NCBI GenBank assembly: GCA_045837725.1
Contig: JBEWZL010000066.1
Location: forward strand, 62,001 to 126,000
Direction of reading: 5' to 3'
Source: Vermamoeba vermiformis
Lineage: Eukaryota
DNA length: 64,000 bases
The translations under genes were made by a program, and so were the position numbers. Shown in pieces: positions 1 through 64,000 of the stretch. Positions within the stretch are counted from its first letter, which is position 1. Every line of letters starts with the position of its first letter. Under the pieces are notes generated by a model. It saw only the letters and a program-made list of their open reading frames with translations. It was not told the origin of the DNA and searched no databases.

Positions 1-2595
1 GATTGCGCAATAGCAGCAGCGATGACTCAGATTACTATTGCTGGAGGCAGCTACGTATCATTTGCAGGTAATATAGATTAATATTACGCAAGGCGATGAA
101 AGATTTTAAGTACAAAATTTTTGGGCGGATGTGCTACAAATTTCAAGTTTTAATGTAACCAAATGGCTAAGGGTTTATTTAATAGGAATATCATCATTTG
201 TATATTACGATGCATCTACGCAACAAACTGTAACGCTGAATGGATATTGGAACGCACCAAAAGGCGAAACAAATCCAGTAACTATGCCTCCACCTGGTAG
301 CCTCAAAGACATTGGAAGAACTGTGCTAGTGACTGGATTCTTCCGTGCAATGGAAGCTGCACATAAGAAATACGGGTAAGCCCACGTTCAGTACCTCATT
401 CGCGAACGGATGTTGGTAGTCGATCAGGATCTCGTTTTCTTCCTCTTAAAAATTTTATCTGATAACGTATTTATATTATTCATATAATAATATAATGTTA
501 GATGATGCTTTTGCTACCGAAATTAACGAAGGAACATTATGTAACGGACTTTCAGATCCGGATCCAATTTTATTGTTTTTCTTTAGAGTATTGCCGTGGG
601 CTACCTTATTTGAACCTGCTATATACTTCTCTACACAAGGCTTTCCATTCACACATATGCTCGCGAGACAGCTAAAAGCATTCCAATCAGTTGCTCTTCG
701 TACACCAGAAGGTCGTGCTGTCTTTACCAATCCTCAAACTGGACAGATTTATCAACACGGAGAGTTATTTGTGCAGCCTGAACTCGCTGAAGTTCTAACA
801 AATGTTGCCGTAAGTAGTAATTGAACTTTTGTACCGGATGAGAAAAACTCAAAATACTTCTAAATTCGCCGAAATGAAATTTCCTAATATTATGATATTA
901 TAGGCGCAAGGAGCGGACTATATTTATCAAGGAGATTTCGCTCAACAACTCGTTAAGGTAAGTCGTTTGGATCCGGTGTACAGAATATATTTTTGTGGTG
1001 CTAGGCCTTACAAATTTAATCCAGGCAGTTCAAGCAGCTAATGGCACCCTTAGTCTCGACGATATGAAGGCATATCAACCGACGAGGTCCAAGCCCTTGA
1101 CTACGACTTACATGAACGAGTATCAAGTTAGCACGCTGCCTTATCCTTCGTACGGCGGTACGTATACCAAATTATTAATATTTACAGAACATTTGGCAAC
1201 AAATTAGGAAAGCTATATTTCGGCATTAAATTTCTACTTATTTATTACACCTAATTTAATTTTTTTAAGTATTTTTTTTTTGTTTCTGGATCTGACGGTT
1301 CTATTAGGCCTTGGAGTGGTAGAGTCATTAAATTTGCTCGAACAAGTGGACTTCACTTCTATTGGTCGATACAACGAGAGCGCACAAGCGTTGTTTCAAT
1401 TGATTCAAGTAGCACGATGGTCACCGTTGACGTACTTGATTGGTGCTGTCAATCCTGTGGGACTGCAGAATGCTTTTCCTGGAATCGATTTGTCTTGGCA
1501 AGGTAAAGTCACGTGCTCCAAAGTGCGGCGGATCTAAATTGAAACTTGAATTTGACACGTGGCATTTTAACGTTCCTCCAAGTTTTTCAGTGAAAATTTT
1601 CATTGCTAAATATGTTCTTCATTTTTGACACGTGAAAAATATCAAATGACACGTGTCAAATTTTGGATTGTCGGGATCCCTCATTTTGGATCTAATTTTT
1701 TGATCTGCAGGAAGAACGACTAAGCAAACAGCAAAAAGTATATGGAATATAATGAACGGTCCTAACGGCAAAAAGGAGATCGATTCGAGATTGCAATCTG
1801 CGTTCCCTGGCCGACATGGAGTGAAATCCCTGATGCAAGATCCAAAACACTCCGATGGATTCATTTGCATTGATAATACGGGCAATGCTATTACTATGGT
1901 CCACAGTATTAATTCGATGCCGTGGGGTACTGGCATATTCGTCAAAGGCATTGCTCTTTCAAATGCCGGATCCATCAACATTTTGCAATTGATGCAAGCA
2001 GGTTCTAAATATAGGAAAATTATTATTATAGGCCGTTAGTAATATCTTTTTGATTTATTATAGGTCCCGGAGGTCGAGTGCCGGATCCACTTGAGCCAAC
2101 AATTTTGACCAAAAATGGTGTGCCAGTCTATTTGAGCACATCGATCGGCGGTGGCCTTCATGAAATTGACGTGCAAAATTTCGTTAATGTGCAGCAATTT
2201 GGCATGAGTCCCGTGCAAGCCAATTCAATGCCGCATTTCTTCTCGATCAATTTTGGTGGTGATTACTCGAAATTTCCAGCCAACCAATCATTGCCTGTGG
2301 TATGTACCAGGCACATTTCTATATTTGGTAATGTTCCTAATGACGTAAATTTCTAGGGTGGCAGTCGTGGGTTCTCGCGAGGGATTGTTACCGAGGTCAT
2401 TGAGATGGGCCAGCCAATCACTGAAGTCCCAGTGGAAATTTCATCGACTAGTAAGAACTCAATCACTGAAAAAAACTTATTTCCTTTTTAGGCACGCCTG
2501 GCTTTTGGGCAGGAGCAACTACTGACTACGACGAAGGATACGTCAAAATTTCAGCGCCAGTTGAGTTCAACGGCTGGGCTGTTGTAGCTGATTAA
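1..2595 (+). CDS. Gamma-glutamyltranspeptidase-like Ntn hydrolase, multi-exon, 5' end outside window
   Basis: Spliced peptides GRTVLVTGFFRAMEAAHKKYG, LPWATLFEPAI, GELFVQPELAEVL, GTLSLDDMKAY and KHSDGFICIDNTGNAITMVHSIN follow GGT motif order; TAA at 2593-2595. Confidence 0.85.
1620..1660. repeat. Intronic dyad element containing TGACACGTG and TGACACGTGTCA
   Basis: catttttgacacgtgaaaaatatcaaatgacacgtgtcaaa closely matches 43193-43232; lies in intron 1503-1710. Confidence 0.75.
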
Positions 2596-2956
2596 TGCTA
2601 TTTGTATAGCTGTGGAGTGTAGAAATAGATTGGACTATGGTCGTATTAAATTACCGATCACAAATGCGGTAACTGACCCTCTAAAGGAGACGGAGTTGAA
2701 AGTTAGGGTGCACTCCGTTTCTCCGAGTTTGTCAAAATCAAGCTTGTGAGAGCTCGGAAAGCTTCGCCGTTAGCATCAAATAATACCGAGTTGTTTCTTT
2801 GACCTTCTCTGATCGTCTTCATGCTGATGGACAGTAGTTGAACTGCTTCGGCCAAACGGGTGAATCACTTCTTTCTCCGTGTGATTCCTAACCTTAAATA
2901 CTACTCGTGGCACTCTTATTATCTCATTCAACTAATATACAAACAATAGCAACAAT

Positions 2957-3814
2957 ATGTCGACTTCAAAGCAAGTTTATTTCATCACCGGATGCGCAAG
3001 CGGCCTTGGCTACTCGCTCGTGGAACATTTTCTAAAGGCCGGTCAAATCGTCGTAGCTACAGCTAGAGATGTATCCAAAGTCGCTGATTTTGAAAGAAGA
3101 TTCCCGCAAGCTGCTTTAGCCTTGACGTTGGATGTGACCGACAAAACTTCGATCGCTAACGCAATCGCCAAAACGATTGAAAAGTTTGGTCGTATTGACG
3201 TCCTTATCAACAATGCTGCAATTTCTCTCGCTTGTGCTGCTGAAACTTCCAAAGAAGGCGACATCCGCAAAGTTTTCGAAACCAACTTTTTTGGCGTCGT
3301 GTTTTTGACCCAAGCAGTCCTTCCAATAATGCGCAAACAACGAAGTGGCACTATAGTCCAAATCAGCTCGGGACTAGGAATGATTTCTATGCCAGTATTC
3401 TCTTTATACAGCGCTTCTAAGCACGCACTGAATGGCTTTTCTGAAGGTCTCGCAGCGGAGGTCGCCGAACATGGCATTCGCGTCGTCATTGTTGAAGCTG
3501 GATTGTTCAGGACGAAGCTCGCTGACAATTCTATCATGCCTAGCCAAGAGGACATCAAAGATTACGAGGTCGTCAAGCGAACCCTGGGTTACTTTCAGTC
3601 AGTCAGGGGTCAACAACCTGGTGATCCGGACAAATTTGCCGTGGCATTGGACAAGATTCTTGCCTTGGAAAAGCCTCCCGTGCACATTCCTATTGGCGGA
3701 GACTCGCTTCAGGGTATTTCGAAGAAATTCAATCAGCTTTTGAGCGAATGGCAGAACCACACCGAAGTGATCACGTCAACCAACTTCGACAGTTTACCAT
3801 CTACGGCGAACTGA
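2957..3814 (+). CDS. Classical short-chain dehydrogenase/reductase, intronless
   Basis: ITGCASGLG cofactor motif, IDVLINNAA, catalytic YSASK; single 285-aa ORF. Confidence 0.95.
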   Translation: MSTSKQVYFITGCASGLGYSLVEHFLKAGQIVVATARDVSKVADFERRFPQAALALTLDVTDKTSIANAIAKTIEKFGRIDVLINNAAISLACAAETSKEGDIRKVFETNFFGVVFLTQAVLPIMRKQRSGTIVQISSGLGMISMPVFSLYSASKHALNGFSEGLAAEVAEHGIRVVIVEAGLFRTKLADNSIMPSQEDIKDYEVVKRTLGYFQSVRGQQPGDPDKFAVALDKILALEKPPVHIPIGGDSLQGISKKFNQLLSEWQNHTEVITSTNFDSLPSTAN

Positions 3815-4403
3815 TTAAATGAAGGTACTTTGTAGTACAGTCTAAAATTACGTAAAATTAATAAAAATAATTGGATTGAAAGTACGTGGAGTACTCGATC
3901 GTGGATCAGGCCTTGCTTTGATTTATCATCAATGGAAAGGAGGTTGAGCGTAAAAAATTGAATTCTGTTATTATTCAATATTTACTACAATAATGCTAGT
4001 AATTTATTTTAAATTAAAACGATTGAGGAAGCCCGATCGCACAGATTTGGCAAATTGCGATATTTAACCAATGAAATTTGCTTCGCCAAATGGCTACTCA
4101 ACTGCTTACCACGAACTCTTAAATAAATATTTGGCATTTCAACAGTTGGCCTAAGTTGTGCGCATCAGGTTCGACCAGATCGAAAAAAGCCCTTTTCTCA
4201 AACGCCACGCGAAGTAACATAACCACATAATATGCAAGGAGGGCCTTTATCTTCCTTTGTGTACGCGCGATAGTCCAAAATAGGCGACACGGGTTTTTGC
4301 AACGTAAAAAGGGCGGAGAAGTGCGTAAAAGCCTGCAAGATTGCAACCTCCGTTGCCGGAAAATGTTATTATCCCAGCAATACGGCAACACCCAGTGTCA
4401 CCA

Positions 4404-6495
4404 ATGCGATACCAATTAATTGCATTATTATTGTACGTGCTGTGCGTACAATTGCACGCCAGATCCATTGTGGTTAAAACCACTCTACCCGGAAGCCGAA
4501 TCTAATTCCTTATTAAATTCGTACGGGACAATTACTCGCACGATTGGTAGCCTCAATACTTACGTCGTTGAGGTAACTATTCGATTTTTTAAACAAAGAT
4601 TAAAAATTCAATTTTTAATCTCATCCAGGTTGCTGACGGAGAAGTAGCGTCCATAATTAGCGAACTCGAGGCAAGATCTGATGTAATATATGCGGAAGAA
4701 GACAGAGGGATTCGTAAGAAATTTTTTCGTTCTAGATCTCAACGTTAATTTATTTTATAAAAATTTCAGTGCAGAAACACTCCAAGGACGACTACGTTAT
4801 AAACGATCCCGAGGCTGTTAACCAATGGTATCTTGATAATATGCAAATGTACGAGGTTTGGAAGTACTTCCCTTGGAAGGACGAAAACAAAGTCGTAAGT
4901 AGATCTCATCCAAAATGGCAAAATGTTCGCTGCAGCACGTCGGACTTGACGCTAAAATTTTATATTGTAGACTCTAGCTCTTGTAGATGACGGACTGTAC
5001 GAAAATTTGGATCCAGATCTGGCCAACACTAAAATTTCGCCGTTAAGTTTCAACATCGCTCTAAACAACACTAACATCGGCGCTGATAATCAACACGGCA
5101 AGTATATAATTATTCTAAATCTTATTTCTAATGAATAATAATAAATACGTCCAGGCACTGTAATTGCGGGGCTCGTTGCTTCCGAAGTTAACAATTCGAT
5201 TGGCATTGCTGGCTTGGCGCCAAAGCTCGAATTAATGATCATTCAAATCTATGACCCAAAAATAGCTACTTGGGCTGCACTTGCCGATGGAATTGTTTAT
5301 GCTGCTGACAATGGAGCACGTGCCATTACGACTACTACTGGTGGCCCCCAAAGTAATATTACCCCTCCAAAAGTTTTAGAAGATGCTGTCAACTACATTG
5401 TTTCTAAAGGTAAATATTTTGAGGTATTACTGTGCAGCGCTAATAAAGATATTTTAGGCTCCTTATTAACAACATCTGGTGGTAATTCATACAAAGATGG
5501 AAATACTTTGTTTTGTCCTCCTTGTTACAATCAGTCCATTGCTGTTGGAGGGCTGCAAGAAGATGGCACTTGGTGGGTTGAAGCAAATACTGGCCCTCAT
5601 ATCGACATTGTAGCACCAGGTAAGAAATAAGTCTCAAACTCTCTGCCAAATGACTAACAATTTGTTGCAGCTTCAAAGCTCCGTGCCTATGATGTTCTTC
5701 AGCAAGCTTTCACTGACAACTATGGCACTTCTTTTTCAGCACCCCTTGTTGGTGCATGCTTGGCATACATTTGGAACCAAAATCCATCGCTGACCAATGA
5801 AGAAGTTCGTAATATTCTCTACGCAACTGCCCATGATTTAGGTGATCCAGGAAGGGTATGCTAATCATAATGTCTATTGAAAAATGTCTAACAATGAATG
5901 CTTTCAGGATGATTTTTATGGCTATGGCAATGTCAATTTGCTGTTGGCTTTGAAAGGTAGTCGAATAAGTTAATTCAATTGACTTAATTTCTTCTTAGTT
6001 GCAACAAACAAACCTCCTGCTTTGACTGGTGCAACTTCAGTGGAAGTTTTGAAGGGATCAGCTATCAACCAATCATTTGAAATCACAGGTAAGAGACCCA
6101 TTTCAATTCTTTTAATCTCTTTAATATTTTGTTGCAGGGCCAGAAGCATGGGACAGTGTTGAAATTACAGTTACTGATGCTGGTAACTTTAACTACACTA
6201 TCGATGGAACTGTAGTTTCCTTCTATTCTGAGCCAAAAGAAGTTGGTGCATACACTGTTAAAGTGTCAGCTGTTGATTCTTTAAATGCTGCAAGCACTTT
6301 TGAATTGACCATAAATGGTAAGTTGGCAAAGGAATAAATTTACTCAGGGACTAATGAACTATTTTTGCAGTTGTCACAGTATTGCGCCCACCAACTTCAA
6401 CTAACCCAGTAGCTGTTTCTGATGCTGTCTTGTTATCATCAACTTTGGGCTTGGTGGTATCTTTTGCTCTGAGCATTGTGCTGGTGATTTTTTAA
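4404..6495 (+). CDS. Secreted subtilisin-like S8 protease with C-terminal Ig-like region and hydrophobic (TM/GPI) tail; apparent 1-nt insertion at 4488-4490
   Basis: Signal peptide MRYQLIALLLYVLCVQLHA; catalytic motifs LVDDG, HGTVIAG, GTSFSAP; GNS oxyanion Asn; HDLGDPGRDDFYGYG; tail LLSSTLGLVVSFALSIVLVIF. Confidence 0.88.
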
Positions 6496-6768
6496 GGCAT
6501 GACAATAACTAACTAATATTTCGACTCCAACTTAATACCGAATAAACTCTGTCATTCAACACTCTTTGAATTGTCTCTGTTGCAAAGAAAGTTGGAAAAT
6601 TGACGTATGTCCTCTGGTTCCTTTGAAGCCTTGGTATGTCGTTTGGTAATATCATCGATCTTTGAAATAATTAACATTGTTAGTGCTTGTCGGCTGCTAT
6701 TATTTTCACGTACAGTCGGTTATAATCTTTGCACCGAACATAGATACTAGGCGGTCAAGTTATGGCTG

Positions 6769-8347
6769 TCAATCGTCCCATGACTCGAGCCCAAACAACT
6801 TTCGTCCCAAAGGTGTAATTAAGTCATTGATATTGTGATGAAAAGACGCTTCCCAGTCAGCGTTTCGTCGCGTTAAAATATTTCCGGTTGAAAACATTGT
6901 TGGCTTGGATCCGGCTTGAACGCATCTGCTCACTTCTTCTCGGTAAATTTTGTATAGTCTATCGCGCTCGGTAATAAAATTGATAAAACATTGTAAGCGC
7001 CATTGATTTGATACGTTCAGTGAATTTCCATGAGGCAATCTCGTTGACCAAATAAGGAGATCTCCTTTCTTCATCGGAATGTCGATCAAGTCGCGTTTAA
7101 TCGCCTCTTTGTCCATGTAATGCAAAAATATCTCTTCTGCTGCTGGCGGTACTTGTTTTGTACCAGGATTTTCTTCGTTGTATTGACCGTTCTCGTAGTT
7201 CTCTCGGTAGTTTCTTATCTTATCTAACTTATGATAGCCTTAATAAGAGTTCCGTTAGCTTGATTATCTTACAACTAATAATCTTTCATAGACTCATTTA
7301 GTCTGAGGTGGAATTTCACATTTGATTAGGCTAGCGACTCTGAGTAAAGTCGATAGAAAAATCCGTTGCTTATTGACATCAAAAGGATTAAACACGTGTC
7401 AAAATGTCATAATATGTCAAGTAGAAGCGTTACGAGAAATTTTTCACGGAAGGTGCCGAAGATATTTTTCGTAATTAAATGTATCGCCATGATGACACGT
7501 ACCAGGCATGACAGTAAATCCGCCGTTTCCTATTGGACAATCTTGCAAACAAACACTGCCTTGATATTGCGGGAAGTCCAGGTGCCACGGATTGTTGTCC
7601 GTGTGGATCTCTAGATCTCTTTGGTACTTCGATAAATCCACTTTCTATATTAGGAAATTGCTATATTAGGAAATTGCTATATTAGGAATATTTTCTATTA
7701 ATATAAGATAGAGCATACTTTGCGTTGACCGTGTTCTTCGATCTCGATCCAAGCTGGAATTTTCATTGAAACGCGATCCAACGAGACTGTCAATTTTGGG
7801 TCTCGTAGAATTTGTGCAAAGATACTATACAATCGAGGGTCTTGTCGCATTTCATAATATGCCGGCAAGTGCCATAGATCCATGTAATTTCGTTTATACA
7901 ACTACATCCGACCAACACAACAATTAGTCATACTGTAACGATATAGAATTATATTATAGTACTATATTATTATAATACATACCCCGGCAGCCTCCCAAGT
8001 GTTCATATCATTGCGAACAAGTCCCGTCAATTCGTTAGCGCGATCGAAGATCTGCTCAACGAGCTTATCGACGACTTCTTCATTGAAAAAATTCTATAAT
8101 ACGATATAAGTAAGTAATACAATAAATAAGAAATGCCGAAGCGATCACAAGACAACTGAAACTCCGATCAGATCTTGGTCTTTGGTTGCGAGAGGTTGAA
8201 ACTTACGGGCACCAATAAATAGCCGTTGTTTTCTAGGAAATTAATTTGATCTTCGCTGAATTTATAGTCTAACGTGTGCGGGTATCGGCTCAACAGAGCA
8301 ACTTCCTCATCTGTTAAACGGTATCGTTCTTCCTCTTCCATGCTCAT
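6769..8347 (-). CDS. Phytanoyl-CoA dioxygenase (PhyH)-like Fe(II)/2OG oxygenase
   Basis: FLENNGYL, LTVSLDR, MKKGDLLIWSTRLPHGN, QGSVCLQDCPIGNGGFTVMPG; multi-exon. Confidence 0.88.
7645..7688. repeat. 16-bp tandem repeat CTATATTAGGAAATTG x2.75 at an intron 3' end of the PhyH gene
   Basis: Directly visible: units start at 7645, 7661 and 7677 (last one partial). Confidence 0.9.
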
Positions 8348-8693
8348 ATCTATAAATAATTAAATAAAATTGTTAACAAGCTGTACTAACGACCAAATTA
8401 AACTTTACAGCGGTACTGAAGACCCACCATTATTAAAAATTCAAAAAATTATTTTAAATTATGAAGAATAAATAATGCATATCAGGGCGTATTATAATGA
8501 TAAAAGGAACATTAGGATATTTTTTTAGGCAATAAAAAATTTAAAAACGGTTACCTTTGCGAGATCAAGTTTCAGATTTGCGAGCGTAGAGCATCTGAAG
8601 TGATTAAAGTGATTATTTTATCACGATTATGCTTATACAATAAATATAAACGGTTGAAGAATGGTCTTCCTTTCGTGCGTGTTTGATTCAGTG

Positions 8694-11165
8694 TTAAAAA
8701 ATGATTTGACGAGGCTCATGAGCTCTTAAATATTCTTTCGCCTCCTCATTCAACCAATCGTTAGTCATTGTTATTAATATAACCGGATCATCCCAGTTAT
8801 ATTCGTTGTAAACGTTCACTTGTTGCACCAGATGCGCTGGAAATGGCTCCGACGAGTATATAATACGAACCCAGTATTTTTTGTTAATCTTCAAAATTTG
8901 TTCGAATTCGCTTTCCTCTGCCTCGATCTCGCAATCCAGGACGGTCTCATCTAAACTCTGCTCTTCTAACAACGCCTGATCTGCTTGGCTAAGAACAAAA
9001 CCTAAAAAAGAATATTTTAAAGGATTAATATATATACCTTTGTCTTTACTTACGCGGGTCAACTCTTCTAACGGCATCTGCGAACGATTCCGTTTTCCAG
9101 GGCTTGCAAGAAATTACTCCAATTCCCGTTATAGGCTCTAGTGTCTTGCTATTTGCCGTTTTAAATAAGAACAAGACTTCACTACTAAGATTGTGATTCA
9201 GCAGAATTCTATCATAAGTTTTCTTCTGCACCATAAGTGCCAGATCCGTTGACCGAGCGGATTCATAAACGCTAGAAATTGATGTAGTACAGAAGCGTAT
9301 GTGACAGGGTAAGTTGAAATAAGGTGGGACAAGGTCGCGAAAGAGGTGAAAAAGAGTTGTGGGATCAGAACAACAATATGTTCGTTGTCTAAAAAACCAA
9401 GCCAACAAATACTCCGTAACTCTTCCCTTCATGTCATAAACATTCGTAATTATAGGGTAAGACGGATTAATTATTTCGTCGTTAATGAGGTGCCGGTAGT
9501 AATCTCTTTTGGATTCAACGTGGCGTTGCACGGCCTCAAATAACATTGGTTCGTCTTTTCTTCGAATTATTTGTTTGCCGTGCGTTGAATTACTCATAAC
9601 AAGATCCGATTTGACCAAATCAGTCAGAATATTGTCGTCGTCAATCACAAAATGATCTTGATCTTGAATTACTGTTGCAATGTAGACTTGCGCAATGAAC
9701 TTGGATGTTCGGTGGTTTCTAATAATCATAGTTCTTTCTTTGTAATAATCTAACAGCCTTTCGCACGTAGATGACTGAGTGGCATTGAATGTTCGTTTGG
9801 CCATTGCTACTAATTCTTCCAAAAAATTTTCTGACGTATGGTCCTTTTTGAATGTTAAAGAATAAAATAGGCCTTGTAGTAGACGACTAAAGTAATAAGG
9901 ACGGCCACAAAGCTTCTCAAGCCAAAGTTTCAGATCCGTTTTGGCATCCGCAAGGTTCACGTCAAACAGCGAGTGCAACGTCTTCTCCATACCTTCGACT
10001 GTTATTTTAGGCAAGTCTGAAAAGGGTATGACGCGTTCAGCCTCCAAAATATTGAATGTATCTCTATTGCCGTCAATGCTGCAAATTTTCCAGTTCGGAA
10101 TTTCAATGAGTTTTCTTAACACCTAAATTACAATCGTTAATCAGAAATTTAACAATGACAACTGCCTTACATTGGTGAAAGCTTCATAGAGTACGATATC
10201 GACAGTGTTTTTGGAATCAGATATGCCAGGGTTTCTGATTAAGGACACGTGCTCAAATACAACTAACGGCCTTCTTGAATGGCCAAGAATTTGCTGTATT
10301 TGTTCGAAAAAAGTATTGACATATTTGTGGGATTCGCAAATCAAGTCTATTGTTGAAAATTCTGTCCATCGTTCGTCTAAATTGTCTGTTACGCCTTTTA
10401 GACCGTCATTCATAGTTAAGGCTGTTATACACGCCATTCTAGCTTGGATTTTATCGTCTTTGAATTCGTCGGCTATTTCCATTGCCCATTCGATGTGCGC
10501 TAGAACCCAGATCTGGATCAATAGTTCGCTCCATTGGATTTTTCTCTTGTGAGTTTCCGAATTGAATGAAATTTCTTCGGTGGTGATGTCATTCCACGGA
10601 TCGAATTGCTTCATGAATTGGCCTATTTTGTCAGATAGCCACTTGATTGTTATTTTAAAGTCTATTAAGATCATGTAATAATCAGTTGACGGATCTATTC
10701 CAGCTGCAATACATAGTTCACGTTTTCCCGAGCACCCTGTTTGAACTACTGCCACGAGACGATTGTTGGACGGATCCAGATCTTGATGCGTTTGATCCAA
10801 CGCTTCGTAGAATTTGTGAAGTTTCTCTTGACTAAAATAGGGTAGATATGATATAACAGGAACAGCATCGTAAAGAGGAATAGCAGTCTTGAGCAGAGGC
10901 CCATAGCATTTTTGTTGCTTTTGCAGATCTTGAGATCTTTCGAAAGATGTTTGTAATTCGATGATTAATTCCTCCTTATTCTAAAATCAATTATTAGCAT
11001 TAATAACGTAATTGAAGTCGTACTTCGAGGTACATGTTCGGTCTTTCGTTTTTTTTCTGGTCGGATCGCATCGTCGCTGCAATTCAAAGCTTTCCTCTTC
11101 TTGTTGTTTGTTTCACTCTATCAAATCAGTTAATATGTTACAGTAACTTAATTAGCACGTACCAT
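8694..11165 (-). CDS. Crinkler/RHS-like protein: degenerate P-loop NTPase plus degenerate restriction-endonuclease-like domain
   Basis: Walker A-like VAVVQTGCSGK, Walker B-like RPLVVFEH, GRPYYF motif, then KGRVTEYLLA and SEVLFLF...VISCK. The ORF breaks at about 9002-9053 and 10123-10171 are GT-AG introns. Confidence 0.55.
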
Positions 11166-11482
11166 TTGTTGGGCAATATGTTAACTACGTGAACAGACAA
11201 CTAAACTGCGTGCAAATTTTTTCAATGGCGCGACAGGTTTTTGTCTTCAAAAGCGAAATTTGCGATTTACTCAAGACGAAAATTTCAATTGCAAAAGAAG
11301 AAAGAGCAACGAATAGAAAGATGACACTCGATAAAGTTGAATACGAGTACCATCGAAACGTTATTTGCGACAGTCGCTGAAAACTGCAAATGCAAATAAA
11401 ATAACCAAAATTTGAAGTGAGACCAGTGCCGGTTTCAGGGTAATCATTACATTGCATAAATTTATGGCAAACCTACGTACAA

Positions 11483-14400
11483 TTACTGCGCAGATTGGAG
11501 AGCCACACCCCACTCTTCAGCCTTCTTGAAAATCTTGTTTTTGACTTCATCCGAGAGCTCTGCCCAAGACTCGTAGCTCTTCACGGCATTAAAATTGCTC
11601 AATAAGAAGTACAAGCAGGCTCGTTTCAGCTTCTTGCACTTGTACAGCATGGCAACTTCGTAGATGCAGCCAACATTTTCAGCGTCGATGGAATACCCGA
11701 CAATAGTTTCAATAATTTCCAACAATCTGTAATTAAAATGAACGTTAGTATATGCTATGATCATATGGTATGTCTTTCGATGAAAGAATAACGGATCGGT
11801 CGATCTGAATCCAGATCAGATCCAGATTTGGATAGTTACCTGGCCAAGTCATAGACACGAGATTTGACCAACAATTCAATGGCGTATTCTCCGTCAACTT
11901 TTTCAACGTCGTTTGTGTAGCAGTACTCAAGGATGTAGTCAAACACAACACGACTAATGCATCGCGAATGCGTTAGTTTCGATTACTATATTAGGAAATC
12001 ATGTGCGGATTGCATTTCTTCGCCACTTCGAGGTACTTACGGAATATCTTGCAACTCAATGACATCCATCTGTGCCTCCTTCAAACCACTAGTGAACATG
12101 CGGTGGAAGTACGTGCTGCGTGCGGCCAACATCGCTTTGTGCGCCACAACAATCTCGCCTTCAATGTTGAACTTGACCTCGTTGAGCGGTTCGTTTTTAG
12201 GCTTGTGAATGCTGTTGTCGAAGCGAGCCTTGGACAATTGCTCTTCGAAAGTTGAGGCTGGGACTTCTTTGGCGGGCTGAAAAAAGGCGTTAAAAAGCAG
12301 ATCCAGAATAAAATCAGAATAGCAAATTCAAAGGGGTTGAACCAGCAAAGTGCTAATTATACTAATATTGACAGGTCCAATGATATTTTGATAGGTTTTT
12401 ACGTACCCAGAAAGATTGTTCGATCAAGGCCTTGAGACGAGGCAAGCCCCATTCTTCAGCCCAAGCAGCTTTCTTTTCAATTTCAACTTGCAACTCTTTG
12501 CGGCGTTGAATTTCAGCCAATTCTTCTTCGCGCGTTTTGAGCTTCTTCAACGCGGGAATCAAATCGTCTTCTTTCAAGTCTTGACGAACTGACTCGTTTT
12601 TGAATTCGTAACGTAATGTGTCACCGTAGATGTAGTTTAATAACATCTAAGACATTAATATTAGTATTCATACGTAATACCACGTGTCAATTGTTCGTAC
12701 CTTGCCATATTCAGTGTTAGGAATTTCATTGATTGGCACGATCCAACGACCTTCCAAGTCCTTGTCCATTGGCTCGGCTCCAGCCTTAGCAGCAGCAATT
12801 TTCTATCACAAAAAGCGTTAGAGACCGATAGCACGTAGAGATGAATTGTTTCGAGTGCTCGTGCACGTACCTTTTCAATAATGTTATGCAGCTTGGATGA
12901 ACGATATTTAATGATGATTCGATGAGCGGGATAAGAATCGTTGGCGATCTTAAGAATAATGTCGCTGTAGTCGTAGTTGTTGACCAGCTTCAACATTTCA
13001 TCACGATAAAGTGATTGCGCAATGGTAGTGCCTTTTTGAACTGTTAGTCAACCGCTAACAATATCAAGTGCGGGCTACATACTAGGAATGTAAGTCTTCA
13101 AGTAATTGATCACGTGTTCCGTGCCTTGATGGTAAATTTCGGCAGGAATCATACGCATAGGGTTGTTGATCAACTTGAGGACTTCCAGTTTAGGCAAGTT
13201 ACCGACTACAAGCAGCGAGTTAGTAACAACATTGACTGACCATTCATTTTTATGTGTTATACTTACTCTCGGGGGGCAAGAGACTCAATTTGTTGTTAGC
13301 CAAGTTGATGTAATGTAAGGCCTTGCACTCGGCAATAGAACTGTTAAGCGGATGGTAAGTCAATTTGTCGCAACAAAGCAAATAAAGGACATTGTGACTT
13401 ACTTTGGCACGACGTTGATTTGATTCTCGTCAGCAGAAAGTGATTGAAGCGAGACTAAAGCTTCAAAGTCAGGCAACATCGTCAAACAGTTCTTTCGCAC
13501 GTCCAACACCTGCACACGAAACGAAGTTAATTTATGATAAAAAATGAACTGGCGATCGTGGCAACGTACTCTGAGGTTAGCCAACGTGTCAATAGGAGGC
13601 AGAATAGTGATCTTGTTGTCGCAGAGAATCAACTTTTGCAAGTTGACGAGATTTCGAATGGACACGGGAAGTTGGGTGACGTTGTTGAATGACAAGTTCA
13701 GCTCGACCAAGTGGCTCAATTCACCTGCAAAATACTATCAGTAATTATCCGACGAATAGGCGTAGGCAAGATATCGTACCGAGAGTGAACGGAACTTTTT
13801 TGATCTTGGAGTAGGTCTGCGAGAAGACGGTGACTTGGTCGTGGTATCCGACTTCGAGATTTTCCAACAAATAACCGTTGTCTGGACCTCCGTATTCACT
13901 TTCTTCCGGTCTTACTATCTTTCCACGACCGTAGAGCAAAGTCTAAAGACAATTTGGGTCAGCGGATCCGCACATCTGCAGTAAGGCTACAAGGGTTATA
14001 AATGCTAGGACTTACTCTAACGGTAGCTAACTTTTCATGTCTCGACTTGTTAGTCAAATCTTGCATCAAGCGCTGTTGTTGCTCTTCGCGCTTTTTTCGC
14101 TCCAATTCAAGTTTGGTACGCAAACGCTGCTGTTGCGCGTAGTTCATCGATTTGACTGTCGCAGAGAATCGCGCTAAAGCTGCTTGTCTGTTCTTCATCA
14201 GCCTCTCTTCGAGGGCTTTTTCTTTTTCCAACTTCTTTTGAGCCTCACGTTCCCTAAAAACAACGTGTAAACACATCCGATCCGCGAACTAAATCCTGTT
14301 GATTTTACTTACTTTCTTAGTCTTTCTTTTTCCGCATCTTGCTTCTCGCGCTCCAAATCTCTGAAATCGTCCTCTCCAGTTCTAGCGTATAAATAGTCGT

Positions 14401-14974
14401 TGATCTGGAAGATCAATTTTGGAAAATCAAACCACTCTTCGTAATAATCGGTTTCAGTCTAAACAATTGAAATTAATTGAAATTATACATGACGCATTTT
14501 TTTGTTGCATTATGTTCCTCGATCTTTCGCTAAGACTAAAAAGAGAAATTTTGGAGATTGCCGTAGAATCGTTAGTAATATTTATGTATTTGCTTACCAA
14601 TCCTTCAATCTCTCCTTTCAATTCGCGGATTTGTGGGTCAGTAAATCCTCGTACTTCATGGATTTCGACGGTTGGGGGATCGGTTTCGTTTTCGTCGGGT
14701 ACTAAACTCAACAAAAATTGCACTAATAATAATGATTAATATTAGAGAATATTTGAAAATTATTTTGAGTACTCAAAGATCGTTTAAACAAAAATTGAAT
14801 TTCTGATCGAAGGAAATCCGGAATGCCGAGCCATTAATCTATCTTTTGTGGATAGAAATATTCTTTTATCATTGAATATGATAGCTCACCTGACGTTTTC
14901 TCATTTCCGAAGTTATAGTAGAACACGCCGTTCTCATCGAAGCACTCGTCGAGGTTGAACTCTTTTGTAGCCAT
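11483..14974 (-). CDS. Coiled-coil + LRR + tandem BTB/POZ protein with a possible RWD-like N-terminus
   Basis: LRRs (LVELNLSFNNVTQLP, LQKLILCDNKITILP); BTB motifs YSDIILKIANDSYPAHRII and VAHKAMLAARSTYFHRMFTSGLKEAQ. Confidence 0.85.
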
Positions 14975-16172
14975 TTGATTATCGCTTACTTATTCCACCA
15001 CTACAGTATTATGCAGGATGTATGGTGGATTGGATTGTTTACGTGGTAAAATGAGATTTTATGCAGAAAAAACGAGCGCTTGAATTACTGACAGGTCAAA
15101 CGGAAAGTCATTTTTAGCTCGTATAGCGTTCAATAGCAGTACGAATGCGATTACGCCTTAGATCTGGCTCGTCACGAGATATTTCTGCGTTCTTGAAAGA
15201 TAAATGCTACGTAAATTCTAAATTTATGCATAAATGCCGCTAAAAATGCAACGACTCGAAAAAATTCCGTGCCTTGCCACGCTTTTTTAGTGTAAATTAC
15301 AATTCATGAAGCATAAACTAGCATTTGTTCCGCAGATGCATAAAGGTAGGCACACCACGTGCTGCGTCGTCGGTTTTCATGCCTGAAACCGACAAATTGT
15401 CTACTTTTTACTCGATTTAGTAGTAACCATCGCACGACTTCATAAACAAAACCGGTGATTGATATGTTTGCGATCATATTCATTAAAATGAACATCACAG
15501 ATCAACACAAACAAATCGATTTTTTGCCATAGTGTTGCGCCACTACCGACCTTTCCGTGCCCTCAAGATCATGTAGCATGTATTGTTACGCTAGAGCAAA
15601 AATAGCGCACGTTTCTCAGGCACTCTCGACCGGGAACGATCCAAGGCCTAACTCCGGCCTTACTCCACAAGTTCCAGGACTGGCAAAGAGATATTTGACT
15701 ACACTAACAAAGTCAAAGCGATAGTATATATACAAGTATTAGAGTATCTACTGTCGGACTAAAGCGGATTATTATAACCCAGTTTGTCCTTCGGAATTTA
15801 AAATTCTTCGGAGATGATAAGTCACCTATTTCAACAAGCCAGAGCCCATCGTCAAAGTAAGCGGGCCTTATGATAACGAGTTAGCGATACGTATAGCATT
15901 GCAAGGATGCCAATCTTGAAAATAAAATTTAACCGTTTTGGGTCCGAGATTGAAAATCTCCATGAGGAAGTCGTTGCAAAATTTTTACTTGCGGAATAAT
16001 GGAAACAAATTAAGGATTGGCACGAGCTCGTTGGCAGCCAGCTGATTGGTGGATAATTCAAGATTATGAAATTTCGAAGTTGGGCACTACTTAGGTCTCC
16101 GACGAGTAACGTGATTTTGTAACTTTAATTTTGCGAAGAGCAACACAGATCCAGCCATTTTTAACTACCACG

Positions 16173-17316
16173 ATGGGCTGTCCTAAATACAAGTGGGGTG
16201 CCAAGTCATACCTATTCTTTCAGATCATCAACACGATCGGCTGGGCGTATGCCATCATCAGCGGTATTACCAGCTCCGGCGGTGCTCGCTACAATGGCAC
16301 GACTAATCAAACCCAAGGCTACCAACAGTTCTATAACCAGTAAGTCAGATTCGAAAAAGTTTGTTTAAACTTTGTCAAACGCGATCGACTATCGTGAATT
16401 TCGGAATTAACGTACCGTCTTATAGAATGCTACCCGCTCGTTTCGGATTCTACATTTGGTTCCCTATTTGGGTCTTGCAACTCTGTTTCACGATTTACCA
16501 ATGGATGCCGATGCACCGCGTCAGAAACGGCTTTCTTCAACGCCTGAACATCGCTTGGCTCATTAACTGCATTACTAACGGCACCATCTTGAACGTGTAT
16601 CCATATGGCTATATTCCTGCGACGTTTGCTTTGACTGTCATTTGCTCGGCCACGTGCATCTACATGTTCGTGCAACTGACTTTCAGAAAGAGACCTACTC
16701 TTGCTTGCCAAGCTGCGAATTCGAGCGTAGTCGCTACTGGATGGGGAGTAAGTTAATTAATGATTAAAGTTATACTTAGTATCGCGAGATTCTTACCAAT
16801 TTCGTCACTTACCAGAAATGGAAGATCTCGGCTTCTACTGAAAAGTTGCTCTATTATTGGTTTGTCCAGCTCCCGTTCACTATGTACGGCTGCATGGTCG
16901 GTTTGTCCATGATGGTTATCTTGACGCAACTGATTCAATATGGCGGTTGGGCTGGTGCTGCTGAATGGCAATGGTCCGTGTTCTGCCAAGTCTTTTTAAT
17001 TACCATCGTTATCTTCGCAACCATATACTGCCGTGACGCTGCCTTCGGACTCGTCGCTGTATGGGGTCTAGCGACTCTTGCAAGCGAGCATAGAGACACT
17101 GAACAAGTCTGGATCACCGCTACCGTTCTTGCTTGCGCAACTTTTGTAGCGTCAGTTATTGCCTTTGCCCTACGTATGGCGAGATTTGCTAAGCGCAAGG
17201 GCAATGATATGGGCGAGAAGAACGCTAAGCAGATGGAGGCCCAAGAATCGAAGTCAGTTTCGAAGCCGAAAAAGGAATCCGAATCTAGCAACGATGACTC
17301 GAGCACATCTTCCTAA
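16173..17316 (+). CDS. Multi-pass membrane protein, TspO/tryptophan-rich sensory protein-like
   Basis: PARFGFYIWFPIW, LPFTMY and RDAAFGLVAVWGL resemble the TspO-related membrane family; several hydrophobic helices; 3 exons. Confidence 0.6.
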
Positions 17317-17455
17317 ACTAACTTAATTAATACTTGTAAAATAGAAAATAAATTGTATTTTAGTAAACAATTCTTCGGACTAAGCGCTATAAAATTTGTG
17401 GCGTGGATCCCAGGCGAACCAAAAAGGGAATTTAACAAAATTCTAACCTTTGCAG

Positions 17456-18660
17456 CTCCGAACAACAAGATGATTAACGAAAGTGCCTTTATCTCGCTTA
17501 CTCCAAGGCGGAGATTCAGATTCAAGGACATTCTGCAAGCGCATCCGGACTGCGCTAGTGCGAAGAAACTTTTGATGGAAGTTGGCGAGCATGACCAATC
17601 CGTAGCGCTTTTTCTAAGTTCAATCGCGAACGGAGGCCTGGCTGCTGGAAGAAAGTTAATTAGACGATTATTTCTAAATTAGGAAAGTGCAACAAGACAA
17701 CCGCAATATTAATGCTAATTAACTTTGCCTGGAGTCCTAAGACTCCGAATGTATGGCATTCATGAGTATTTACTAAAATAACGAAGCTTTAAATTTAATC
17801 CACAAAGAACTGCGTGTCGGCATTAAGAAAGAAAGGTCCGATTGGCCGAAGCCTAATTATAGCAATATGAGACTTACGAAAATCATGACAATCTTGATAA
17901 TATACATGCGCGTCGGCATGGAGTGCATACATGGTGATCATTGTTGGCACGGCAAAGTTCGGAGGTCGATCTGACGCGCCTCTTGAAAGTGCCTCGCCTA
18001 GCGAATAAGGAAACTTGAGAACCAAGCCTAGAGTAATCTCGCAAAAGATCGACCTATTTGAAAGCACAAGTTAAAATTAAATAGTCCAAATATAGCTAGG
18101 CCGTTATTAATAATAATCTCAGCATTTGCCACGCTTCGGGCACTAATGAATCTCGGAGGTTATATAGGAGATTAAAACATATGAGCAAATACTAACCTTC
18201 TTATCGGATAAAGGATTAACCAACCATAAACTTGTCAGTTTGTCACTTATTGGCAGTTTGGATTAATCAAACGCATCCCTCGCGGATGTTGCTCCAGCAT
18301 TTAGAAATGTGCAGCAGTGTTTTCCAGATGATGCAATCCATAAGATAGCCACTTATAGAGAAAAAATGAATCATTTCTAACGACGATTGCGTTAACCGTT
18401 AGCTCTTTTGAACTGGAGAGCAGATCAAACGCGCGAGTTTCGAAACAGACTGTTTCGATCCATCCATCCATATAGCAGCTGATAATACCGAGAAACTTCA
18501 TGCAACAACATTAATCTGGCAATATTACTCAATTAGTGGTGTCACGCGATGCAAATGAATTGTAATTCGCATGGCGAATCCAAGTAGCCGCGTTCAATGA
18601 ACATGAAATTTGCTTTAAATTGCAATCGAATGACGTAATCAAAGTTTGGTTGATCGAGGT
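17456..18660 (+). pseudogene. Possible decayed gene remnant
   Basis: Branch/acceptor ctaacctttgcag at 17443-17455 precedes an open frame with ILQAHPDCASAKKLL (TPR-end-like); later GC-richer patches are interrupted by stops. Confidence 0.2.
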
Positions 18661-19392
18661 TAGCTAAAATTGATTATGAACCGAAATGAGAGCGTTTTGA
18701 ACCAGATGGAACGCGGAGTTTTTTCGGAATTTTGCTTTTTTTACCGTGTAAATATCCAATTCTAATAACTTACCACAGTGAATTACTTCTAGTAGTGTGA
18801 TAATTCTACACCGAGGCAGCCAAGCAGCTTCCAAGCCCCTGTTGACCAGATGCTGAAATCAACTACTCGTTAGTGAAGGTTTACTAGTGAACCATTGTTT
18901 ACATGACTCAATTTTTTGTTAGAGGTGATTATTATATTTTATTAGATTTTCGTTTAGAGCATTAATTTCGAAAAATTGATCGGAATACAGTTTTTTTCGT
19001 CCCTAATTATTAAAATTCAATTACATAACGGAAATATGTTGAAAAAAATTAAGCTAAAATTATTGTGCATACCTTTATGAAAAATGGCTGTTTAGATCCA
19101 AAAGCTAACCTTTGGCTGAAGTTAGATGCACGTTCTCAGGCAACTTCGCCCTCTTGTAGCGGTGTAAAAACAATTTACACGTCTCATTGTGAAATCCAAA
19201 GATTCTGGATGTGTGGTGCGTGGATGGCGCCTTTTTTTTTTAAATGACAATGATTGTCAAACTGATGCAGAGAAAAATGGGCGCCCGAAAAATGCGAAAA
19301 TAAATAATTTTTATATTAACATTACACTCAACAAGTAATTAAATACATTGACTGAAATAAATAAGTTTTCCAATCCGATCGAGACGTCAGCC

Positions 19393-22300
19393 CTAGTTCG
19401 CGTTTTGCTCATTAATGGAGGTCAATGATGTCTTTCGTCTAGATTCAGCTCTTTGCACAGCTCCAACAGGTGAATTAGGCGCTTGATTGAAGACATTGGC
19501 CGCGATCGGTCTCGTGGTGCTACGACGGAACTTTTCTGAGCTTTGTGAGTCTTCTGATTCTGATTCGTCCTATAATAATACCATCACGTTAGTACTTGCA
19601 TCATTGTTAACGCTTAAACATCAATTTTGAATTAATAGAAGCGAGATCCATGCCGGTACAAAATCGTCCGGATTCCGACTTTTTGATGACTTTGTATTTG
19701 AACAAGACTTCGTAAATAATAAAATATTACGTACTCTCAAGGCACTTTCTCGCTTGCTCACACGAGTTGCAATAACAGAAGACAGGTAGTTGAAGAATCG
19801 ACCAGCCAAGTTAGGATAACGCACGAACAAGATGTTCAAGAAGTAGCCTTCAATGACGTAACTATATATGGCATAAATCAGTAAATGGTAAAGTCGTATA
19901 TAATTATGGTTATAAAGTATTCAAAATGGAATTCGTAGCTTTAAATTCTTGCCGAATTTCCGATCGCATCCAGAACGATCGAATAATCTTCGCCTAGGCG
20001 ATGAGCTGCATATTTAAGTTATTAGTACTTACACTACGACCTTGGAGTCCGCTACGACTGAAATACTAGCAGTCTCGCCTTCCAAAAAGGACATCTCACC
20101 AAACATCGCGCCAGTATTGATGCTTCCAATGCTTTGTACGCTTCCGTCGGGCATCTTTTTCTCAAGTTTGCACTTGCCTTGAACGATTTGGAACACTCGT
20201 TGAGGAACTGTTCCTGCTTGAATAATAACTGCTCCGGATCGGTACGTGATGGTCTTTGAGCCCTGCAAGATCAAGTTCCAATCTTCTTCTTGCATATCGA
20301 GCTTGTCCCAGGTCTTGCCAGCACCACTAAGTAACGTTAGTAAACTCGGAGATTTCTTCAAAGTTGTAAATTGCCAGCATAAATGCAACGACTAATTTAG
20401 GGACAACACCCTAGACAAAAGATACGTATGCGACGATTCCATGCAATAAGATATGATATAATAATACGTACAAGCTGGCGCTTGATTTAGAGGTCGGTAA
20501 AACATCGCTGCTTCCAGATGTACTCAACGACATACTGGTGGCGCCCAATTCTTGCTGTAAATGAATATAATTGTTAGATCGTTCTTCCATATATTACTAT
20601 AGTGTAATATTGTAGGGCCAGATTGTTTTCAGATGTTAATAAGCATTATTTTTCTCGCGCGATCAAAAACTTCCATAAAAGGCAAAATTTTGAATTGTAG
20701 CGATACTTACGTAAGTAAACTTCTTATTGAGCATTGGCTTGGTAACACTTCGTTCCTCGAGAGCCTTAGACTCTTCAGCGGATTTAGCTTGTTCCCATAG
20801 ACTGTTAATCAGATTGTAATAGTCATCGAGCGGATTCGCTTCAATGTTGAAAGTGAACTTCTTGTTCTTAGTCTTGATCTTAAACGCCGTATTGTCTTCT
20901 TTATCCTTCTCGAGACTGACAATCTTCAATATAGGAATAGATTCCTAAATTCATAAATTGAAGTTAGATCTTGGTTGCTGAAGATCCCGGTCTAGAATAG
21001 GTTACCTTGTGGTGAGATCCGAATACAGTGAAGTCAAAGCATACGAAATGACCCGAAATGTATAATCGACCCAAGCGTTTACCACGTTGCTTGACCCAGA
21101 CTTCAGTAGCTGAAATTCCTAACGTTAGAACGAGGTTTCCTAAAAAGGAAATAGTACGTACTCTTAATGAACACTTCACCGGCGCCCAATCCAAACTTCT
21201 CGCAAATAGCAGAGTCTGTCTCCGGCTCTTTTTCCTTCTTCTTTTGGCCCTTTTCTTTGTCCTTGGCCTTGCCGACAATTTGTTCCATGGAACCACTTGC
21301 ACGAGGAGATCCACGCGTTTGTGCAGCTTGAGCGTCGTTTGTAAGGCTCAAAGCGCCAGAACTTAACTTGCTCGGAAGACCCTTAGGTGGTGCGGGCTTG
21401 GGAGGTGCTTGGCCACCGCTGTTCAGTGAGCGCAATCTGCGACTGAGCTTGACTGCTAAGTGCTTGTAGAAGCGTGCACATAAGATCGGATCTGACTTGA
21501 ACAGCTCGAACACGAGAGGCAACGAGACCGCCTTTAACTTCGTAGTCACATCGGCCACTACAGAGGCAGTAGCTTTGCGAAGAGCTAGTTTTTTCAGTTA
21601 GTACTAACACGCGTAACCGGCAAAAATTGCACGTACCAGGCAAGACTGACGAGTCTCCAAGAAGAGTGCCAGCGCCCATAACAGCAAGACGGATTGAATT
21701 GCCGTCAGAGGTTGTCTTTTCAATACGAACACTGCCTTCGATAACTAAGAACAAAGTACCGCTTTCCTTGTCTTGTTCGATAATCTGCACCAACACGTTA
21801 ATCTTTGGTTTAACACACCGTGCAGGTGTATATTTCAAAACCTACCTTCTCGTTACGCTCGTACACAACCTCTTGACAATTGAGCGTCAACAAGTGCAAG
21901 TCACGGTCAGTCAGTTCGCTAGTCTGGTTCCAGAAGTTCGCGCCTTCAGAGTCCAATGCAGTGATTGGAATGCCCTTGGTGTGCTCATTGATCCAACCGG
22001 ACTTGACACTACGCACTTGAGTTGGGTCCTCTTTGCTGGGTTCAGTAATGGTACCATAACCAGCCTTCAAGGTGTGGTCCCAATAACCGTCAAAGACACG
22101 GCCTTCAGGCGACGTGAAGATACCTTGGCCATGGAACTAAATATTAGCGCGTTAGATATGATTGGGAATTATATACAGGTTTAAACTTACGTCTCCAGCC
22201 ATCCATTCGCCATCGTAAAAGCCGCTGATTGGTCTAACGAATCGCCAGCAGCCAAGTCTGAAACCTTCACGCAAAGCTGAAGCTTCAGTAACTTCAATCT

Positions 22301-25300
22301 TGAGTGCGTGTGCGAGCTCTTCGAGCAGCTCTTTCATCTGTGCTTGAGTGCTAGCCTTCACGAACCATGAGGTCTCAGGGTCCGTTTAACAAGAAGCCGT
22401 TGCCAAGCGTGAAGCCAGCAGCTAATAATCAGAATTAGTATTTGTCACGTGATCGACTTCCATAAAAGGAAAAAGTAGGTCTTACCTGCAATAGTCTCGA
22501 TGACTTTTTGATTTCGTTTGTTGAACTCAGTGTCGAGCCAAACTAATGGAAGGCTTTGGCCTGCTTCGTTCAACGTTGCTTTTTTGTGCATGAAGTTGGA
22601 TGCGAGGATCAAATCGTTGAAAATCATCAACTCGGGCTTGACTTCGCTCTTCCTGCCTTTCTCAGCGTCAGAGAGGTCAATGATAGCTTCCAATTGGAAC
22701 TCTTTCACGAATCTTCGTTGAGCGTAGTTGCCTTGTGTCAACAAAACTTCGTAACCACCGCCCTTGGCAATCAAGTCCTTGAACCGTTGCTCGCAAATCT
22801 CCATCTGTTCATCAATTTTCTTGCGCTCGTCGATGTATCGGTTGACTTTTTGCACGGCTGCAATGGCATCACGCAAGTTTTGGAAATCAACGTGCGTTTC
22901 TTCAGTGTAATCCAACAACGCTTTCAAAAGCAACTCGTAACGCATGATACGTTGAACTAAGAGGTCAAGTTAGTACTATATTTGTGATTTTAGTATTAGC
23001 TAATGACGTACCAGGCATGATAAGATACGCGTAGACGTCGAGACCGCCCGTGTATTTTTCATAACAGTTCTTCAAGAATTGAGTGTAGTGCGGGTACTTC
23101 GATTCAGCTTCTTGTTGCTTTGTACGAGCAGTCGTGAAATTTCTGATGTATCGATAATACAACGTAAATAGCTCAGCCTAAAGTAAACGTTAGTTTTTCC
23201 GTGTCTGGAATGAAATTTCATGGCTTTAGCAACTCACGTTTTCTTTGAAAATATCTGCAAATGTAGCGACTTTAGGCCACTCTTTGTAACGTTCTTCCAA
23301 TTTATGCAACAAAATTTGATTCAGTGCAGCAATGACTTCGATATCTGAAAAGATCTCGAACAATTCAAACGGCGTCAACAACTGCAACTTTTGAATCGGA
23401 CGAACGAAGACCTAAAAATAGAAAATCACGTGATCAGTTTCTATTTTGAAGATTCTTAGAATAACAAGATCTTTTTTTTCGTACCTCCATAACTTTGTTC
23501 AAATGACCGACAAAGTCGCGTTCAGTCGTAATAATTTCTTTCAACGCATTGTTTCTCTTTCGCATTTTTGAAGCACCTTGCGAATCAGCCCATTGCAATA
23601 CTACGGAACTGCATTAATATCCAAATATGGAAATATTTCATGAACAGTGTTTACGTACCCCATTCAGGTCTGAAAGTTCTCTTGCGGACCAAATAATTTC
23701 TTACGATGGCTTGACATTTCAACACCTGGGCAATGTTGTACATCTTGCCGTTGACGAATTCAACTTTAGGATACTTAATTCGCTTCGATTTCTGCGCTGA
23801 ATGAGTTCGCTTGATGAAGTTGGGAATTTTGCCGTTAAATTCTCCGCTGGTAGTCGGTGATTGGCTGGGACTTTCTTCGGCTCTGAATTCGATGTTTTGG
23901 ATCAAGGCCGATATCCTGTTTTGTTTGCGTTCTTTGGCACGGGTAATGCCTTCTTGTTGCCATACCAACTGGTCTTTGAGGGTCTTCAGCTGATCTGCTT
24001 TGACCTGTCAAAAAATACGTGTCAAAAAAGAAAGTTCCATGACAAAATCTTAATTATTCCGTACCTTAATTTCATCTTCGAGCTGCTTAATCTGCACAGA
24101 GACATTTGCAGCCTTGCCTTCCATATCAGTAATGTTCACTGAATCTTCACGTTGCATGCCCGAAGCATTAGATCCCGGGCCATTGCTGTTCGTGCTCATT
24201 TTGCGCACGTGACTGACTGATCTGTTGACAGCAATGTCGTCTTGCTTTGGAGCAATTGCATTGGTGTTAATAGACGCTGAACTGTTGCTCTTTGGTAACA
24301 ATGTGGTCGTGCTGTTATTGCGTGAATTAACGGGGGACTGCTTGGGCTGGGCAGGTTGCTTCGGGGGCTGCGCTTGTGGGGGAGGCTGAGGTTGGGCCGG
24401 GGTGCTTGTTTGGACCTTTGCCTCGACACTCACAGCCGGTTTTTCTTCCGTAGAGCTCGTAGTACCTTTGCTACCCGTGCTTCCCGTTAATGTAGCAACG
24501 CTGGTACTAGCCGTTAGTTTCTTGTCATTTTGTTCTGAATCGGCCAATGAGGCCTCTAACCGTTTAAATGCTGGGCTGACTTTCACATCTGTCTTTGACG
24601 GTGATCTTAATCTTTCAATAGCGCTGTCTCTTGATCTTGGTTGCTCGTCTGACGGCACTGAAGCTGGTCCTGAGTCGGTAGCGTTGGGATTTTGAGGTTG
24701 AATGACCACAGGTTTCTCGTCAATTTTCACAACTGGATTGCTCGGCTCGCGCTTGACATCGTCCTTATTATTGTTAGGCCTATTAGTGTTACTCTCTACA
24801 ACGGGCTTTGGTTCTTCCATGGCATAAGAATCGACTTCAGATCGCGCGGAATCGGCTGGTCTCGCGGAGTCAATTTTTCTCGGTGAAGATTTATCTGCTC
24901 TCGGTGAATTAATATTCGCTGTTAATTTCCCGGAACTTTTACGTTTTTTATGATGGCGCTTTTCTTTCTCGTCTTTGCTATCTTCGCTGTCTTTCTTGTT
25001 GTCTTTTTTCGATTTGGCTCTTTTCAAAGAAGGATTGTCTTCTTCGCTATCTTTATGCAAAGGACTGCTAGGAGCATCATATAAACTTTTTCTGTTGGCT
25101 TTACGAGCGCTTCTCGGCTTTTTTTCTTCTCCGCTGTGATCGGATTTCGCCCTCTCGTGACCTAATGAATCTAATGGCAATTTTTTGTGTTCTTCGGTCT
25201 TATTATTGGCGTCTACGTTTGTATTATTTTCCGCTATAATTATTAAAAATTAGTTGGATCTTACAACGGTTAGTAAATTTAAATTTGGGTCTAAAGTATA

Positions 25301-25743
25301 TTTACGATAGGTAGGCTGAAAATTCGGCAAATAATATACAAAATAATAATAATAAATTAATAAATATTGAAAATCATTTTACCTGACGGCGGGGTCAATC
25401 CCGCAAAAGTTGGCAGTTTCACATCTACGCCAGCCTTTTGAGCGTTGCGCAAGAAAGTCTCAAAGCAGAATAAAAACTCTTCAAATGTGACTTTGGATTT
25501 GTTACTGCTTGCTTTCAAGAGCTTCTTGCAATTGTCTTCGGTTACATCAACGCCGATGTCCTCCAAAAATATTTGCAATTGAATTGAGGCGTTCTTATAT
25601 GGTACTGTGCCATCCTTGTTTCCATTGCACTTGTCAAAACAAGATTTAAGCGTTCTGTAGTAAGCTACATCAGAGTCATCCGCAACGGATTTGATCTTCT
25701 TGCGGTCAGAGTGCTCTGATTTTGCCCGCTTCAGTCCACTCAT
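19393..25743 (-). CDS. EF-hand-like + IQ + RhoGEF (DH-PH) + cNMP-binding + GRAM + cNMP-binding protein; apparent 1-nt insertion at 22378-22380
   Basis: DH motifs EIITTERDFV and YLIMPVQRIMRYELLLKALL; CNB motifs LFLVIEGSVRI and GAMFGEMSFL; GRAM motif GRLYISGHFVCF; IQ-like CQAIVRNYLVRK. Confidence 0.9.
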
Positions 25744-26422
25744 GGTTGATTTGCTGCATAACATAAAATACTACCGCAACAACAAGAACACAACGAGCTT
25801 TAAACCGAGATTTTGCGAGTTTTATTTATTTCTAATTATAGTAACACCACAATCATACCAATTGCATTATCGCTTACTACACGACCCACTGATACAATTT
25901 AATGTTACTCTCAGGCCAGGCCGGTCTCCCGTAAGTTCAGCAGATTTTTTGTTTGTGAAACAGATTTACCGTTGATTGAGAAAATTAATAGACTTACAAA
26001 TACCGTCATATAAATTCTTGTTATAAATTGATATTATTTATGTTATGAACGGCACAAATATTTTCTCGATCTTGATCTCGGCCTAGGATAATACTTATCC
26101 TTGCTTTGTAATTAAATATGCAAGTCGAATTAGCGCTAAATTGCGCAACATTATGATAACACCGTAACGGATAAGATTAAATAGCTAAAATTAGCTGAAA
26201 TAGAACGGGTGATGTAGATCACGAGTCAGGCCGCGTACACATGCCTGTTAGAGCATATTAAATTATAATCCGAACTATCATAATTAAGCACTTTTGATTC
26301 TTTATTGATACTACTTCCTCCGCTACACAGCTCTTACACGGGATCCGTATTTCAAACCACCAGCTTGCATTTCTCTTCATCTTATACGAACGAAACTACT
26401 TTCACCACCAATAAGCAATTCA

Positions 26423-28352
26423 CTAGTTATAACTAGTGAATATCTTATCTGCTGTCAATTTGAAGTTTGATAGACCAGGATAACGCAACTTTTCAAAGAT
26501 CATCAGCCAGATCTCGTACGGCAATTGTTCGAATACAACTGGATCTCGCGCTATATTGTGGATCAGTATAATAGTGTTGGATAGCATCGATGACTGGTAT
26601 TCAATATTTCTTCGCGTAAATTTTTTGATAATTTCGTTGTTTCTGCACCGAAGAGTGCAATTAGTCAGCTTTCTTATTGACCAATTGTTGAAAGAATTAG
26701 TTAATTTTTCTGTCACGCTCTTGATGAACAGGTCATTATTCTCGACATTTATGCTCAGATCCGTCAACGTGTCATTAAATTTCAACGCATCCAAGACGCT
26801 ATCAACTTCTTCAATTTTTGAATGGTAATGCAACTTGACTAACGTAGTATTGTTTTTAATTATTTCTGCAATATTGAAGCTTTCTTTATCAGACGCCGTA
26901 GATTCATCGCCGAATGCTATTCTTTTAAGCTGAGTACTTTTCGCCAACCATCGTTGCATCACTTTCAACGCTTCGCTCGAAAAAATTGTTCTTTCGAATT
27001 CAATGACCTCTAATGATGTGTTGGATTCAAATGCGAGTGCTATAGGCAGTGTATCTCCCGTATGAAGTCTGAATAATTTTAGATCTAAAATTTTCAATGC
27101 GCAATATCGATCTTTGAGCGCTTCAGTGAACGGTGAAATTTCCAACGGATGTTGCAAGACTGTGTCGAAAGGAAATCTGTTAGTTCTGTAGCGAGCAAGT
27201 TTTAATTCCTGCAATAGTTTGTTTTGTACGGTGCCATTCAACAAAATTTCGATTGCTTGCTGCGATAGTCCCGCGACTGCCATGTGAAATTTCTTGATCG
27301 ATTTGCTTTGCTGAAGTCCGTTGCATACCGATTGAATATTTGCAGGCGTTATGACGCTGCTCGGTGTAATTTCAATGTCTACGAAGGTTAATGACGGGTG
27401 ACACGCGAGAACTTCTGCCAGCCTGTCAAAAGTGTCATTTTCACAACGAGAGCGGCTGATTTGCAGAGTTTTTATCGACGTATTGTTCTTGATCGCTGAA
27501 ACTATCTTAGTATTTGAGTTTGATATATGCAAATTTTCTATTGAATTATTCGCTGCAAACGCGTCTTGTAAAAATTGGTCGTTTTCGGAAATCAGTCCGA
27601 CGAGTGTCAGATCTGTAACGCTATTTCCAAAGCTGCACGGCTGATTGATAAAACAATCCATAGATAATGACTCTAGCGTGGTATTTTCGGATATTCCGTC
27701 ATAAATAAACTCCGTATTGATTTTTCCTTTGTTCACCGGATCTGGCTTTGGCGATGTCGCAAATAATCTTCGAATTGACTTGTTATTTTTCAACATTGAT
27801 GAAACTAGTGCTGAATTTTCCTTGTTTAATCGGGTGCAACCATGAGTCAATTGCAATTTTGTGATACTCGTACTGGCTTCAATCGCATCCAACACGATCT
27901 TCAAGTGTTCGCTGTCACAAAGTGCAATATCGAGGATTTTCAATAGCTTATGGTTATATATGAAATGTGCAAGCGCTTCTACTTCAGCTCTAGTCTGAAA
28001 TTGATACAAAGTCACTTCTAAGCTTTGAAGATCCGACTTTAACAGCTGATCGACAGATCGGCAGAATCTGGTGACCGAGGGATCACGTGCAATCAAGCGC
28101 AATTGATTCTTGTCAATATGCATTGCGGTAAAAGATTCGACTTTGCCAAAGACCACGTAAAATTGTTTGATCCCGAAGGAAAAATACTAAATTATGAAAT
28201 AAATTAGAATAATTATTTGAATACTACAATAATTTTGGAATTTATCTTCTCACCTCCTTACAAAGTGTACAGAATTTTAGTCTTCGTTTGATACTTATTG
28301 AAGTATTGTTGCAGATCGGGCACCGATTGAATTCTGGAAGCTCAAAACTCAT
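26423..28352 (-). CDS. RNI-like LRR protein with N-terminal CxxC..CxxC and C-terminal F-box-like motif (paralog 1, intact)
   Basis: Exon 1 MSFELPEFNRCPICNN...CTLCKE, one intron, long LRR exon (LKNNKSIRRL, ESNTSLEVI), ending LPYEIWLMIFEKLRYPGL. Confidence 0.85.
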
Positions 28353-28501
28353 TTCATATGACTTTGCTTTGAATCTATATTATTTGTGCTTAATCATATT
28401 CATTTTAAAAAAAGAACGGGACCAGTGGTGAATCGCCGCTTGAAAATTAGAATAAAACACGAGATCTGAGTTTATGCGTTTATTTTTTCCATAGACATGC
28501 T

Positions 28502-30493
28502 TCAATTCTTATTATTAGAGGTAGTCGTTCTGAATATCTTATCGGCTACTGATCTAAAGTTTGGTAGACCAGGATAACGCAACTTTTCAAATATAATGAG
28601 CCAGATCTCGCGAGGCAATCGTTCAAATGCGTTGCTGTCTCGTGCAATATTGTGGATTAATACTATCGTATTTGACCACATTAACGATTGATATTTTATG
28701 TTCCTTTTAGTAAATTCTTCAATGGTGGTGTTGTCAAACAAATGCTGGTGATTCGTCAATTTTCGTAATGATTTGTTAGTTTCAGAATTCCCCCAGTTTA
28801 ACAACATTCTTTCAATTAATTCCTGTTTTGAAGAGAAATCCGTGAATAAATCTGTCGAATTTTCAAATGCTATCGAAGCGTTTGTGAATTTCTTTGTCAC
28901 GCTCTTGTCGAACAAGTCATTATTCTCGGCATTTATGCTCAGATCCGTCAATGTGTCATTAAATTTCAACGCTTCCATGACGCTATCAACTTCTTCAATC
29001 TTCGAGTAGTAATGCAGCGTCGTCAATGTCGTATTGTTTTTGAGAATAGCAGCTAGGTTGATACCATCTCCATTTTCTTCGAATTCGTTACCAAGTTTGA
29101 TGCTTTTCAAACGAGGGTTTTTGACTAGCCATCTTTGCAGCACTTTCAATGCTTCGGAAGAAAAACATGTCCGCTTCAAATTAACGTCCTCTAATGATGA
29201 ATTTGCTTCCAAAGCGAGTGCTAATGATAATGTACTGTTTGTATGAATATTGCATCTGTGCAGATCTAATTTCTTTAACGCACAAGAAGGACTTTTGAGC
29301 GCTTCAGTGAACGGTGAAATTTCCAACAGTCGTTCTGGCTGAACACAAAGTTTCAATTCTTTTAGTATTTTGCTTTGTGTGGTGCCGTTTAATATGCATT
29401 CTGCAGGTTCATCATCTAGTGGGCAATGCCAGTGAAATTTCGTTATGGATTGACTTTGTTGAACTCCATCGCAAAGCAATTGAATATTTGCAGATGTTAT
29501 TAACGAAAATGTAGAAATCATATCTAGTGCCACATATGACAATGACGGATGACATTTTAGAACTTGTGACAGCGTGTCAAAAGCACTGTCGTCAAATTTT
29601 GTTCGGACAACTTCTAGTTTCTTTATCGATGTGTTGTGTTTGATGGCTGCAATAACTTTCAAATATGAGTTCGTTATTTTAAGATGTTGAATAGACTTGT
29701 TGGCCGTGAACGCGTCTTCGAGGAATTTTAGGTTGGCAGATCCGGGCCGAACCAAGATCAACTCTTTGATGCTGTCACCGAACCTGAATGGCCTATTACT
29801 TGTACCATCAATAGTGAGTGACTTAATCGTTGTATTTTCGGATATTCCGTCGTAAATAAACTCGGTGTTGATCATTCGTTGATCGGATCTAATTCTGTTC
29901 ACTACTAATCTTCGAATTGACTTGTTATTCTTCAGCATTGACACTACTAATGCGGCATTTGCCTCGTTTAATTGCGAGCAACCATTTTTCAATCGTAGTT
30001 TGCGAATACTGCTGCTCGTTTCAATCGCATCCAACACGATCTTCAGGTGTTCGCTGTCATAAAGTTCAATATCGAGGATTTTCAATGGCGTGTGGTTCGA
30101 TATAAAATATGCTAGTGACTTCATTTCCTCCGCGGTTTGAAAGCAGCTTAACGACACTTCTAAACTATCCAAATCTGACTTGCGCAGCTGATCGATCGAG
30201 CGGCAGAATTTTGGAACGTGGATATTACGAGAAATTAGGCGTAATTGGGTACTTCTACCTCCTACTGCGGTAAATGATTTGTTTGAGCCATAGACGAGGT
30301 GAAATTGCTTGTTTCCAAAGGTAAAATACTAAAATTATAAATAGTGATTAGAATAATTAATTAAATATGGTACGAGTGAATAGCCATTATACCCACCTCC
30401 TTGCATACTCTTGCATAATTTCAAATTCCGTTCACTTGTCAAACTATTGTTGCAGATCGGACACCGTTCGAGCTCAACTTCCAGAGAGCTCAT
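28502..30493 (-). CDS. LRR paralog 2; apparent extra base at about 30411 in exon 1
   Basis: Same two-exon layout as paralog 1. Removing one A gives CRVCKE and restores the phase-0 splice; 556-aa open LRR ORF. Confidence 0.8.
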
Positions 30494-30680
30494 TTAGCTT
30501 TCTTATGGATATGTTCCTTTTAACTATTGTGACTATTGTGCATTAAAAGGGATACTGCACGCTTATTCTGAAGCTCAGCCAGAAAATTGTGAGAACTAGT
30601 GACACACTCAGTCCCCTCCTTTTAATCGAACAAACAACCACGTGTATGATATTATTATTGTTTACGATACATTTCTAATT

Positions 30681-32563
30681 ATGATGATCTTTGAACCAGT
30701 TCAATTGACGAATTGTCCGATCTGCAACTGTTGTTTTCCAGATTTGACTCTTGCAAACGGAATTTATTTATGCACGAAATGCAACGAGGTAAGAGAATCA
30801 ATTAACAACTGAATTTTATCATAAATAATTGAATTATTCATCTTTAGTATTTTCCTCGTGGATACAAACAATTTGATGCTCTTTACGGGAGCAACCTGTC
30901 GTTTACAGCTTCAGGGCTATATATGGCTTTGCAGTTGAACTCACCCCAGATGGTCGAAAAATTTTGTAAATCAAAAGATCAGCTGCTAAAGTCCGATCTT
31001 GGTCGCGTGGATGTGACGCCAAGTCACTTTCAAACGAAAAAAGACATGGAAACACTTGCACATATTTTAATGCACCATAAGCCATTAACTGACGTCAAAA
31101 TTACACTAGATAACAGCGAACACTTGAAGATCTTATTGGATGCAGTTGCAGACAGTCCCAATATTCGGAAATTAGAGCTTAATAATGGCTGTACTGATCT
31201 AAATGAATATAATGCCGCCCTTGTTCGTTCAATGTTGCAGAATAACAAGTCAATTAGAAAATTATTGGCTCAACATGACAACACGAAATCGAGATTTATT
31301 TTTGACGGGATATCAAAAAATACTAGCCTAGAAAGCATAAATATCAATGATAGAATAGATAGTCCAATTATATTCAGCGACAGCGTTAAAAAATTGACAC
31401 TAGTTGGTGGATACAAACCTGGATCAGATTTCAACGTTGAATTTTTACGCGATGCCCTGGCTTCTAACAAATCGATACACTATTTAAAATTGATAAAATC
31501 GCATTTGAAACTCACTTCAGCCATCTCCGGAAACACATCCATCAAGCGACTTTGTGTTTTCCAGGACAGTATGAATAATAATGACGAAGACTTAGTCAAA
31601 TTTTCGCAAGCATTGAAAGACCATCCAACATTGACCGATGTATCACTTCAAAACGAGCCTAGTCACAGTAGAGAACGCTACTAATGCTATGCAATGCAAT
31701 CATAGAAAGCAAGCCCATAATCAAATTTGAAGCACACGCCTTCGCATCCAGCGACATTTTGGCAGTTTTTTTGAACAAATTAGTACCAAGTCAACGTTTG
31801 ACCGAATTAAAAGTCCGAAATTCATCGACCTTAACGAACCCTGTGGAAATTTCAGCCGTTCACCGAAGCGTTGAAACATCGGTACTGCTCGTTGAAAGTG
31901 TTAGACCTAGAAAATGCTTCTTTCCCCACAGACAATACTCTATCATTAGCACTTGCATTAGAGGCGAATACATCGTTAGAGGTCGTAAATATGAAAGACA
32001 CTACTACTTTTTCGGATGCGGCGCTGCAAGTGATGCAACGGTGGTTGGCAAAAAGCACTCAGTTAAAAAGCATCAAGTTTGAAGCACAACATTATAAGAG
32101 TTGTGATAAATTAGATCTAGCAGCTATAATTAGAAACAATACAACACTTGAAACTCTGCATTATTATCGAAAACGAAAAACTATTGACGATATCCTGGAT
32201 GCGCTGTCAGTAAATGACACTTTGACAGATTTGGCAATAAGCACTTCTAAAGAGGATTTTACGAAGAAAATTGAAGAAAAAATAACACCAAACAACTGGG
32301 CTATTAGGAATTTGTTTAATGCAGACTATTTTTCGTCCGACGACATTATCAGCAATTTAACAACAAGAAACAAACAGTATCAATCTGCAATGCAATTAAA
32401 CACGATTATTGTCATTCATAATATTGCACGAGACAAAGATTCATTCGCACGATTGCCTCGCGAGGTCTGGCTCATTATATTTGAAAAGTTGCGGTATCCT
32501 GGTCTACCAAACTTCAAATTGACAGCTGATAAGATATTCAATAGTTACAATACGAAGATATAG
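30681..32563 (+). pseudogene. LRR paralog 3, divergently oriented, two frameshifts (about 31680 and 31855); pseudogene or assembly errors
   Basis: Exon 1 CPICN...CTKCNE; coding region split over three frames; TCAGCCGTTC versus paralog TCACCGTTC shows an extra G. Confidence 0.7.
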
Positions 32564-32652
32564 TGTTAGATCGAAAGAAATGAATGTAATAAAAACCGGG
32601 TTTTTCAAAGATCTTGATCTGTGACACGTGTCAAATTTATTTAACCCTGTTT

Positions 32653-35600
32653 TTAGCCCTGTTTGACAACACGCTGTGAAATAATGTTGCTATGACATAC
32701 TAACAATTTTTCTGGGAACGGCTTCAAGTCGTAGATCTGCGGCACACCAAAGCCAGCAGCTTCGAGGACCTTATTGTACCACTCATTAGAATGGACTTTG
32801 CCGCTTTGAGTCGTGACCAGCATCGCCACGGACAACAAATTGGCGTAGAGCTGTGACTGCGTGTCATCAAATTCCATCTTAATAGTCTCGGTTAATACGA
32901 CACGACCGGTCGGTTTCAACGAGTCCAAAATCTTCTGCATCAACTTTTGCGCGTCGTCCTTATTCAAGTAGGCAAGACAATTTCTATGAACATAGGCACG
33001 TTAATAATAGGTCCCGGTGTTAATATGATGATATGAAAGGACTCACCTTCCGACAATTATCAAGTCATAAGGACCTTTGAAATCTGTCTCGAACAGATCG
33101 CCTTCAATGTAACTCGTTTGATTTGCTATGCCCATTTCTTCCGAATTCTTTTTACATTGTTGAATCATCTCTGAGGACTCCTATATTCATATCATTAGCT
33201 TCATATTATGTGCGATTAGTATAAAATTTGTCACGTACAAAAGACACTACTGTCGTGCCAGGTTTTTTCTGAGCCAGAGTGTAGCCCACAATACCATTAC
33301 CGCTATAACTCGATTAGAATATTATTGAAATCTCATTAAAAAGTACGTACCACATCAGATCGAGTACATTAATGACTTTTTTGTGAGCACGCCAAGGTTT
33401 AAGAACTTCTTGCAACTGCACGGCCATGTGTTTTTGGACTGCAAAAATATCGTTAGATTTAATTAAATTTCATAATATTATAATTCTGTTATTTTAGTCT
33501 TACTTGACACAGGCTGCTGAGGGTGATTTTGCATGGTCAAACCTTCAACTTGATTTTGACCGTTCTGAACCGACTGAGTCAAGAACTTCATGTTGTTCCA
33601 GATCGCACTCTCGCCGAGCGTGAAGCACAAATCACCGACGTATCCAGGCAAGCCCTCGACCTAAGCAATAATTAATCTGGATGACCTTACTGAGTTGAAT
33701 TGTCTGTGCTCACCAGGTGTGCCAAAGAGATGTCAGTGAGCATGAAAATGTCGCGCTGACTGCTCAACAGACCGATGGAAGTCAGTGCGTTCAAAATACG
33801 AATCAACGCGTTCAAATCACAATCAAGTGCCACGGCCAGTTGTGCTGCATTGGCCTTGTAATCAGGACGTGTCTGCAACTCTTTAAAGAGGCCCTGTAAT
33901 AATACACCGTTAGCTACAAGTCACTCATTCACGTGATATTACGTACGAGTTTCAGCGCAGTGGAAATTACAGCGGTCACTTGGAACGCCTGGAACATGGC
34001 GAGAAGTTCGGTCGGTGTAATCGCCACGGAATCAACGACTCGCAGCGATGATTTGGTCTTGTACACGCCTCCAGTAGCAATGCCGAGTTGATGGATCAAG
34101 AACGCGTATTGGAAGGCAGTACCGACGAACGAACTGTAACGACCTGACGCGCCCATGTGACCAGAGTGGTAAGTTTTAAGCAGCAGAAGATTGGTGTCTG
34201 TTTTGTTGGCACGCAATCGAGCGACAGATTTCGTCGGCTCCCAGAAACTGACGCGAGGATCGTTGATACCGCCCGTGATGAGCATGTGAGGGTAATTCTT
34301 TTTGCCAATGTTGTGGTACGGAGAGTACTCGAGCATGTACTTCAAATAGTCCTTTTGATAAGGGTTGCCCCACTCGTCATATTCGTAGACAGTCCACTAA
34401 ACCAAGTCAATTAGCACTGCCGTACAAGGCTAATATTTTCGAGTCGACTTACGGGGACTTTAGGGTCACCAAGAGCGCCAATTACGTCACAAAATGGTAC
34501 GTCCGATAAGACTACTTTGAACAGATCCGGTCGCAAGTTCGCCACAGCTGTCACGAGCAACCCTCCTGCACTACGTCCAAAGATACCTAGTTGATCAGCG
34601 GTCGTGTACCCTTCGTAGATCAAATGCTCGGCACACGTGATAAAGTCGTAAAAAGTGTTCATTTTGTGCAGTCCTTTGCCTTGTTCGTACCATTTCCAGC
34701 CGTTGATGGCTGAGCCACGTGGGTGGCAATACGCGTAAATGAACCCTCGATCGAGCAAACTTAATCGTTCGAGCGAAAACTTGGGTCCGCTCAGCTCGCC
34801 GTAGGCACCATAACCGCACAAAAGCTAATTGAAAACTCAAAATTAGTTTCCTTATTTGGTAATATGCGAAAGTCGTACCATTGGATTTCCTCCCTGATGA
34901 TTTCTTAAGGAAATTTTGTAGACTAGTGTAATCGGAATCTGTCCACCGTCCTTTGTAGTAGCCCAAATTCTTTTTTGATAATAATCTTCACGCACGAATC
35001 CAGTAGCAAACGACTCCTTGACTTTCCTTTTTTGGCAATTATCCATATCGTAGTCATAGACGATGGTTGGTTGCAAGAACGAAGTGTAACTGAATCGCAG
35101 TCTGTTCGTGTTGAAATAACGCGTCGCAAGAGTATCTTCTTGGTCTTCAACTTCTCCCGGCCAAATGCAGTACAAAGGCTCCGTAAAGTTAATGTAATGG
35201 ACCTCTGTGCAACCCCAAAATTAAAATTGAAATTCTTGGAATAAAAATAAAATGCGTACCTCCGTCGGAAAGATCTTGAATGCGCACTTTTTGAGTTCCG
35301 CTTTCCCATTCCCAGACTACAAAATGATGGCGGAAGAGTTCAATGTCTTTAATCAACACGTCTTCGCGGTGCTCGAGAATAGTTTCCCACAGGTCTCTAT
35401 TCATTGGATCACTTACTGGCACCTTAATAACTACGCAACAATCGTTATTAGTACGCTATAACAATCAGTAGATAATTATCAAGAAACTACAACGAACATT
35501 GGTCATCTGAAAAAATACAAGATGCGATCCAATCCGATCGCGAACCAGAACGACAACGAAAAAATGAGAGGAATGTGAATAATAATTTTAAAAAATCCAA

Positions 35601-37827
35601 TAATACCAATTCCACCACTTTCATTTTATCGCTGCATACCTTTGAAGTTGTAGGCTCCGCCTTCGTTGGTCTTAATGTACCAATAGTTTCCGTGACTAGA
35701 AACTGCGTACTGGACACCTTCAGTACGACCCATAATCTACCATAACATTAATATGGCACTAAAGCCCGGAAAATTGTTGACTACTTACGGGTTGAAAACC
35801 GGCCTTAGGTTGGTTCGTCGGACAGTATCTGACTTCCTTCGTAATCTGGCCTTCAATATGAAGCAAGAAATACTTCTTATTGTTGGATAAATTGATTTTA
35901 AGCACAAATCTCTCGTCCGGTTCTTCGTACAAAAGTAAATCGTCCGTGCCTTCGGGATGGTTTTCGTTGATGGTGTGACAATACAATTGATACGCACGAC
36001 CTGTAACTTTGTCCAACTATAACACTACGTGAGTATAATACGTTCATATAAATACGATATTAATATAACGTACCTTAGTGTACAAAAATGTGTTGTTATC
36101 AGCCGCCCAACGCAAGGTCCAGCCAACATCACCAATATCTTCCTCCAAGAGCAAACCAGTCGATAAATCTTTGCAAAAGACTCTAATAATGGCACGCACG
36201 TTTAAACTAATTGCCTAATAAGTAAACTAATTAACGTACCTGAATCGTTCGTTACCCTCCGTATCAGTTCCGTAAGCCAACAAGTTATGATTCGGCGAGA
36301 CTTCAAAAGGTCCTAATTGATAGTAGTCCTCTCCCTTAGCCTCCTCGTTCTCATCTAAGATCACTTGTTCCATGGCGTGATCGGGATTATCGTATTTTCG
36401 ACAGTGCACACTGTACTCTTTTTCAACATCGGATCTGCAACCACGTGGTTAGTTTTGAGTGATATTTCGGATGATATTTATAGCCCGTACCTAGTATAGT
36501 AATACCAATTATCGACTTGTAAATAAGGACTACGATCGTCACCGCCAACACGGCCAGAGAACTCATCGTAAAGCTGATCTTGTAACGCTTGGGTATGGCG
36601 CATCATCGCCCTATAATTTTAAATAAGCATATAATATTATTATAAAATTATTTTACGACTTACTTTGCATAAGCGTTCTCTTCTTTTAAATACTTGGAGA
36701 CTTTTGGATTATTGAGATCACGCATCCAGTTGAAAGGATCGCGGACTTGAATATCATGCTGATCAAATACAATTTCTTCTTGTTCCGGTGCTTTTGGCAC
36801 GACATTTAGATTGACGCTGCTCTCGCGTCGTTTCTTCTCGTGTTTTGGCTGTGTAGGCATAAGATCCGCCTCCTCTGATGTGCGAATATCCATGTTGTTA
36901 TGTCTAAAATATATTATTAATAATTTTGCATAGATTATGTGCCTTAGTATTGGATTTATATCGGAATAAAATGACAGATGGAGATCTGCCGGGTTGAAAT
37001 TAATTAATTTAAATTAAAAATAATATCCTTCGTGATGTATAATAAATAGATGCCGTGGATTATGTTTTAAAGGCCCGTAGTTTTAATTTAAAATTTGTCC
37101 GGATTAGCATCCGATCTATTTACCAAAGATCAGACCGGAGTTGGCCTTTTTGAAGAAATATAACATATAAATTATGCATACCTTTTATTATCAAGGTGGT
37201 CGCTTAACTACGTATTCACAGAGAAGTTTTGCAGGATCTTCAATCTGAACTAACGTTATGGGCTCAATTTTCAGCAAGGTCGATGAATGTAGCTTGCAAA
37301 TAGACCGAAGCTACGTAGCACTTGTTGCTTCAGTCTTTCTAACTAAGAATTAAACGGAGATAAAACCAGGACAAATTTTTCTATTTTCAATTTCTCCGAG
37401 CATCAACCAATACAAACGGTTTTCACTGAAAACCTAACAAGCCGCTAACATTTTTTTGGGGATTTTGGAAAAAAAACAAAATCCGTTTTCCAATTAGGAC
37501 AGACGCGATTACATTACGAAAATAATACCACAATAAATCGTTTTAAAACGTCGTTTATTTATTTTCTGTACTACAGACAGAGACAGCTTGTTTAGGAAAC
37601 TTACCTTGGATTCGTGAATTGCTACATCCGCCTCGGCATTCCCATTGGTTGGAATCTCATTAACCTATCGTTAAGTTAGCATTTAAGATATAATAGGAAA
37701 ATCTCAAAAGGTGGAAGAGAAAATCAAGATCTGTTTTGATCGCGATCTAACGCAGAAAAGATGTTCGATTCTGAACTTAATTGATTAGGATTTTCAGTAC
37801 CTTGGCCATGACCTCGCATATCTCCAT
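32653..37827 (-). CDS. Oligopeptidase B (S9A) fused to a C-terminal class I SAM O-methyltransferase (dimerisation + Methyltransf_2-like); start uncertain (36893 or upstream exons to 37827)
   Basis: RDPFNWMRD, GYGAYG, GRSAGG, NDPRV, GHMG; the same exon continues into AFQVTAVISTALKL|GLFKEL, followed by VLDLMCGNG, IEGDLF, GPYDLI, LKPTGRVVL. Confidence 0.9.
35463..35609 (+). repeat. About 145-bp copy of 42109-42257 inside an intron (35431-35639) of the peptidase gene
   Basis: Shares aatcagtagataattatcaagaaa and catctgaaaaaatacaagatgcgatccaatccgatcgcgaaccagaacgaca exactly. Confidence 0.95.
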
Positions 37828-38220
37828 CTCTCTGATATTATCCGCCACAAACCAAGGCTCACTGCAGTCTCCCTGCTCGATCCAAAGATCCGAATCCACG
37901 CGACCCTGAAAAGTCAGAACGAACAAAGAAGAGAATAAATCTTATAGGGAGTATATGTAATATTATATTCTTCGACATAGCAATAATTTGGATGGCTTTA
38001 ATTTGCTGGATTTTCTTTTGGCTTGCGGCATTTTGAGCGTAATGATTTTTAGCTTAGATGGTTGATTTACTGAATGAATTTGACAATAAATTAATTTACT
38101 CGATTTATTACAAAGGAATTTTGAATGGTTTTTTGGTATTTTGGGTTAATTTTTCGATTTTTTTTTCGGTAGTAGGGTTAAATCCGCAAGAATATCAAAC
38201 TTTCAAAGGGAAGGATAACG

Positions 38221-40040
38221 TTAATAAGTGAATCTATTGTTACCCATTTGTTGACCCATCTGTTGTTGGTAAGCTTGCTGCTGTTGTTGGTAGTACTGTG
38301 CTGCGTAGTTCGGATCGTAGGCCTGTTGGTATTGTTGGTAAGCAGCGGTAGCTGTCTGAGGCATTTGATAGCCTGCATAAGCTTGAGCTGCTTGTGTGTA
38401 GGCTGCGGTACTCGCCATAGAGGGGTACGCAGAAGCTTGTTGCGAATAAGCCTAGAATAAGACAAGAAAAGTTAGGAAATGTTGCAAGATCCGATCGGAT
38501 TCGGCACTTTGAGACTCACCTGGTAGGATTGGTTAGCAGTGGCTGGAGCGCCCGTTGCACCTCTGAACGGTCGTCCCCGGCCACGTGGTCTGCCACCAGA
38601 GCCCGAGGCTGGGCCGTATGGCTGGTAGCGGGTTTGAGGGTAATTTGATTGGGGTTGAGAAGGGTACGCGTTGTTGTAACCACCGCGACCCATGTTCATG
38701 CCTCCTTGTTGCATGTGACCGCGCATTTGACGGGTGTTGGCGGTCTTGTTTGGTGGAGGAGGCTTGGCCAAGACTACTGCCAGCTTTTGACCAGCAAAGT
38801 CTACGTCGTTCATGTGTTTCAACGCGTTCAAGCAGTTGTCGCGTTCCTTGAATTGTACGAACGCAAAACCTCGGGGCTCACCGGTATATACGTTCTTAAC
38901 AATAACACTCTACAAGGAGAAAGTAATTAGTCAATTTATGAACTTTTTGGGATGCGGATGGAGCAAATCTAGCTTACCTTTACAACTTCACCGAATTGCA
39001 TAAACAGTGACCGCAGCATCTCGTCGGTTACTGTAGTGGCGATGTTGCTAACGTACAGAGTGGTAACTTTCTCCATAATGCTCTCGTCGATTTCCTACAA
39101 AGCCAAAATTAGATCTAGCGCAACGGTAACTTTTTTTGATCTGGTCAAAAACTATGTTTGCGACGCTTACCCTATTGATGTTTTCAGCCCAAGAAATGTT
39201 CAAAGATCGTCCTTGAATTTGTGATTGCATCAAAATTTTCTTAGCGGCTTCGGCTACCTCGTGTGTAGGAAAAGTGACGAAACAAAATCCACGCGATTTG
39301 CGCGCGGGAGGAGGGCCGGTCTTCAATTCGACTCTAAAATCGGTATTTAGGACTGCTAACAAGCCTCTCAACGATTCGTGAACTTGATTTTCGCCCATTT
39401 CAATGGGAACGTTGCCAACGAAAAGTGTTAGTTTCGCATCAGCAGATTTGACTCTGCAAGGTCTACCCTAATTATTAAAATAATAATAATCGTTAGTAAA
39501 ATTAACCGGGATGATGTCGAGCATTGAGATCGTGTTACGGGCTCGTAATCTTTCTGCTATAATTTTTCAGGTCCAAATCAATTTCGAATGCAACGAACCT
39601 TTATAATAGAATTGTTGTATTCAGGAGATAAAGCTTTTTGCTGTGCTTCTCGAGTACCAAAATGAATAAAACCGTATCCTAATTCCCGAAGAAAAAAAGT
39701 AAAACTTTCAGTGACTTGATCTAACGATTATATGATTTGCGATAATTGGGGCAATTATCGAATACGTACCTTTGCACAATCCAGTGGCACGTTCTCTAAT
39801 CACGTTTACATTAACAATTTCTCCACAACCAGAGAATCTCTCACGAAGATCGTCATCCGTTACTGTTGGAACCAGGTCGCCGACAAATACGTTAAATGTA
39901 GCAACGGTGTTACTAATATTAATGGGTAAGAAATTTGAATTAAATCGAATTATTACGGCGCTCAGAAAATAAATTTACCTGTTTCCGCCGGTGTTGTAAT
40001 CTCGGATGTTTTGATCGTCGTCAGAATGTTGATCGCTCAT
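38221..40040 (-). CDS. Triple-RRM RNA-binding protein, hnRNP R/Q (SYNCRIP)-like, with RGG and Y/Q/A-rich tail
   Basis: VFVGDL, KGYGFIHF, KLTLFVGNVP, RGFCFVTF, LNISWAE, TLYVSNI, RGFAFVQF, AVVLAKPP; 3' end approximate. Confidence 0.88.
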
Positions 40041-40279
40041 TATGTATAATTAAAATAAAATATATACAAATAATCACTTATGTGTAAGTTGTTGATGGAA
40101 TGAAAAAATAAAAAAAACGAAAACGCGAAGAACAGTTTTGTCTTTTAGCCCTGGTGGATCGAAACACGAAACGAACCAAAAAACGGATTTTTCAGCAACT
40201 ACTATGAACATACAACGAGTAAGGGTATGTACCAATGCCAGGATACAAGCGCGATTTTAGGTCTGTCCGTCGTATGACC

Positions 40280-41430
40280 AAAAGCTTTATTTACAGGGGT
40301 CGAAACAATGCGCCTGACGATAAATTTACATGGTTTTCACGTTATTTTCTATATTTCCGCCATGTGTTCCTCATTCGCATAGCTAACTGCAGATCTATTT
40401 TCAGTAATTAGCAACAAAGCCCAAAAAATTCAAATCAGCAACAAACGGTACTAATATACTAATATATGATATTCAGTAATTACCTCGAGGAGTTAGCGTT
40501 ACTCTTTTGCTAAAAATTGCAGCTAAATTGGCGTCTTCAAATAATCCAATTAACCAAGCCTCTGAAGCCTCTGTAAATAGTATTAATACAATATGTGCCG
40601 CAATATAATAGATGAGATAAAGAAAATGATTACCATGCAAGGCTTGTATTGCGGAGGATTGGAACCTCAGATCCGTTTTAAATTCTTGCGCTAATTCTCG
40701 AATTAGCCTCTGGAATGGCAATTTTCTTATCAACGGTTCAGTTGATTGTTGATATTTCCTAATCTCTCGCAGCGCAACTGTGCCTGGTTTGAAGCGGTGA
40801 GGTTTTCTGATTCCAACATCTGGTTGAGCTTTATCTTCCGTTTCCTTAGAACTTTTAGCAGCCACTGTCTTACGAGGAGCCACACCTCCTGTTGATATTC
40901 GCGATGTTTGTACCATTCTCGGAGCATTTATGGTCATTTCTAAATAAAGAAATAAAGTTACTCGAGCAAATCTACGGAGACAGTTAATTTTGTGGTGATC
41001 TTACCTCCCATTCTGTTTTCTATATTATCTTATCATCTTCCTCATCTTCTTCGTCTTCTTCATCGTCAAAATCACCTTCTAAAAGAGAATGTTCGTTACG
41101 ATCTTGATCGACACTTCAACAAAGACAAACGTACCTTCGAGGTCAACTTCAACAGTATCTTCTTCATCTTCACTAAATTGGTCTGGCTCTGATCGGAAGG
41201 AATAAATACAAACAATTTTGATATTTTAATGTAATTCGTTTTGTTTTACAAAGCCAAAAAAATCCAATCGACACAAATAAAATGAAATCGAGTATTTTGA
41301 AGTTATAAAGGCACAAAGTAACCATAGGTAATAAAGTAAGATTTATTGGAAATTGTAATTTAATTCAGATCGAAGATTCTTTGCTTACCTTGCTCTTCAT
41401 CAGGAGTCATCTCGTTTCTGACATTATTGT
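40280..41430. repeat. Left arm of a 1.15-kb inverted duplication (partner about 44990-46160)
   Basis: tttatttacaggggtcgaaacaatgcgc (40286-40313) is the reverse complement of 46124-46151; exons and introns are collinear. Confidence 0.92.
40342..41424 (-). CDS. Divergent histone H3 variant, copy A, with acidic upstream exons (1-nt deletions near 41031 and 41415)
   Basis: [34 protein letters not shown]...[38 protein letters not shown]. Confidence 0.88.
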
Positions 41431-41898
41431 TATTATTCCCAACCTTGTTTTGGGAGAAATCGAGCAGTTGTTGTGCTGCAGCAAAAGTAGCTTGATCAAC
41501 TTCAGCGTTCTCCATTCGCTAATAAGATTATTATAATAATAAGTTAACTTAGGTGTTGTCAACGATTGTCTTGTGCTAAACGTTAAGCAGATAAAGAACA
41601 TATTTCTGTCTGCACGTGTACAGATTGTTTGACACTTGTCACTTTCCTCGATCGGACTGGATGTGTACTTTGTTCTCCGCGAAACTTGAGCGATGCGAAA
41701 GAATTGATGCTTATGACGTACATGTAGTAATGCAAAATTGACTGTGGCAGCATAACTTAAGCCGATGAAATGATCCAGTTGACGACCATAACACGTTTTT
41801 CTGGCTTTTCGTAGTTTTTGCCAGTGATTAAAACCGCAAAAAATTAAATATCTTCTAACAAACATTGTTAGAACCACAAGTGATCGCTTAGCAAGGAC

Positions 41899-44652
41899 AT
41901 GATGGAAAAAAAGGTAGATCTTTAATGGCGCCGCGCTCTCAGATTATTATCTAAAGTGCTAAAATATACTCAATTATAATACTATAGGCTCGAGGACTGT
42001 TTAAGAAATTTGTGCCACGTTGGGATCGTCCGATCAAATGGATTAAAAACAACGATCACACTCTGAGCGCTCAATTAGATATAGGTTCCATCGAAAGAAG
42101 GTCTAAAAAATCAGTAGATAATTATCAAGAAATTACAGCGAATATTGGGGCATCTGAAAAAATACAAGATGCGATCCAATCCGATCGCGAACCAGAACGA
42201 CAGCGGAAAAATGAGAAGGATGTAAATAATAATATTCAAAAAATCGAGTAACACCAAGACTGCAATTTCTGGTGGAAAACGAAAAAGAGAAGAAGCAGAT
42301 CCGCTCGATGAACAAATGTCGAAAAAACCTCGCATAGATATTGAACCTAAACCAAATAATAATATGGATATAGTAGAAAACAACGGTGAAGATCTTTCTA
42401 AAAAGAAGAAGCGCAATAAACGAAGAAAGAAAAAGAATCCCAACGCAGACCAACCCACATCCGAAACAAAAGAAGACGAGAATGAAGAAAATAACGAAGA
42501 AAATAATACTAATGATAACGAAGATAAAGAAACGGAATATTTGATAGTCGATGAAGACTACGCTGTAGATCCAAACGCTGAAGAAGAGCTGCCGACGAGC
42601 AAAGAAGGAATTAAAGCATTTGATTTGATCCAACAAGCGAAAAAAGAAGAAAATGTCATGAAATATAACAAATTAATATCGATGGTGCGTACAATTAGCG
42701 CCCCTTATTTTTGCGAATAATTTTATTTATTTAAAAATTTCGAAACTAAAATTCATCTCTTTAGTTTGGTACCAAAAAACAGTTAGGCTGGGCCTTGAAA
42801 ACATATCAAGCATTACTACAGCAAAAAATCAAGCCCACCGTATTCACATACACAAATTTAATCAACGCGTGCGTTAGATGCGGCGAGACCGAAGAGGCTC
42901 AAAAATTCTTGACAAAAATGCAGGCCAATAAAATCAAAGCCAACGAGGTAATTTAACAAGATATATTAAAATAGGTGCTTATATATAATCTACTATAGGT
43001 TACGTATACTGCGTTAATTAAAGGGTTGTGCCAAGACGGTCAAATTGACGAAGGAATTTCAAAGCTAGAAGACATCAAGAAATACAAAATCAAAGCTAAT
43101 ATTAGAACTTACAACACTATTTTAAGAGGTTGTTTGAGATGTGGAGATCTCGAGAATGCTAAGCGAATGTACGTACAATCAAAAGATGATGACATTTTTG
43201 ACACGTGAAAAAAATCGAACGACACGTGACAATTCAATTACGTAAAATCTTCACGTGCTATAATACAATATTACCAAATTCGATTAACCCACGTGCTTGT
43301 GACTCAAACTCTAATTTGACACGTGTCATGTAACGAATGTCAAAAATTGGATCTAACCGTTGTTTAGTTTTGAACGCATGAAGAGCGAGAAAATCAATCC
43401 AGATGTCAGTGCATATGAATATCTTATAAAAACTTATTGTCAATTCTTGCAAACCGATGAAGCGTGGAACTTGATTGAAGAAATGGAGCAGCGGTGAGTC
43501 TCGATGTTACGCACACTCTGCTGAACCTAACAATTTCCTTTTTAGGAAGTTGGAACCGTCTCCACCATCGTACTCGGCAATCGCTACTAGTGCCGCGCTG
43601 AAAGGAGACCAAGGCACGGCTATTAAGGCCATTCAAAAGGCCAAAGAGACCATCAACGCAGCGATTGAAAAAGCGAACTCTTTGCAAGGAAAAGTTAAAA
43701 ATTCCGTGCCTTTGTTCTTGAAAATGCGAAACGAAGAAGTCGAACGGGAATGCAATAGAGTCGAAGCATATTTGAACAAAGTTATAGGTACGTAAAAAAA
43801 ATTAATTTTTTTTTTCACGGATCTGATCCAAGATATTTTTTTCAAAGTTCCTCCTCCATACACTTTCCCAGATAATATGGTCGCTTTTTTGCCGCAAAAA
43901 CCTGTCCCGTCAATGATCTCTTTCCCAAGCTGTTTCCCACGAAACCAACCAATCAAAATTGAGATCTGTTCTGGTCACGGTGATTGGATCGTTGAACGTG
44001 CCAAAAATGACCCGAATTCTAATTGGGTCGGATTAGAGATCCGTCATGAACGTGTTTACCAAATATGGTCAAAAATGCGTTTTGAACAGCTCGATAATCT
44101 CATGATCATTGTACGTTACTATTTCCTTATTTTGTAATTCGATCCTAATATAGTAATTTATTAGGGTGGTGAAGCATATGCAACGTTCAAATCGTGCATT
44201 CCTGATGCGTGTCTGGAAGAAGCGTATGTCAATTATCCAGATCCACCTGTTTGGGAGCACAGCAAACAACGACTACTAAACGCACAATTTTTAACCCAAG
44301 TAAGTCATATACAATTATGTTAGTATATTTAGTGCAGGATTTAACCGATCTGGTTTCAGATCAATCGAGCGTTGAAACCGGATGCAGCTCTCGTGGTCGT
44401 TACCGACGATGAAGGCTATGGAAAATCAGTCATAAAAGAATTTGAAGGACTGACTGATATGTAAGCATTAGCACCGTACGATTATCGTCCTAGTATAGCT
44501 TATTATTTTCCGAATTTAGATTTGAATCTGCGTTTGGATCCGAGAAGTGTTTGAACAAAGTGCCGAATGGCTACGGCAGCTCTTATTTTGATCGATTTTG
44601 GACCAATGGGAAGAAGACGAAGCGCTGGTTCATGAAATACGTCAAACTGTAG
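41899..44652 (+). CDS. PPR protein with C-terminal tRNA m7G46 methyltransferase (TrmB-like) domain, PPR-TGM type; apparent extra A at 42238-42243
   Basis: PPR motifs PTVFTYTNLINAC, NEVTYTALIKGLC, NIRTYNTILRGC; TrmB motifs IEICSGHG, WVGLEIR, VNYPDP, VVTD. Confidence 0.9.
43193..43330. repeat. Intronic cluster of CACGTG/TGACACGTGTCA motifs
   Basis: Five CACGTG cores within one intron; perfect TGACACGTGTCA at 43317-43328. Confidence 0.75.
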
Positions 44653-44989
44653 TAAAATGGTCTCTTTCGGATGTTCACTGTTGTCAATCAATTCAAGCAA
44701 TTCTGAACACTTCCCGGGTTCTTTCGCATCCGCCGAACTTTCGAACATATGATTATGCGTGAAAGGGACTAATGAAGCAGAAATTTATGAGAACAAGCAA
44801 AGTACACATCCAGTCCCATCTGAAAGTGACAAGTGTCAAAAACAATCAGAATGTAGACAGGAGTATGATCTTTAGCAAGACAATTGCTTGCAACACCTAA
44901 GTTTAATTCTTTATTCTTAATCTTGTTAGCGAATGGAGAACGCGCTAGCTGCATGGCGTGCCGCGCAGCAACTGCTCGATTTCTCGCAA

Positions 44990-46160
44990 AACAATGTCCG
45001 AAAAAATAACAGCAATATCAAAACCGAGAATACTACCGATGAAAAGCCAGGTGAGCAAAAAATCTTGATCTAAATTAGATTCTAAATCATTAAAATTTCC
45101 ACTAAATCTTAACTTTATTACCCACGATTACTTTGTGCCTTGATCTATCGAAAACACTCGATTTCATTTAATTTGTGTCGATTTGATTTTTTTGGCTGTT
45201 GTTTTGTAAAACGAATTACGTTTAAGCTGTTTGTATTTATTCCTTCCGATCAGAGCCAGACCAATTTAGTGAATTTCAAGAAGATGAAGAAGATACTGTT
45301 GAAGTTGATCTCGAAGGTACGTTTGTACTTGTTGAAGTGTCGATCTCGATCTTAACGGACGTTCTTCTCTTTTAAAAGGTGATTTTGACGACGAAGAAGA
45401 CGAGGAGGATGATGAAGATAATATAGATAGTATAATGGGAGGTAAGATCACACAAAATCAACTGCTTTTGTGGATTTGCTTGAATGACTTTATTTCTTTA
45501 TTTAGAAATGACTGTAAGTGCCCCGATATTAAAGCGAATATCAACAGGAGGTGTAACGTTGTGTGGCTCCTCGTAAGATAGTGCGCATCAATAGACCTAA
45601 GGAAACGGAAGCTGAAGCTCAACCGGATGTTGGAACCAGAAAACCTCACCGCTTCAAACCAGGCACAGTTGCGCTGCGAGTGATTAGGAGATATCAACAA
45701 TCTGCTGAACCGTTGATAGAAACAAAGCCATTCCGGATGTTAGTTGACGAAATAGTGGATGAATTAAAAACGGATCTGACGCTCGAACCCGCCGCGGTAC
45801 AAGCCTTGCAAGGTAATCATTTTCTTCGTTTTCTCTGTTACATTACAGCATAGAATTGTATTAATACTATTTAAAGATGCTTCAGAGGCTTGGTTAATTG
45901 GATTATTTGAAGACGCCAATGTAGCTGCGATTTTTAGGAAAAGTCCATCGATGAGTCCTCGAGGTAATTAATACAACGCATATCGTATATTATTGGTATC
46001 GTTTGTTTCTGATTTGAATTTTTTGGGCTTTTTTGCTAATTACTGACACTAGATCTTAAATTGTCTATGCGAATGAGGAACACTTGGTGGCAAAGCAGAA
46101 AATAGCCATTTATAATGTAACAAGCGCATTGTTTCGACCCCTGTAAATAAATATTTTTTG
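44990..46160. repeat. Right arm of the inverted duplication
   Basis: Reverse-complement match to about 40280-41430, including introns and 3' flank. Confidence 0.92.
44994..46105 (+). pseudogene. Divergent histone H3 variant, copy B, frameshifted by a 10-bp insertion
   Basis: [21 protein letters not shown]; insertion at 45555-45564 relative to copy A; many histone-fold substitutions (KRVT to KSPS). Confidence 0.75.
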
Positions 46161-46394
46161 ATCGGACGGCAACCATTTCTTACAAACATGAAATTTAGTA
46201 TTAAATGCGAATGAGAAAATACGTCGCTTCCAGCTGTATTTTTTAGCCTGTAATAATGTGAGCTGATTCGTTGACAAGAAATTCGGATTAATAGCTATAT
46301 TTAATATGCGGAGCGCTTATATTTAACAGAAGTTTAAACCTGTTCGAATCGGCCTAACAGATCCGGCTCTCCAAGTAAAGGCTTGTTTAGTTCT

Positions 46395-48867
46395 TCATCC
46401 CCAACTGTTCTTTTTGCCCTTAACTTCAGTTTTTAAGTTATTTTTTCCTGCTACCAAGTAAACCAGGGCCGATACAAGATTGTACGCGGAATCATTGGAA
46501 CTGGCTTGGAAGTAAAAAGAACCTATTGATGTCATTAGTACTAACATAAGACCGTTATAATAATTATTATTGATTAGGGCTTACGATGTCCTAATGAAAT
46601 TTCAAATCCATCGTACGACGGATAATTATTGTGGTCAACGAGGATCTGGTCGTAACGAATGACCTTCACTTTGTCAATATTATACTGAACCTTAATTAAA
46701 CAGACCGTTAGATTATATAATAGTAGTAATAATAATTATGTATAGAAAGCTTACGCCGTGAATTTCGATTGTTTTCAGATCGCGAGCTTTGATCTGGATC
46801 AAAGTTTTATCGGCCTTATTTCTGCTTATTGCGGTTAATTCATAGGGCAGATTTAGCTTTCCAAAGAAATATCGAATAGGCCTCTTATACACATTAGCCA
46901 ACATAATGTCAAGGTATTCGCGTTTCAAACATTTTTGGATCTGCTTTTTGTCCACCCTGTCCAACTCATCCGTAACAATCTTCCAACATTCATTGCTAGA
47001 ATTATCTTTGCATCGACAGGCATGACTTATTAATGCATCGAGATCTTCTTTTTTGTCTAAATCGACCTGCAAAAATTGGATCCAATTAGCACCTTTCGAA
47101 CTAATTTTTTTTTTTCGCGCAATCAAAATTAGCTCTATTGACAATTATATATATATTAATCAGAATATTCTAAAAAATAATTAAGAAATGGTTTAAAATT
47201 GTTAATTAAGTTGTGTACCCTCGCTCCGGCCAAAATCAGTTTTTCAACAATTGTCAACGGTGCGTCGTTTTCGCTGTCTCTTGGCATATTAAAGAATGTA
47301 TCGTAGTATTGATGTTCATATACTTTTTTCAAAGCCAGCTGGCGAAAAAAAGTCAGAAATTGAGTTCCAACAATTTGACGTATTCTGAGTCGATTTATTA
47401 CCTTTAATGGCAATTCTCCGTTGTTGTTTCTTTCATTAACATCGAAATTTCGCGCGATCATTAGTGCAATGACCTCGCTGTAGAATACCGGTGAGGATCT
47501 GCAGGCTTTATGTAAGCAATTATTTCCACGCTCGTCTTTAGTACGTAACGAGATTGGTGAATTCTCGCCAAACTAAAAAAATTGCCAAATTAGGAAATAC
47601 TGTATCTTGTGTTAGATTCACGAACCATTTTCTCGAGAACTTGGATCTGATGCAACGGAGATAAGGCGCCTCTTTTAGTAGCGTTTAATACAGCGTGAAA
47701 TATTGTCTCGCCGTTGCCAATACGAAGATTGGTCAAAAAATCTACGGGAATTAATTCAAGCTGTGAAAAAATTGTTAGACCAAAGATATTTTTTTTAGAC
47801 TTACATTGATATCAAAAATGTACTGGAGCAATGATTTCGTGGCGAATATCAACGCATTAGTATCGTTATATTTAATGGCTGGTATGATATATTCGGGGTA
47901 TTCTTTCGTCGATTCAATGTACGCGTCAAATTGTTTCTTGATCCCGTTGAAAAAATACTTTGCAGCGATTGCTGATATGCCAAATAAGGCATCTGGCGTC
48001 AAATTTTCAAATTCTTCCAGCTTAATCTCCGAATCTATAAAAAAATCTCGTCAGCGTCAATTACATAATATTTCCTAATATGGAAAGTCGGTCGGTTAAG
48101 TTACGAACTTGAATAAACAAATCCCAATAAGTCTTGCATCAATTTTCCGAGCTCTTCAGCACTGATATCAATATCTAATGATATATTTGACTCGCGCGAA
48201 CTCGATTCTTGCATGCCAGAGCTAAACAGACCAGAATAGTACGTCGAAGCTAAAGAAAAGTCAGAAACTAAGGGATTTTAAGTCAAGATTACCTTTCTCC
48301 AATATTATTTGATGCGTTTTAAAATAATATTTCTTGTGTTCGTCCAAAAATATAGTAAAGTCACTCAGATCCGTTGGAGAATTTAATTTCGGTTTAAATT
48401 TTCCAATTCCATTTGTAATAGAGTTAATGGGATTCTTAGATTTAGTTGTTATATGGTTTTTAATGCCCATTAAACCATATTTCTATTGAAACAACGGTTA
48501 GATATAAAAATCAAATCCGGATTTTCAAACTTACCGAAAAAATCTCTTTGAGTTTTTCTAACTGGGCTAAATTCTCGTGTTTTGTAAGTAAAGTGCCATC
48601 GTACAAAATATTAATGAATAATTTAGCCAGTGCTTCGTCGTTCTGCAGTTCTGTAATTATTAAAACATGGTCTTGACGAGCCAAATCCGCACCCGAAGGT
48701 TCAATTTTGTTGCTCATTAGGGCATTATATAATGTTTCGCTCGTACATTTTATGATAATTTTATGGCATTTAATCTTTGCTGCTGAAGGATTGTTGCTCG
48801 TGTGAATGACCAGATCGCAACAATGCTCAGTGTTGAAAAGCGAGCTAAAATCCAGTGAATTTGCCAT
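46395..48867 (-). CDS. Tandem BTB + ankyrin-repeat protein with a possible PH-like C-terminus
   Basis: CDLVI...IKCHKIII; SDFTIF...KTHQIILE; LFSSGMQES; ankyrin motifs GETIFHAV, GNNCLHKAC, DVNERNNNGELPL. Confidence 0.82.
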
Positions 48868-49738
48868 ATTAATATTTACCAATTTTTAAATTAGTTGTCG
48901 CTGGCCCAAGTAACTCAAACGAGCAAATCTGGATTTGAGCGCGGAATGTGTGCTCCAAGCTGAATCAGAATAAGCCACCAACCATTAAAACTGGTACGCG
49001 CTTTTATGGTGCGATCTGCTTTGTGGTGCAGTGCGCGTCAATGTTGGTCAAATAAAATTTTTATTTGATTTAGGCTCTCAAAATAGAACGGAGCATAAGT
49101 ATCGAACGAGATAGGGGTAAATAAGCTAAGAATATAAAAATAATATTTTTGTGGACGGTTAACGCCTGCATTATATATCTTCTACCGCGCCGATTCGCCA
49201 AAGCAGTGGAAAACAATGGGAATGTGAGTGTGTGGGGTGGGTCTGTCTATTTGTGGTGGGACTTACGTCAATGGAGCTCTTTTTGGTTGTTGGCGAGCAA
49301 GGGCCGCGAGAAGGCGAGGAGACTCGATGACGAGCCTTTCAGCACCACCTACCGATGCTATCAGCTGCGTCTTAACTACACGCAATTTATGCGGTAACCA
49401 AGTTTGTTAGAGCTAGGGGATGAGGGTGGTGTTTAGATGTTTTGGGGGGCGGGGGGTTGTCGTCGTCCCCCGCGGATATTTTCTCTATCTAGAGGAAAAA
49501 AAAAAAAATTTTTCAACCGATATCGAATGAATTCCTGATCGGATAAAGATTGCCATGCTGTTGGCTATCAATGGTGTTTATTCTATAAATAGCTCAGTGC
49601 AGGTCTTAAGATGAGTATTCTTATGTGAATTTTAAAGGCTGACTGAATTTGAGCGCGAGGTGATTAGTTAACTTCATCACCGACGGATCCGAAGCTGAAA
49701 AGCTCATATTATAAAGAGTTATAGACATGGCTTCAATA

Positions 49739-51863
49739 TCATGCTCCCCTAGTACGAGTCCTATTGGCCACAACAAATTCTAAGAAAAATACTCTAGTTA
49801 GCTTGATCGGATCGAGTTTTTTGCTACGTACGACAAAGGAAAAATACCTGCCATATGAAAGCATCACTATTAAGGTATATTCTCCTTCCTTAGACGCAGT
49901 AATATCGTATATAGTTGCTCCTGAGAACTTTTTCGCATCCGCGACTTTTTGTAACGGAGCAGATTCACCGTTCATGAAATCAGTCACGTACACCACATTG
50001 TCGTGAATTATGGCTATATAGCCTAGCAAAAAAATCGTCAGTATGCATTCGCTTAGCGCAGAGTAAAGTATCAAAAAATTCAAAAAAATGGATTCGATAA
50101 TGAAGAGAGTTGCTTTACGCATCGATTGATAAAAAAGAATTAAATATCGATATTATTTTGGATTATAAGGCGATATACGAATAAATAAGTGCGCACTCAT
50201 AATTACTTACTGCTTTTAGAAAACCAAGTGATCTTGTCGCCCTTTAAAATTCTGAGAATTGTTCGTTCAGTTACATTCACCACGACGTAACCGCTCTCGT
50301 ATAAGACTATAGCAATCAAATTCGTCTTGCCGTCCCGCGTCAAATTTCTTGCTTCAACTATTACGGGATGATGCACGAAATCGTATCGGTAGTTGTCTGA
50401 AAATATTATTCGATTTTAATATTATTTCCTTATTTGGCAATTATAAAATAAAAATGTCCAGTACTTACGGAATGCATTACGAATTTTGGAAAAATCCATG
50501 TCAGTTTTTTCGATTCCGCCAGTGAGCTTGTGTACCGATATTAACTATAATACGAATAAAATGATTAGCAGGGATCTTATATAATTACAATAAAGCCTAA
50601 TATGGTTTGTTTGCTTTACCTCTTTGTTCGTCAAAACTAACGCTGTTTCGCTCAACTTGTGATAATGAACGTCTTGTACGCCAGCAATTTTATGCACTCG
50701 CGAGCATAGCCTGAATATATTATTATTATTTTAGAATATTTTCGAATCTCTTTATAAACTAGTAATTTACTAGAACCAAAATTTCGAAACGGATCCAATT
50801 TTAAATTCGTACTAAATAAGCAGAAAATAGTTTGTTTTGCATGGTAAGGTTTGAATTACAATTAAAATATGCCTAGTATATTAATCTTACTCTTTGCACG
50901 GCAGCAAATGGTTTGGCGATGATTTCCATTTTTGTTCATTCGCGTGTTTGCACTGGAGCTTCAAGTTGCAAACTGCAACGTACTTTTCCGAGTTGTTATG
51001 CTTAATGGTAGCAATTAATATACTATTTCAACTATATTTTTATTGCAAAAGAGCGATCTGAACGAAACGGATTTGAACCTTAGATTTGGAAAACAAAAAT
51101 TTTGCTTTCTTCGAAGATAATTCCTAATAAAGCATAAATTAAAAGGTACTTACAACTACTACGATATTATCAGATAGACCAACAACCTTATCAAAGAAAG
51201 GAGTAAAGCCGAAGAGCTTGCCAACAACGGATTTCTTTTTTTCGTTCGCGTAAACGATGTAAACTCCGTCAGTGGCTTGGCAAACTTGGCCAGATTCTAT
51301 ATTTAGAATAATATTTTAATAAATATTATTACTTAATTTGGAATTTAAAGCGTACTTGAAGTAACAGATGTAACGGTAGGAATTTCAGTCTGCATGAATT
51401 TAGGCGAATGGAAATATCTATAGTATTAATCGTTAGGACTAATAAGACAATGATAATTTAATTAATTAAGACGTACCTTAGCCATTTCGTAATCGTGTTT
51501 GCGTAATTAAACTAAAATTAAACTTCGTTAAATTCCAGATCCCGCGATATTTAAAGCTTTATATAATTTTTTTAATACGTACCATTACTCGCCAATTTAT
51601 TTTGAGCAAATTCTGTTGAACTTCGTGGACGTAGTCTTCATCTAATTTTCCAAACTGATATTCAACGGCTTTTTTCCAAATACCCCGGGAGTCAATTAAA
51701 TTAAAGAATGTTTTTGAGACTTGAGAAATATTAACCACATCTATTGGCGCCAAATACGAAAATATCAAAAGTGCGCATTCAGGCGGTAGGATCTCGCCAA
51801 AAAAATCGTCTATGGATAGTATTAGCTACTATGAATATATTAGACCTTACATTGGACTTCCAT
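49739..51863 (-). CDS. N-terminal F-box protein with beta-rich C-terminal region; 3' end uncertain
   Basis: ILPPECALLIFSYLAPIDVVNISQVSKTF...IWK; many short exons. Confidence 0.7.
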
Positions 51864-52442
51864 TGTTGCGTGGTGTAGTAATTCAAAAATCTGAAAAAAT
51901 AAAGTTTTATTCTCTTTAAACAACGAAACACCACGGACTAGCATCCATAATTTTATATGCAGCAAGATATTATGGTATAGTATACTATGGAAGTTAGTTC
52001 TATCAGCGCTAATCGACATTCAAATTGTTTTTGATGCGTTTTCTGATCTTCATTTCAATTATAATTATTTCAACGTGTTTAAATATTAATGCAACGCGCC
52101 CCGCATTGCGCTCACAGCGGAATGTTTGTCCGTCTTGCAGGACGGTTAATTTTTATTTTCCAATTTGCAATTTAATGATCCCACTTAACGAAGATGTAAA
52201 GCGGTATATTTTGGCGGTTCTCTTCTATACGTGGTAACAATAATTACAAATTTTAAAATTATTTGAGAATAATTCAAAAATTTACTAACTTAGTTTAACC
52301 AAAGCAGAATTTATCCGTTGACAAGTACAAATTCATTGACATTACAAAATCATTCTTGTCATTCCGTTGTGCAATACAACCATACAAAATATTATAATTT
52401 AATTAATACAGCTGTTTGAGAGCTGTTATTATAGATTTAGAG

Positions 52443-54322
52443 ATGGATCGGCTAAGGCTATTTTTTATTCTCGCAGCTGTTCTCTTTTGCTTTCCTTATT
52501 TAAGCGAAAGTAAGGTTATAGTAAATACTATCAATGGTACTCAAGTCGAAATCGACAGCATAGAAATAATTTTCATTGGTATGTACAAAAAGTCAAAAAC
52601 GCTCTTGATCGGATGCGTACTAAAAAAAGCGATCCTTTGCTCTAGGAAGCGAAAATACACTACGAGTCGACCCTTTAACAGCTGAAATATCGATTGACCA
52701 AGACGATGTAGCCAACAAAATCTTCTTTATTCGACGAGCCTTGCCAGCAGATGAACTCGCCGTTGAAATTCAAAACAAAGGCGCAATTGGCTTTATATGC
52801 GCTTCTATTACTGGCAGTAAGTATTTAAACATATTTTAGTGTTGATACGCGGAATTATACGCCTTCAAGCAAAATTAACTTGTTCTTACCAGATGTACCT
52901 GGCAATTTACGGTGGCGGTGGAGCAATAAGGAAGCGATTAGTCAGATCGATATTCCTATACACGACATGGCGTCACGAGAGGGATTAAATCTATTAGATT
53001 TGGTGAACAGCGGGCAAATCCTAAATGTTACGCTGATGCCTAATGGCGGTAGGTGTCAAGTGTCAAAAACGTCAAAATTTAAATTGATTGAATATTCAGT
53101 AAAAGATACCGCGTGCCTCAATTTACTAACTCACATAAATGAACAGACACGGAGAATCTTTGGGAGCGGGTTTACAATCACCCTGCATTTTATATTGCGA
53201 CAGGTACGTTTGTTTGGATCTAGATCTCACTAAAGGAAGAACTAACGGCCAATAATATGTTAGCAATATTGGCTATGTTTCCAATGACCAACATTGCCTT
53301 GGCTCTTTGGAAGCTGGTCCTGTTTTTCAGACACTACGGTGGATGTCGCCCTGCTGTTTCAACCTTTGTTTTGTCAATAGAAATTGCTTCTAATATTCGT
53401 AAGCTCCATACAATATATTACTATAGTTTAATACTAACTACGTTATCATTCAGTCCGTTTTATCATCATGATTGATCCGTTCGCCACGCACTTCATTTAC
53501 CCGATTGAATTCTGCATTGCATTCTATCGGCTATCATTCCCGTTTGCGTGCTCAGCATTCCTATTGATCATATTGTACTGGCACGAAATGATGACGAGCT
53601 ACTCCGTCGTGGTACATCCATTCGTGGTCAAGATGAAAGTTCCATTTATCGTCACCTCCAGTATCTTGCTGTCAATTCAATTGTTGCAAATATTTTTGCG
53701 ATCATTTGGAGGTGTCGAGGGCATGCAAATGGCAACAGGTACGAAATTTCAAATGCATCACGTGCTCGGTTTAACTTTGTTCAACAGCTATCGTTTACAC
53801 GGTCATTGTGGTTGCTGTTGTCATATTCTATATTATCACCGGAGTTAAACTTCTGCAACGATTGAGTGGCAGTAAGAGCCTTGGTCGTGCAGTGCGATTG
53901 CGTAAAGTACGATTTGACACCTCGTTTGACACGTGTCATACTAACAGTGCTTTAGACGACAATCAAAATTCTCATTACTGGAGGATTCTTGGTCGCCTTC
54001 ATCGTATTTGGCGCAATGTTCGTGTCGGGGTTTGTGTATTCACCAAATAGTAAGTGTTTTGAACAAGCTTTAACTTCGATCTCGATCTAACTTCGAATCC
54101 GATCCAGATTTTATTTCAATTTGGTTCTCTATTTGGGCAGTGCTTGGCGCCGCGTCAATGACAAATATATTAGCATTTGAATTGCCTCGTGGAGCCTCGT
54201 CTAAAGGCTCTTCTGGCACGTCATCAAAAGTTACTGCGGTTACATCCGCCTCAGGCAATAATAATACCCACAGTAGTACGGACATTCCAATGACTCCTAA
54301 AGGAGCCACTACTGAAGTATAA
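52443..54322 (+). CDS. Signal peptide + PA-like ectodomain + about 7 TM helices (GPCR-like membrane protein)
   Basis: MDRLRLFFILAAVLFCF signal; NKIFFIRR...AVEIQNKGAIGFI...IDIPI; successive hydrophobic helices incl. LLIILYWHE; Ser/Thr-rich tail. Confidence 0.65.
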
Positions 54323-54416
54323 TATAACCTTGTACATTAGTAAATAATTGCATTCCACGCGTACTTAAATTTTGCTGTTTTCCGTTTGTTAGATTAATTA
54401 AATCCTATTTATTGCA

Positions 54417-56731
54417 ATGTCAACAACAGCGCTTGGGCAAGAGGAACTTAGTAGTGACAGCAGTATTATCGCGCGAAAAGAAGTTCAAATAAAAATCATC
54501 AGATCGTGCGATCGTTGCAAGGAGAAAAAGATCAGATGTAACAATATGATTCCTTGCAACCAATGCATTCAACATAAGGCAGAATGTTCGTATAATAAAC
54601 CAGCCAAGCGAAGGAGATACCTTTACGTCGACAATGATACAACTCAGCTCGTCACGTCATCTTCGGAGGACAGAATCCGACAACTTGAAGAGGAAATAAT
54701 AAATTATAAATTGCAAATAAGAGCCTTAGAAAAAAGCTTTACGTCGTGCATATCTCCGGTAATTATTACCTCATACAAAATAATAATTTCGATTTTATGT
54801 AAATTGTAGGAAACTATCAAGAGATAAAGGCGCCAAATGTCAGAATAATAATACAGCGAATTTTAGAACAATTTTTCCTTGGCAAATTGATTTAATTTGA
54901 AGTTTTGTAAGTCACAAAACTTATTTAACCTTTTTTAGGTTCCCTCTGAAGATCTAATGCCGAAGGCCTTACCTCTTAGTCTTACGAACCATCTTATATC
55001 AGCATATGAAGAGGCAGGACAATGGGCATGCAGCCACTTCGACAACAAGTTTGAGCAACTCAAACTGCGTGCTGGATCCAAAGAGACTAGCTGGCAATTG
55101 GTTACTGCCTATAAAGATAATTATAGAGACGTGTTTATTAAGCAGTGCAGTTCGGAAGGGCTTGTTGACATTTTGGCGTGGATCAACGTTTTCTTGATGG
55201 GTAAGATCCGATCTTTCAAGCATTGAATTTCCATTCCTTTTTAATTAAACACTATAATATTATACCTACAATACATACCCGGCGGCTATACAATAATTCT
55301 AAAATATTTCCTAATTTGGTAAATTATCAGGCGAGACCTTGCGTGAGCAAAGCATCGTGCGAGAAGTGCTCGTAAAAGTTGCGATTGACATTGTTATGGC
55401 CCTGTTTTACCACCGTGGCGCTCAATTGGATCGAGACTTGGCACAACCACTTATAAGCAACTTAGTACTACTCAGCACCTATATGAAGATGAATGACATG
55501 TTGATACCTTATTCGAGCATTGTCGGCTTCATGTTTCAGTTGTTACAGATCCACGAACGTCAAATGGATCCGTCCGTGTTATTCTCGTAAGTCTTATATT
55601 CCACTCATACTAGAAGGACTTACCATTTATATATATGATATTAATATGTCGTATGATAGTGTTCAAGTCGGGCTGTTGGTCAGTGCGCCGGATCACGAGA
55701 CCCGGAAAAAGCTGTACGACAGTTTTTACTCGCAGCCAGAACAGCCGCATACAATCGACTCTATTAAATTCCAACTTCACTATATATTATGCGCCCTATT
55801 GTTCCCTGACTGCATTTACGAAGAGAACCTAAGGTACGGATCCAATCCACCCTGAATCCACTTTCGTACAAATACTTAATACTTGTATTACATAGGCTTA
55901 TGGTTCAAAATTTAAGATATATTGACGAGCAGCTAGAGTCTATTAAGTACACTAAATGGTACTATTTCTTCAAGATCTGGCTCTACGCGATCGAAGCAGA
56001 ATACGCCTTGCTGTTGAAGGACGTGCCACGCTATGAATATCTCATTGGTGAAATCAATCGATTTGATCGATTATTGCCTTCTGACTTGCATCGCAAACGA
56101 TTGGCCAAAATTTTTAAGGTAAAACTGAAATCCGGATCCACTTGCGACTTACCTTTTTCGCCTTAAAATTTATTCTACTATTAATATGGAGATATTAAGT
56201 GAATTTTATAGGCGGTCGTGTTGCTCGGAACAAGCAGAAACTACAAGCTGCTCGGCAGTGCTTTTTACACATACGACGTTCGTGCACTATTAGATCGAAT
56301 AGTCTTCGCTGATCAGACCAATAGTTAGCTGGAGAGCTTATGTGGCTATTTGAAAACGTAATCGATGATCATGGTTTGGCACCAAAGGCATGCTGGCGCA
56401 GATATTTCATGGGCACCCTTTAGACGTCGTTCGATCACTACCCAATATTGGGACATTCGTGCCCTGTCGTGGAACGGATACGACGCTATTTTGACTAGTA
56501 TGGATGACGGCGTCTACGTTTGTCAAATCTGAAATTAGATCGTGGATCTACGTTGACCCGAACTTTCTGAAGTGAATTCGCATTTCAGTTGATGACACAG
56601 GTTCAAGTTCAGTAAAATTGAGTGTTGACTCCTGCGAAGCTGAGCCCATTGCTTCTCCCATCACATTGTATCCAACCACAACGGAGTTACGAGTGTTGGG
56701 TACCATGTTTAGTTGTAGCCTTCCTTATTAG
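54417..56731 (+). CDS. Zn(II)2Cys6 binuclear-cluster transcription factor; C-terminus ends at 56328 unless two 1-nt indels are corrected
   Basis: SCDRCKEKKIRCNNMIPCNQCIQHKAECSY followed by the coiled coil RIRQLEEEI. Confidence 0.85.
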
Positions 56732-56890
56732 TTGTCTGTTGTACTACTAAAATGATTTCAATTTCTTTGTTCGCGTTTATTTTGTAAGCATTGTGTTTTC
56801 GATGAATAAATAGCCAATAAATATTGTGGTCGGATCGGCAAAAAGAAAAAAACTGTCATTTAATTTATCTTCTTCAGTTACTCCGAAATA

Positions 56891-59067
56891 ATGCAACAAA
56901 TGGAAGTGGAGCATAGCAGCTCTTGGTCTCCAACCCTAGCAGGGCTGTTGGACGAATTGAAAGCCGCGATCATGGTTTTGTTAGATGCGAAATCCGCTTA
57001 CAAGTTGGGACTAACGTCCAAAAATTTCCTAAAAATAATTAAAGACCCTCAATTAAGAATGGTAAGGTTTTAGTCTTCAATCCGATTGTTTTCTGCTAGC
57101 AAAAATAAATTTTTAATTTTTAAATATTAATATTTTTTTACGTAGCACAAGAAATTATTCAAATTAGTCACCGATGCATTGACACTCGAAGACCACCCAA
57201 AGGCATTCGTAAGCAGAATATTCAATACACTTGTATTCTGGATCAGTCAATAATTTCGTGTCACGAACAGAAAATCGTCAATTCATGTTTAATATTATTT
57301 CCGTGGTATTGGAAATTATGGAGAAAACGTTCAGACTATTGGAACTACAACCACGAATTTACAAAAGTACTGCAAGATCTACGAAAAGCGCACGAGGTAA
57401 AAAAAACTAAACTTCCAAGTTTACTGATATAATATTATAATAATAGGTTTGTCCTCGCGAGGCATATAGGCATTTAATTATGAGCGACATTTACGTGACT
57501 GTTGCCGAAGTAAATTCAGCGCTGTCAGAAATTCAACAAGCAATTGATTTAAGGCCCGATCATTTGACTTATTATCATCAACGAGGTAATTACCTATACA
57601 ACAACATAACATATTAACCTAATTAAATAATTAATTAATTTAATTACGACGAAACGTCGAAATTGAATCGATGCGTACCTTCCTTTTTAGGCAATTTTAT
57701 TACATTACTAACGACATATTTTTGATAGCCTATATAAATAGTAGATTAGGGATGACGACTGCTGATCAAGAAACAGACTATTTAATGATATTGGAGAAGG
57801 GATATAAGGTACGTGTCGTGCAAAGTTGGATCCGAACATCGATTTAAACTTAACATTCTTTCGTTTAGCGAGAATCAATGATTCATAATAACTTGGCCTA
57901 TTGTTATTTCTTATTAGAGTAAGTACCTATATAAATCTTGGTCGAATTTGATAATTAGTTATTTAATTATTTTTTTTTATTGGATCTGGCCCTAATTAGT
58001 CTATTTAAAGGCGCGATGATGAAGCGGCAGAACATTATAGCAAGGCACTTGAATTAACGCCAACATTCGTCCGCGCAATGTTGAATAAGGCTTTGCTGCA
58101 TTTGTACAGAAACGAATTGGATCAGGTTCGTACGAAAAAATTCGATTTAAAATAATTTAAATTTATTATATGTACTAATGGAGTGATATTTATTATAGGT
58201 GCTATTATATTGCGAAAAGATTAGGAAGATTAATCCAGAAATTTATGAAATTTATCGCGATGCATCAGAGTACGTCAAAAACTATTTAGTCTTTATTATT
58301 TATGAGCTAATTATAGCATCATTAGAGTATATTTTATGCATAGTAGATATAAGAAGGCTACTAGATATATTCAGAAGAGTTGGCACTTATCAGATCGGAT
58401 GGATCTTCATGGAACGAAAATTTATTTTATTTTGTTGGACCGATTGGGCGCTATTGATCGGTTATTAGAAGAGCTCGATAGTGCTATTGAACATTATCAG
58501 TCGTTATTAGCTAAAGTGGCAGACGAAATTTCGAAAATTGACGGCGATGAATTATTCATGAAAGCTGCGGTTAAAAAACAGAATGTGGTGACAGGATTAT
58601 TATATTATTCCCTAAAAAGGAAAATACAAGCACTAGTCTATTTAGGAGAATTCAAGAAAGCCGTCAATTTATACGAACAAGCAAAAATTCATGCCACATC
58701 CGGCGAAGAAGACAAATTTTTTGATTTATTATTCAACCAAAAAGTCGTTAATTTCGACAACGTCAAAATATCAAAGCAGTTTATTACGAAGATGGCAAGG
58801 ACGTCAATGCTATTATCATCTGAAAGAAAAAAATTCATCTCACAAGTCAACGCAAAAGTTCATACGATGGACGAAATTTCATTTTTTACGCTTTGTTTAT
58901 TGAAGAAGACTACTATAGTCAATCTATTTCAATTCGAATTAACGAACTTGAACCAGAACGATGAAAACAATTTGAAGAGCTACTGGACCAAAGTTCAATC
59001 CTACTGCAAGAACGGTGTCGATTTGAAATTAATTGCAATTGAACGTATGGGCTGGGAACACTTGTAA
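56891..59067 (+). CDS. TPR-repeat protein
   Basis: ALSEIQQAIDLRPDH, HNNLAYCYF, AAEHYSKALELTPTFVRAMLNKA. Confidence 0.78.
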
Positions 59068-59463
59068 AATTATTATCTTACAATAATATAAAGCTTCTTA
59101 CCAGAGAGATGCCCTCTGTTAGTTTTACCTCGTTCCTTTTCAAGCCTCTCGGGTCGCAAAGTTTAGTACGTATTTACTGACTCATATTATTCTCTCATTA
59201 TGTATTTTGAAGTAAGCAACTCACTTTCGGGAAAAACGCGTTTTTGCGGTTTTAGCCCCACGAATGTTGATCTTCGCGACAAATTGAGAGAACTCATCAA
59301 CGGAGCTGAGAGGTGTCATACATTTGATTATGCAAGATCAAGTACCGCTTGGTTATTAAGCTAGAAAATCCAGTCATCCGACTTGTCAGGGATCCAACAT
59401 CTTGAGCACTCAATCTTCCAGACTAGTAAATTGTTTAAATAATGTTTATCGCAAGTGAAGTTT

Positions 59464-61923
59464 TTAAATCTTTTCAACGTTATCCAATTCAACGCCAAAA
59501 GACTGCGTCGTGTCTTGCGACGTCTCTACAACAAGTTGACCATCGGATTTGCCAGTCATTTCGAATTGAATTTGTTCCATGGTCTTGCCCTTAGTCTCGG
59601 GCAATTTAACGAAGAAATAAATCCATGCAATGACTGCGATGATTCCGTACATCCAAAAAGTTCCCGCCTAAAAAATTTATCGTTTAATAACATTAGCTAT
59701 TTAATATTATTATAGATCTTGTGTATAGTATAATTGTTAATATTTAGGATTCGAACTTACGACTGTTATGCCTTCTGAAATCGTTAAAAAAGTCATCGAC
59801 ACCACCAAGTTGCTGATCCAATTGACGGTTGTCGCGACAGAATTAGCCATGCCGCGTATTCTCAATGGATATATCTCGCTATTAACTGCCCAAGGAATAG
59901 GTCCCTAAAATTATCTTCATTAGCACGATCGAGTTTTCGCGTGTCAAAGTGTCAAAGTGTCAACTGTGAAAAAATTTACCATTCCGATTGCAAAGAAAGC
60001 GACGTATATAATTAACGCTCCTAGTGCAAGATAGCCTATATAAATAAAATTAAAATTGATATTTATAATGAAATTTCGATATTTGAATCGTGTCTGTGGT
60101 ACCTCTATTTCCAGCTGTAATGAAAAAAGATGCGCCTAGTAAGCCCAATCCTAACACGACTCCGACTAATGTGCTCAATAATAACGGTCGTCTTCCAACA
60201 CGGTCTATTAATAAGATTGATACGATCGTGAAAATGGCGTTAGACAAAGCGACCAGATCTGACAACAAAATAGCCCACTGACGTTCTTCAAATCCAGCCA
60301 TAAATAGAATTGTAGCACTAACTTATTAATTAATATATCATATTATAATAATAGTGAGTTATAGTTAATTACGCACCTATAATACATTACGGTATTAATT
60401 CCGACGAATTGTTGAAAAGCTTGCAGAGAAATTCCAACGAGCAAGGCTGGTCTCACATCACTATAAATATTTTATTAGTAATTTATTAATTATATTATAA
60501 TAATTATTAATAATAAGGTACGTACGCAGATAACAATTGGCGCCATCCGCCGGACTCGATCCGGAGACTCATCGAAATTTCATCGAGTTCGAATTCAATC
60601 TGAGAGCAGTGAGATATATTGATAATATAATACAAATATATAACGTACAACATCCTCGGGTGCTGAAGGTCGTACTTGGTGCAGCACAACAGCTGCTTGG
60701 GCCGATTTACCTTTGCTAACTAACCACCTCGGGGTCTCAGGCACGAGCACTATCATGGCGATCAATTGCACTATGGCTGGGAGGGCGCCAAGGCCTAGCA
60801 TGTACCGCCAACCTGAAAGATATTACTATATTTAGAAGGTCCGAATTTTGTTCGAATGACACGTGTCAACAATTTTTTCACGGACAAATTTTTTGCTGTA
60901 ATGAGCACCGCAAAGATTAAATCAATTATTATAATAATCAATAATCAATAATCAATATTTGCAATTATTTTTTAATATTACCGTCCAAAACTTCGGCAAA
61001 GATTGACGCGATTAGGTATGACACGAATTGACCGGTCGTTATGAACAATACATTGATCGTTACTAACGCACCTCTGACAATATAAGTCCATATTAATATT
61101 TGATATGATTATATAAGCTATATTAAATTATTATTGGTCTCTCACTGACCTGCTCTCAGCGGGTGAAATTTCTGCAATATAAATTGGTACTGTGTTTGAA
61201 GCGACACCAATGCCTAGTCCTACGACAAATCGGCCAAATAATAGTAATCCATAGCCACTATATAATAATATTACTATAAATGAGTCAAATCAAGAGATAA
61301 GTATTTTTTCTAGAGCGGATCTAGTTTTTTTGCAAACTTACTTTGCTGCAGCCATTAATAGAGACCCTATAATGAATGCTACTGCCGCAGCGCATACTAT
61401 AGGTTTACGACCAAATTTATCACCGGTAAAACCAGCGACAACAGATCCAACAATCGCGCCTAAGCAAAAAATAATTTAAAAATTCAGAAAAAGATATTTT
61501 AAAAGATTTTACGGACCTATTAGCGCCATACTAACAATAAGCTCTTGTTGAGAATCGCTAAAAGCAAAATCACCGGCAAGAATAAGGAGCGCGCCTGAAA
61601 AAAGAAAATTATGAGCGACATCTGGAATATTAATATCACTAAAAATACCTGAAATAACTCCTGTATCATAGCCGAATAAAAATCCACCAATGGCTGATAT
61701 AAATGTAACTTTAAATAGAAAATTCCTGCTTGGCTGAATAAAACGATGATTAATTGAATATCAAGGGAAAAAAACCTCGTAATATTCAAATAATTATTTA
61801 TATATAAATATTATATACTAGATATCGTACTAAATATGTTTGGTCACCACCAGATTCACTGGCAGCACTGAAGTCAGATTTGTTCAGCCTATTATCGTCT
61901 TCTAATTCTTGATGTTCCTCCAT
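59464..61923 (-). CDS. MFS sugar porter, myo-inositol transporter-like
   Basis: [74 protein letters not shown]. Confidence 0.93.
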
Positions 61924-62218
61924 ATTGATACAGTACTATTTACATGTTCATTAATCGATAATACAAATGATTTTGAACCGAAATAAACGCAGTACAAATC
62001 TCTGACATCAGAAATTTCACCAATTTTCTTTTGTGCGTTGTAACACAATGCTCTGCCTCGTTAATTTAGCTGCTATAATACATGCCATAAACGCAGATCG
62101 ATCCTGCCCAAATGATTCGTATCCCTTGAAGCCGATTTTTAATTTTATTTTTCGTTTTGGCAACGTTGCCAAAATTAATGACCAAGCCACCATTTTAATC
62201 TTCATTTGGCAATCCGAA

Positions 62219-64000
62219 ATGGAGCACAACAACAGTGAATTAAATAATTTTAATTACTTCGAGGCCATACCGGGCGAAGTCCAAGCCAAAATTTTCAATT
62301 ATTTAACGTTGAAAGATCTCGTTGGAAGGTTAGCGAGGTAAGCTACAAAAATATTATTCAGGTATTATTTTTAATTATTCTAATTATTATGGTCGTAGAT
62401 CTTCAAAACACGTGGCGAATATTATTCAAAATTCATTATCAATCCACGGCGGCCCACATAACTCACTAAACATCTTGGTTACTGGCCACCATGGCGCAGG
62501 TAATAAAAGGCAAAATAATTATAGTAATATAAACATAAATGATTCGTTAATAAGATAAACAACAGATTCGTACGTTACAAAATTTTTTTTTAAATTAACA
62601 CTTCATGTTAGGTAGTTCAACGCTATATACTAGACTTCAAGAAGAGCTTGGTATCAATTCGATGGTGAGAAATTTATCGGAATCGAACGAGATCGGATCT
62701 ACCTACAAACCCGTTGACGATCGCCGGTGCCAGATCTCCGCAATTAAACTCGAAAATACTCGTGCGAATATATGGCATGGTTCAACTAAGGAAAATAGAG
62801 TCAAAAGAATGTACCCTCATTGCGGTGCTGTAAGTAGATTCAGAATCTGGATGTGACCACACGTTTAGACTCTAACAGTTTTCTTATTTTGATCGATAAT
62901 ATAGGCTCAATGTATCATTTATGTTGTATCATGCTCTGAAATAGCGACAAGAGGTGATAGTTTGCGTAACGATATTCGGTGCTATCACGCTCTGACCAGC
63001 GATGTTCAATGGATATTTGTCATCAACAAGATGGACCAAGTTCAATATAACGAGCAAGGTATGGCATTAGATGCCGGCTATTGATTATATTATAGTCTTA
63101 TACTTCGATCAGAGTACAACAAGTGTGTCGAAATTATCAAAAAGATAGCGGTGAAAGTGATCGGTGAACAACGCTTGGACAGACTTCATTTCATTCCGAT
63201 GTGCACAAATGATATGAAAATACGCGTAACAAGTGATAATAGCAATCAGAATATGACATGGAATTCGATGAACTTGTGGCGCGTGTTGAATCAAATCGCA
63301 TCCGAGAGTTGTTCTTCGCCTCTCAAAATGTTCAGAAAATTCAAAGCTACTATAATTAGAACGTACGGATGGGTACCAAATGTATCAGGAAAAGACGAGG
63401 GCTTTGTTATCGTTTATGTACTGGGTATGGAATTTCGTAGAAATATTTTTTGGATCCGGCGCTAATTGATTCGATAACGTAGAGGGCTGTATCTCCGTCG
63501 GGGATCATATTCAAATTATTCCAGACCTATTTGGTCCTTATATAGATCAGAGGTACAAATATGCCTCCGTTGAAGTAGTGGGGATCCAGTCGTACAATAC
63601 GAAAAAAACTATCGCCTTGCCCAAGTAAGACCCCTTTCCTCGTAATACATTTTACTAATGATATTATAAGCTCGTATGTCGGTCTTGCGATTAAAAAGCC
63701 GACAGCTCTAGTATACCATACGAAGATCAGGCCAACGCCAAAACCAGTACGCATCCAAACAAAATCGATTTACAGCTTAATTAATACTAATATTTTAATT
63801 TATTAGAAATATTCAATTGTTCATTACCCTGGTATTACACTCTCCAATGAGAAAAAACATGATATTATTTCCACAACCAATGGCGGTGGGATCCGCTTTA
63901 CGAAGCAGTTATCGTGCACGTTGGACATCAAACTGGACGCTATAAATGGCACGGCATGATCCACGAAGTAATATTCATAATCTTACATCAATTAACTTGC
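62219..64000 (+). CDS. F-box fused to a degenerate eEF1A/eRF3/HBS1-like GTPase fold; runs off the window
   Basis: F-box FEAIPGEVQAKIFNYLTLKDL; LNILVTGHHGAGSST; AQCIIYVV; WIFVINKMDQVQYNEQEY; LHFIPM; SPLKM. Confidence 0.72.

Follow-up and report, generated by a model that had tools for sequence, protein, structure and literature searches.

Two questions are raised by this locus of Vermamoeba vermiformis: whether a peptidase and a methyltransferase that appear to share a reading frame are one protein, and what such a protein would do. The window analysed here, a stretch of 64,000 nucleotides (positions 62,001 to 126,000 of contig JBEWZL010000066.1), had been read from its sequence alone as encoding, between 32653 and 37827, an oligopeptidase B (OpdB) fused in frame to a small-molecule O-methyltransferase.

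A single gene spans both domains

The fusion gene lies on the minus strand and has 16 coding exons, with a CDS running from 36893 to 32653 and a product of 1083 amino acids. The 16-exon model reads through 1083 codons to a single terminal stop (TAA, 32655-32653), has no stop inside, and is colinear with three full-length fused homologues by tblastn, including P0002 and P0003. Its 15 coding introns are all GT-AG and measure 48-65 nt, except one of 209 nt. Within the range first proposed, 36894-37827 is not coding sequence of the fusion protein because the CDS begins at the ATG at 36893; an in-frame TAG precedes this ATG in the upstream exon of the mature transcript. The 3' end of that non-coding first exon (37182-37213) is marked by X1 and X4 contigs whose loose ends at 36905 match 37184-37213 exactly. 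It is followed by a GT donor at 37181-37180 and a 278-nt GT..AG intron in the 5'UTR (36904-37181), supported by the sequence and the contigs.

Coding exons 1-8 (34879-36893: 36893-36664, 36610-36491, 36434-36240, 36182-36074, 36016-35789, 35736-35640, 35430-35260 and 35204-34879) code for the Peptidase_S9_N beta-propeller, preceded by an N-terminal extension of some 40 residues, as placed by the gene model, Pfam and tblastn against P0002 and P0003; all seven introns between them are skipped in X1 and X4. Exon 9 (34453-34824) carries the first half of the Peptidase_S9 catalytic domain, and exon 10 (33947-34396) is the junction exon, holding the rest of the peptidase active site, the peptidase end, the linker and the first methyltransferase dimerisation helix. 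The remaining Dimerisation domain and the lid region occupy exons 11-12 (33504-33893: 33893-33714 and 33660-33504), with both introns skipped in X1. The donor of exon 11, GTGAGC at 33713, yields AHL|VEGLPGY, matching the homologues. Exons 13-16 (32653-33438: 33438-33351, 33302-33239, 33180-33047 and 32983-32653) encode the lid helix with an invariant His882 and then the Rossmann methyltransferase domain; their introns are skipped in X1, and in X4 where it provides coverage.

The junction is read in frame and transcribed

The peptidase His motif was said to run without a stop into a methyltransferase helix, and this is borne out: the stop-free frame 33929-34396 on the minus strand reads ...SGHMGASGRY...AFLIHQLGIATGGVYKTKSSLRVVDSVAITPTELLAMFQAFQVTAVISTALKL. 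The in-phase splice to GLFKEL is also confirmed, across a 53-nt intron whose GTACGT donor lies at 33946 and whose AG acceptor ends at 33894. The motifs named in the sequence-only reading are all present: GRSAGG (residues 575-580), NDPRV (661-665), SGHMG (694-698), VLDLMCGNG, IEGDLF, GPYDLI, RNCLAYL and LKPTG. In the gene model the peptidase ends at AFLI, residue 717; solved OpdB chains stop four residues past the aligned position. The linker that follows is about 27 residues long (residues ~718-744, 34013-34093), is matched by no Pfam family and shows partial conservation across the fused proteins. In pairwise comparison, the linkers of the five fused proteins in which it is intact are 27-82% identical; pairs with P0006, whose linker region runs into an intron, give 0-18%. 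The AF2 model of P0003 has a pLDDT below 50 at P0003 residues 744-759, within its linker, and the linker is probably flexible.

Spliced contigs from two runs, each of a different study, skip the predicted introns at their exact borders (15/15 in X1, 12/15 in X4). These are assembled contigs, in which overlapping transcripts can be merged, and the RNA nature of the runs is a guess from the index; two raw RNA runs yielded no reads. The three remaining X4 introns fall where X4 depth is little or nil. X4 record 7 spans 34207-33946, where it takes in the codon for His696, the linker and the methyltransferase's first helix, and it continues for 16 letters into exon 11; X1 record 1 starts at 32651, crosses five introns and reaches about 34027. 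The contigs differ from the window, as related strains do, at 64 positions, 40 of which were listed and scored. Among these 40, 37 are synonymous, with synonymous to non-synonymous counts of 22:1 in the peptidase, 3:0 in the linker and 12:2 in the methyltransferase, which indicates purifying selection on each of the three parts.

The fusion could in principle be an artefact, either a misassembly or read-through of two adjacent genes, or a gene whose real product is the peptidase alone through retention of intron 10. Merging of overlapping transcripts during contig assembly would allow the former, and a retained intron 10 would bring in a stop at 33931-33929 and end the protein at ...LKLVRNIT. 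Against this, there is no stop or frame shift between peptidase and methyltransferase in the window sequence, the junction is crossed by spliced contigs from both runs, no intron-retaining contig is found among the contig pieces listed, and all three listed linker differences are synonymous. The same junction also occurs in independent transcriptome ORFs of Cavostelium and Entosiphon. We consider an artefact highly improbable. Gene model, spliced contigs and homologues together identify a real, transcribed and conserved in-frame fusion, and we are very confident that it is translated as a single frame.

The fusion is conserved in distant eukaryotes

P0002, a Trinity transcript of Cavostelium apophysatum (1104 aa), and the proteins P0003 and P0004 each exceed the Pfam cut-offs for Peptidase_S9_N, Peptidase_S9, Dimerisation and Methyltransf_2. 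P0152, a transcript of Entosiphon sulcatum, has the same domains and an additional N-terminal D-Ala-D-Ala-ligase-like ATP-grasp domain. The Cyanophora paradoxa gene model P0248 stops just past the linker and ...DLIRMFQGFQTT, and by sequence the fusion is probably present in Cyanophora too. In the tree, the peptidase domains of the fused proteins group as a single clade (SH-aLRT 98; 8 of 56 rows). The fusion persists in Amoebozoa, in a euglenid and, probably, in a glaucophyte. The sequence-only reading named no earlier example of such a fusion. Our literature search likewise found no paper on an OpdB-methyltransferase fusion, but public transcriptomes contain the architecture as well, and it is not confined to this genome.

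The peptidase half is a complete oligopeptidase B

Judged by its sequence, the N-terminal part of the protein (717 residues) is a complete oligopeptidase B of MEROPS family S9A, with a predicted beta-propeller and alpha/beta-hydrolase domain. Single exons match Peptidase_S9 with E values of 3e-18 and, for exon 9, 1.4e-32, and Peptidase_S9_N is matched as well; the full domains of the homologues score E 1.6e-87 and 8e-57 (P0002) and 5.8e-90 and 5e-61 (P0003) for these two domains. The catalytic triad is intact, as had been proposed, and consists of Ser577 in GRSAGG (34572-34570), Asp662 in NDPRV (34261-34259) and His696 in SGHMG (34159-34157), of which the Asp and His align to the triad of Serratia OpdB. 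The best solved relatives are all OpdBs, from Serratia (7zjz, E 2.7e-29), T. brucei (4bp8) and L. major (2xe4), with values ranging to 5e-24; prolyl endopeptidase is a much weaker match (E 6e-8). The EYDEWGNP motif is the same as in Serratia OpdB, and E621-Y-D623 (E621 34384-34382, D623 34378-34376) aligns with Serratia E576-Y-D578. In solved and studied OpdBs this pair is located at the site that receives the substrate's Arg/Lys side chains, and in Salmonella OpdB the pair Glu576/Glu578 reportedly gives the Arg/Lys specificity. The fused clade carries GRSAGG and GHMG or GHLG, versus GGSAGG and GHGG in the two free-standing OpdBs shown.

An analogy had been drawn between this peptidase and the RiPP maturases POPB, OphP and PCY1, which are of the prolyl-oligopeptidase type. 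The analogy is weak given that the window peptidase is OpdB-type (E 3e-29 versus 6e-8 for prolyl endopeptidase) and not of the prolyl-oligopeptidase type.

The methyltransferase half lacks the catalytic histidine

From its sequence signatures, the C-terminal module is COMT-type, with a Dimerisation domain and a putative class I Rossmann domain. Exon 11 alone matches Dimerisation (PF08100) with 23.6 bits (E 4.6e-5), below the cut-off of 25.6, where the homologues reach 43-52 bits; exon 16 matches Methyltransf_2 (PF00891) with 31.5 bits (E 1.4e-7). The predicted SAM-binding motifs are kept: motif I, LDxxCGNG (LDLMCGNG, 33364-33293, across intron 13), an acidic residue after strand 2 (Glu930), xGD (IEGD) and, beyond GPYDLI, Glu1006. 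Motif I, the acidic residue (D/E) and Glu1006 are invariant in all six amoebozoan-type fused proteins, among whose modules 68 of 338 positions are invariant. The Entosiphon copy keeps 43 of these 68, many of them in the dimerisation domain, yet its motif I is degenerate (CAGD) and its strand 2 is not followed by an acidic residue. At least one lineage therefore retains the module with a SAM site that is no longer intact, which speaks for a structural function that does not depend on SAM.

The catalytic His is missing at RNCLAYL, as first noticed: Ala978 (32973-32971) occupies the position, and its Glu partner, E1006, is kept. By these residues the window methyltransferase is a member of the fold and family and not a canonical O-methyltransferase. 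The His is absent from all seven fused proteins and present in 12/12 free-standing relatives. Across the fused proteins the position reads A (window), N, S, S, S, N and S, and this variation means that no substitute catalytic residue has been fixed there. A role as a sensor had been suggested as one possibility from the missing His, but this does not follow, since several COMT-type enzymes without it are active. According to the RedM paper, DnrK, SibL, DsyB, RosA and PhzM also lack the catalytic His, and RedM S253A retains activity (PMC10784701). Among solved structures, 2r3s, RedM and DsyB come closest both in sequence and in fold. A Foldseek search with the AF2 model of P0126, a homologue 44% identical to the window's methyltransferase module, returned E values of 6e-24 to 2r3s and 9e-23 to RedM over 329-341 columns.

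A two-copy prediction of P0126 scored 0.68, versus 0.01 for the best of three controls, although COMT-type dimers have already been solved and the score may merely reproduce those known structures. The dimer mark is reached by 21/30 proteins solved as pairs of one and the same chain and by 0/23 solved as single chains; on eukaryotes it is reached by 17/29, yet by only 1/7 of those without an older solved relative. The P0126 runs agreed in at least 73% of contacts with a pLDDT of at least 85, and the predicted interface includes residues 10-33, the post-linker helix. The AF2 model of a full-length homologue (pTM 0.67) has a low-confidence linker and does not indicate docking of the two active sites.

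Possible functions of the fusion protein

The sequence-only reading offered two roles, an enzyme that cleaves and methylates in peptide maturation or a peptidase regulated by SAM or a ligand, and either may hold. We propose that the methyltransferase module would homodimerise through the helix immediately after the linker, so that two peptidase units would hang on a central methyltransferase dimer. The peptidase would be an active trypsin-like oligopeptidase acting on short peptides. The methyltransferase would bind SAM and act without a general base on an N, S or carboxylate nucleophile, as in RedM, DsyB, PhzM and RosA, or might instead use the clade-specific invariant His882 of its lid helix. 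As substrate it would take a short basic peptide, or else a cleavage product that the attached peptidase handles; an amino terminus freed by cleavage, comparable to the target of LcsG, would be one example. We assign this whole reading, in which the base-independent methyltransferase is active and linked to the peptidase, including SAM-dependent methylation and a peptide substrate, a probability of about 0.4. Against it speak the varied residue at the catalytic-His position, the degenerate SAM site of Entosiphon, the polyketide setting of the closest free-standing relatives (below), the AF2 model with no docked active sites, and the lack of any neighbour suggestive of a peptide pathway among the window ORFs scanned.

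It may instead be that the module is non-catalytic, a dimerisation scaffold still able to bind SAM or SAH, leaving the peptidase as the sole enzyme; the module might then couple peptidase activity or stability to cellular methyl-donor status. The uniform loss of the His, the unconserved residue in its place, the retention of the degenerate Entosiphon module with so much of its dimerisation domain, and the post-linker helix at the core of the predicted P0126 interface (a prediction that may only reproduce solved dimers) are all consistent with this. However, the SAM motifs, for which a pure scaffold would have no need, are invariant in the other six fused proteins, the module is under purifying selection (12:2), and the known COMT-type proteins without the His are mostly active enzymes (PMC10784701). 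We regard a scaffold as a plausible but tentative explanation. That both halves are active, the methyltransferase on a small non-peptide metabolite, with the fusion serving merely for co-expression, co-localisation or dimerisation, we think unlikely. Such a substrate would suit the close solved methyltransferase relatives, which all use small molecules, and the free-standing relatives closest to the fusion (31-33% identity). The latter lie in actinomycete aromatic-polyketide clusters, with a polyketide cyclase directly upstream in 9/14 sampled loci and aromatic-ring hydroxylases also adjoining, a setting that suggests small aromatic substrates rather than peptides; no S9 peptidase or ATP-grasp gene lies within 8 kb in any of 42 free-standing-relative loci. 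OpdB is, moreover, joined to many unrelated domains (alpha/beta hydrolase, chorismate-lyase-like, DUF5686). Mere co-expression fits poorly with a fusion retained as a single clade over Amoebozoa, a euglenid and probably a glaucophyte, and with the clade's own changes in both halves (GRSAGG, GHMG and the His loss), which suggest co-adaptation. Around the fusion gene itself, the ten adjacent ORFs gave Pfam matches to SDR, RRM, histone and, weakly, TPR, with six lacking a match, and none of the window ORFs scanned looked like a precursor or a biosynthetic gene.

Comparison with known systems

Free-standing OpdBs (Serratia proteamaculans 7zjz and 7ywp, T. brucei 4bp8, Leishmania major 2xe4) have the propeller, the triad and the EYDEWGNP pair in common with the fusion protein, which adds approximately 365 residues of linker and COMT-type module. 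In the other OpdB fusions, with CarbopepD_reg-DUF5686 (P0169), Abhydrolase_1 (P0157) and a chorismate-lyase-like domain (P0155), OpdB is likewise one module of a larger protein, but the partner differs and none has a methyltransferase. The His-less COMT-type proteins RedM (8tji), DsyB (7wdq/7wdw), PhzM (2ip2) and DnrK share the fold, motif I, the acidic residue and the Glu with the fused module, and the catalytic-His position is Ser in RedM and Phe in DsyB. Identity to solved COMT-type relatives is only ~20-22%, and the fusion's module, unlike theirs, sits behind a peptidase. The closest solved chain, the uncharacterised Nostoc protein 2r3s, keeps the His (FLHHF), unlike the fusion module.

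The OphMA methyltransferase of the omphalotin pathway has a fold different from the COMT-type module. As described in two papers, the omphalotin/borosin pathway resembles the fusion in pairing a methyltransferase with an S9A-family serine peptidase, the peptide N-methyltransferase OphMA and the peptidase OphP making one product (PMC12235650, PMC7878506); OphMA and OphP are, however, separate proteins, unlike the single-chain fusion. LcsG of Purpureocillium lilacinum, a Methyltransf_2 protein, methylates N rather than O, at the free terminal amine of a peptide, and its proposed catalytic residues are Asp (PMC11193748). LcsG differs from the fusion in being fungal, free-standing and active on a non-ribosomal peptide, and is likened to it by that description only, yet it offers a precedent for the terminal-amine methylation step of the proposed mechanism.

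A single gene spans the peptidase and methyltransferase frames

The minus strand between 32653 and 36893 carries a series of stop-free frames that encode first the propeller and catalytic domains of an S9 peptidase, then the dimerisation domain of an O-methyltransferase and a Rossmann methyltransferase domain. A model of 16 coding exons was derived from the window sequence with tblastn matches of fused homologues as a guide. All 15 coding introns are GT-AG and measure 48-65 nt apart from one of 209 nt, many contain a CTAAC-like branch site, and the joined frame comprises 1083 codons with a single terminal stop. The junction exon (34396-33947, minus strand) is stop-free from ...NDPRV through SGHMGASGRY and AFLI into HQLGIATGGVYKTKSSLRVVDSVAITPTE and then LLAMFQAFQVTAVISTALKL, and splices in phase to GLFKEL across a 53-nt intron with the donor GTACGT.

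The junction exon and motifs are correctly described in the sequence-only reading. The gene limit of 37827 proposed there is wrong. The coding sequence begins at the ATG at 36893, with an in-frame TAG ahead of it in the mature 5'UTR, and a 278-nt 5'UTR intron (37181-36904, minus strand) separates this exon from a non-coding exon ending at 37182. The short minus-strand frames with GT donors at 37500-37830 (MEICEVMAK followed by gtactg, and ...AIHESK followed by gtaagt), previously counted into the gene, sit upstream of the mapped 5'UTR exon; transcript mapping covered the window up to 37100.

Spliced contigs cover the junction in one conserved frame

A read-index search with a stretch of the fusion gene revealed twenty runs sharing parts of its words, none of which reaches half. 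The assembled Logan contigs of two sequencing runs from two studies, X1 and X4, are spliced and 95-99% alike to the window. Two raw RNA-seq runs (X21 and X22), which share the species label of X1, yielded 0 aligned reads and carry no weight either way. All 15 predicted introns are absent from the X1 contigs, with borders exactly as predicted, and 12 of the 15 are absent from those of X4, the remaining three falling where X4 depth is little or nil. X1 record 1 (1066 nt) extends from the stop codon to approximately 34027 within the linker, across five introns. X4 record 7 (34207-33946) reaches from upstream of the codon for His696 (34159-34157) over the last part of the peptidase and the entire linker to the first helix of the methyltransferase, and its terminal 16 letters are the start of exon 11. 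The evidence from both runs consists of assembled contigs, and their RNA label was guessed by the index; the exact absence of the introns from the contigs points to a cDNA origin. A processed DNA copy is an unlikely source despite the guessed label, because the introns, 15 in all, are missing in two runs whose sequences diverge from the window by 1-5%, chiefly at synonymous positions.

We classed on the gene model the 40 listed differences, out of 64, between window and contigs. The peptidase contains 22 synonymous and 1 non-synonymous changes, the linker 3 and 0, and the methyltransferase 12 and 2. The total of 37 synonymous against 3 non-synonymous changes indicates that one frame running through peptidase, linker and methyltransferase is under purifying selection among close relatives. 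A stop near 34080, which the sequence-only reading had named as evidence against the fusion, is not among the listed differences, and those at 34028, 34055 and 34073 are all synonymous. The whole fusion protein is encoded in one reading frame on one mRNA. Misassembly, or two separate genes behind the apparent fusion, was considered and rejected, and we regard it as highly improbable that the fusion is an artefact.

The same fusion occurs in other eukaryotes

Searching longer proteins with the junction exon returned 1215 matches at E <=0.001. Four of the 120 listed (P0001-P0004) match the exon over 100% of its length with 53-54% identity, and contain S9 and Methyltransf_2/Dimerisation domains, while the other 116 are ordinary OpdBs or OpdB fragments with exon coverage of at most 90%, mostly 67-77%. 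P0002 is a complete Trinity ORF from the variosean amoeba Cavostelium apophysatum, and P0003 and P0004 are Logan proteins of 1114 and 992 aa. Each of these three has all four domains above Pfam cut-offs and aligns end to end with the window model, with identities of 55-65% for the peptidase and 37-40% for the methyltransferase. When proteins of 612-1950 aa were searched and scored on the methyltransferase part only, six were found, namely P0002-P0004 and three bacterial proteins. The bacterial proteins (P0149-P0151, e.g. from Burkholderia; ~915 aa) join an adenylating AMP-binding domain to Dimerisation and Methyltransf_2 domains; their module shares 26-29% identity with the fused methyltransferase, and they represent another fusion of this methyltransferase subfamily.

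An exhaustive profile search of 1.84 billion representatives gave 28,919 matches, and one protein among the best 150, P0152 (1419 aa), matches across both modules. This Trinity ORF of the euglenid Entosiphon sulcatum has an extra N-terminal ATP-grasp domain (residues ~139-329) related to solved structures of D-Ala-D-Ala ligases (E 2.4e-10), so that its domain order is ATP-grasp, OpdB, Dimerisation, Methyltransf_2. The window gives no tblastn match to P0152 residues 1-350 even at E 10. A 445-aa gene model from the glaucophyte Cyanophora paradoxa, P0248, stops right after the linker and ...DLIRMFQGFQTT, and for that reason probably represents this fusion in an incomplete model. P0154, from Phalansterium solitarium (Variosea), is an N-terminal fragment. 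The proteins P0006 and P0126 are both reported on one 12848-bp Logan contig, where homology of the former ends after ...RHL and the latter begins within the linker; they are probably halves of another fused gene, split by an intron within the linker. A metagenome scan with P0001 found 3 loci, which are considered ordinary OpdBs because all match the peptidase part only (residues 1-127). The architecture search proposed when the fusion was first noticed recovered the same OpdB-methyltransferase fusion in the Cavostelium and Entosiphon ORFs and in P0003 and P0004.

Other C-terminal partners of OpdB were also seen: Abhydrolase_1 (P0157), an Rv2949c-like chorismate pyruvate-lyase (P0155) and CarbopepD_reg with DUF5686 (P0169). 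None of these three fusions has a methyltransferase domain.

The peptidase-domain tree was built by IQ-TREE quick search under LG+G4 from 56 rows, 8 of them fused or presumably fused and 48 free-standing OpdBs (the twelve closest, and every third protein of 640-760 aa among the best 150, the others being left out). All 8 fused rows of this 56-row tree lie on one side of a branch with SH-aLRT 98, and Cyanophora and Entosiphon are outermost among them. The window groups with Cavostelium and Phalansterium (SH-aLRT 94) with no resolved order among the three. The fused clade has GRSAGG and GHMG/GHLG, compared with GGSAGG and GHGG in the two free-standing OpdBs shown. Judged from the peptidase domain, the OpdB-methyltransferase fusion arose once. 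On the evidence of this single gene, the source of the window is probably an amoebozoan belonging to Variosea or close to it.

The peptidase half is an OpdB

The closest solved relatives of the peptidase are OpdBs, those of Serratia proteamaculans (7zjz, E 2.7e-29), T. brucei (4bp8) and L. major (2xe4), whereas prolyl endopeptidase reaches only 6e-8. Asp662 and His696 align to the Serratia OpdB triad, Ser577 lies within GRSAGG, and E621-Y-D623 aligns to Serratia E576-Y-D578. We take the acidic pair at E621/D623 to be the site that sets the P1/P2 preference for Arg/Lys, as in Salmonella OpdB. Fused proteins have E/E or E/D at these two positions, with Cyanophora (E/S) and Entosiphon (D/R, in HDTREW) as exceptions. 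Free-standing OpdB ends 4 residues past the AFLI position, so the fusion extended an enzyme that was otherwise complete. All sequence features tested place the peptidase half in the OpdB family.

The peptidase is OpdB-type and does not belong with the prolyl-oligopeptidase-type maturases of RiPP synthesis (POPB, OphP, PCY1) cited in the sequence-only reading. Neither a precursor nor a biosynthetic cluster was seen among the neighbouring ORFs scanned. Pfam identified only SDR, RRM and histone domains and a weak TPR match among these neighbours, and six ORFs had no match. The short-chain dehydrogenase at 2936-3814 (plus strand; adh_short, E 1.4e-52) and the core histone-fold gene at 40473-41000 (minus strand; Histone, E 6e-29) are ordinary neighbours. 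A gene for an RRM-domain protein whose C-terminal tail is rich in Gln and Tyr (QQYQQAYDPNYAAQYYQQQQQ...) occupies 38221-39467 (minus strand), just upstream of the 5' exon of the fusion gene. Convergent with the fusion gene at 30848-32563 (plus strand) are overlapping frames, probably several exons, of a leucine-rich-repeat-looking protein that has an F-box-like LPREVWLIIFEKL stretch at its C-terminal end; its first frame was scanned and gave no Pfam match. Directly downstream of this gene, two minus-strand stop-free frames of 587 and 608 aa (26423-28186 and 28502-30328) have no Pfam match at E 0.001.

The methyltransferase half keeps its SAM motifs and lacks the catalytic histidine

Among solved chains, the methyltransferase is closest in sequence to 2r3s, an uncharacterised protein of Nostoc punctiforme (E 2.4e-21), followed by DsyB/DSYB, RedM, DnrK, PhzM, MfnG, MmcR and ASMT. 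An AF2 model of the P0126 module, which is 44% identical to that of the window, has a pLDDT of 87.5 and a pTM of 0.83, and its fold ranking places 2r3s at the top (E 6e-24, TM 0.77-0.83), then RedM, PigF, MfnG and DsyB. The ESM Atlas returned generic bacterial Methyltransf_2 clusters only, each scoring 0.96. The six amoebozoan-type fused proteins retain motif I (LDxxCGNG), the acidic residue that follows strand 2, xGD, GPYDL and the Glu in ...VVLxE, and their modules are invariant at 68 of 338 positions. On the strength of these motifs, the SAM site of the module is intact. In the Entosiphon module, motif I reads CAGD, strand 2 is not followed by an acidic residue, and the SAM site may have been lost.

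The absence of the catalytic His suspected in the sequence-only reading was borne out. Ala978 occupies the aligned position in the window, and the seven fused proteins have A, N, S, S, S, N and S there (His in 0/7), while the His is present in 2r3s and in 12 of 12 free-standing relatives (LHHF in eleven, LHG in P0138). According to the RedM paper (PMC10784701), this His is normally the proton-transfer residue in the COMT-type family, DnrK, SibL, DsyB, RosA and PhzM are active enzymes without it, and RedM retains activity as S253A or S253C. On that account, loss of the His predicts non-canonical chemistry and does not predict inactivity. His882 in the lid helix is invariant in all six amoebozoan-type fused proteins, has no counterpart in the free-standing relatives, and is found two columns away in Entosiphon. 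It is a candidate substitute base, which we offer only as a lead.

The nearest free-standing relatives (31-33% identity) are actinomycete, and 42 of their loci were found. Of 14 sampled loci, 9 have a small ORF immediately upstream, and the four of these ORFs that were scanned are all polyketide cyclases; an aromatic-ring hydroxylase is nearby in 6 of the 14, with a match for each of the three scanned. These neighbours indicate that the ancestor was a small-molecule O-methyltransferase. No S9 peptidase or relative of the Entosiphon-type ATP-grasp domain occurs within 8 kb at any of the 42 loci, and hence no prokaryotic neighbourhood links the two halves.

Predicted architecture of the fusion protein

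The full-length AF2 model of P0003, based on a 48-row alignment, has a mean pLDDT of 86.2 and a pTM of 0.67, and pLDDT falls below 50 at residues 744-759 in the middle of the linker. The model suggests two well-folded modules on a tether; it does not predict their mutual orientation and gives no information on docking of the two active sites. A homodimer test with two copies of P0126 scored 0.68 compared with 0.01 for the best of 3 controls, with contact agreement of at least 73% and pLDDT of at least 85 across runs. The predicted interface takes in residues 10-33, the post-linker helix that the window encodes on its junction exon. Of proteins solved as pairs of one chain, 21 of 30 reach the homodimer mark, against 0 of 23 of those with a single-chain structure; among eukaryotes it is reached by 17 of 29, and by only 1 of 7 that lack an older solved relative. 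As COMT-type dimers have been solved before, the score shows likeness and not binding.

Discussion

We propose that the fusion protein would dimerise through its methyltransferase module, that the peptidase half would be an active oligopeptidase with Arg/Lys specificity, and that the methyltransferase half would bind SAM. What the module then does is a matter of several readings. We assign a probability of roughly 40% to an active, base-independent methyltransferase working on the substrates or products of the peptidase. This reading draws on the retained SAM site and the many active relatives without the His, on a fusion long kept with co-adapted motifs, and on the addition in Entosiphon of a peptide-bond-forming type of domain. 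A precedent for the fold is the Purpureocillium lilacinum Methyltransf_2 enzyme LcsG, for which PMC11193748 describes peptide-amine methylation. The same SAM site and His-less relatives would have to be explained otherwise if the module were a non-catalytic, SAM-binding dimerisation or sensor unit, which we rate as slightly less probable than the first reading, given the variable residue at the His position and the degenerate SAM site of Entosiphon. Ancestry in polyketide clusters would fit an active methyltransferase with an unrelated small-molecule substrate; we judge this unlikely.

If the module is active on peptides, the fusion might be a self-contained "cut-and-cap" protist enzyme, in which OpdB would cut after Arg/Lys and the tethered His-less half would methylate the product at the alpha-amine or the carboxylate newly formed by the cut, or at a basic side chain, yielding a stabilised or signalling peptide. 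The ATP-grasp ligase added in Entosiphon would then allow ligation, cleavage and methylation on one chain. We hold this scheme tentatively and consider it rather doubtful. Were it true, it would be the first enzyme to unite a serine oligopeptidase and a methyltransferase, and would give Amoebozoa, euglenids and glaucophytes a way of making methylated peptides.

OpdB is well studied in bacteria and trypanosomatids, and its physiological substrates are poorly defined. A conserved, expressed fusion of OpdB with a SAM-binding module is a "Rosetta stone" clue, suggesting that OpdB cooperates with methyl transfer or SAM status in some eukaryotes. Activity on peptides would make it a peptide-modifying enzyme of a new kind, and a compact cleave-and-methylate tool; a pseudoenzyme would clearly exemplify a COMT-type fold that has been turned into a dimerisation or ligand-sensing module of a protease.

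Our literature search revealed no publication that describes a fusion of OpdB or POP with a methyltransferase, although supplementary tables may list such architectures. The main text of a survey of prokaryotic POP architectures (PMC4522959) contains the word "methyltransferase" 0 times. The fusion family extends over at least two, probably three, eukaryotic supergroups and is a conserved, expressed domain combination new to the literature searched. By fold and SAM site, the window module is a member of the COMT type, from which it differs in lacking the catalytic His.

Follow-up and report, generated by a model that had tools for sequence, protein, structure and literature searches.

F-box proteins, such as Cdc4 and the FBXO class with its assorted C-terminal domains, owe their specificity to the domain behind the F-box. 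A predicted gene at the end of the window—the whole 64,000-nt stretch of DNA analyzed here—has in common with these proteins an N-terminal LPxE(I/V)xxKIFxYL core, which in F-box proteins forms helix 1 and contacts Skp1; the usual third-helix Trp is not evident. In place of a C-terminal WD40, LRR, or kelch domain it carries a pseudo-GTPase body that appears to derive from EF-1α. In the literature searched, we found no description of a pseudo-GTPase or EF-1α-like domain joined to an F-box.

Members of the EF-1α family (a/eEF1A, Hbs1, and eRF3) run collinear with this body through the G domain and domain II and, probably, through domain III, with aligned blocks at NKMD..Y.E..Y, at FIPxSA, at an MxWYxGxTL-type motif, and at a KPLRxP-type domain II start. 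The body differs from that family in lacking the P-loop Lys and DxxG/switch II; its G1–G4 region is also ~15–20 residues shorter (against yeast eEF1A numbering), an F-box is added at the N terminus, and the family to which it belongs is very small and fast-evolving, its best-scoring member, P0006, reaching 39.5 bits against a curated cut-off of 502 (NF008969).

Two further systems invite comparison. According to PMC4509514, yeast Ski7, a paralog of Hbs1, binds GTP and probably does not hydrolyze it, and its nucleotide-binding site is described as similar to those of active trGTPases. The likeness lies in the reuse of an EF-1α/Hbs1-type body as a binding module joined to a different N-terminal functional module; the difference lies in the absence of the P-loop Lys and G3 from the window family and in an N terminus that is an F-box. 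CysN/NodQ, the top-scoring local comparator, has an NKMDL(V/I)QY-type G4 context in common with the body, which led to bacterial loci. CysN, the GTPase subunit of sulfate adenylyltransferase, is catalytically active, occurs in bacteria, and pairs with CysD, whereas the window gene is nuclear, intron-containing, and F-box-fused. Unlike EF-1α, Hbs1, and eRF3, CysN and sulfate adenylyltransferase chains were absent from the PDB matches of P0006 and of the family profile A3.

Gene model, F-box, and syntenic ortholog

A splice model predicted from sequence places eight GT-AG exons at 62219–63967 on the plus strand, with frames continuous from exon to exon until exon 8. The predicted product runs from an N-terminal F-box through an EF-1α-type G domain and domain II into the beginning of domain III. 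The ATG at 62219 is conserved in an ortholog, L001; the end of the window truncates the gene, which has two more exons in L001. Once the introns are removed, all motifs quoted in the preliminary description occur in the order it gave: the F-box-like FEAIPGEVQAKIFNYL, GHHGAGSST, IWHGS, INKMDQVQYNEQEY, HFIPM, and SPLKM...EGCISVGD. The features are as follows.

61936..62218, no strand: spacer of 283 nt between the window gene and a divergent sugar-transporter gene; presumed promoter region
62219..62337, plus: exon 1, start codon plus the initial half of the F-box (FEAIPGEVQAKIFNYLTLKDLVGRLA); below the Pfam cut-off here, with the L001 counterpart above it
62399..62499, plus: exon 2, latter half of the F-box region followed by NSLNILVTGHHGAG (strand 1, P-loop start); from the splice model, aligned with L001 exon 2
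62612..62829, plus: exon 3, P-loop end with Ser in place of Lys, a switch region of reduced length, then IWHGSTK / MYPHCGA at the place of DxxG and switch II; from the family motif table
62905..63058, plus: exon 4, strand 4 to G4 (WIFVINKMDQVQYNEQ); Pfam GTP_EFTU at E 0.0062, profile positions 97–136
63113..63424, plus: exon 5, post-G4 helix, G5 (LHFIPMCT), NMTW..LW..LN block, and domain II start (SPLKMFRKFKATIIRTY); profile A3 against archaeal EF-1α
63483..63624, plus: exon 6, domain II barrel (EGCISVGDHIQIIP...ALP); within the 265-column hhalign match to CysN
63671..63746, plus: exon 7, domain II end (NSYVGLAIKK...); from the splice model
63807..63967, plus: exon 8, domain III start, with a net −1 frame break at ~63879–63898 and a GTAATA donor at 63968; from comparison with L001 exon 8

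Upstream, the Sugar_tr exons on the minus strand extend to about 61935, and the spacer showed no DNA conservation with L001 (0.51 vs. 0.51 for shuffled sequence). Scanning the window for Rfam families and tRNAs gave no matches, and the window holds no paralog of the F-box/EF-1α-like gene. Exon 2 is 101 nt long in both the window and L001. The exon 7 donor is ambiguous: the exon ends at 63746 or, via an alternative GTATAC donor, at 63710; L001 exon 7 measures 46 nt, and DNA identity across the exon 7 stretch is at background level. Single-exon searches returned no Pfam match for exon 2, no PDB or Pfam match for exon 6, and no longer protein with exon 5 as query.

L001 is a syntenic ortholog, with window positions 56864–63625 collinear with its positions 1–6500. 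Its gene is intact (10 exons, 512 aa) and has the same architecture as the window gene, and all introns fall between aligned codons in the two genes. Across 347 codons, pN was 0.326 and pS 0.728 (pN/pS 0.45), a constraint that points to purifying selection on the gene overall; these figures are gene-wide and come from the two full sequences. The corresponding dN/dS of ~0.16 is approximate only, since dS is saturated. The gene evolves about twofold faster than its TPR neighbor (dN 0.43 vs. 0.19).

Because an intron splits the F-box, only its first half could be scored in either species. Window exon 1 matched PRANC (E 0.0053), F-box-like (E 0.018; 15.3 bits, cut-off 24.3), and F-box (E 0.18; 12.2 bits, cut-off 20.5), all below Pfam cut-offs. 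L001 exon 1 reached 26.4 bits for F-box-like, above the cut-off of 24.3 (E 5.9e-6), and 20.3 against 20.5 bits for F-box, and a two-sequence exon 1 profile matched the F-box of Cdc4 (1nex_B, E 0.0035). The F-box is joined to the GTPase-like body in two genes only, those of the window and L001; with the L001 N terminus (P0015) as query, the same locus was the sole match.

EF-1α-clade descent of the GTPase-like body

Window-only statistics are weak: Pfam GTP_EFTU was matched at E 0.006–0.009, below the cut-off (best scores 16–18 bits against 26.5), and the window product (P0001) had no match among PDB sequences. Homology rises beyond chance only once relatives are added. The family member P0006 matched the NCBIfam EF-1α model at E 2.5e-10 and the CysN model at 3.4e-7, with no EF-Tu, SelB, or EF-G model listed for any of nine queries at E≤1. 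All 11 of its PDB matches were EF-1α, Hbs1, or eRF3 (aEF-1α at E 1.3e-6), as were eight of the nine PDB matches of profile A3, which aligned the exon 5 stretch to archaeal EF-1α residues 166–222 (E 9e-4).

Profile–profile comparison by hhalign matched the family to CysN at 98.7% probability (E 2.4e-16), and the G domain and domain II fall inside this single match, which begins at the P-loop, spans 265 columns, and reaches into domain II. Other GTPases scored 0.5% (EF-Tu), 1.5% (RF3), 2.5% (TypA), 8% (EF-G and LepA), 10% (IF2), 18% (Der), and 80% (Era). Membership in an unrelated GTPase family was rejected, the Era and Der scores spanning the generic P-loop half only. A phmmer search with the L001 protein against 398 local ORFs matched 23, all of CysN type, and none of 27 other GTPase ORFs, in a panel biased by the choice of 23 of its CysN comparators for their likeness to P0006; in three fully sampled genomes, the same query matched two of four CysN ORFs, at 19.5 bits. 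The domain II profile alone had no PDB match. Domain III, whole only in L001, is collinear in a greedy alignment only; alone against the CysN profile, it scored a nonsignificant 0.6% (E 0.089), and the last L001 exon had no PDB match. Mixed exon-fragment alignments (A1 and A5) were misaligned and were excluded.

The PDB matches of P0006 and A3, the EF-1α model, and the CysN profile match together bear out the earlier placement of the GTPase-like part in the EF-1α/Hbs1/eRF3 clade, as against an unrelated family. Homology to the clade of a/eEF1A, Hbs1, eRF3, and CysN is significant, and the body probably descends from a translational GTPase of this EF-1α family. With scores under the model cut-offs, the body classifies as an EF-1α homolog and not as a family member in the curated sense.

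The family is tiny, with eight matches among 1.84 billion protein representatives and no sign of expansion; no relatives were found in genome contigs (profile A2) or in viral contigs. It is small and fast-evolving and is present in protein collections only as ORF fragments, and for these reasons it is unannotated apart from automatic EF-1α labels: the IMG pipeline had called two fragments “translation elongation factor EF-1alpha.”

Lost and retained GTPase motifs

The loss of G1 Lys and of G3, noted at the outset for the window copy, holds across the family, relatives P0007, P0008, and P0009 coming from the search of 1.84 billion representatives. The P-loop Lys is missing in all four sequences that bear on it, with Ser or Gly in its position (GHHGAGSST in the window, GLPGAGSTT in L001), and GxxxxGK[ST] occurs nowhere in the full window or L001 protein. 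DxxG is missing in five of five sequences, where a conserved (I/V)(W/V)H(G/A)(S/T)T takes its place; between G1 and G4, neither the window nor the L001 protein has a DxxG. With both the P-loop Lys and the entire DxxG/switch II motif lost, GTP hydrolysis by the body is very unlikely.

G4 and G5 are kept. NKMD (G4) is invariant in all seven family sequences, and G5 reads IPMSA in four of seven, with the variants MCT (in the window), MTA, and VTS. Since NKMD and the G5 loop are kept, the body may still hold a guanine nucleotide, which may be retained as a fixed cofactor.

Proposed role and competing readings

We consider it reasonably probable that this is a eukaryotic gene with short, fungus-type introns in which an F-box and a three-domain EF-1α-derived body form a putative SCF partner module. 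In such a module, Skp1 would be the docking site of the F-box, while the EF-1α-shaped body, insensitive to nucleotide, would bind substrates or partners for the SCF ubiquitin ligase. The surfaces reused would be those that EF-1α relatives offer to tRNA-shaped partners (aa-tRNA, eRF1, and Pelota), to exchange factors, or to the ribosome.

Two competing readings concern the gene itself. The F-box exon could be a separate small gene or noncoding, the GTPase-like gene beginning farther downstream; at such a distance from L001, DNA identity does not clearly set exons apart from introns, which leaves room for such an artefact. We nevertheless judge it highly improbable: exon 2 holds the P-loop start yet lacks an in-frame Met in both species, the frames of exons 1–3 are continuous in both despite different intron lengths (61 nt in the window and 48 nt in L001 for intron 1; 112 and 98 nt for intron 2), and exon 1 is 45% identical in protein with its F-box core conserved. 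The unbroken frames and the Met-free exon 2 also agree with the preliminary description in joining the F-box and GTPase-like exons into one predicted gene. The frame break in exon 8 raises a more substantial doubt, namely that the window gene is a recently inactivated pseudogene, with an early end and most of domain III missing, in a family functional elsewhere. Exon 8 is 161 nt long, not a multiple of three (150 nt in L001), and homology to L001 changes frame at ~63879–63898: two window frames match L001 exon 8 in turn (KYSIVHYPG..STT, then YEAVI...YKWHG), with equal spacing and donor place, and the starting frame reaches a stop at 63957–59, giving a 424-aa product. That stop was rejected as the gene end, given that L001 homology shifts to the other frame and continues to the conserved donor at 63968. 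Against inactivation, this is the sole break across eight exons, the other frames and splice sites being intact; pN is well under pS relative to L001; and the break sits at a short G run, a place of frequent assembly miscounts. Either the assembly is wrong at this point or the window copy was inactivated recently, and we hold the pseudogene reading to be possible but the weaker prospect.

Other readings keep the gene and change its role. The preliminary description had proposed an SCF adaptor whose EF-1α mimic serves as a decoy, capturing effectors aimed at eEF1A or Hbs1 (such as Legionella Lgt or SidI) for ubiquitination. An F-box on a catalytically dead EF-1α-like body has the architecture for this, and its dN is about double that of the TPR neighbor. 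The idea otherwise found no support: nothing in the data bears on effectors or eEF1A partners, no link to any effector emerged, and the switch region, the site modified by Lgt enzymes, is shortened and rewritten here. Nor was the expected arms-race pattern apparent at the gene-wide level: a single syntenic ortholog, purifying selection overall, the lack of a window paralog, and a family without expansion depart from it, the roughly twofold faster rate notwithstanding. We give the decoy very little credence. A divergent, working Hbs1/Ski7-type translation or surveillance factor, a nucleotide-binding cofactor of the ribosome or exosome whose N-terminal helix is F-box-like and does not recruit Skp1, also seems improbable. 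Invariant NKMD and the kept G5 suggest retained guanine binding, the window's own F-box score is under the cut-off, and Ski7, as described in PMC4509514, is an earlier example of a relative that binds GTP but probably leaves it unhydrolyzed. However, the Ski7 nucleotide site is likened there to active trGTPases (PMC4509514), whereas here the P-loop Lys and DxxG are gone; moreover, the L001 F-box-like score exceeds the Pfam cut-off with half a domain, and the Cdc4 F-box was matched.

Returning to the SCF partner module, a more specific version is speculative and, in our estimate, unlikely: a putative SCF receptor whose nucleotide-locked EF-1α mimic would occupy the ribosomal factor site or seize eRF1, Pelota, or aa-tRNA complexes, tying ubiquitination to translation state, or would serve as toxin bait. 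If true, it would represent a ribosome- or factor-surveillance route made from a dead elongation factor, or a bait for eEF1A-targeting toxins. An EF-1α-derived pseudo-GTPase behind an F-box is an arrangement for which the literature searched gave no description. If Skp1 is bound, the family would be a natural experiment in which a translation factor was turned into a ubiquitin-ligase receptor, and it could help to show which EF-1α surfaces are reusable once the GTPase switch is removed.

Gene structure, a syntenic ortholog, and constraint

Joining GT-AG exons by coordinate across window positions 61000–64000 gives a plus-strand gene that starts with an ATG at 62219 and has introns of 46–112 nt.

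Exons of the gene in the window (GT-AG splice model)
62219–62337, plus strand, exon 1
62399–62499, plus strand, exon 2
62612–62829, plus strand, exon 3
62905–63058, plus strand, exon 4
63113–63424, plus strand, exon 5
63483–63624, plus strand, exon 6
63671–63746, plus strand, exon 7
63807–63967, plus strand, exon 8

The spliced protein reads, in order, FEAIPGEVQAKIFNYL, GHHGAGSST, IWHGSTK, INKMDQVQYNEQEY, LHFIPM, SPLKMFRKFKATIIRTY, and EGCISVGDHIQIIP; all motifs quoted in the preliminary description are present, in identical order. No further copy was found by tblastn within the 64-kb window, whose G+C content is 36–43%. The source is a eukaryote with fungus-type introns. The window carries other short-intron genes, and tRNA and Rfam scans of it returned no tRNA genes or Rfam families.

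A metagenome locus, L001, preserves this region. Window ORFs 56864–63625 correspond to L001 positions 1–6500 with order and orientation kept, at amino-acid identities of 67–68% for a TPR gene, about 74–91% for sugar-transporter exons, and 50% for the F-box/EF-1α-like gene. In L001 the gene comprises 10 GT-AG exons (5164–7226) that together form an unbroken reading frame of 512 aa, and each intron lies between aligned codons in both genes. Its product comprises an F-box, a G domain, domain II, and a C-terminal part (...GEKAEVLLSCAIPLDL...RGRFLILTQKSHVVVVGTI) that, judged by eye against the eEF1A C-terminus, resembles the final stretch of domain III in EF-1α relatives; domain III taken alone gives no significant match.

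A Nei–Gojobori comparison of window and L001 across exons 1–7 (347 aligned codons) gave pN 0.326 and pS 0.728 (dN/dS ~0.16, with dS saturated), whereas the TPR neighbor has pN 0.168 and pS 0.705 (ratio 0.09). By these counts the F-box/EF-1α-like gene is under purifying selection but has roughly double the dN of the TPR neighbor.

Exon 8 of the window copy departs from this intact structure. In the frame of 63807, a stop at 63957–59 ends the protein at 424 aa. That frame begins by matching L001 (KYSIVHYPG...KHDIISTT versus KFHFIRYPE...KHYHYSIT), and from ~63890 another frame does so (YEAVIVHV......YKWHGMIHE versus YRAVILNI......YKWNGLVST); spacing and donor place are alike (GTAATA in the window versus GTATTA in L001), with exon lengths of 161 and 150 nt, respectively. 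The window copy thus shifts frame by a net −1 at a short G run somewhere from ~63879 to 63898, through either a misassembly or a genuine mutation. The window gene goes on to a donor at 63968, and its final two exons lie past base 64000.

Other features of the window
2936–3814, plus strand, intronless 292-codon open frame, short-chain dehydrogenase (adh_short, E 1.4e-52)
24050–30328, minus strand, long open frames of 399, 587, and 608 aa, none matching a Pfam family at E ≤ 0.001
9046–10980, minus strand, and 30848–32563, plus strand, open frames likewise without annotation
56864–59077, plus strand, multiexon upstream neighbor; first ORF with a weak F-box match (E 0.0099) and last exon with a weak TPR_2 match (E 1.3e-4), both under cut-off; conserved in L001 at 67–68% identity
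~59440–61935, minus strand, multiexon Sugar_tr (MFS) transporter (exon matches E 2.3e-12 to 5e-5), divergent from the F-box gene across a 283-nt spacer

Given the weak match in its first ORF, the gene at 56864–59077 is possibly a second F-box gene adjoining the sugar transporter. L001 carries a metallo-beta-lactamase-fold exon downstream of the ortholog (8243–8551, minus strand; Lactamase_B, E 5.8e-7), so a gene of this fold probably lies just past the window's end.

Relatives and assignment to the EF-1α clade

By itself, the window sequence supports a family assignment only poorly. A Pfam scan of the eight exon translations (E ≤ 10) matched two, every score being under the gathering score: exon 1 (PRANC, E 0.0053; F-box-like, 0.018; F-box, 0.18) and exon 4 (GTP_EFTU, E 0.0062, and three other GTPase families, 0.066–0.16). 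P0001, a single-frame translation of exons 3–5 across introns of 75 and 54 nt with X at stops, matched GTP_EFTU at E 0.0092 and no PDB sequence at E ≤ 10.

A full HMMER pass with P0001 over 1.84 billion representatives returned eight proteins at E ≤ 0.001 (seven at E ≤ 1e-10) of 90–219 aa; on inspection they are ORF fragments reading through the same intron positions (e.g., ...YNEQG, intron-derived residues, EFNKC...). An exon 5 profile search found nine proteins out of 2808 candidates, and neither collection searched held a full-length annotated homolog. Pairwise comparison separates group A (window, L001, P0002, P0004, P0010, and P0012; 48–89% mutual identity in exon 5) from group B (P0006, P0009, P0013, and P0014; 80–90%), with 26–44% identity between groups in exon 4. 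Group B is the nearer to EF-1α (E 2.5e-10), and P0009 likewise lacks DxxG.

In an NCBIfam scan of nine queries (matches to E ≤ 1), P0006 matched the EF-1α subfamily model at E 2.5e-10 (39.5 bits), TIGR00483 at 9.4e-10, and CysN at 3.4e-7. P0003, of the L001 lineage, matched CysN (2.9e-6) and EF-1α (8.7e-6), P0012 and window exon 5 matched at chance level only, and EF-Tu, SelB, EF-G, and IF2 models were listed for none of the nine. Against PDB sequences (E ≤ 10), all 11 matches of P0006 were archaeal EF-1α, Hbs1, or eRF3 (best E 1.3e-6), as were eight of the nine matches of profile A3 (best E 9e-4), the ninth being sucrose synthase (E 1.7). The eEF1A/eRF3/HBS1 affinity proposed in the preliminary description is borne out by these NCBIfam and PDB matches.

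We also assembled a local panel of NCBIfam-labeled ORFs from bacterial loci, containing 54 GTPases: 27 CysN-type and 27 others (EF-Tu, EF-G, RF3, TypA, LepA, IF2, Der, Era, and one unlabeled). With phmmer, the spliced L001 protein matched 23 of 398 ORFs (best 34.9 bits) and the window protein eight, all CysN-type, in a panel biased by the choice of 23 CysN loci for their likeness to P0006. Profile–profile alignment with hhalign gave the probabilities below against these bacterial classes; the assignment reaches the clade and not the parent lineage.

Family profile aligned by hhalign with GTPase class alignments (probability)
CysN, 98.7% (E 2.4e-16; 265 columns, P-loop into domain II)
CysN, restricted to the three fully sampled genomes, 98.0%
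Era, 80% (N-terminal G-domain part only)
Der, 18% (N-terminal G-domain part only)
IF2, 10%
EF-G, 8%
LepA, 8%
TypA, 2.5%
RF3, 1.5%
EF-Tu, 0.5%

GTPase motifs

All four sequences spanning the Walker A lysine position have Ser or Gly there, and neither full protein (window or L001) contains a DxxG in the stretch from G1 to G4. At the G3 place, 5/5 sequences carry (I/V)(W/V)H(G/A)(S/T)T, with MYxxCGA besides. In the hhalign alignment WHGSTK stands opposite the strand before the CysN DxPGH, with a 12-column gap; on that reading the G3 strand would have been deleted rather than mutated. G4 is invariant (NKMD, 7/7 sequences), and G5 is IPMSA in four of seven and MCT in the window. Loss of the G1 lysine and DxxG makes GTP hydrolysis very unlikely, in keeping with the catalytically dead GTPase described earlier; with NKMD strictly kept, the body may still hold a guanine nucleotide.

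The F-box and a candidate role

L001 exon 1 (31 aa, the first half of the domain only) scores 26.4 bits for F-box-like (cut-off 24.3; E 5.9e-6) and 20.3 bits for F-box (cut-off 20.5). The sole PDB match under E 1 for a two-sequence exon 1 profile is the yeast Cdc4 F-box (1nex_B, E 0.0035), with IEALPGEVTAKIFNYL aligned to ITSLPFEISLKIFNYL. Exon 1 is joined to the GTPase-like exons on three grounds: Exon 2, which bears the P-loop start, has no in-frame Met in window or L001; exon 1-2-3 frames are continuous in both species despite differing intron lengths; and window and L001 share no protein similarity upstream of the ATG. This linkage is seen in two genes only (window and L001), and a search with the L001 N-terminus matched its own locus alone.

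These features suggest an F-box that would dock on Skp1 and an EF-1α-shaped body that, freed from the GTP switch, could provide substrate recognition in an SCF ligase. Such a body might bind what the EF-1α relatives eEF1A, eRF3, and Hbs1 engage through their G domain or through domains II and III: aa-tRNA, exchange factors, eRF1 or Pelota-like proteins, and the factor site of the ribosome. Yeast Ski7 is a precedent for an EF-1α/Hbs1-type body turned binding protein, probably without GTP hydrolysis, and its nucleotide-binding site is reportedly similar to those of active trGTPases (PMC4509514). Reading the body as a decoy for effectors is pure speculation.

In the literature searched, which included few subscription journals, we found no published fusion of an F-box with an EF-1α-like, pseudoGTPase, or GTP_EFTU domain; the product is thus an F-box protein with a candidate recognition domain unreported there. 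The architecture is unusual and conserved, although the family is tiny and its member in the window has a broken frame and is truncated by the window's end. The JGI/IMG pipeline label "translation elongation factor EF-1alpha" on two intron read-through fragments (P0002 and P0014) masks a separate F-box-linked family.
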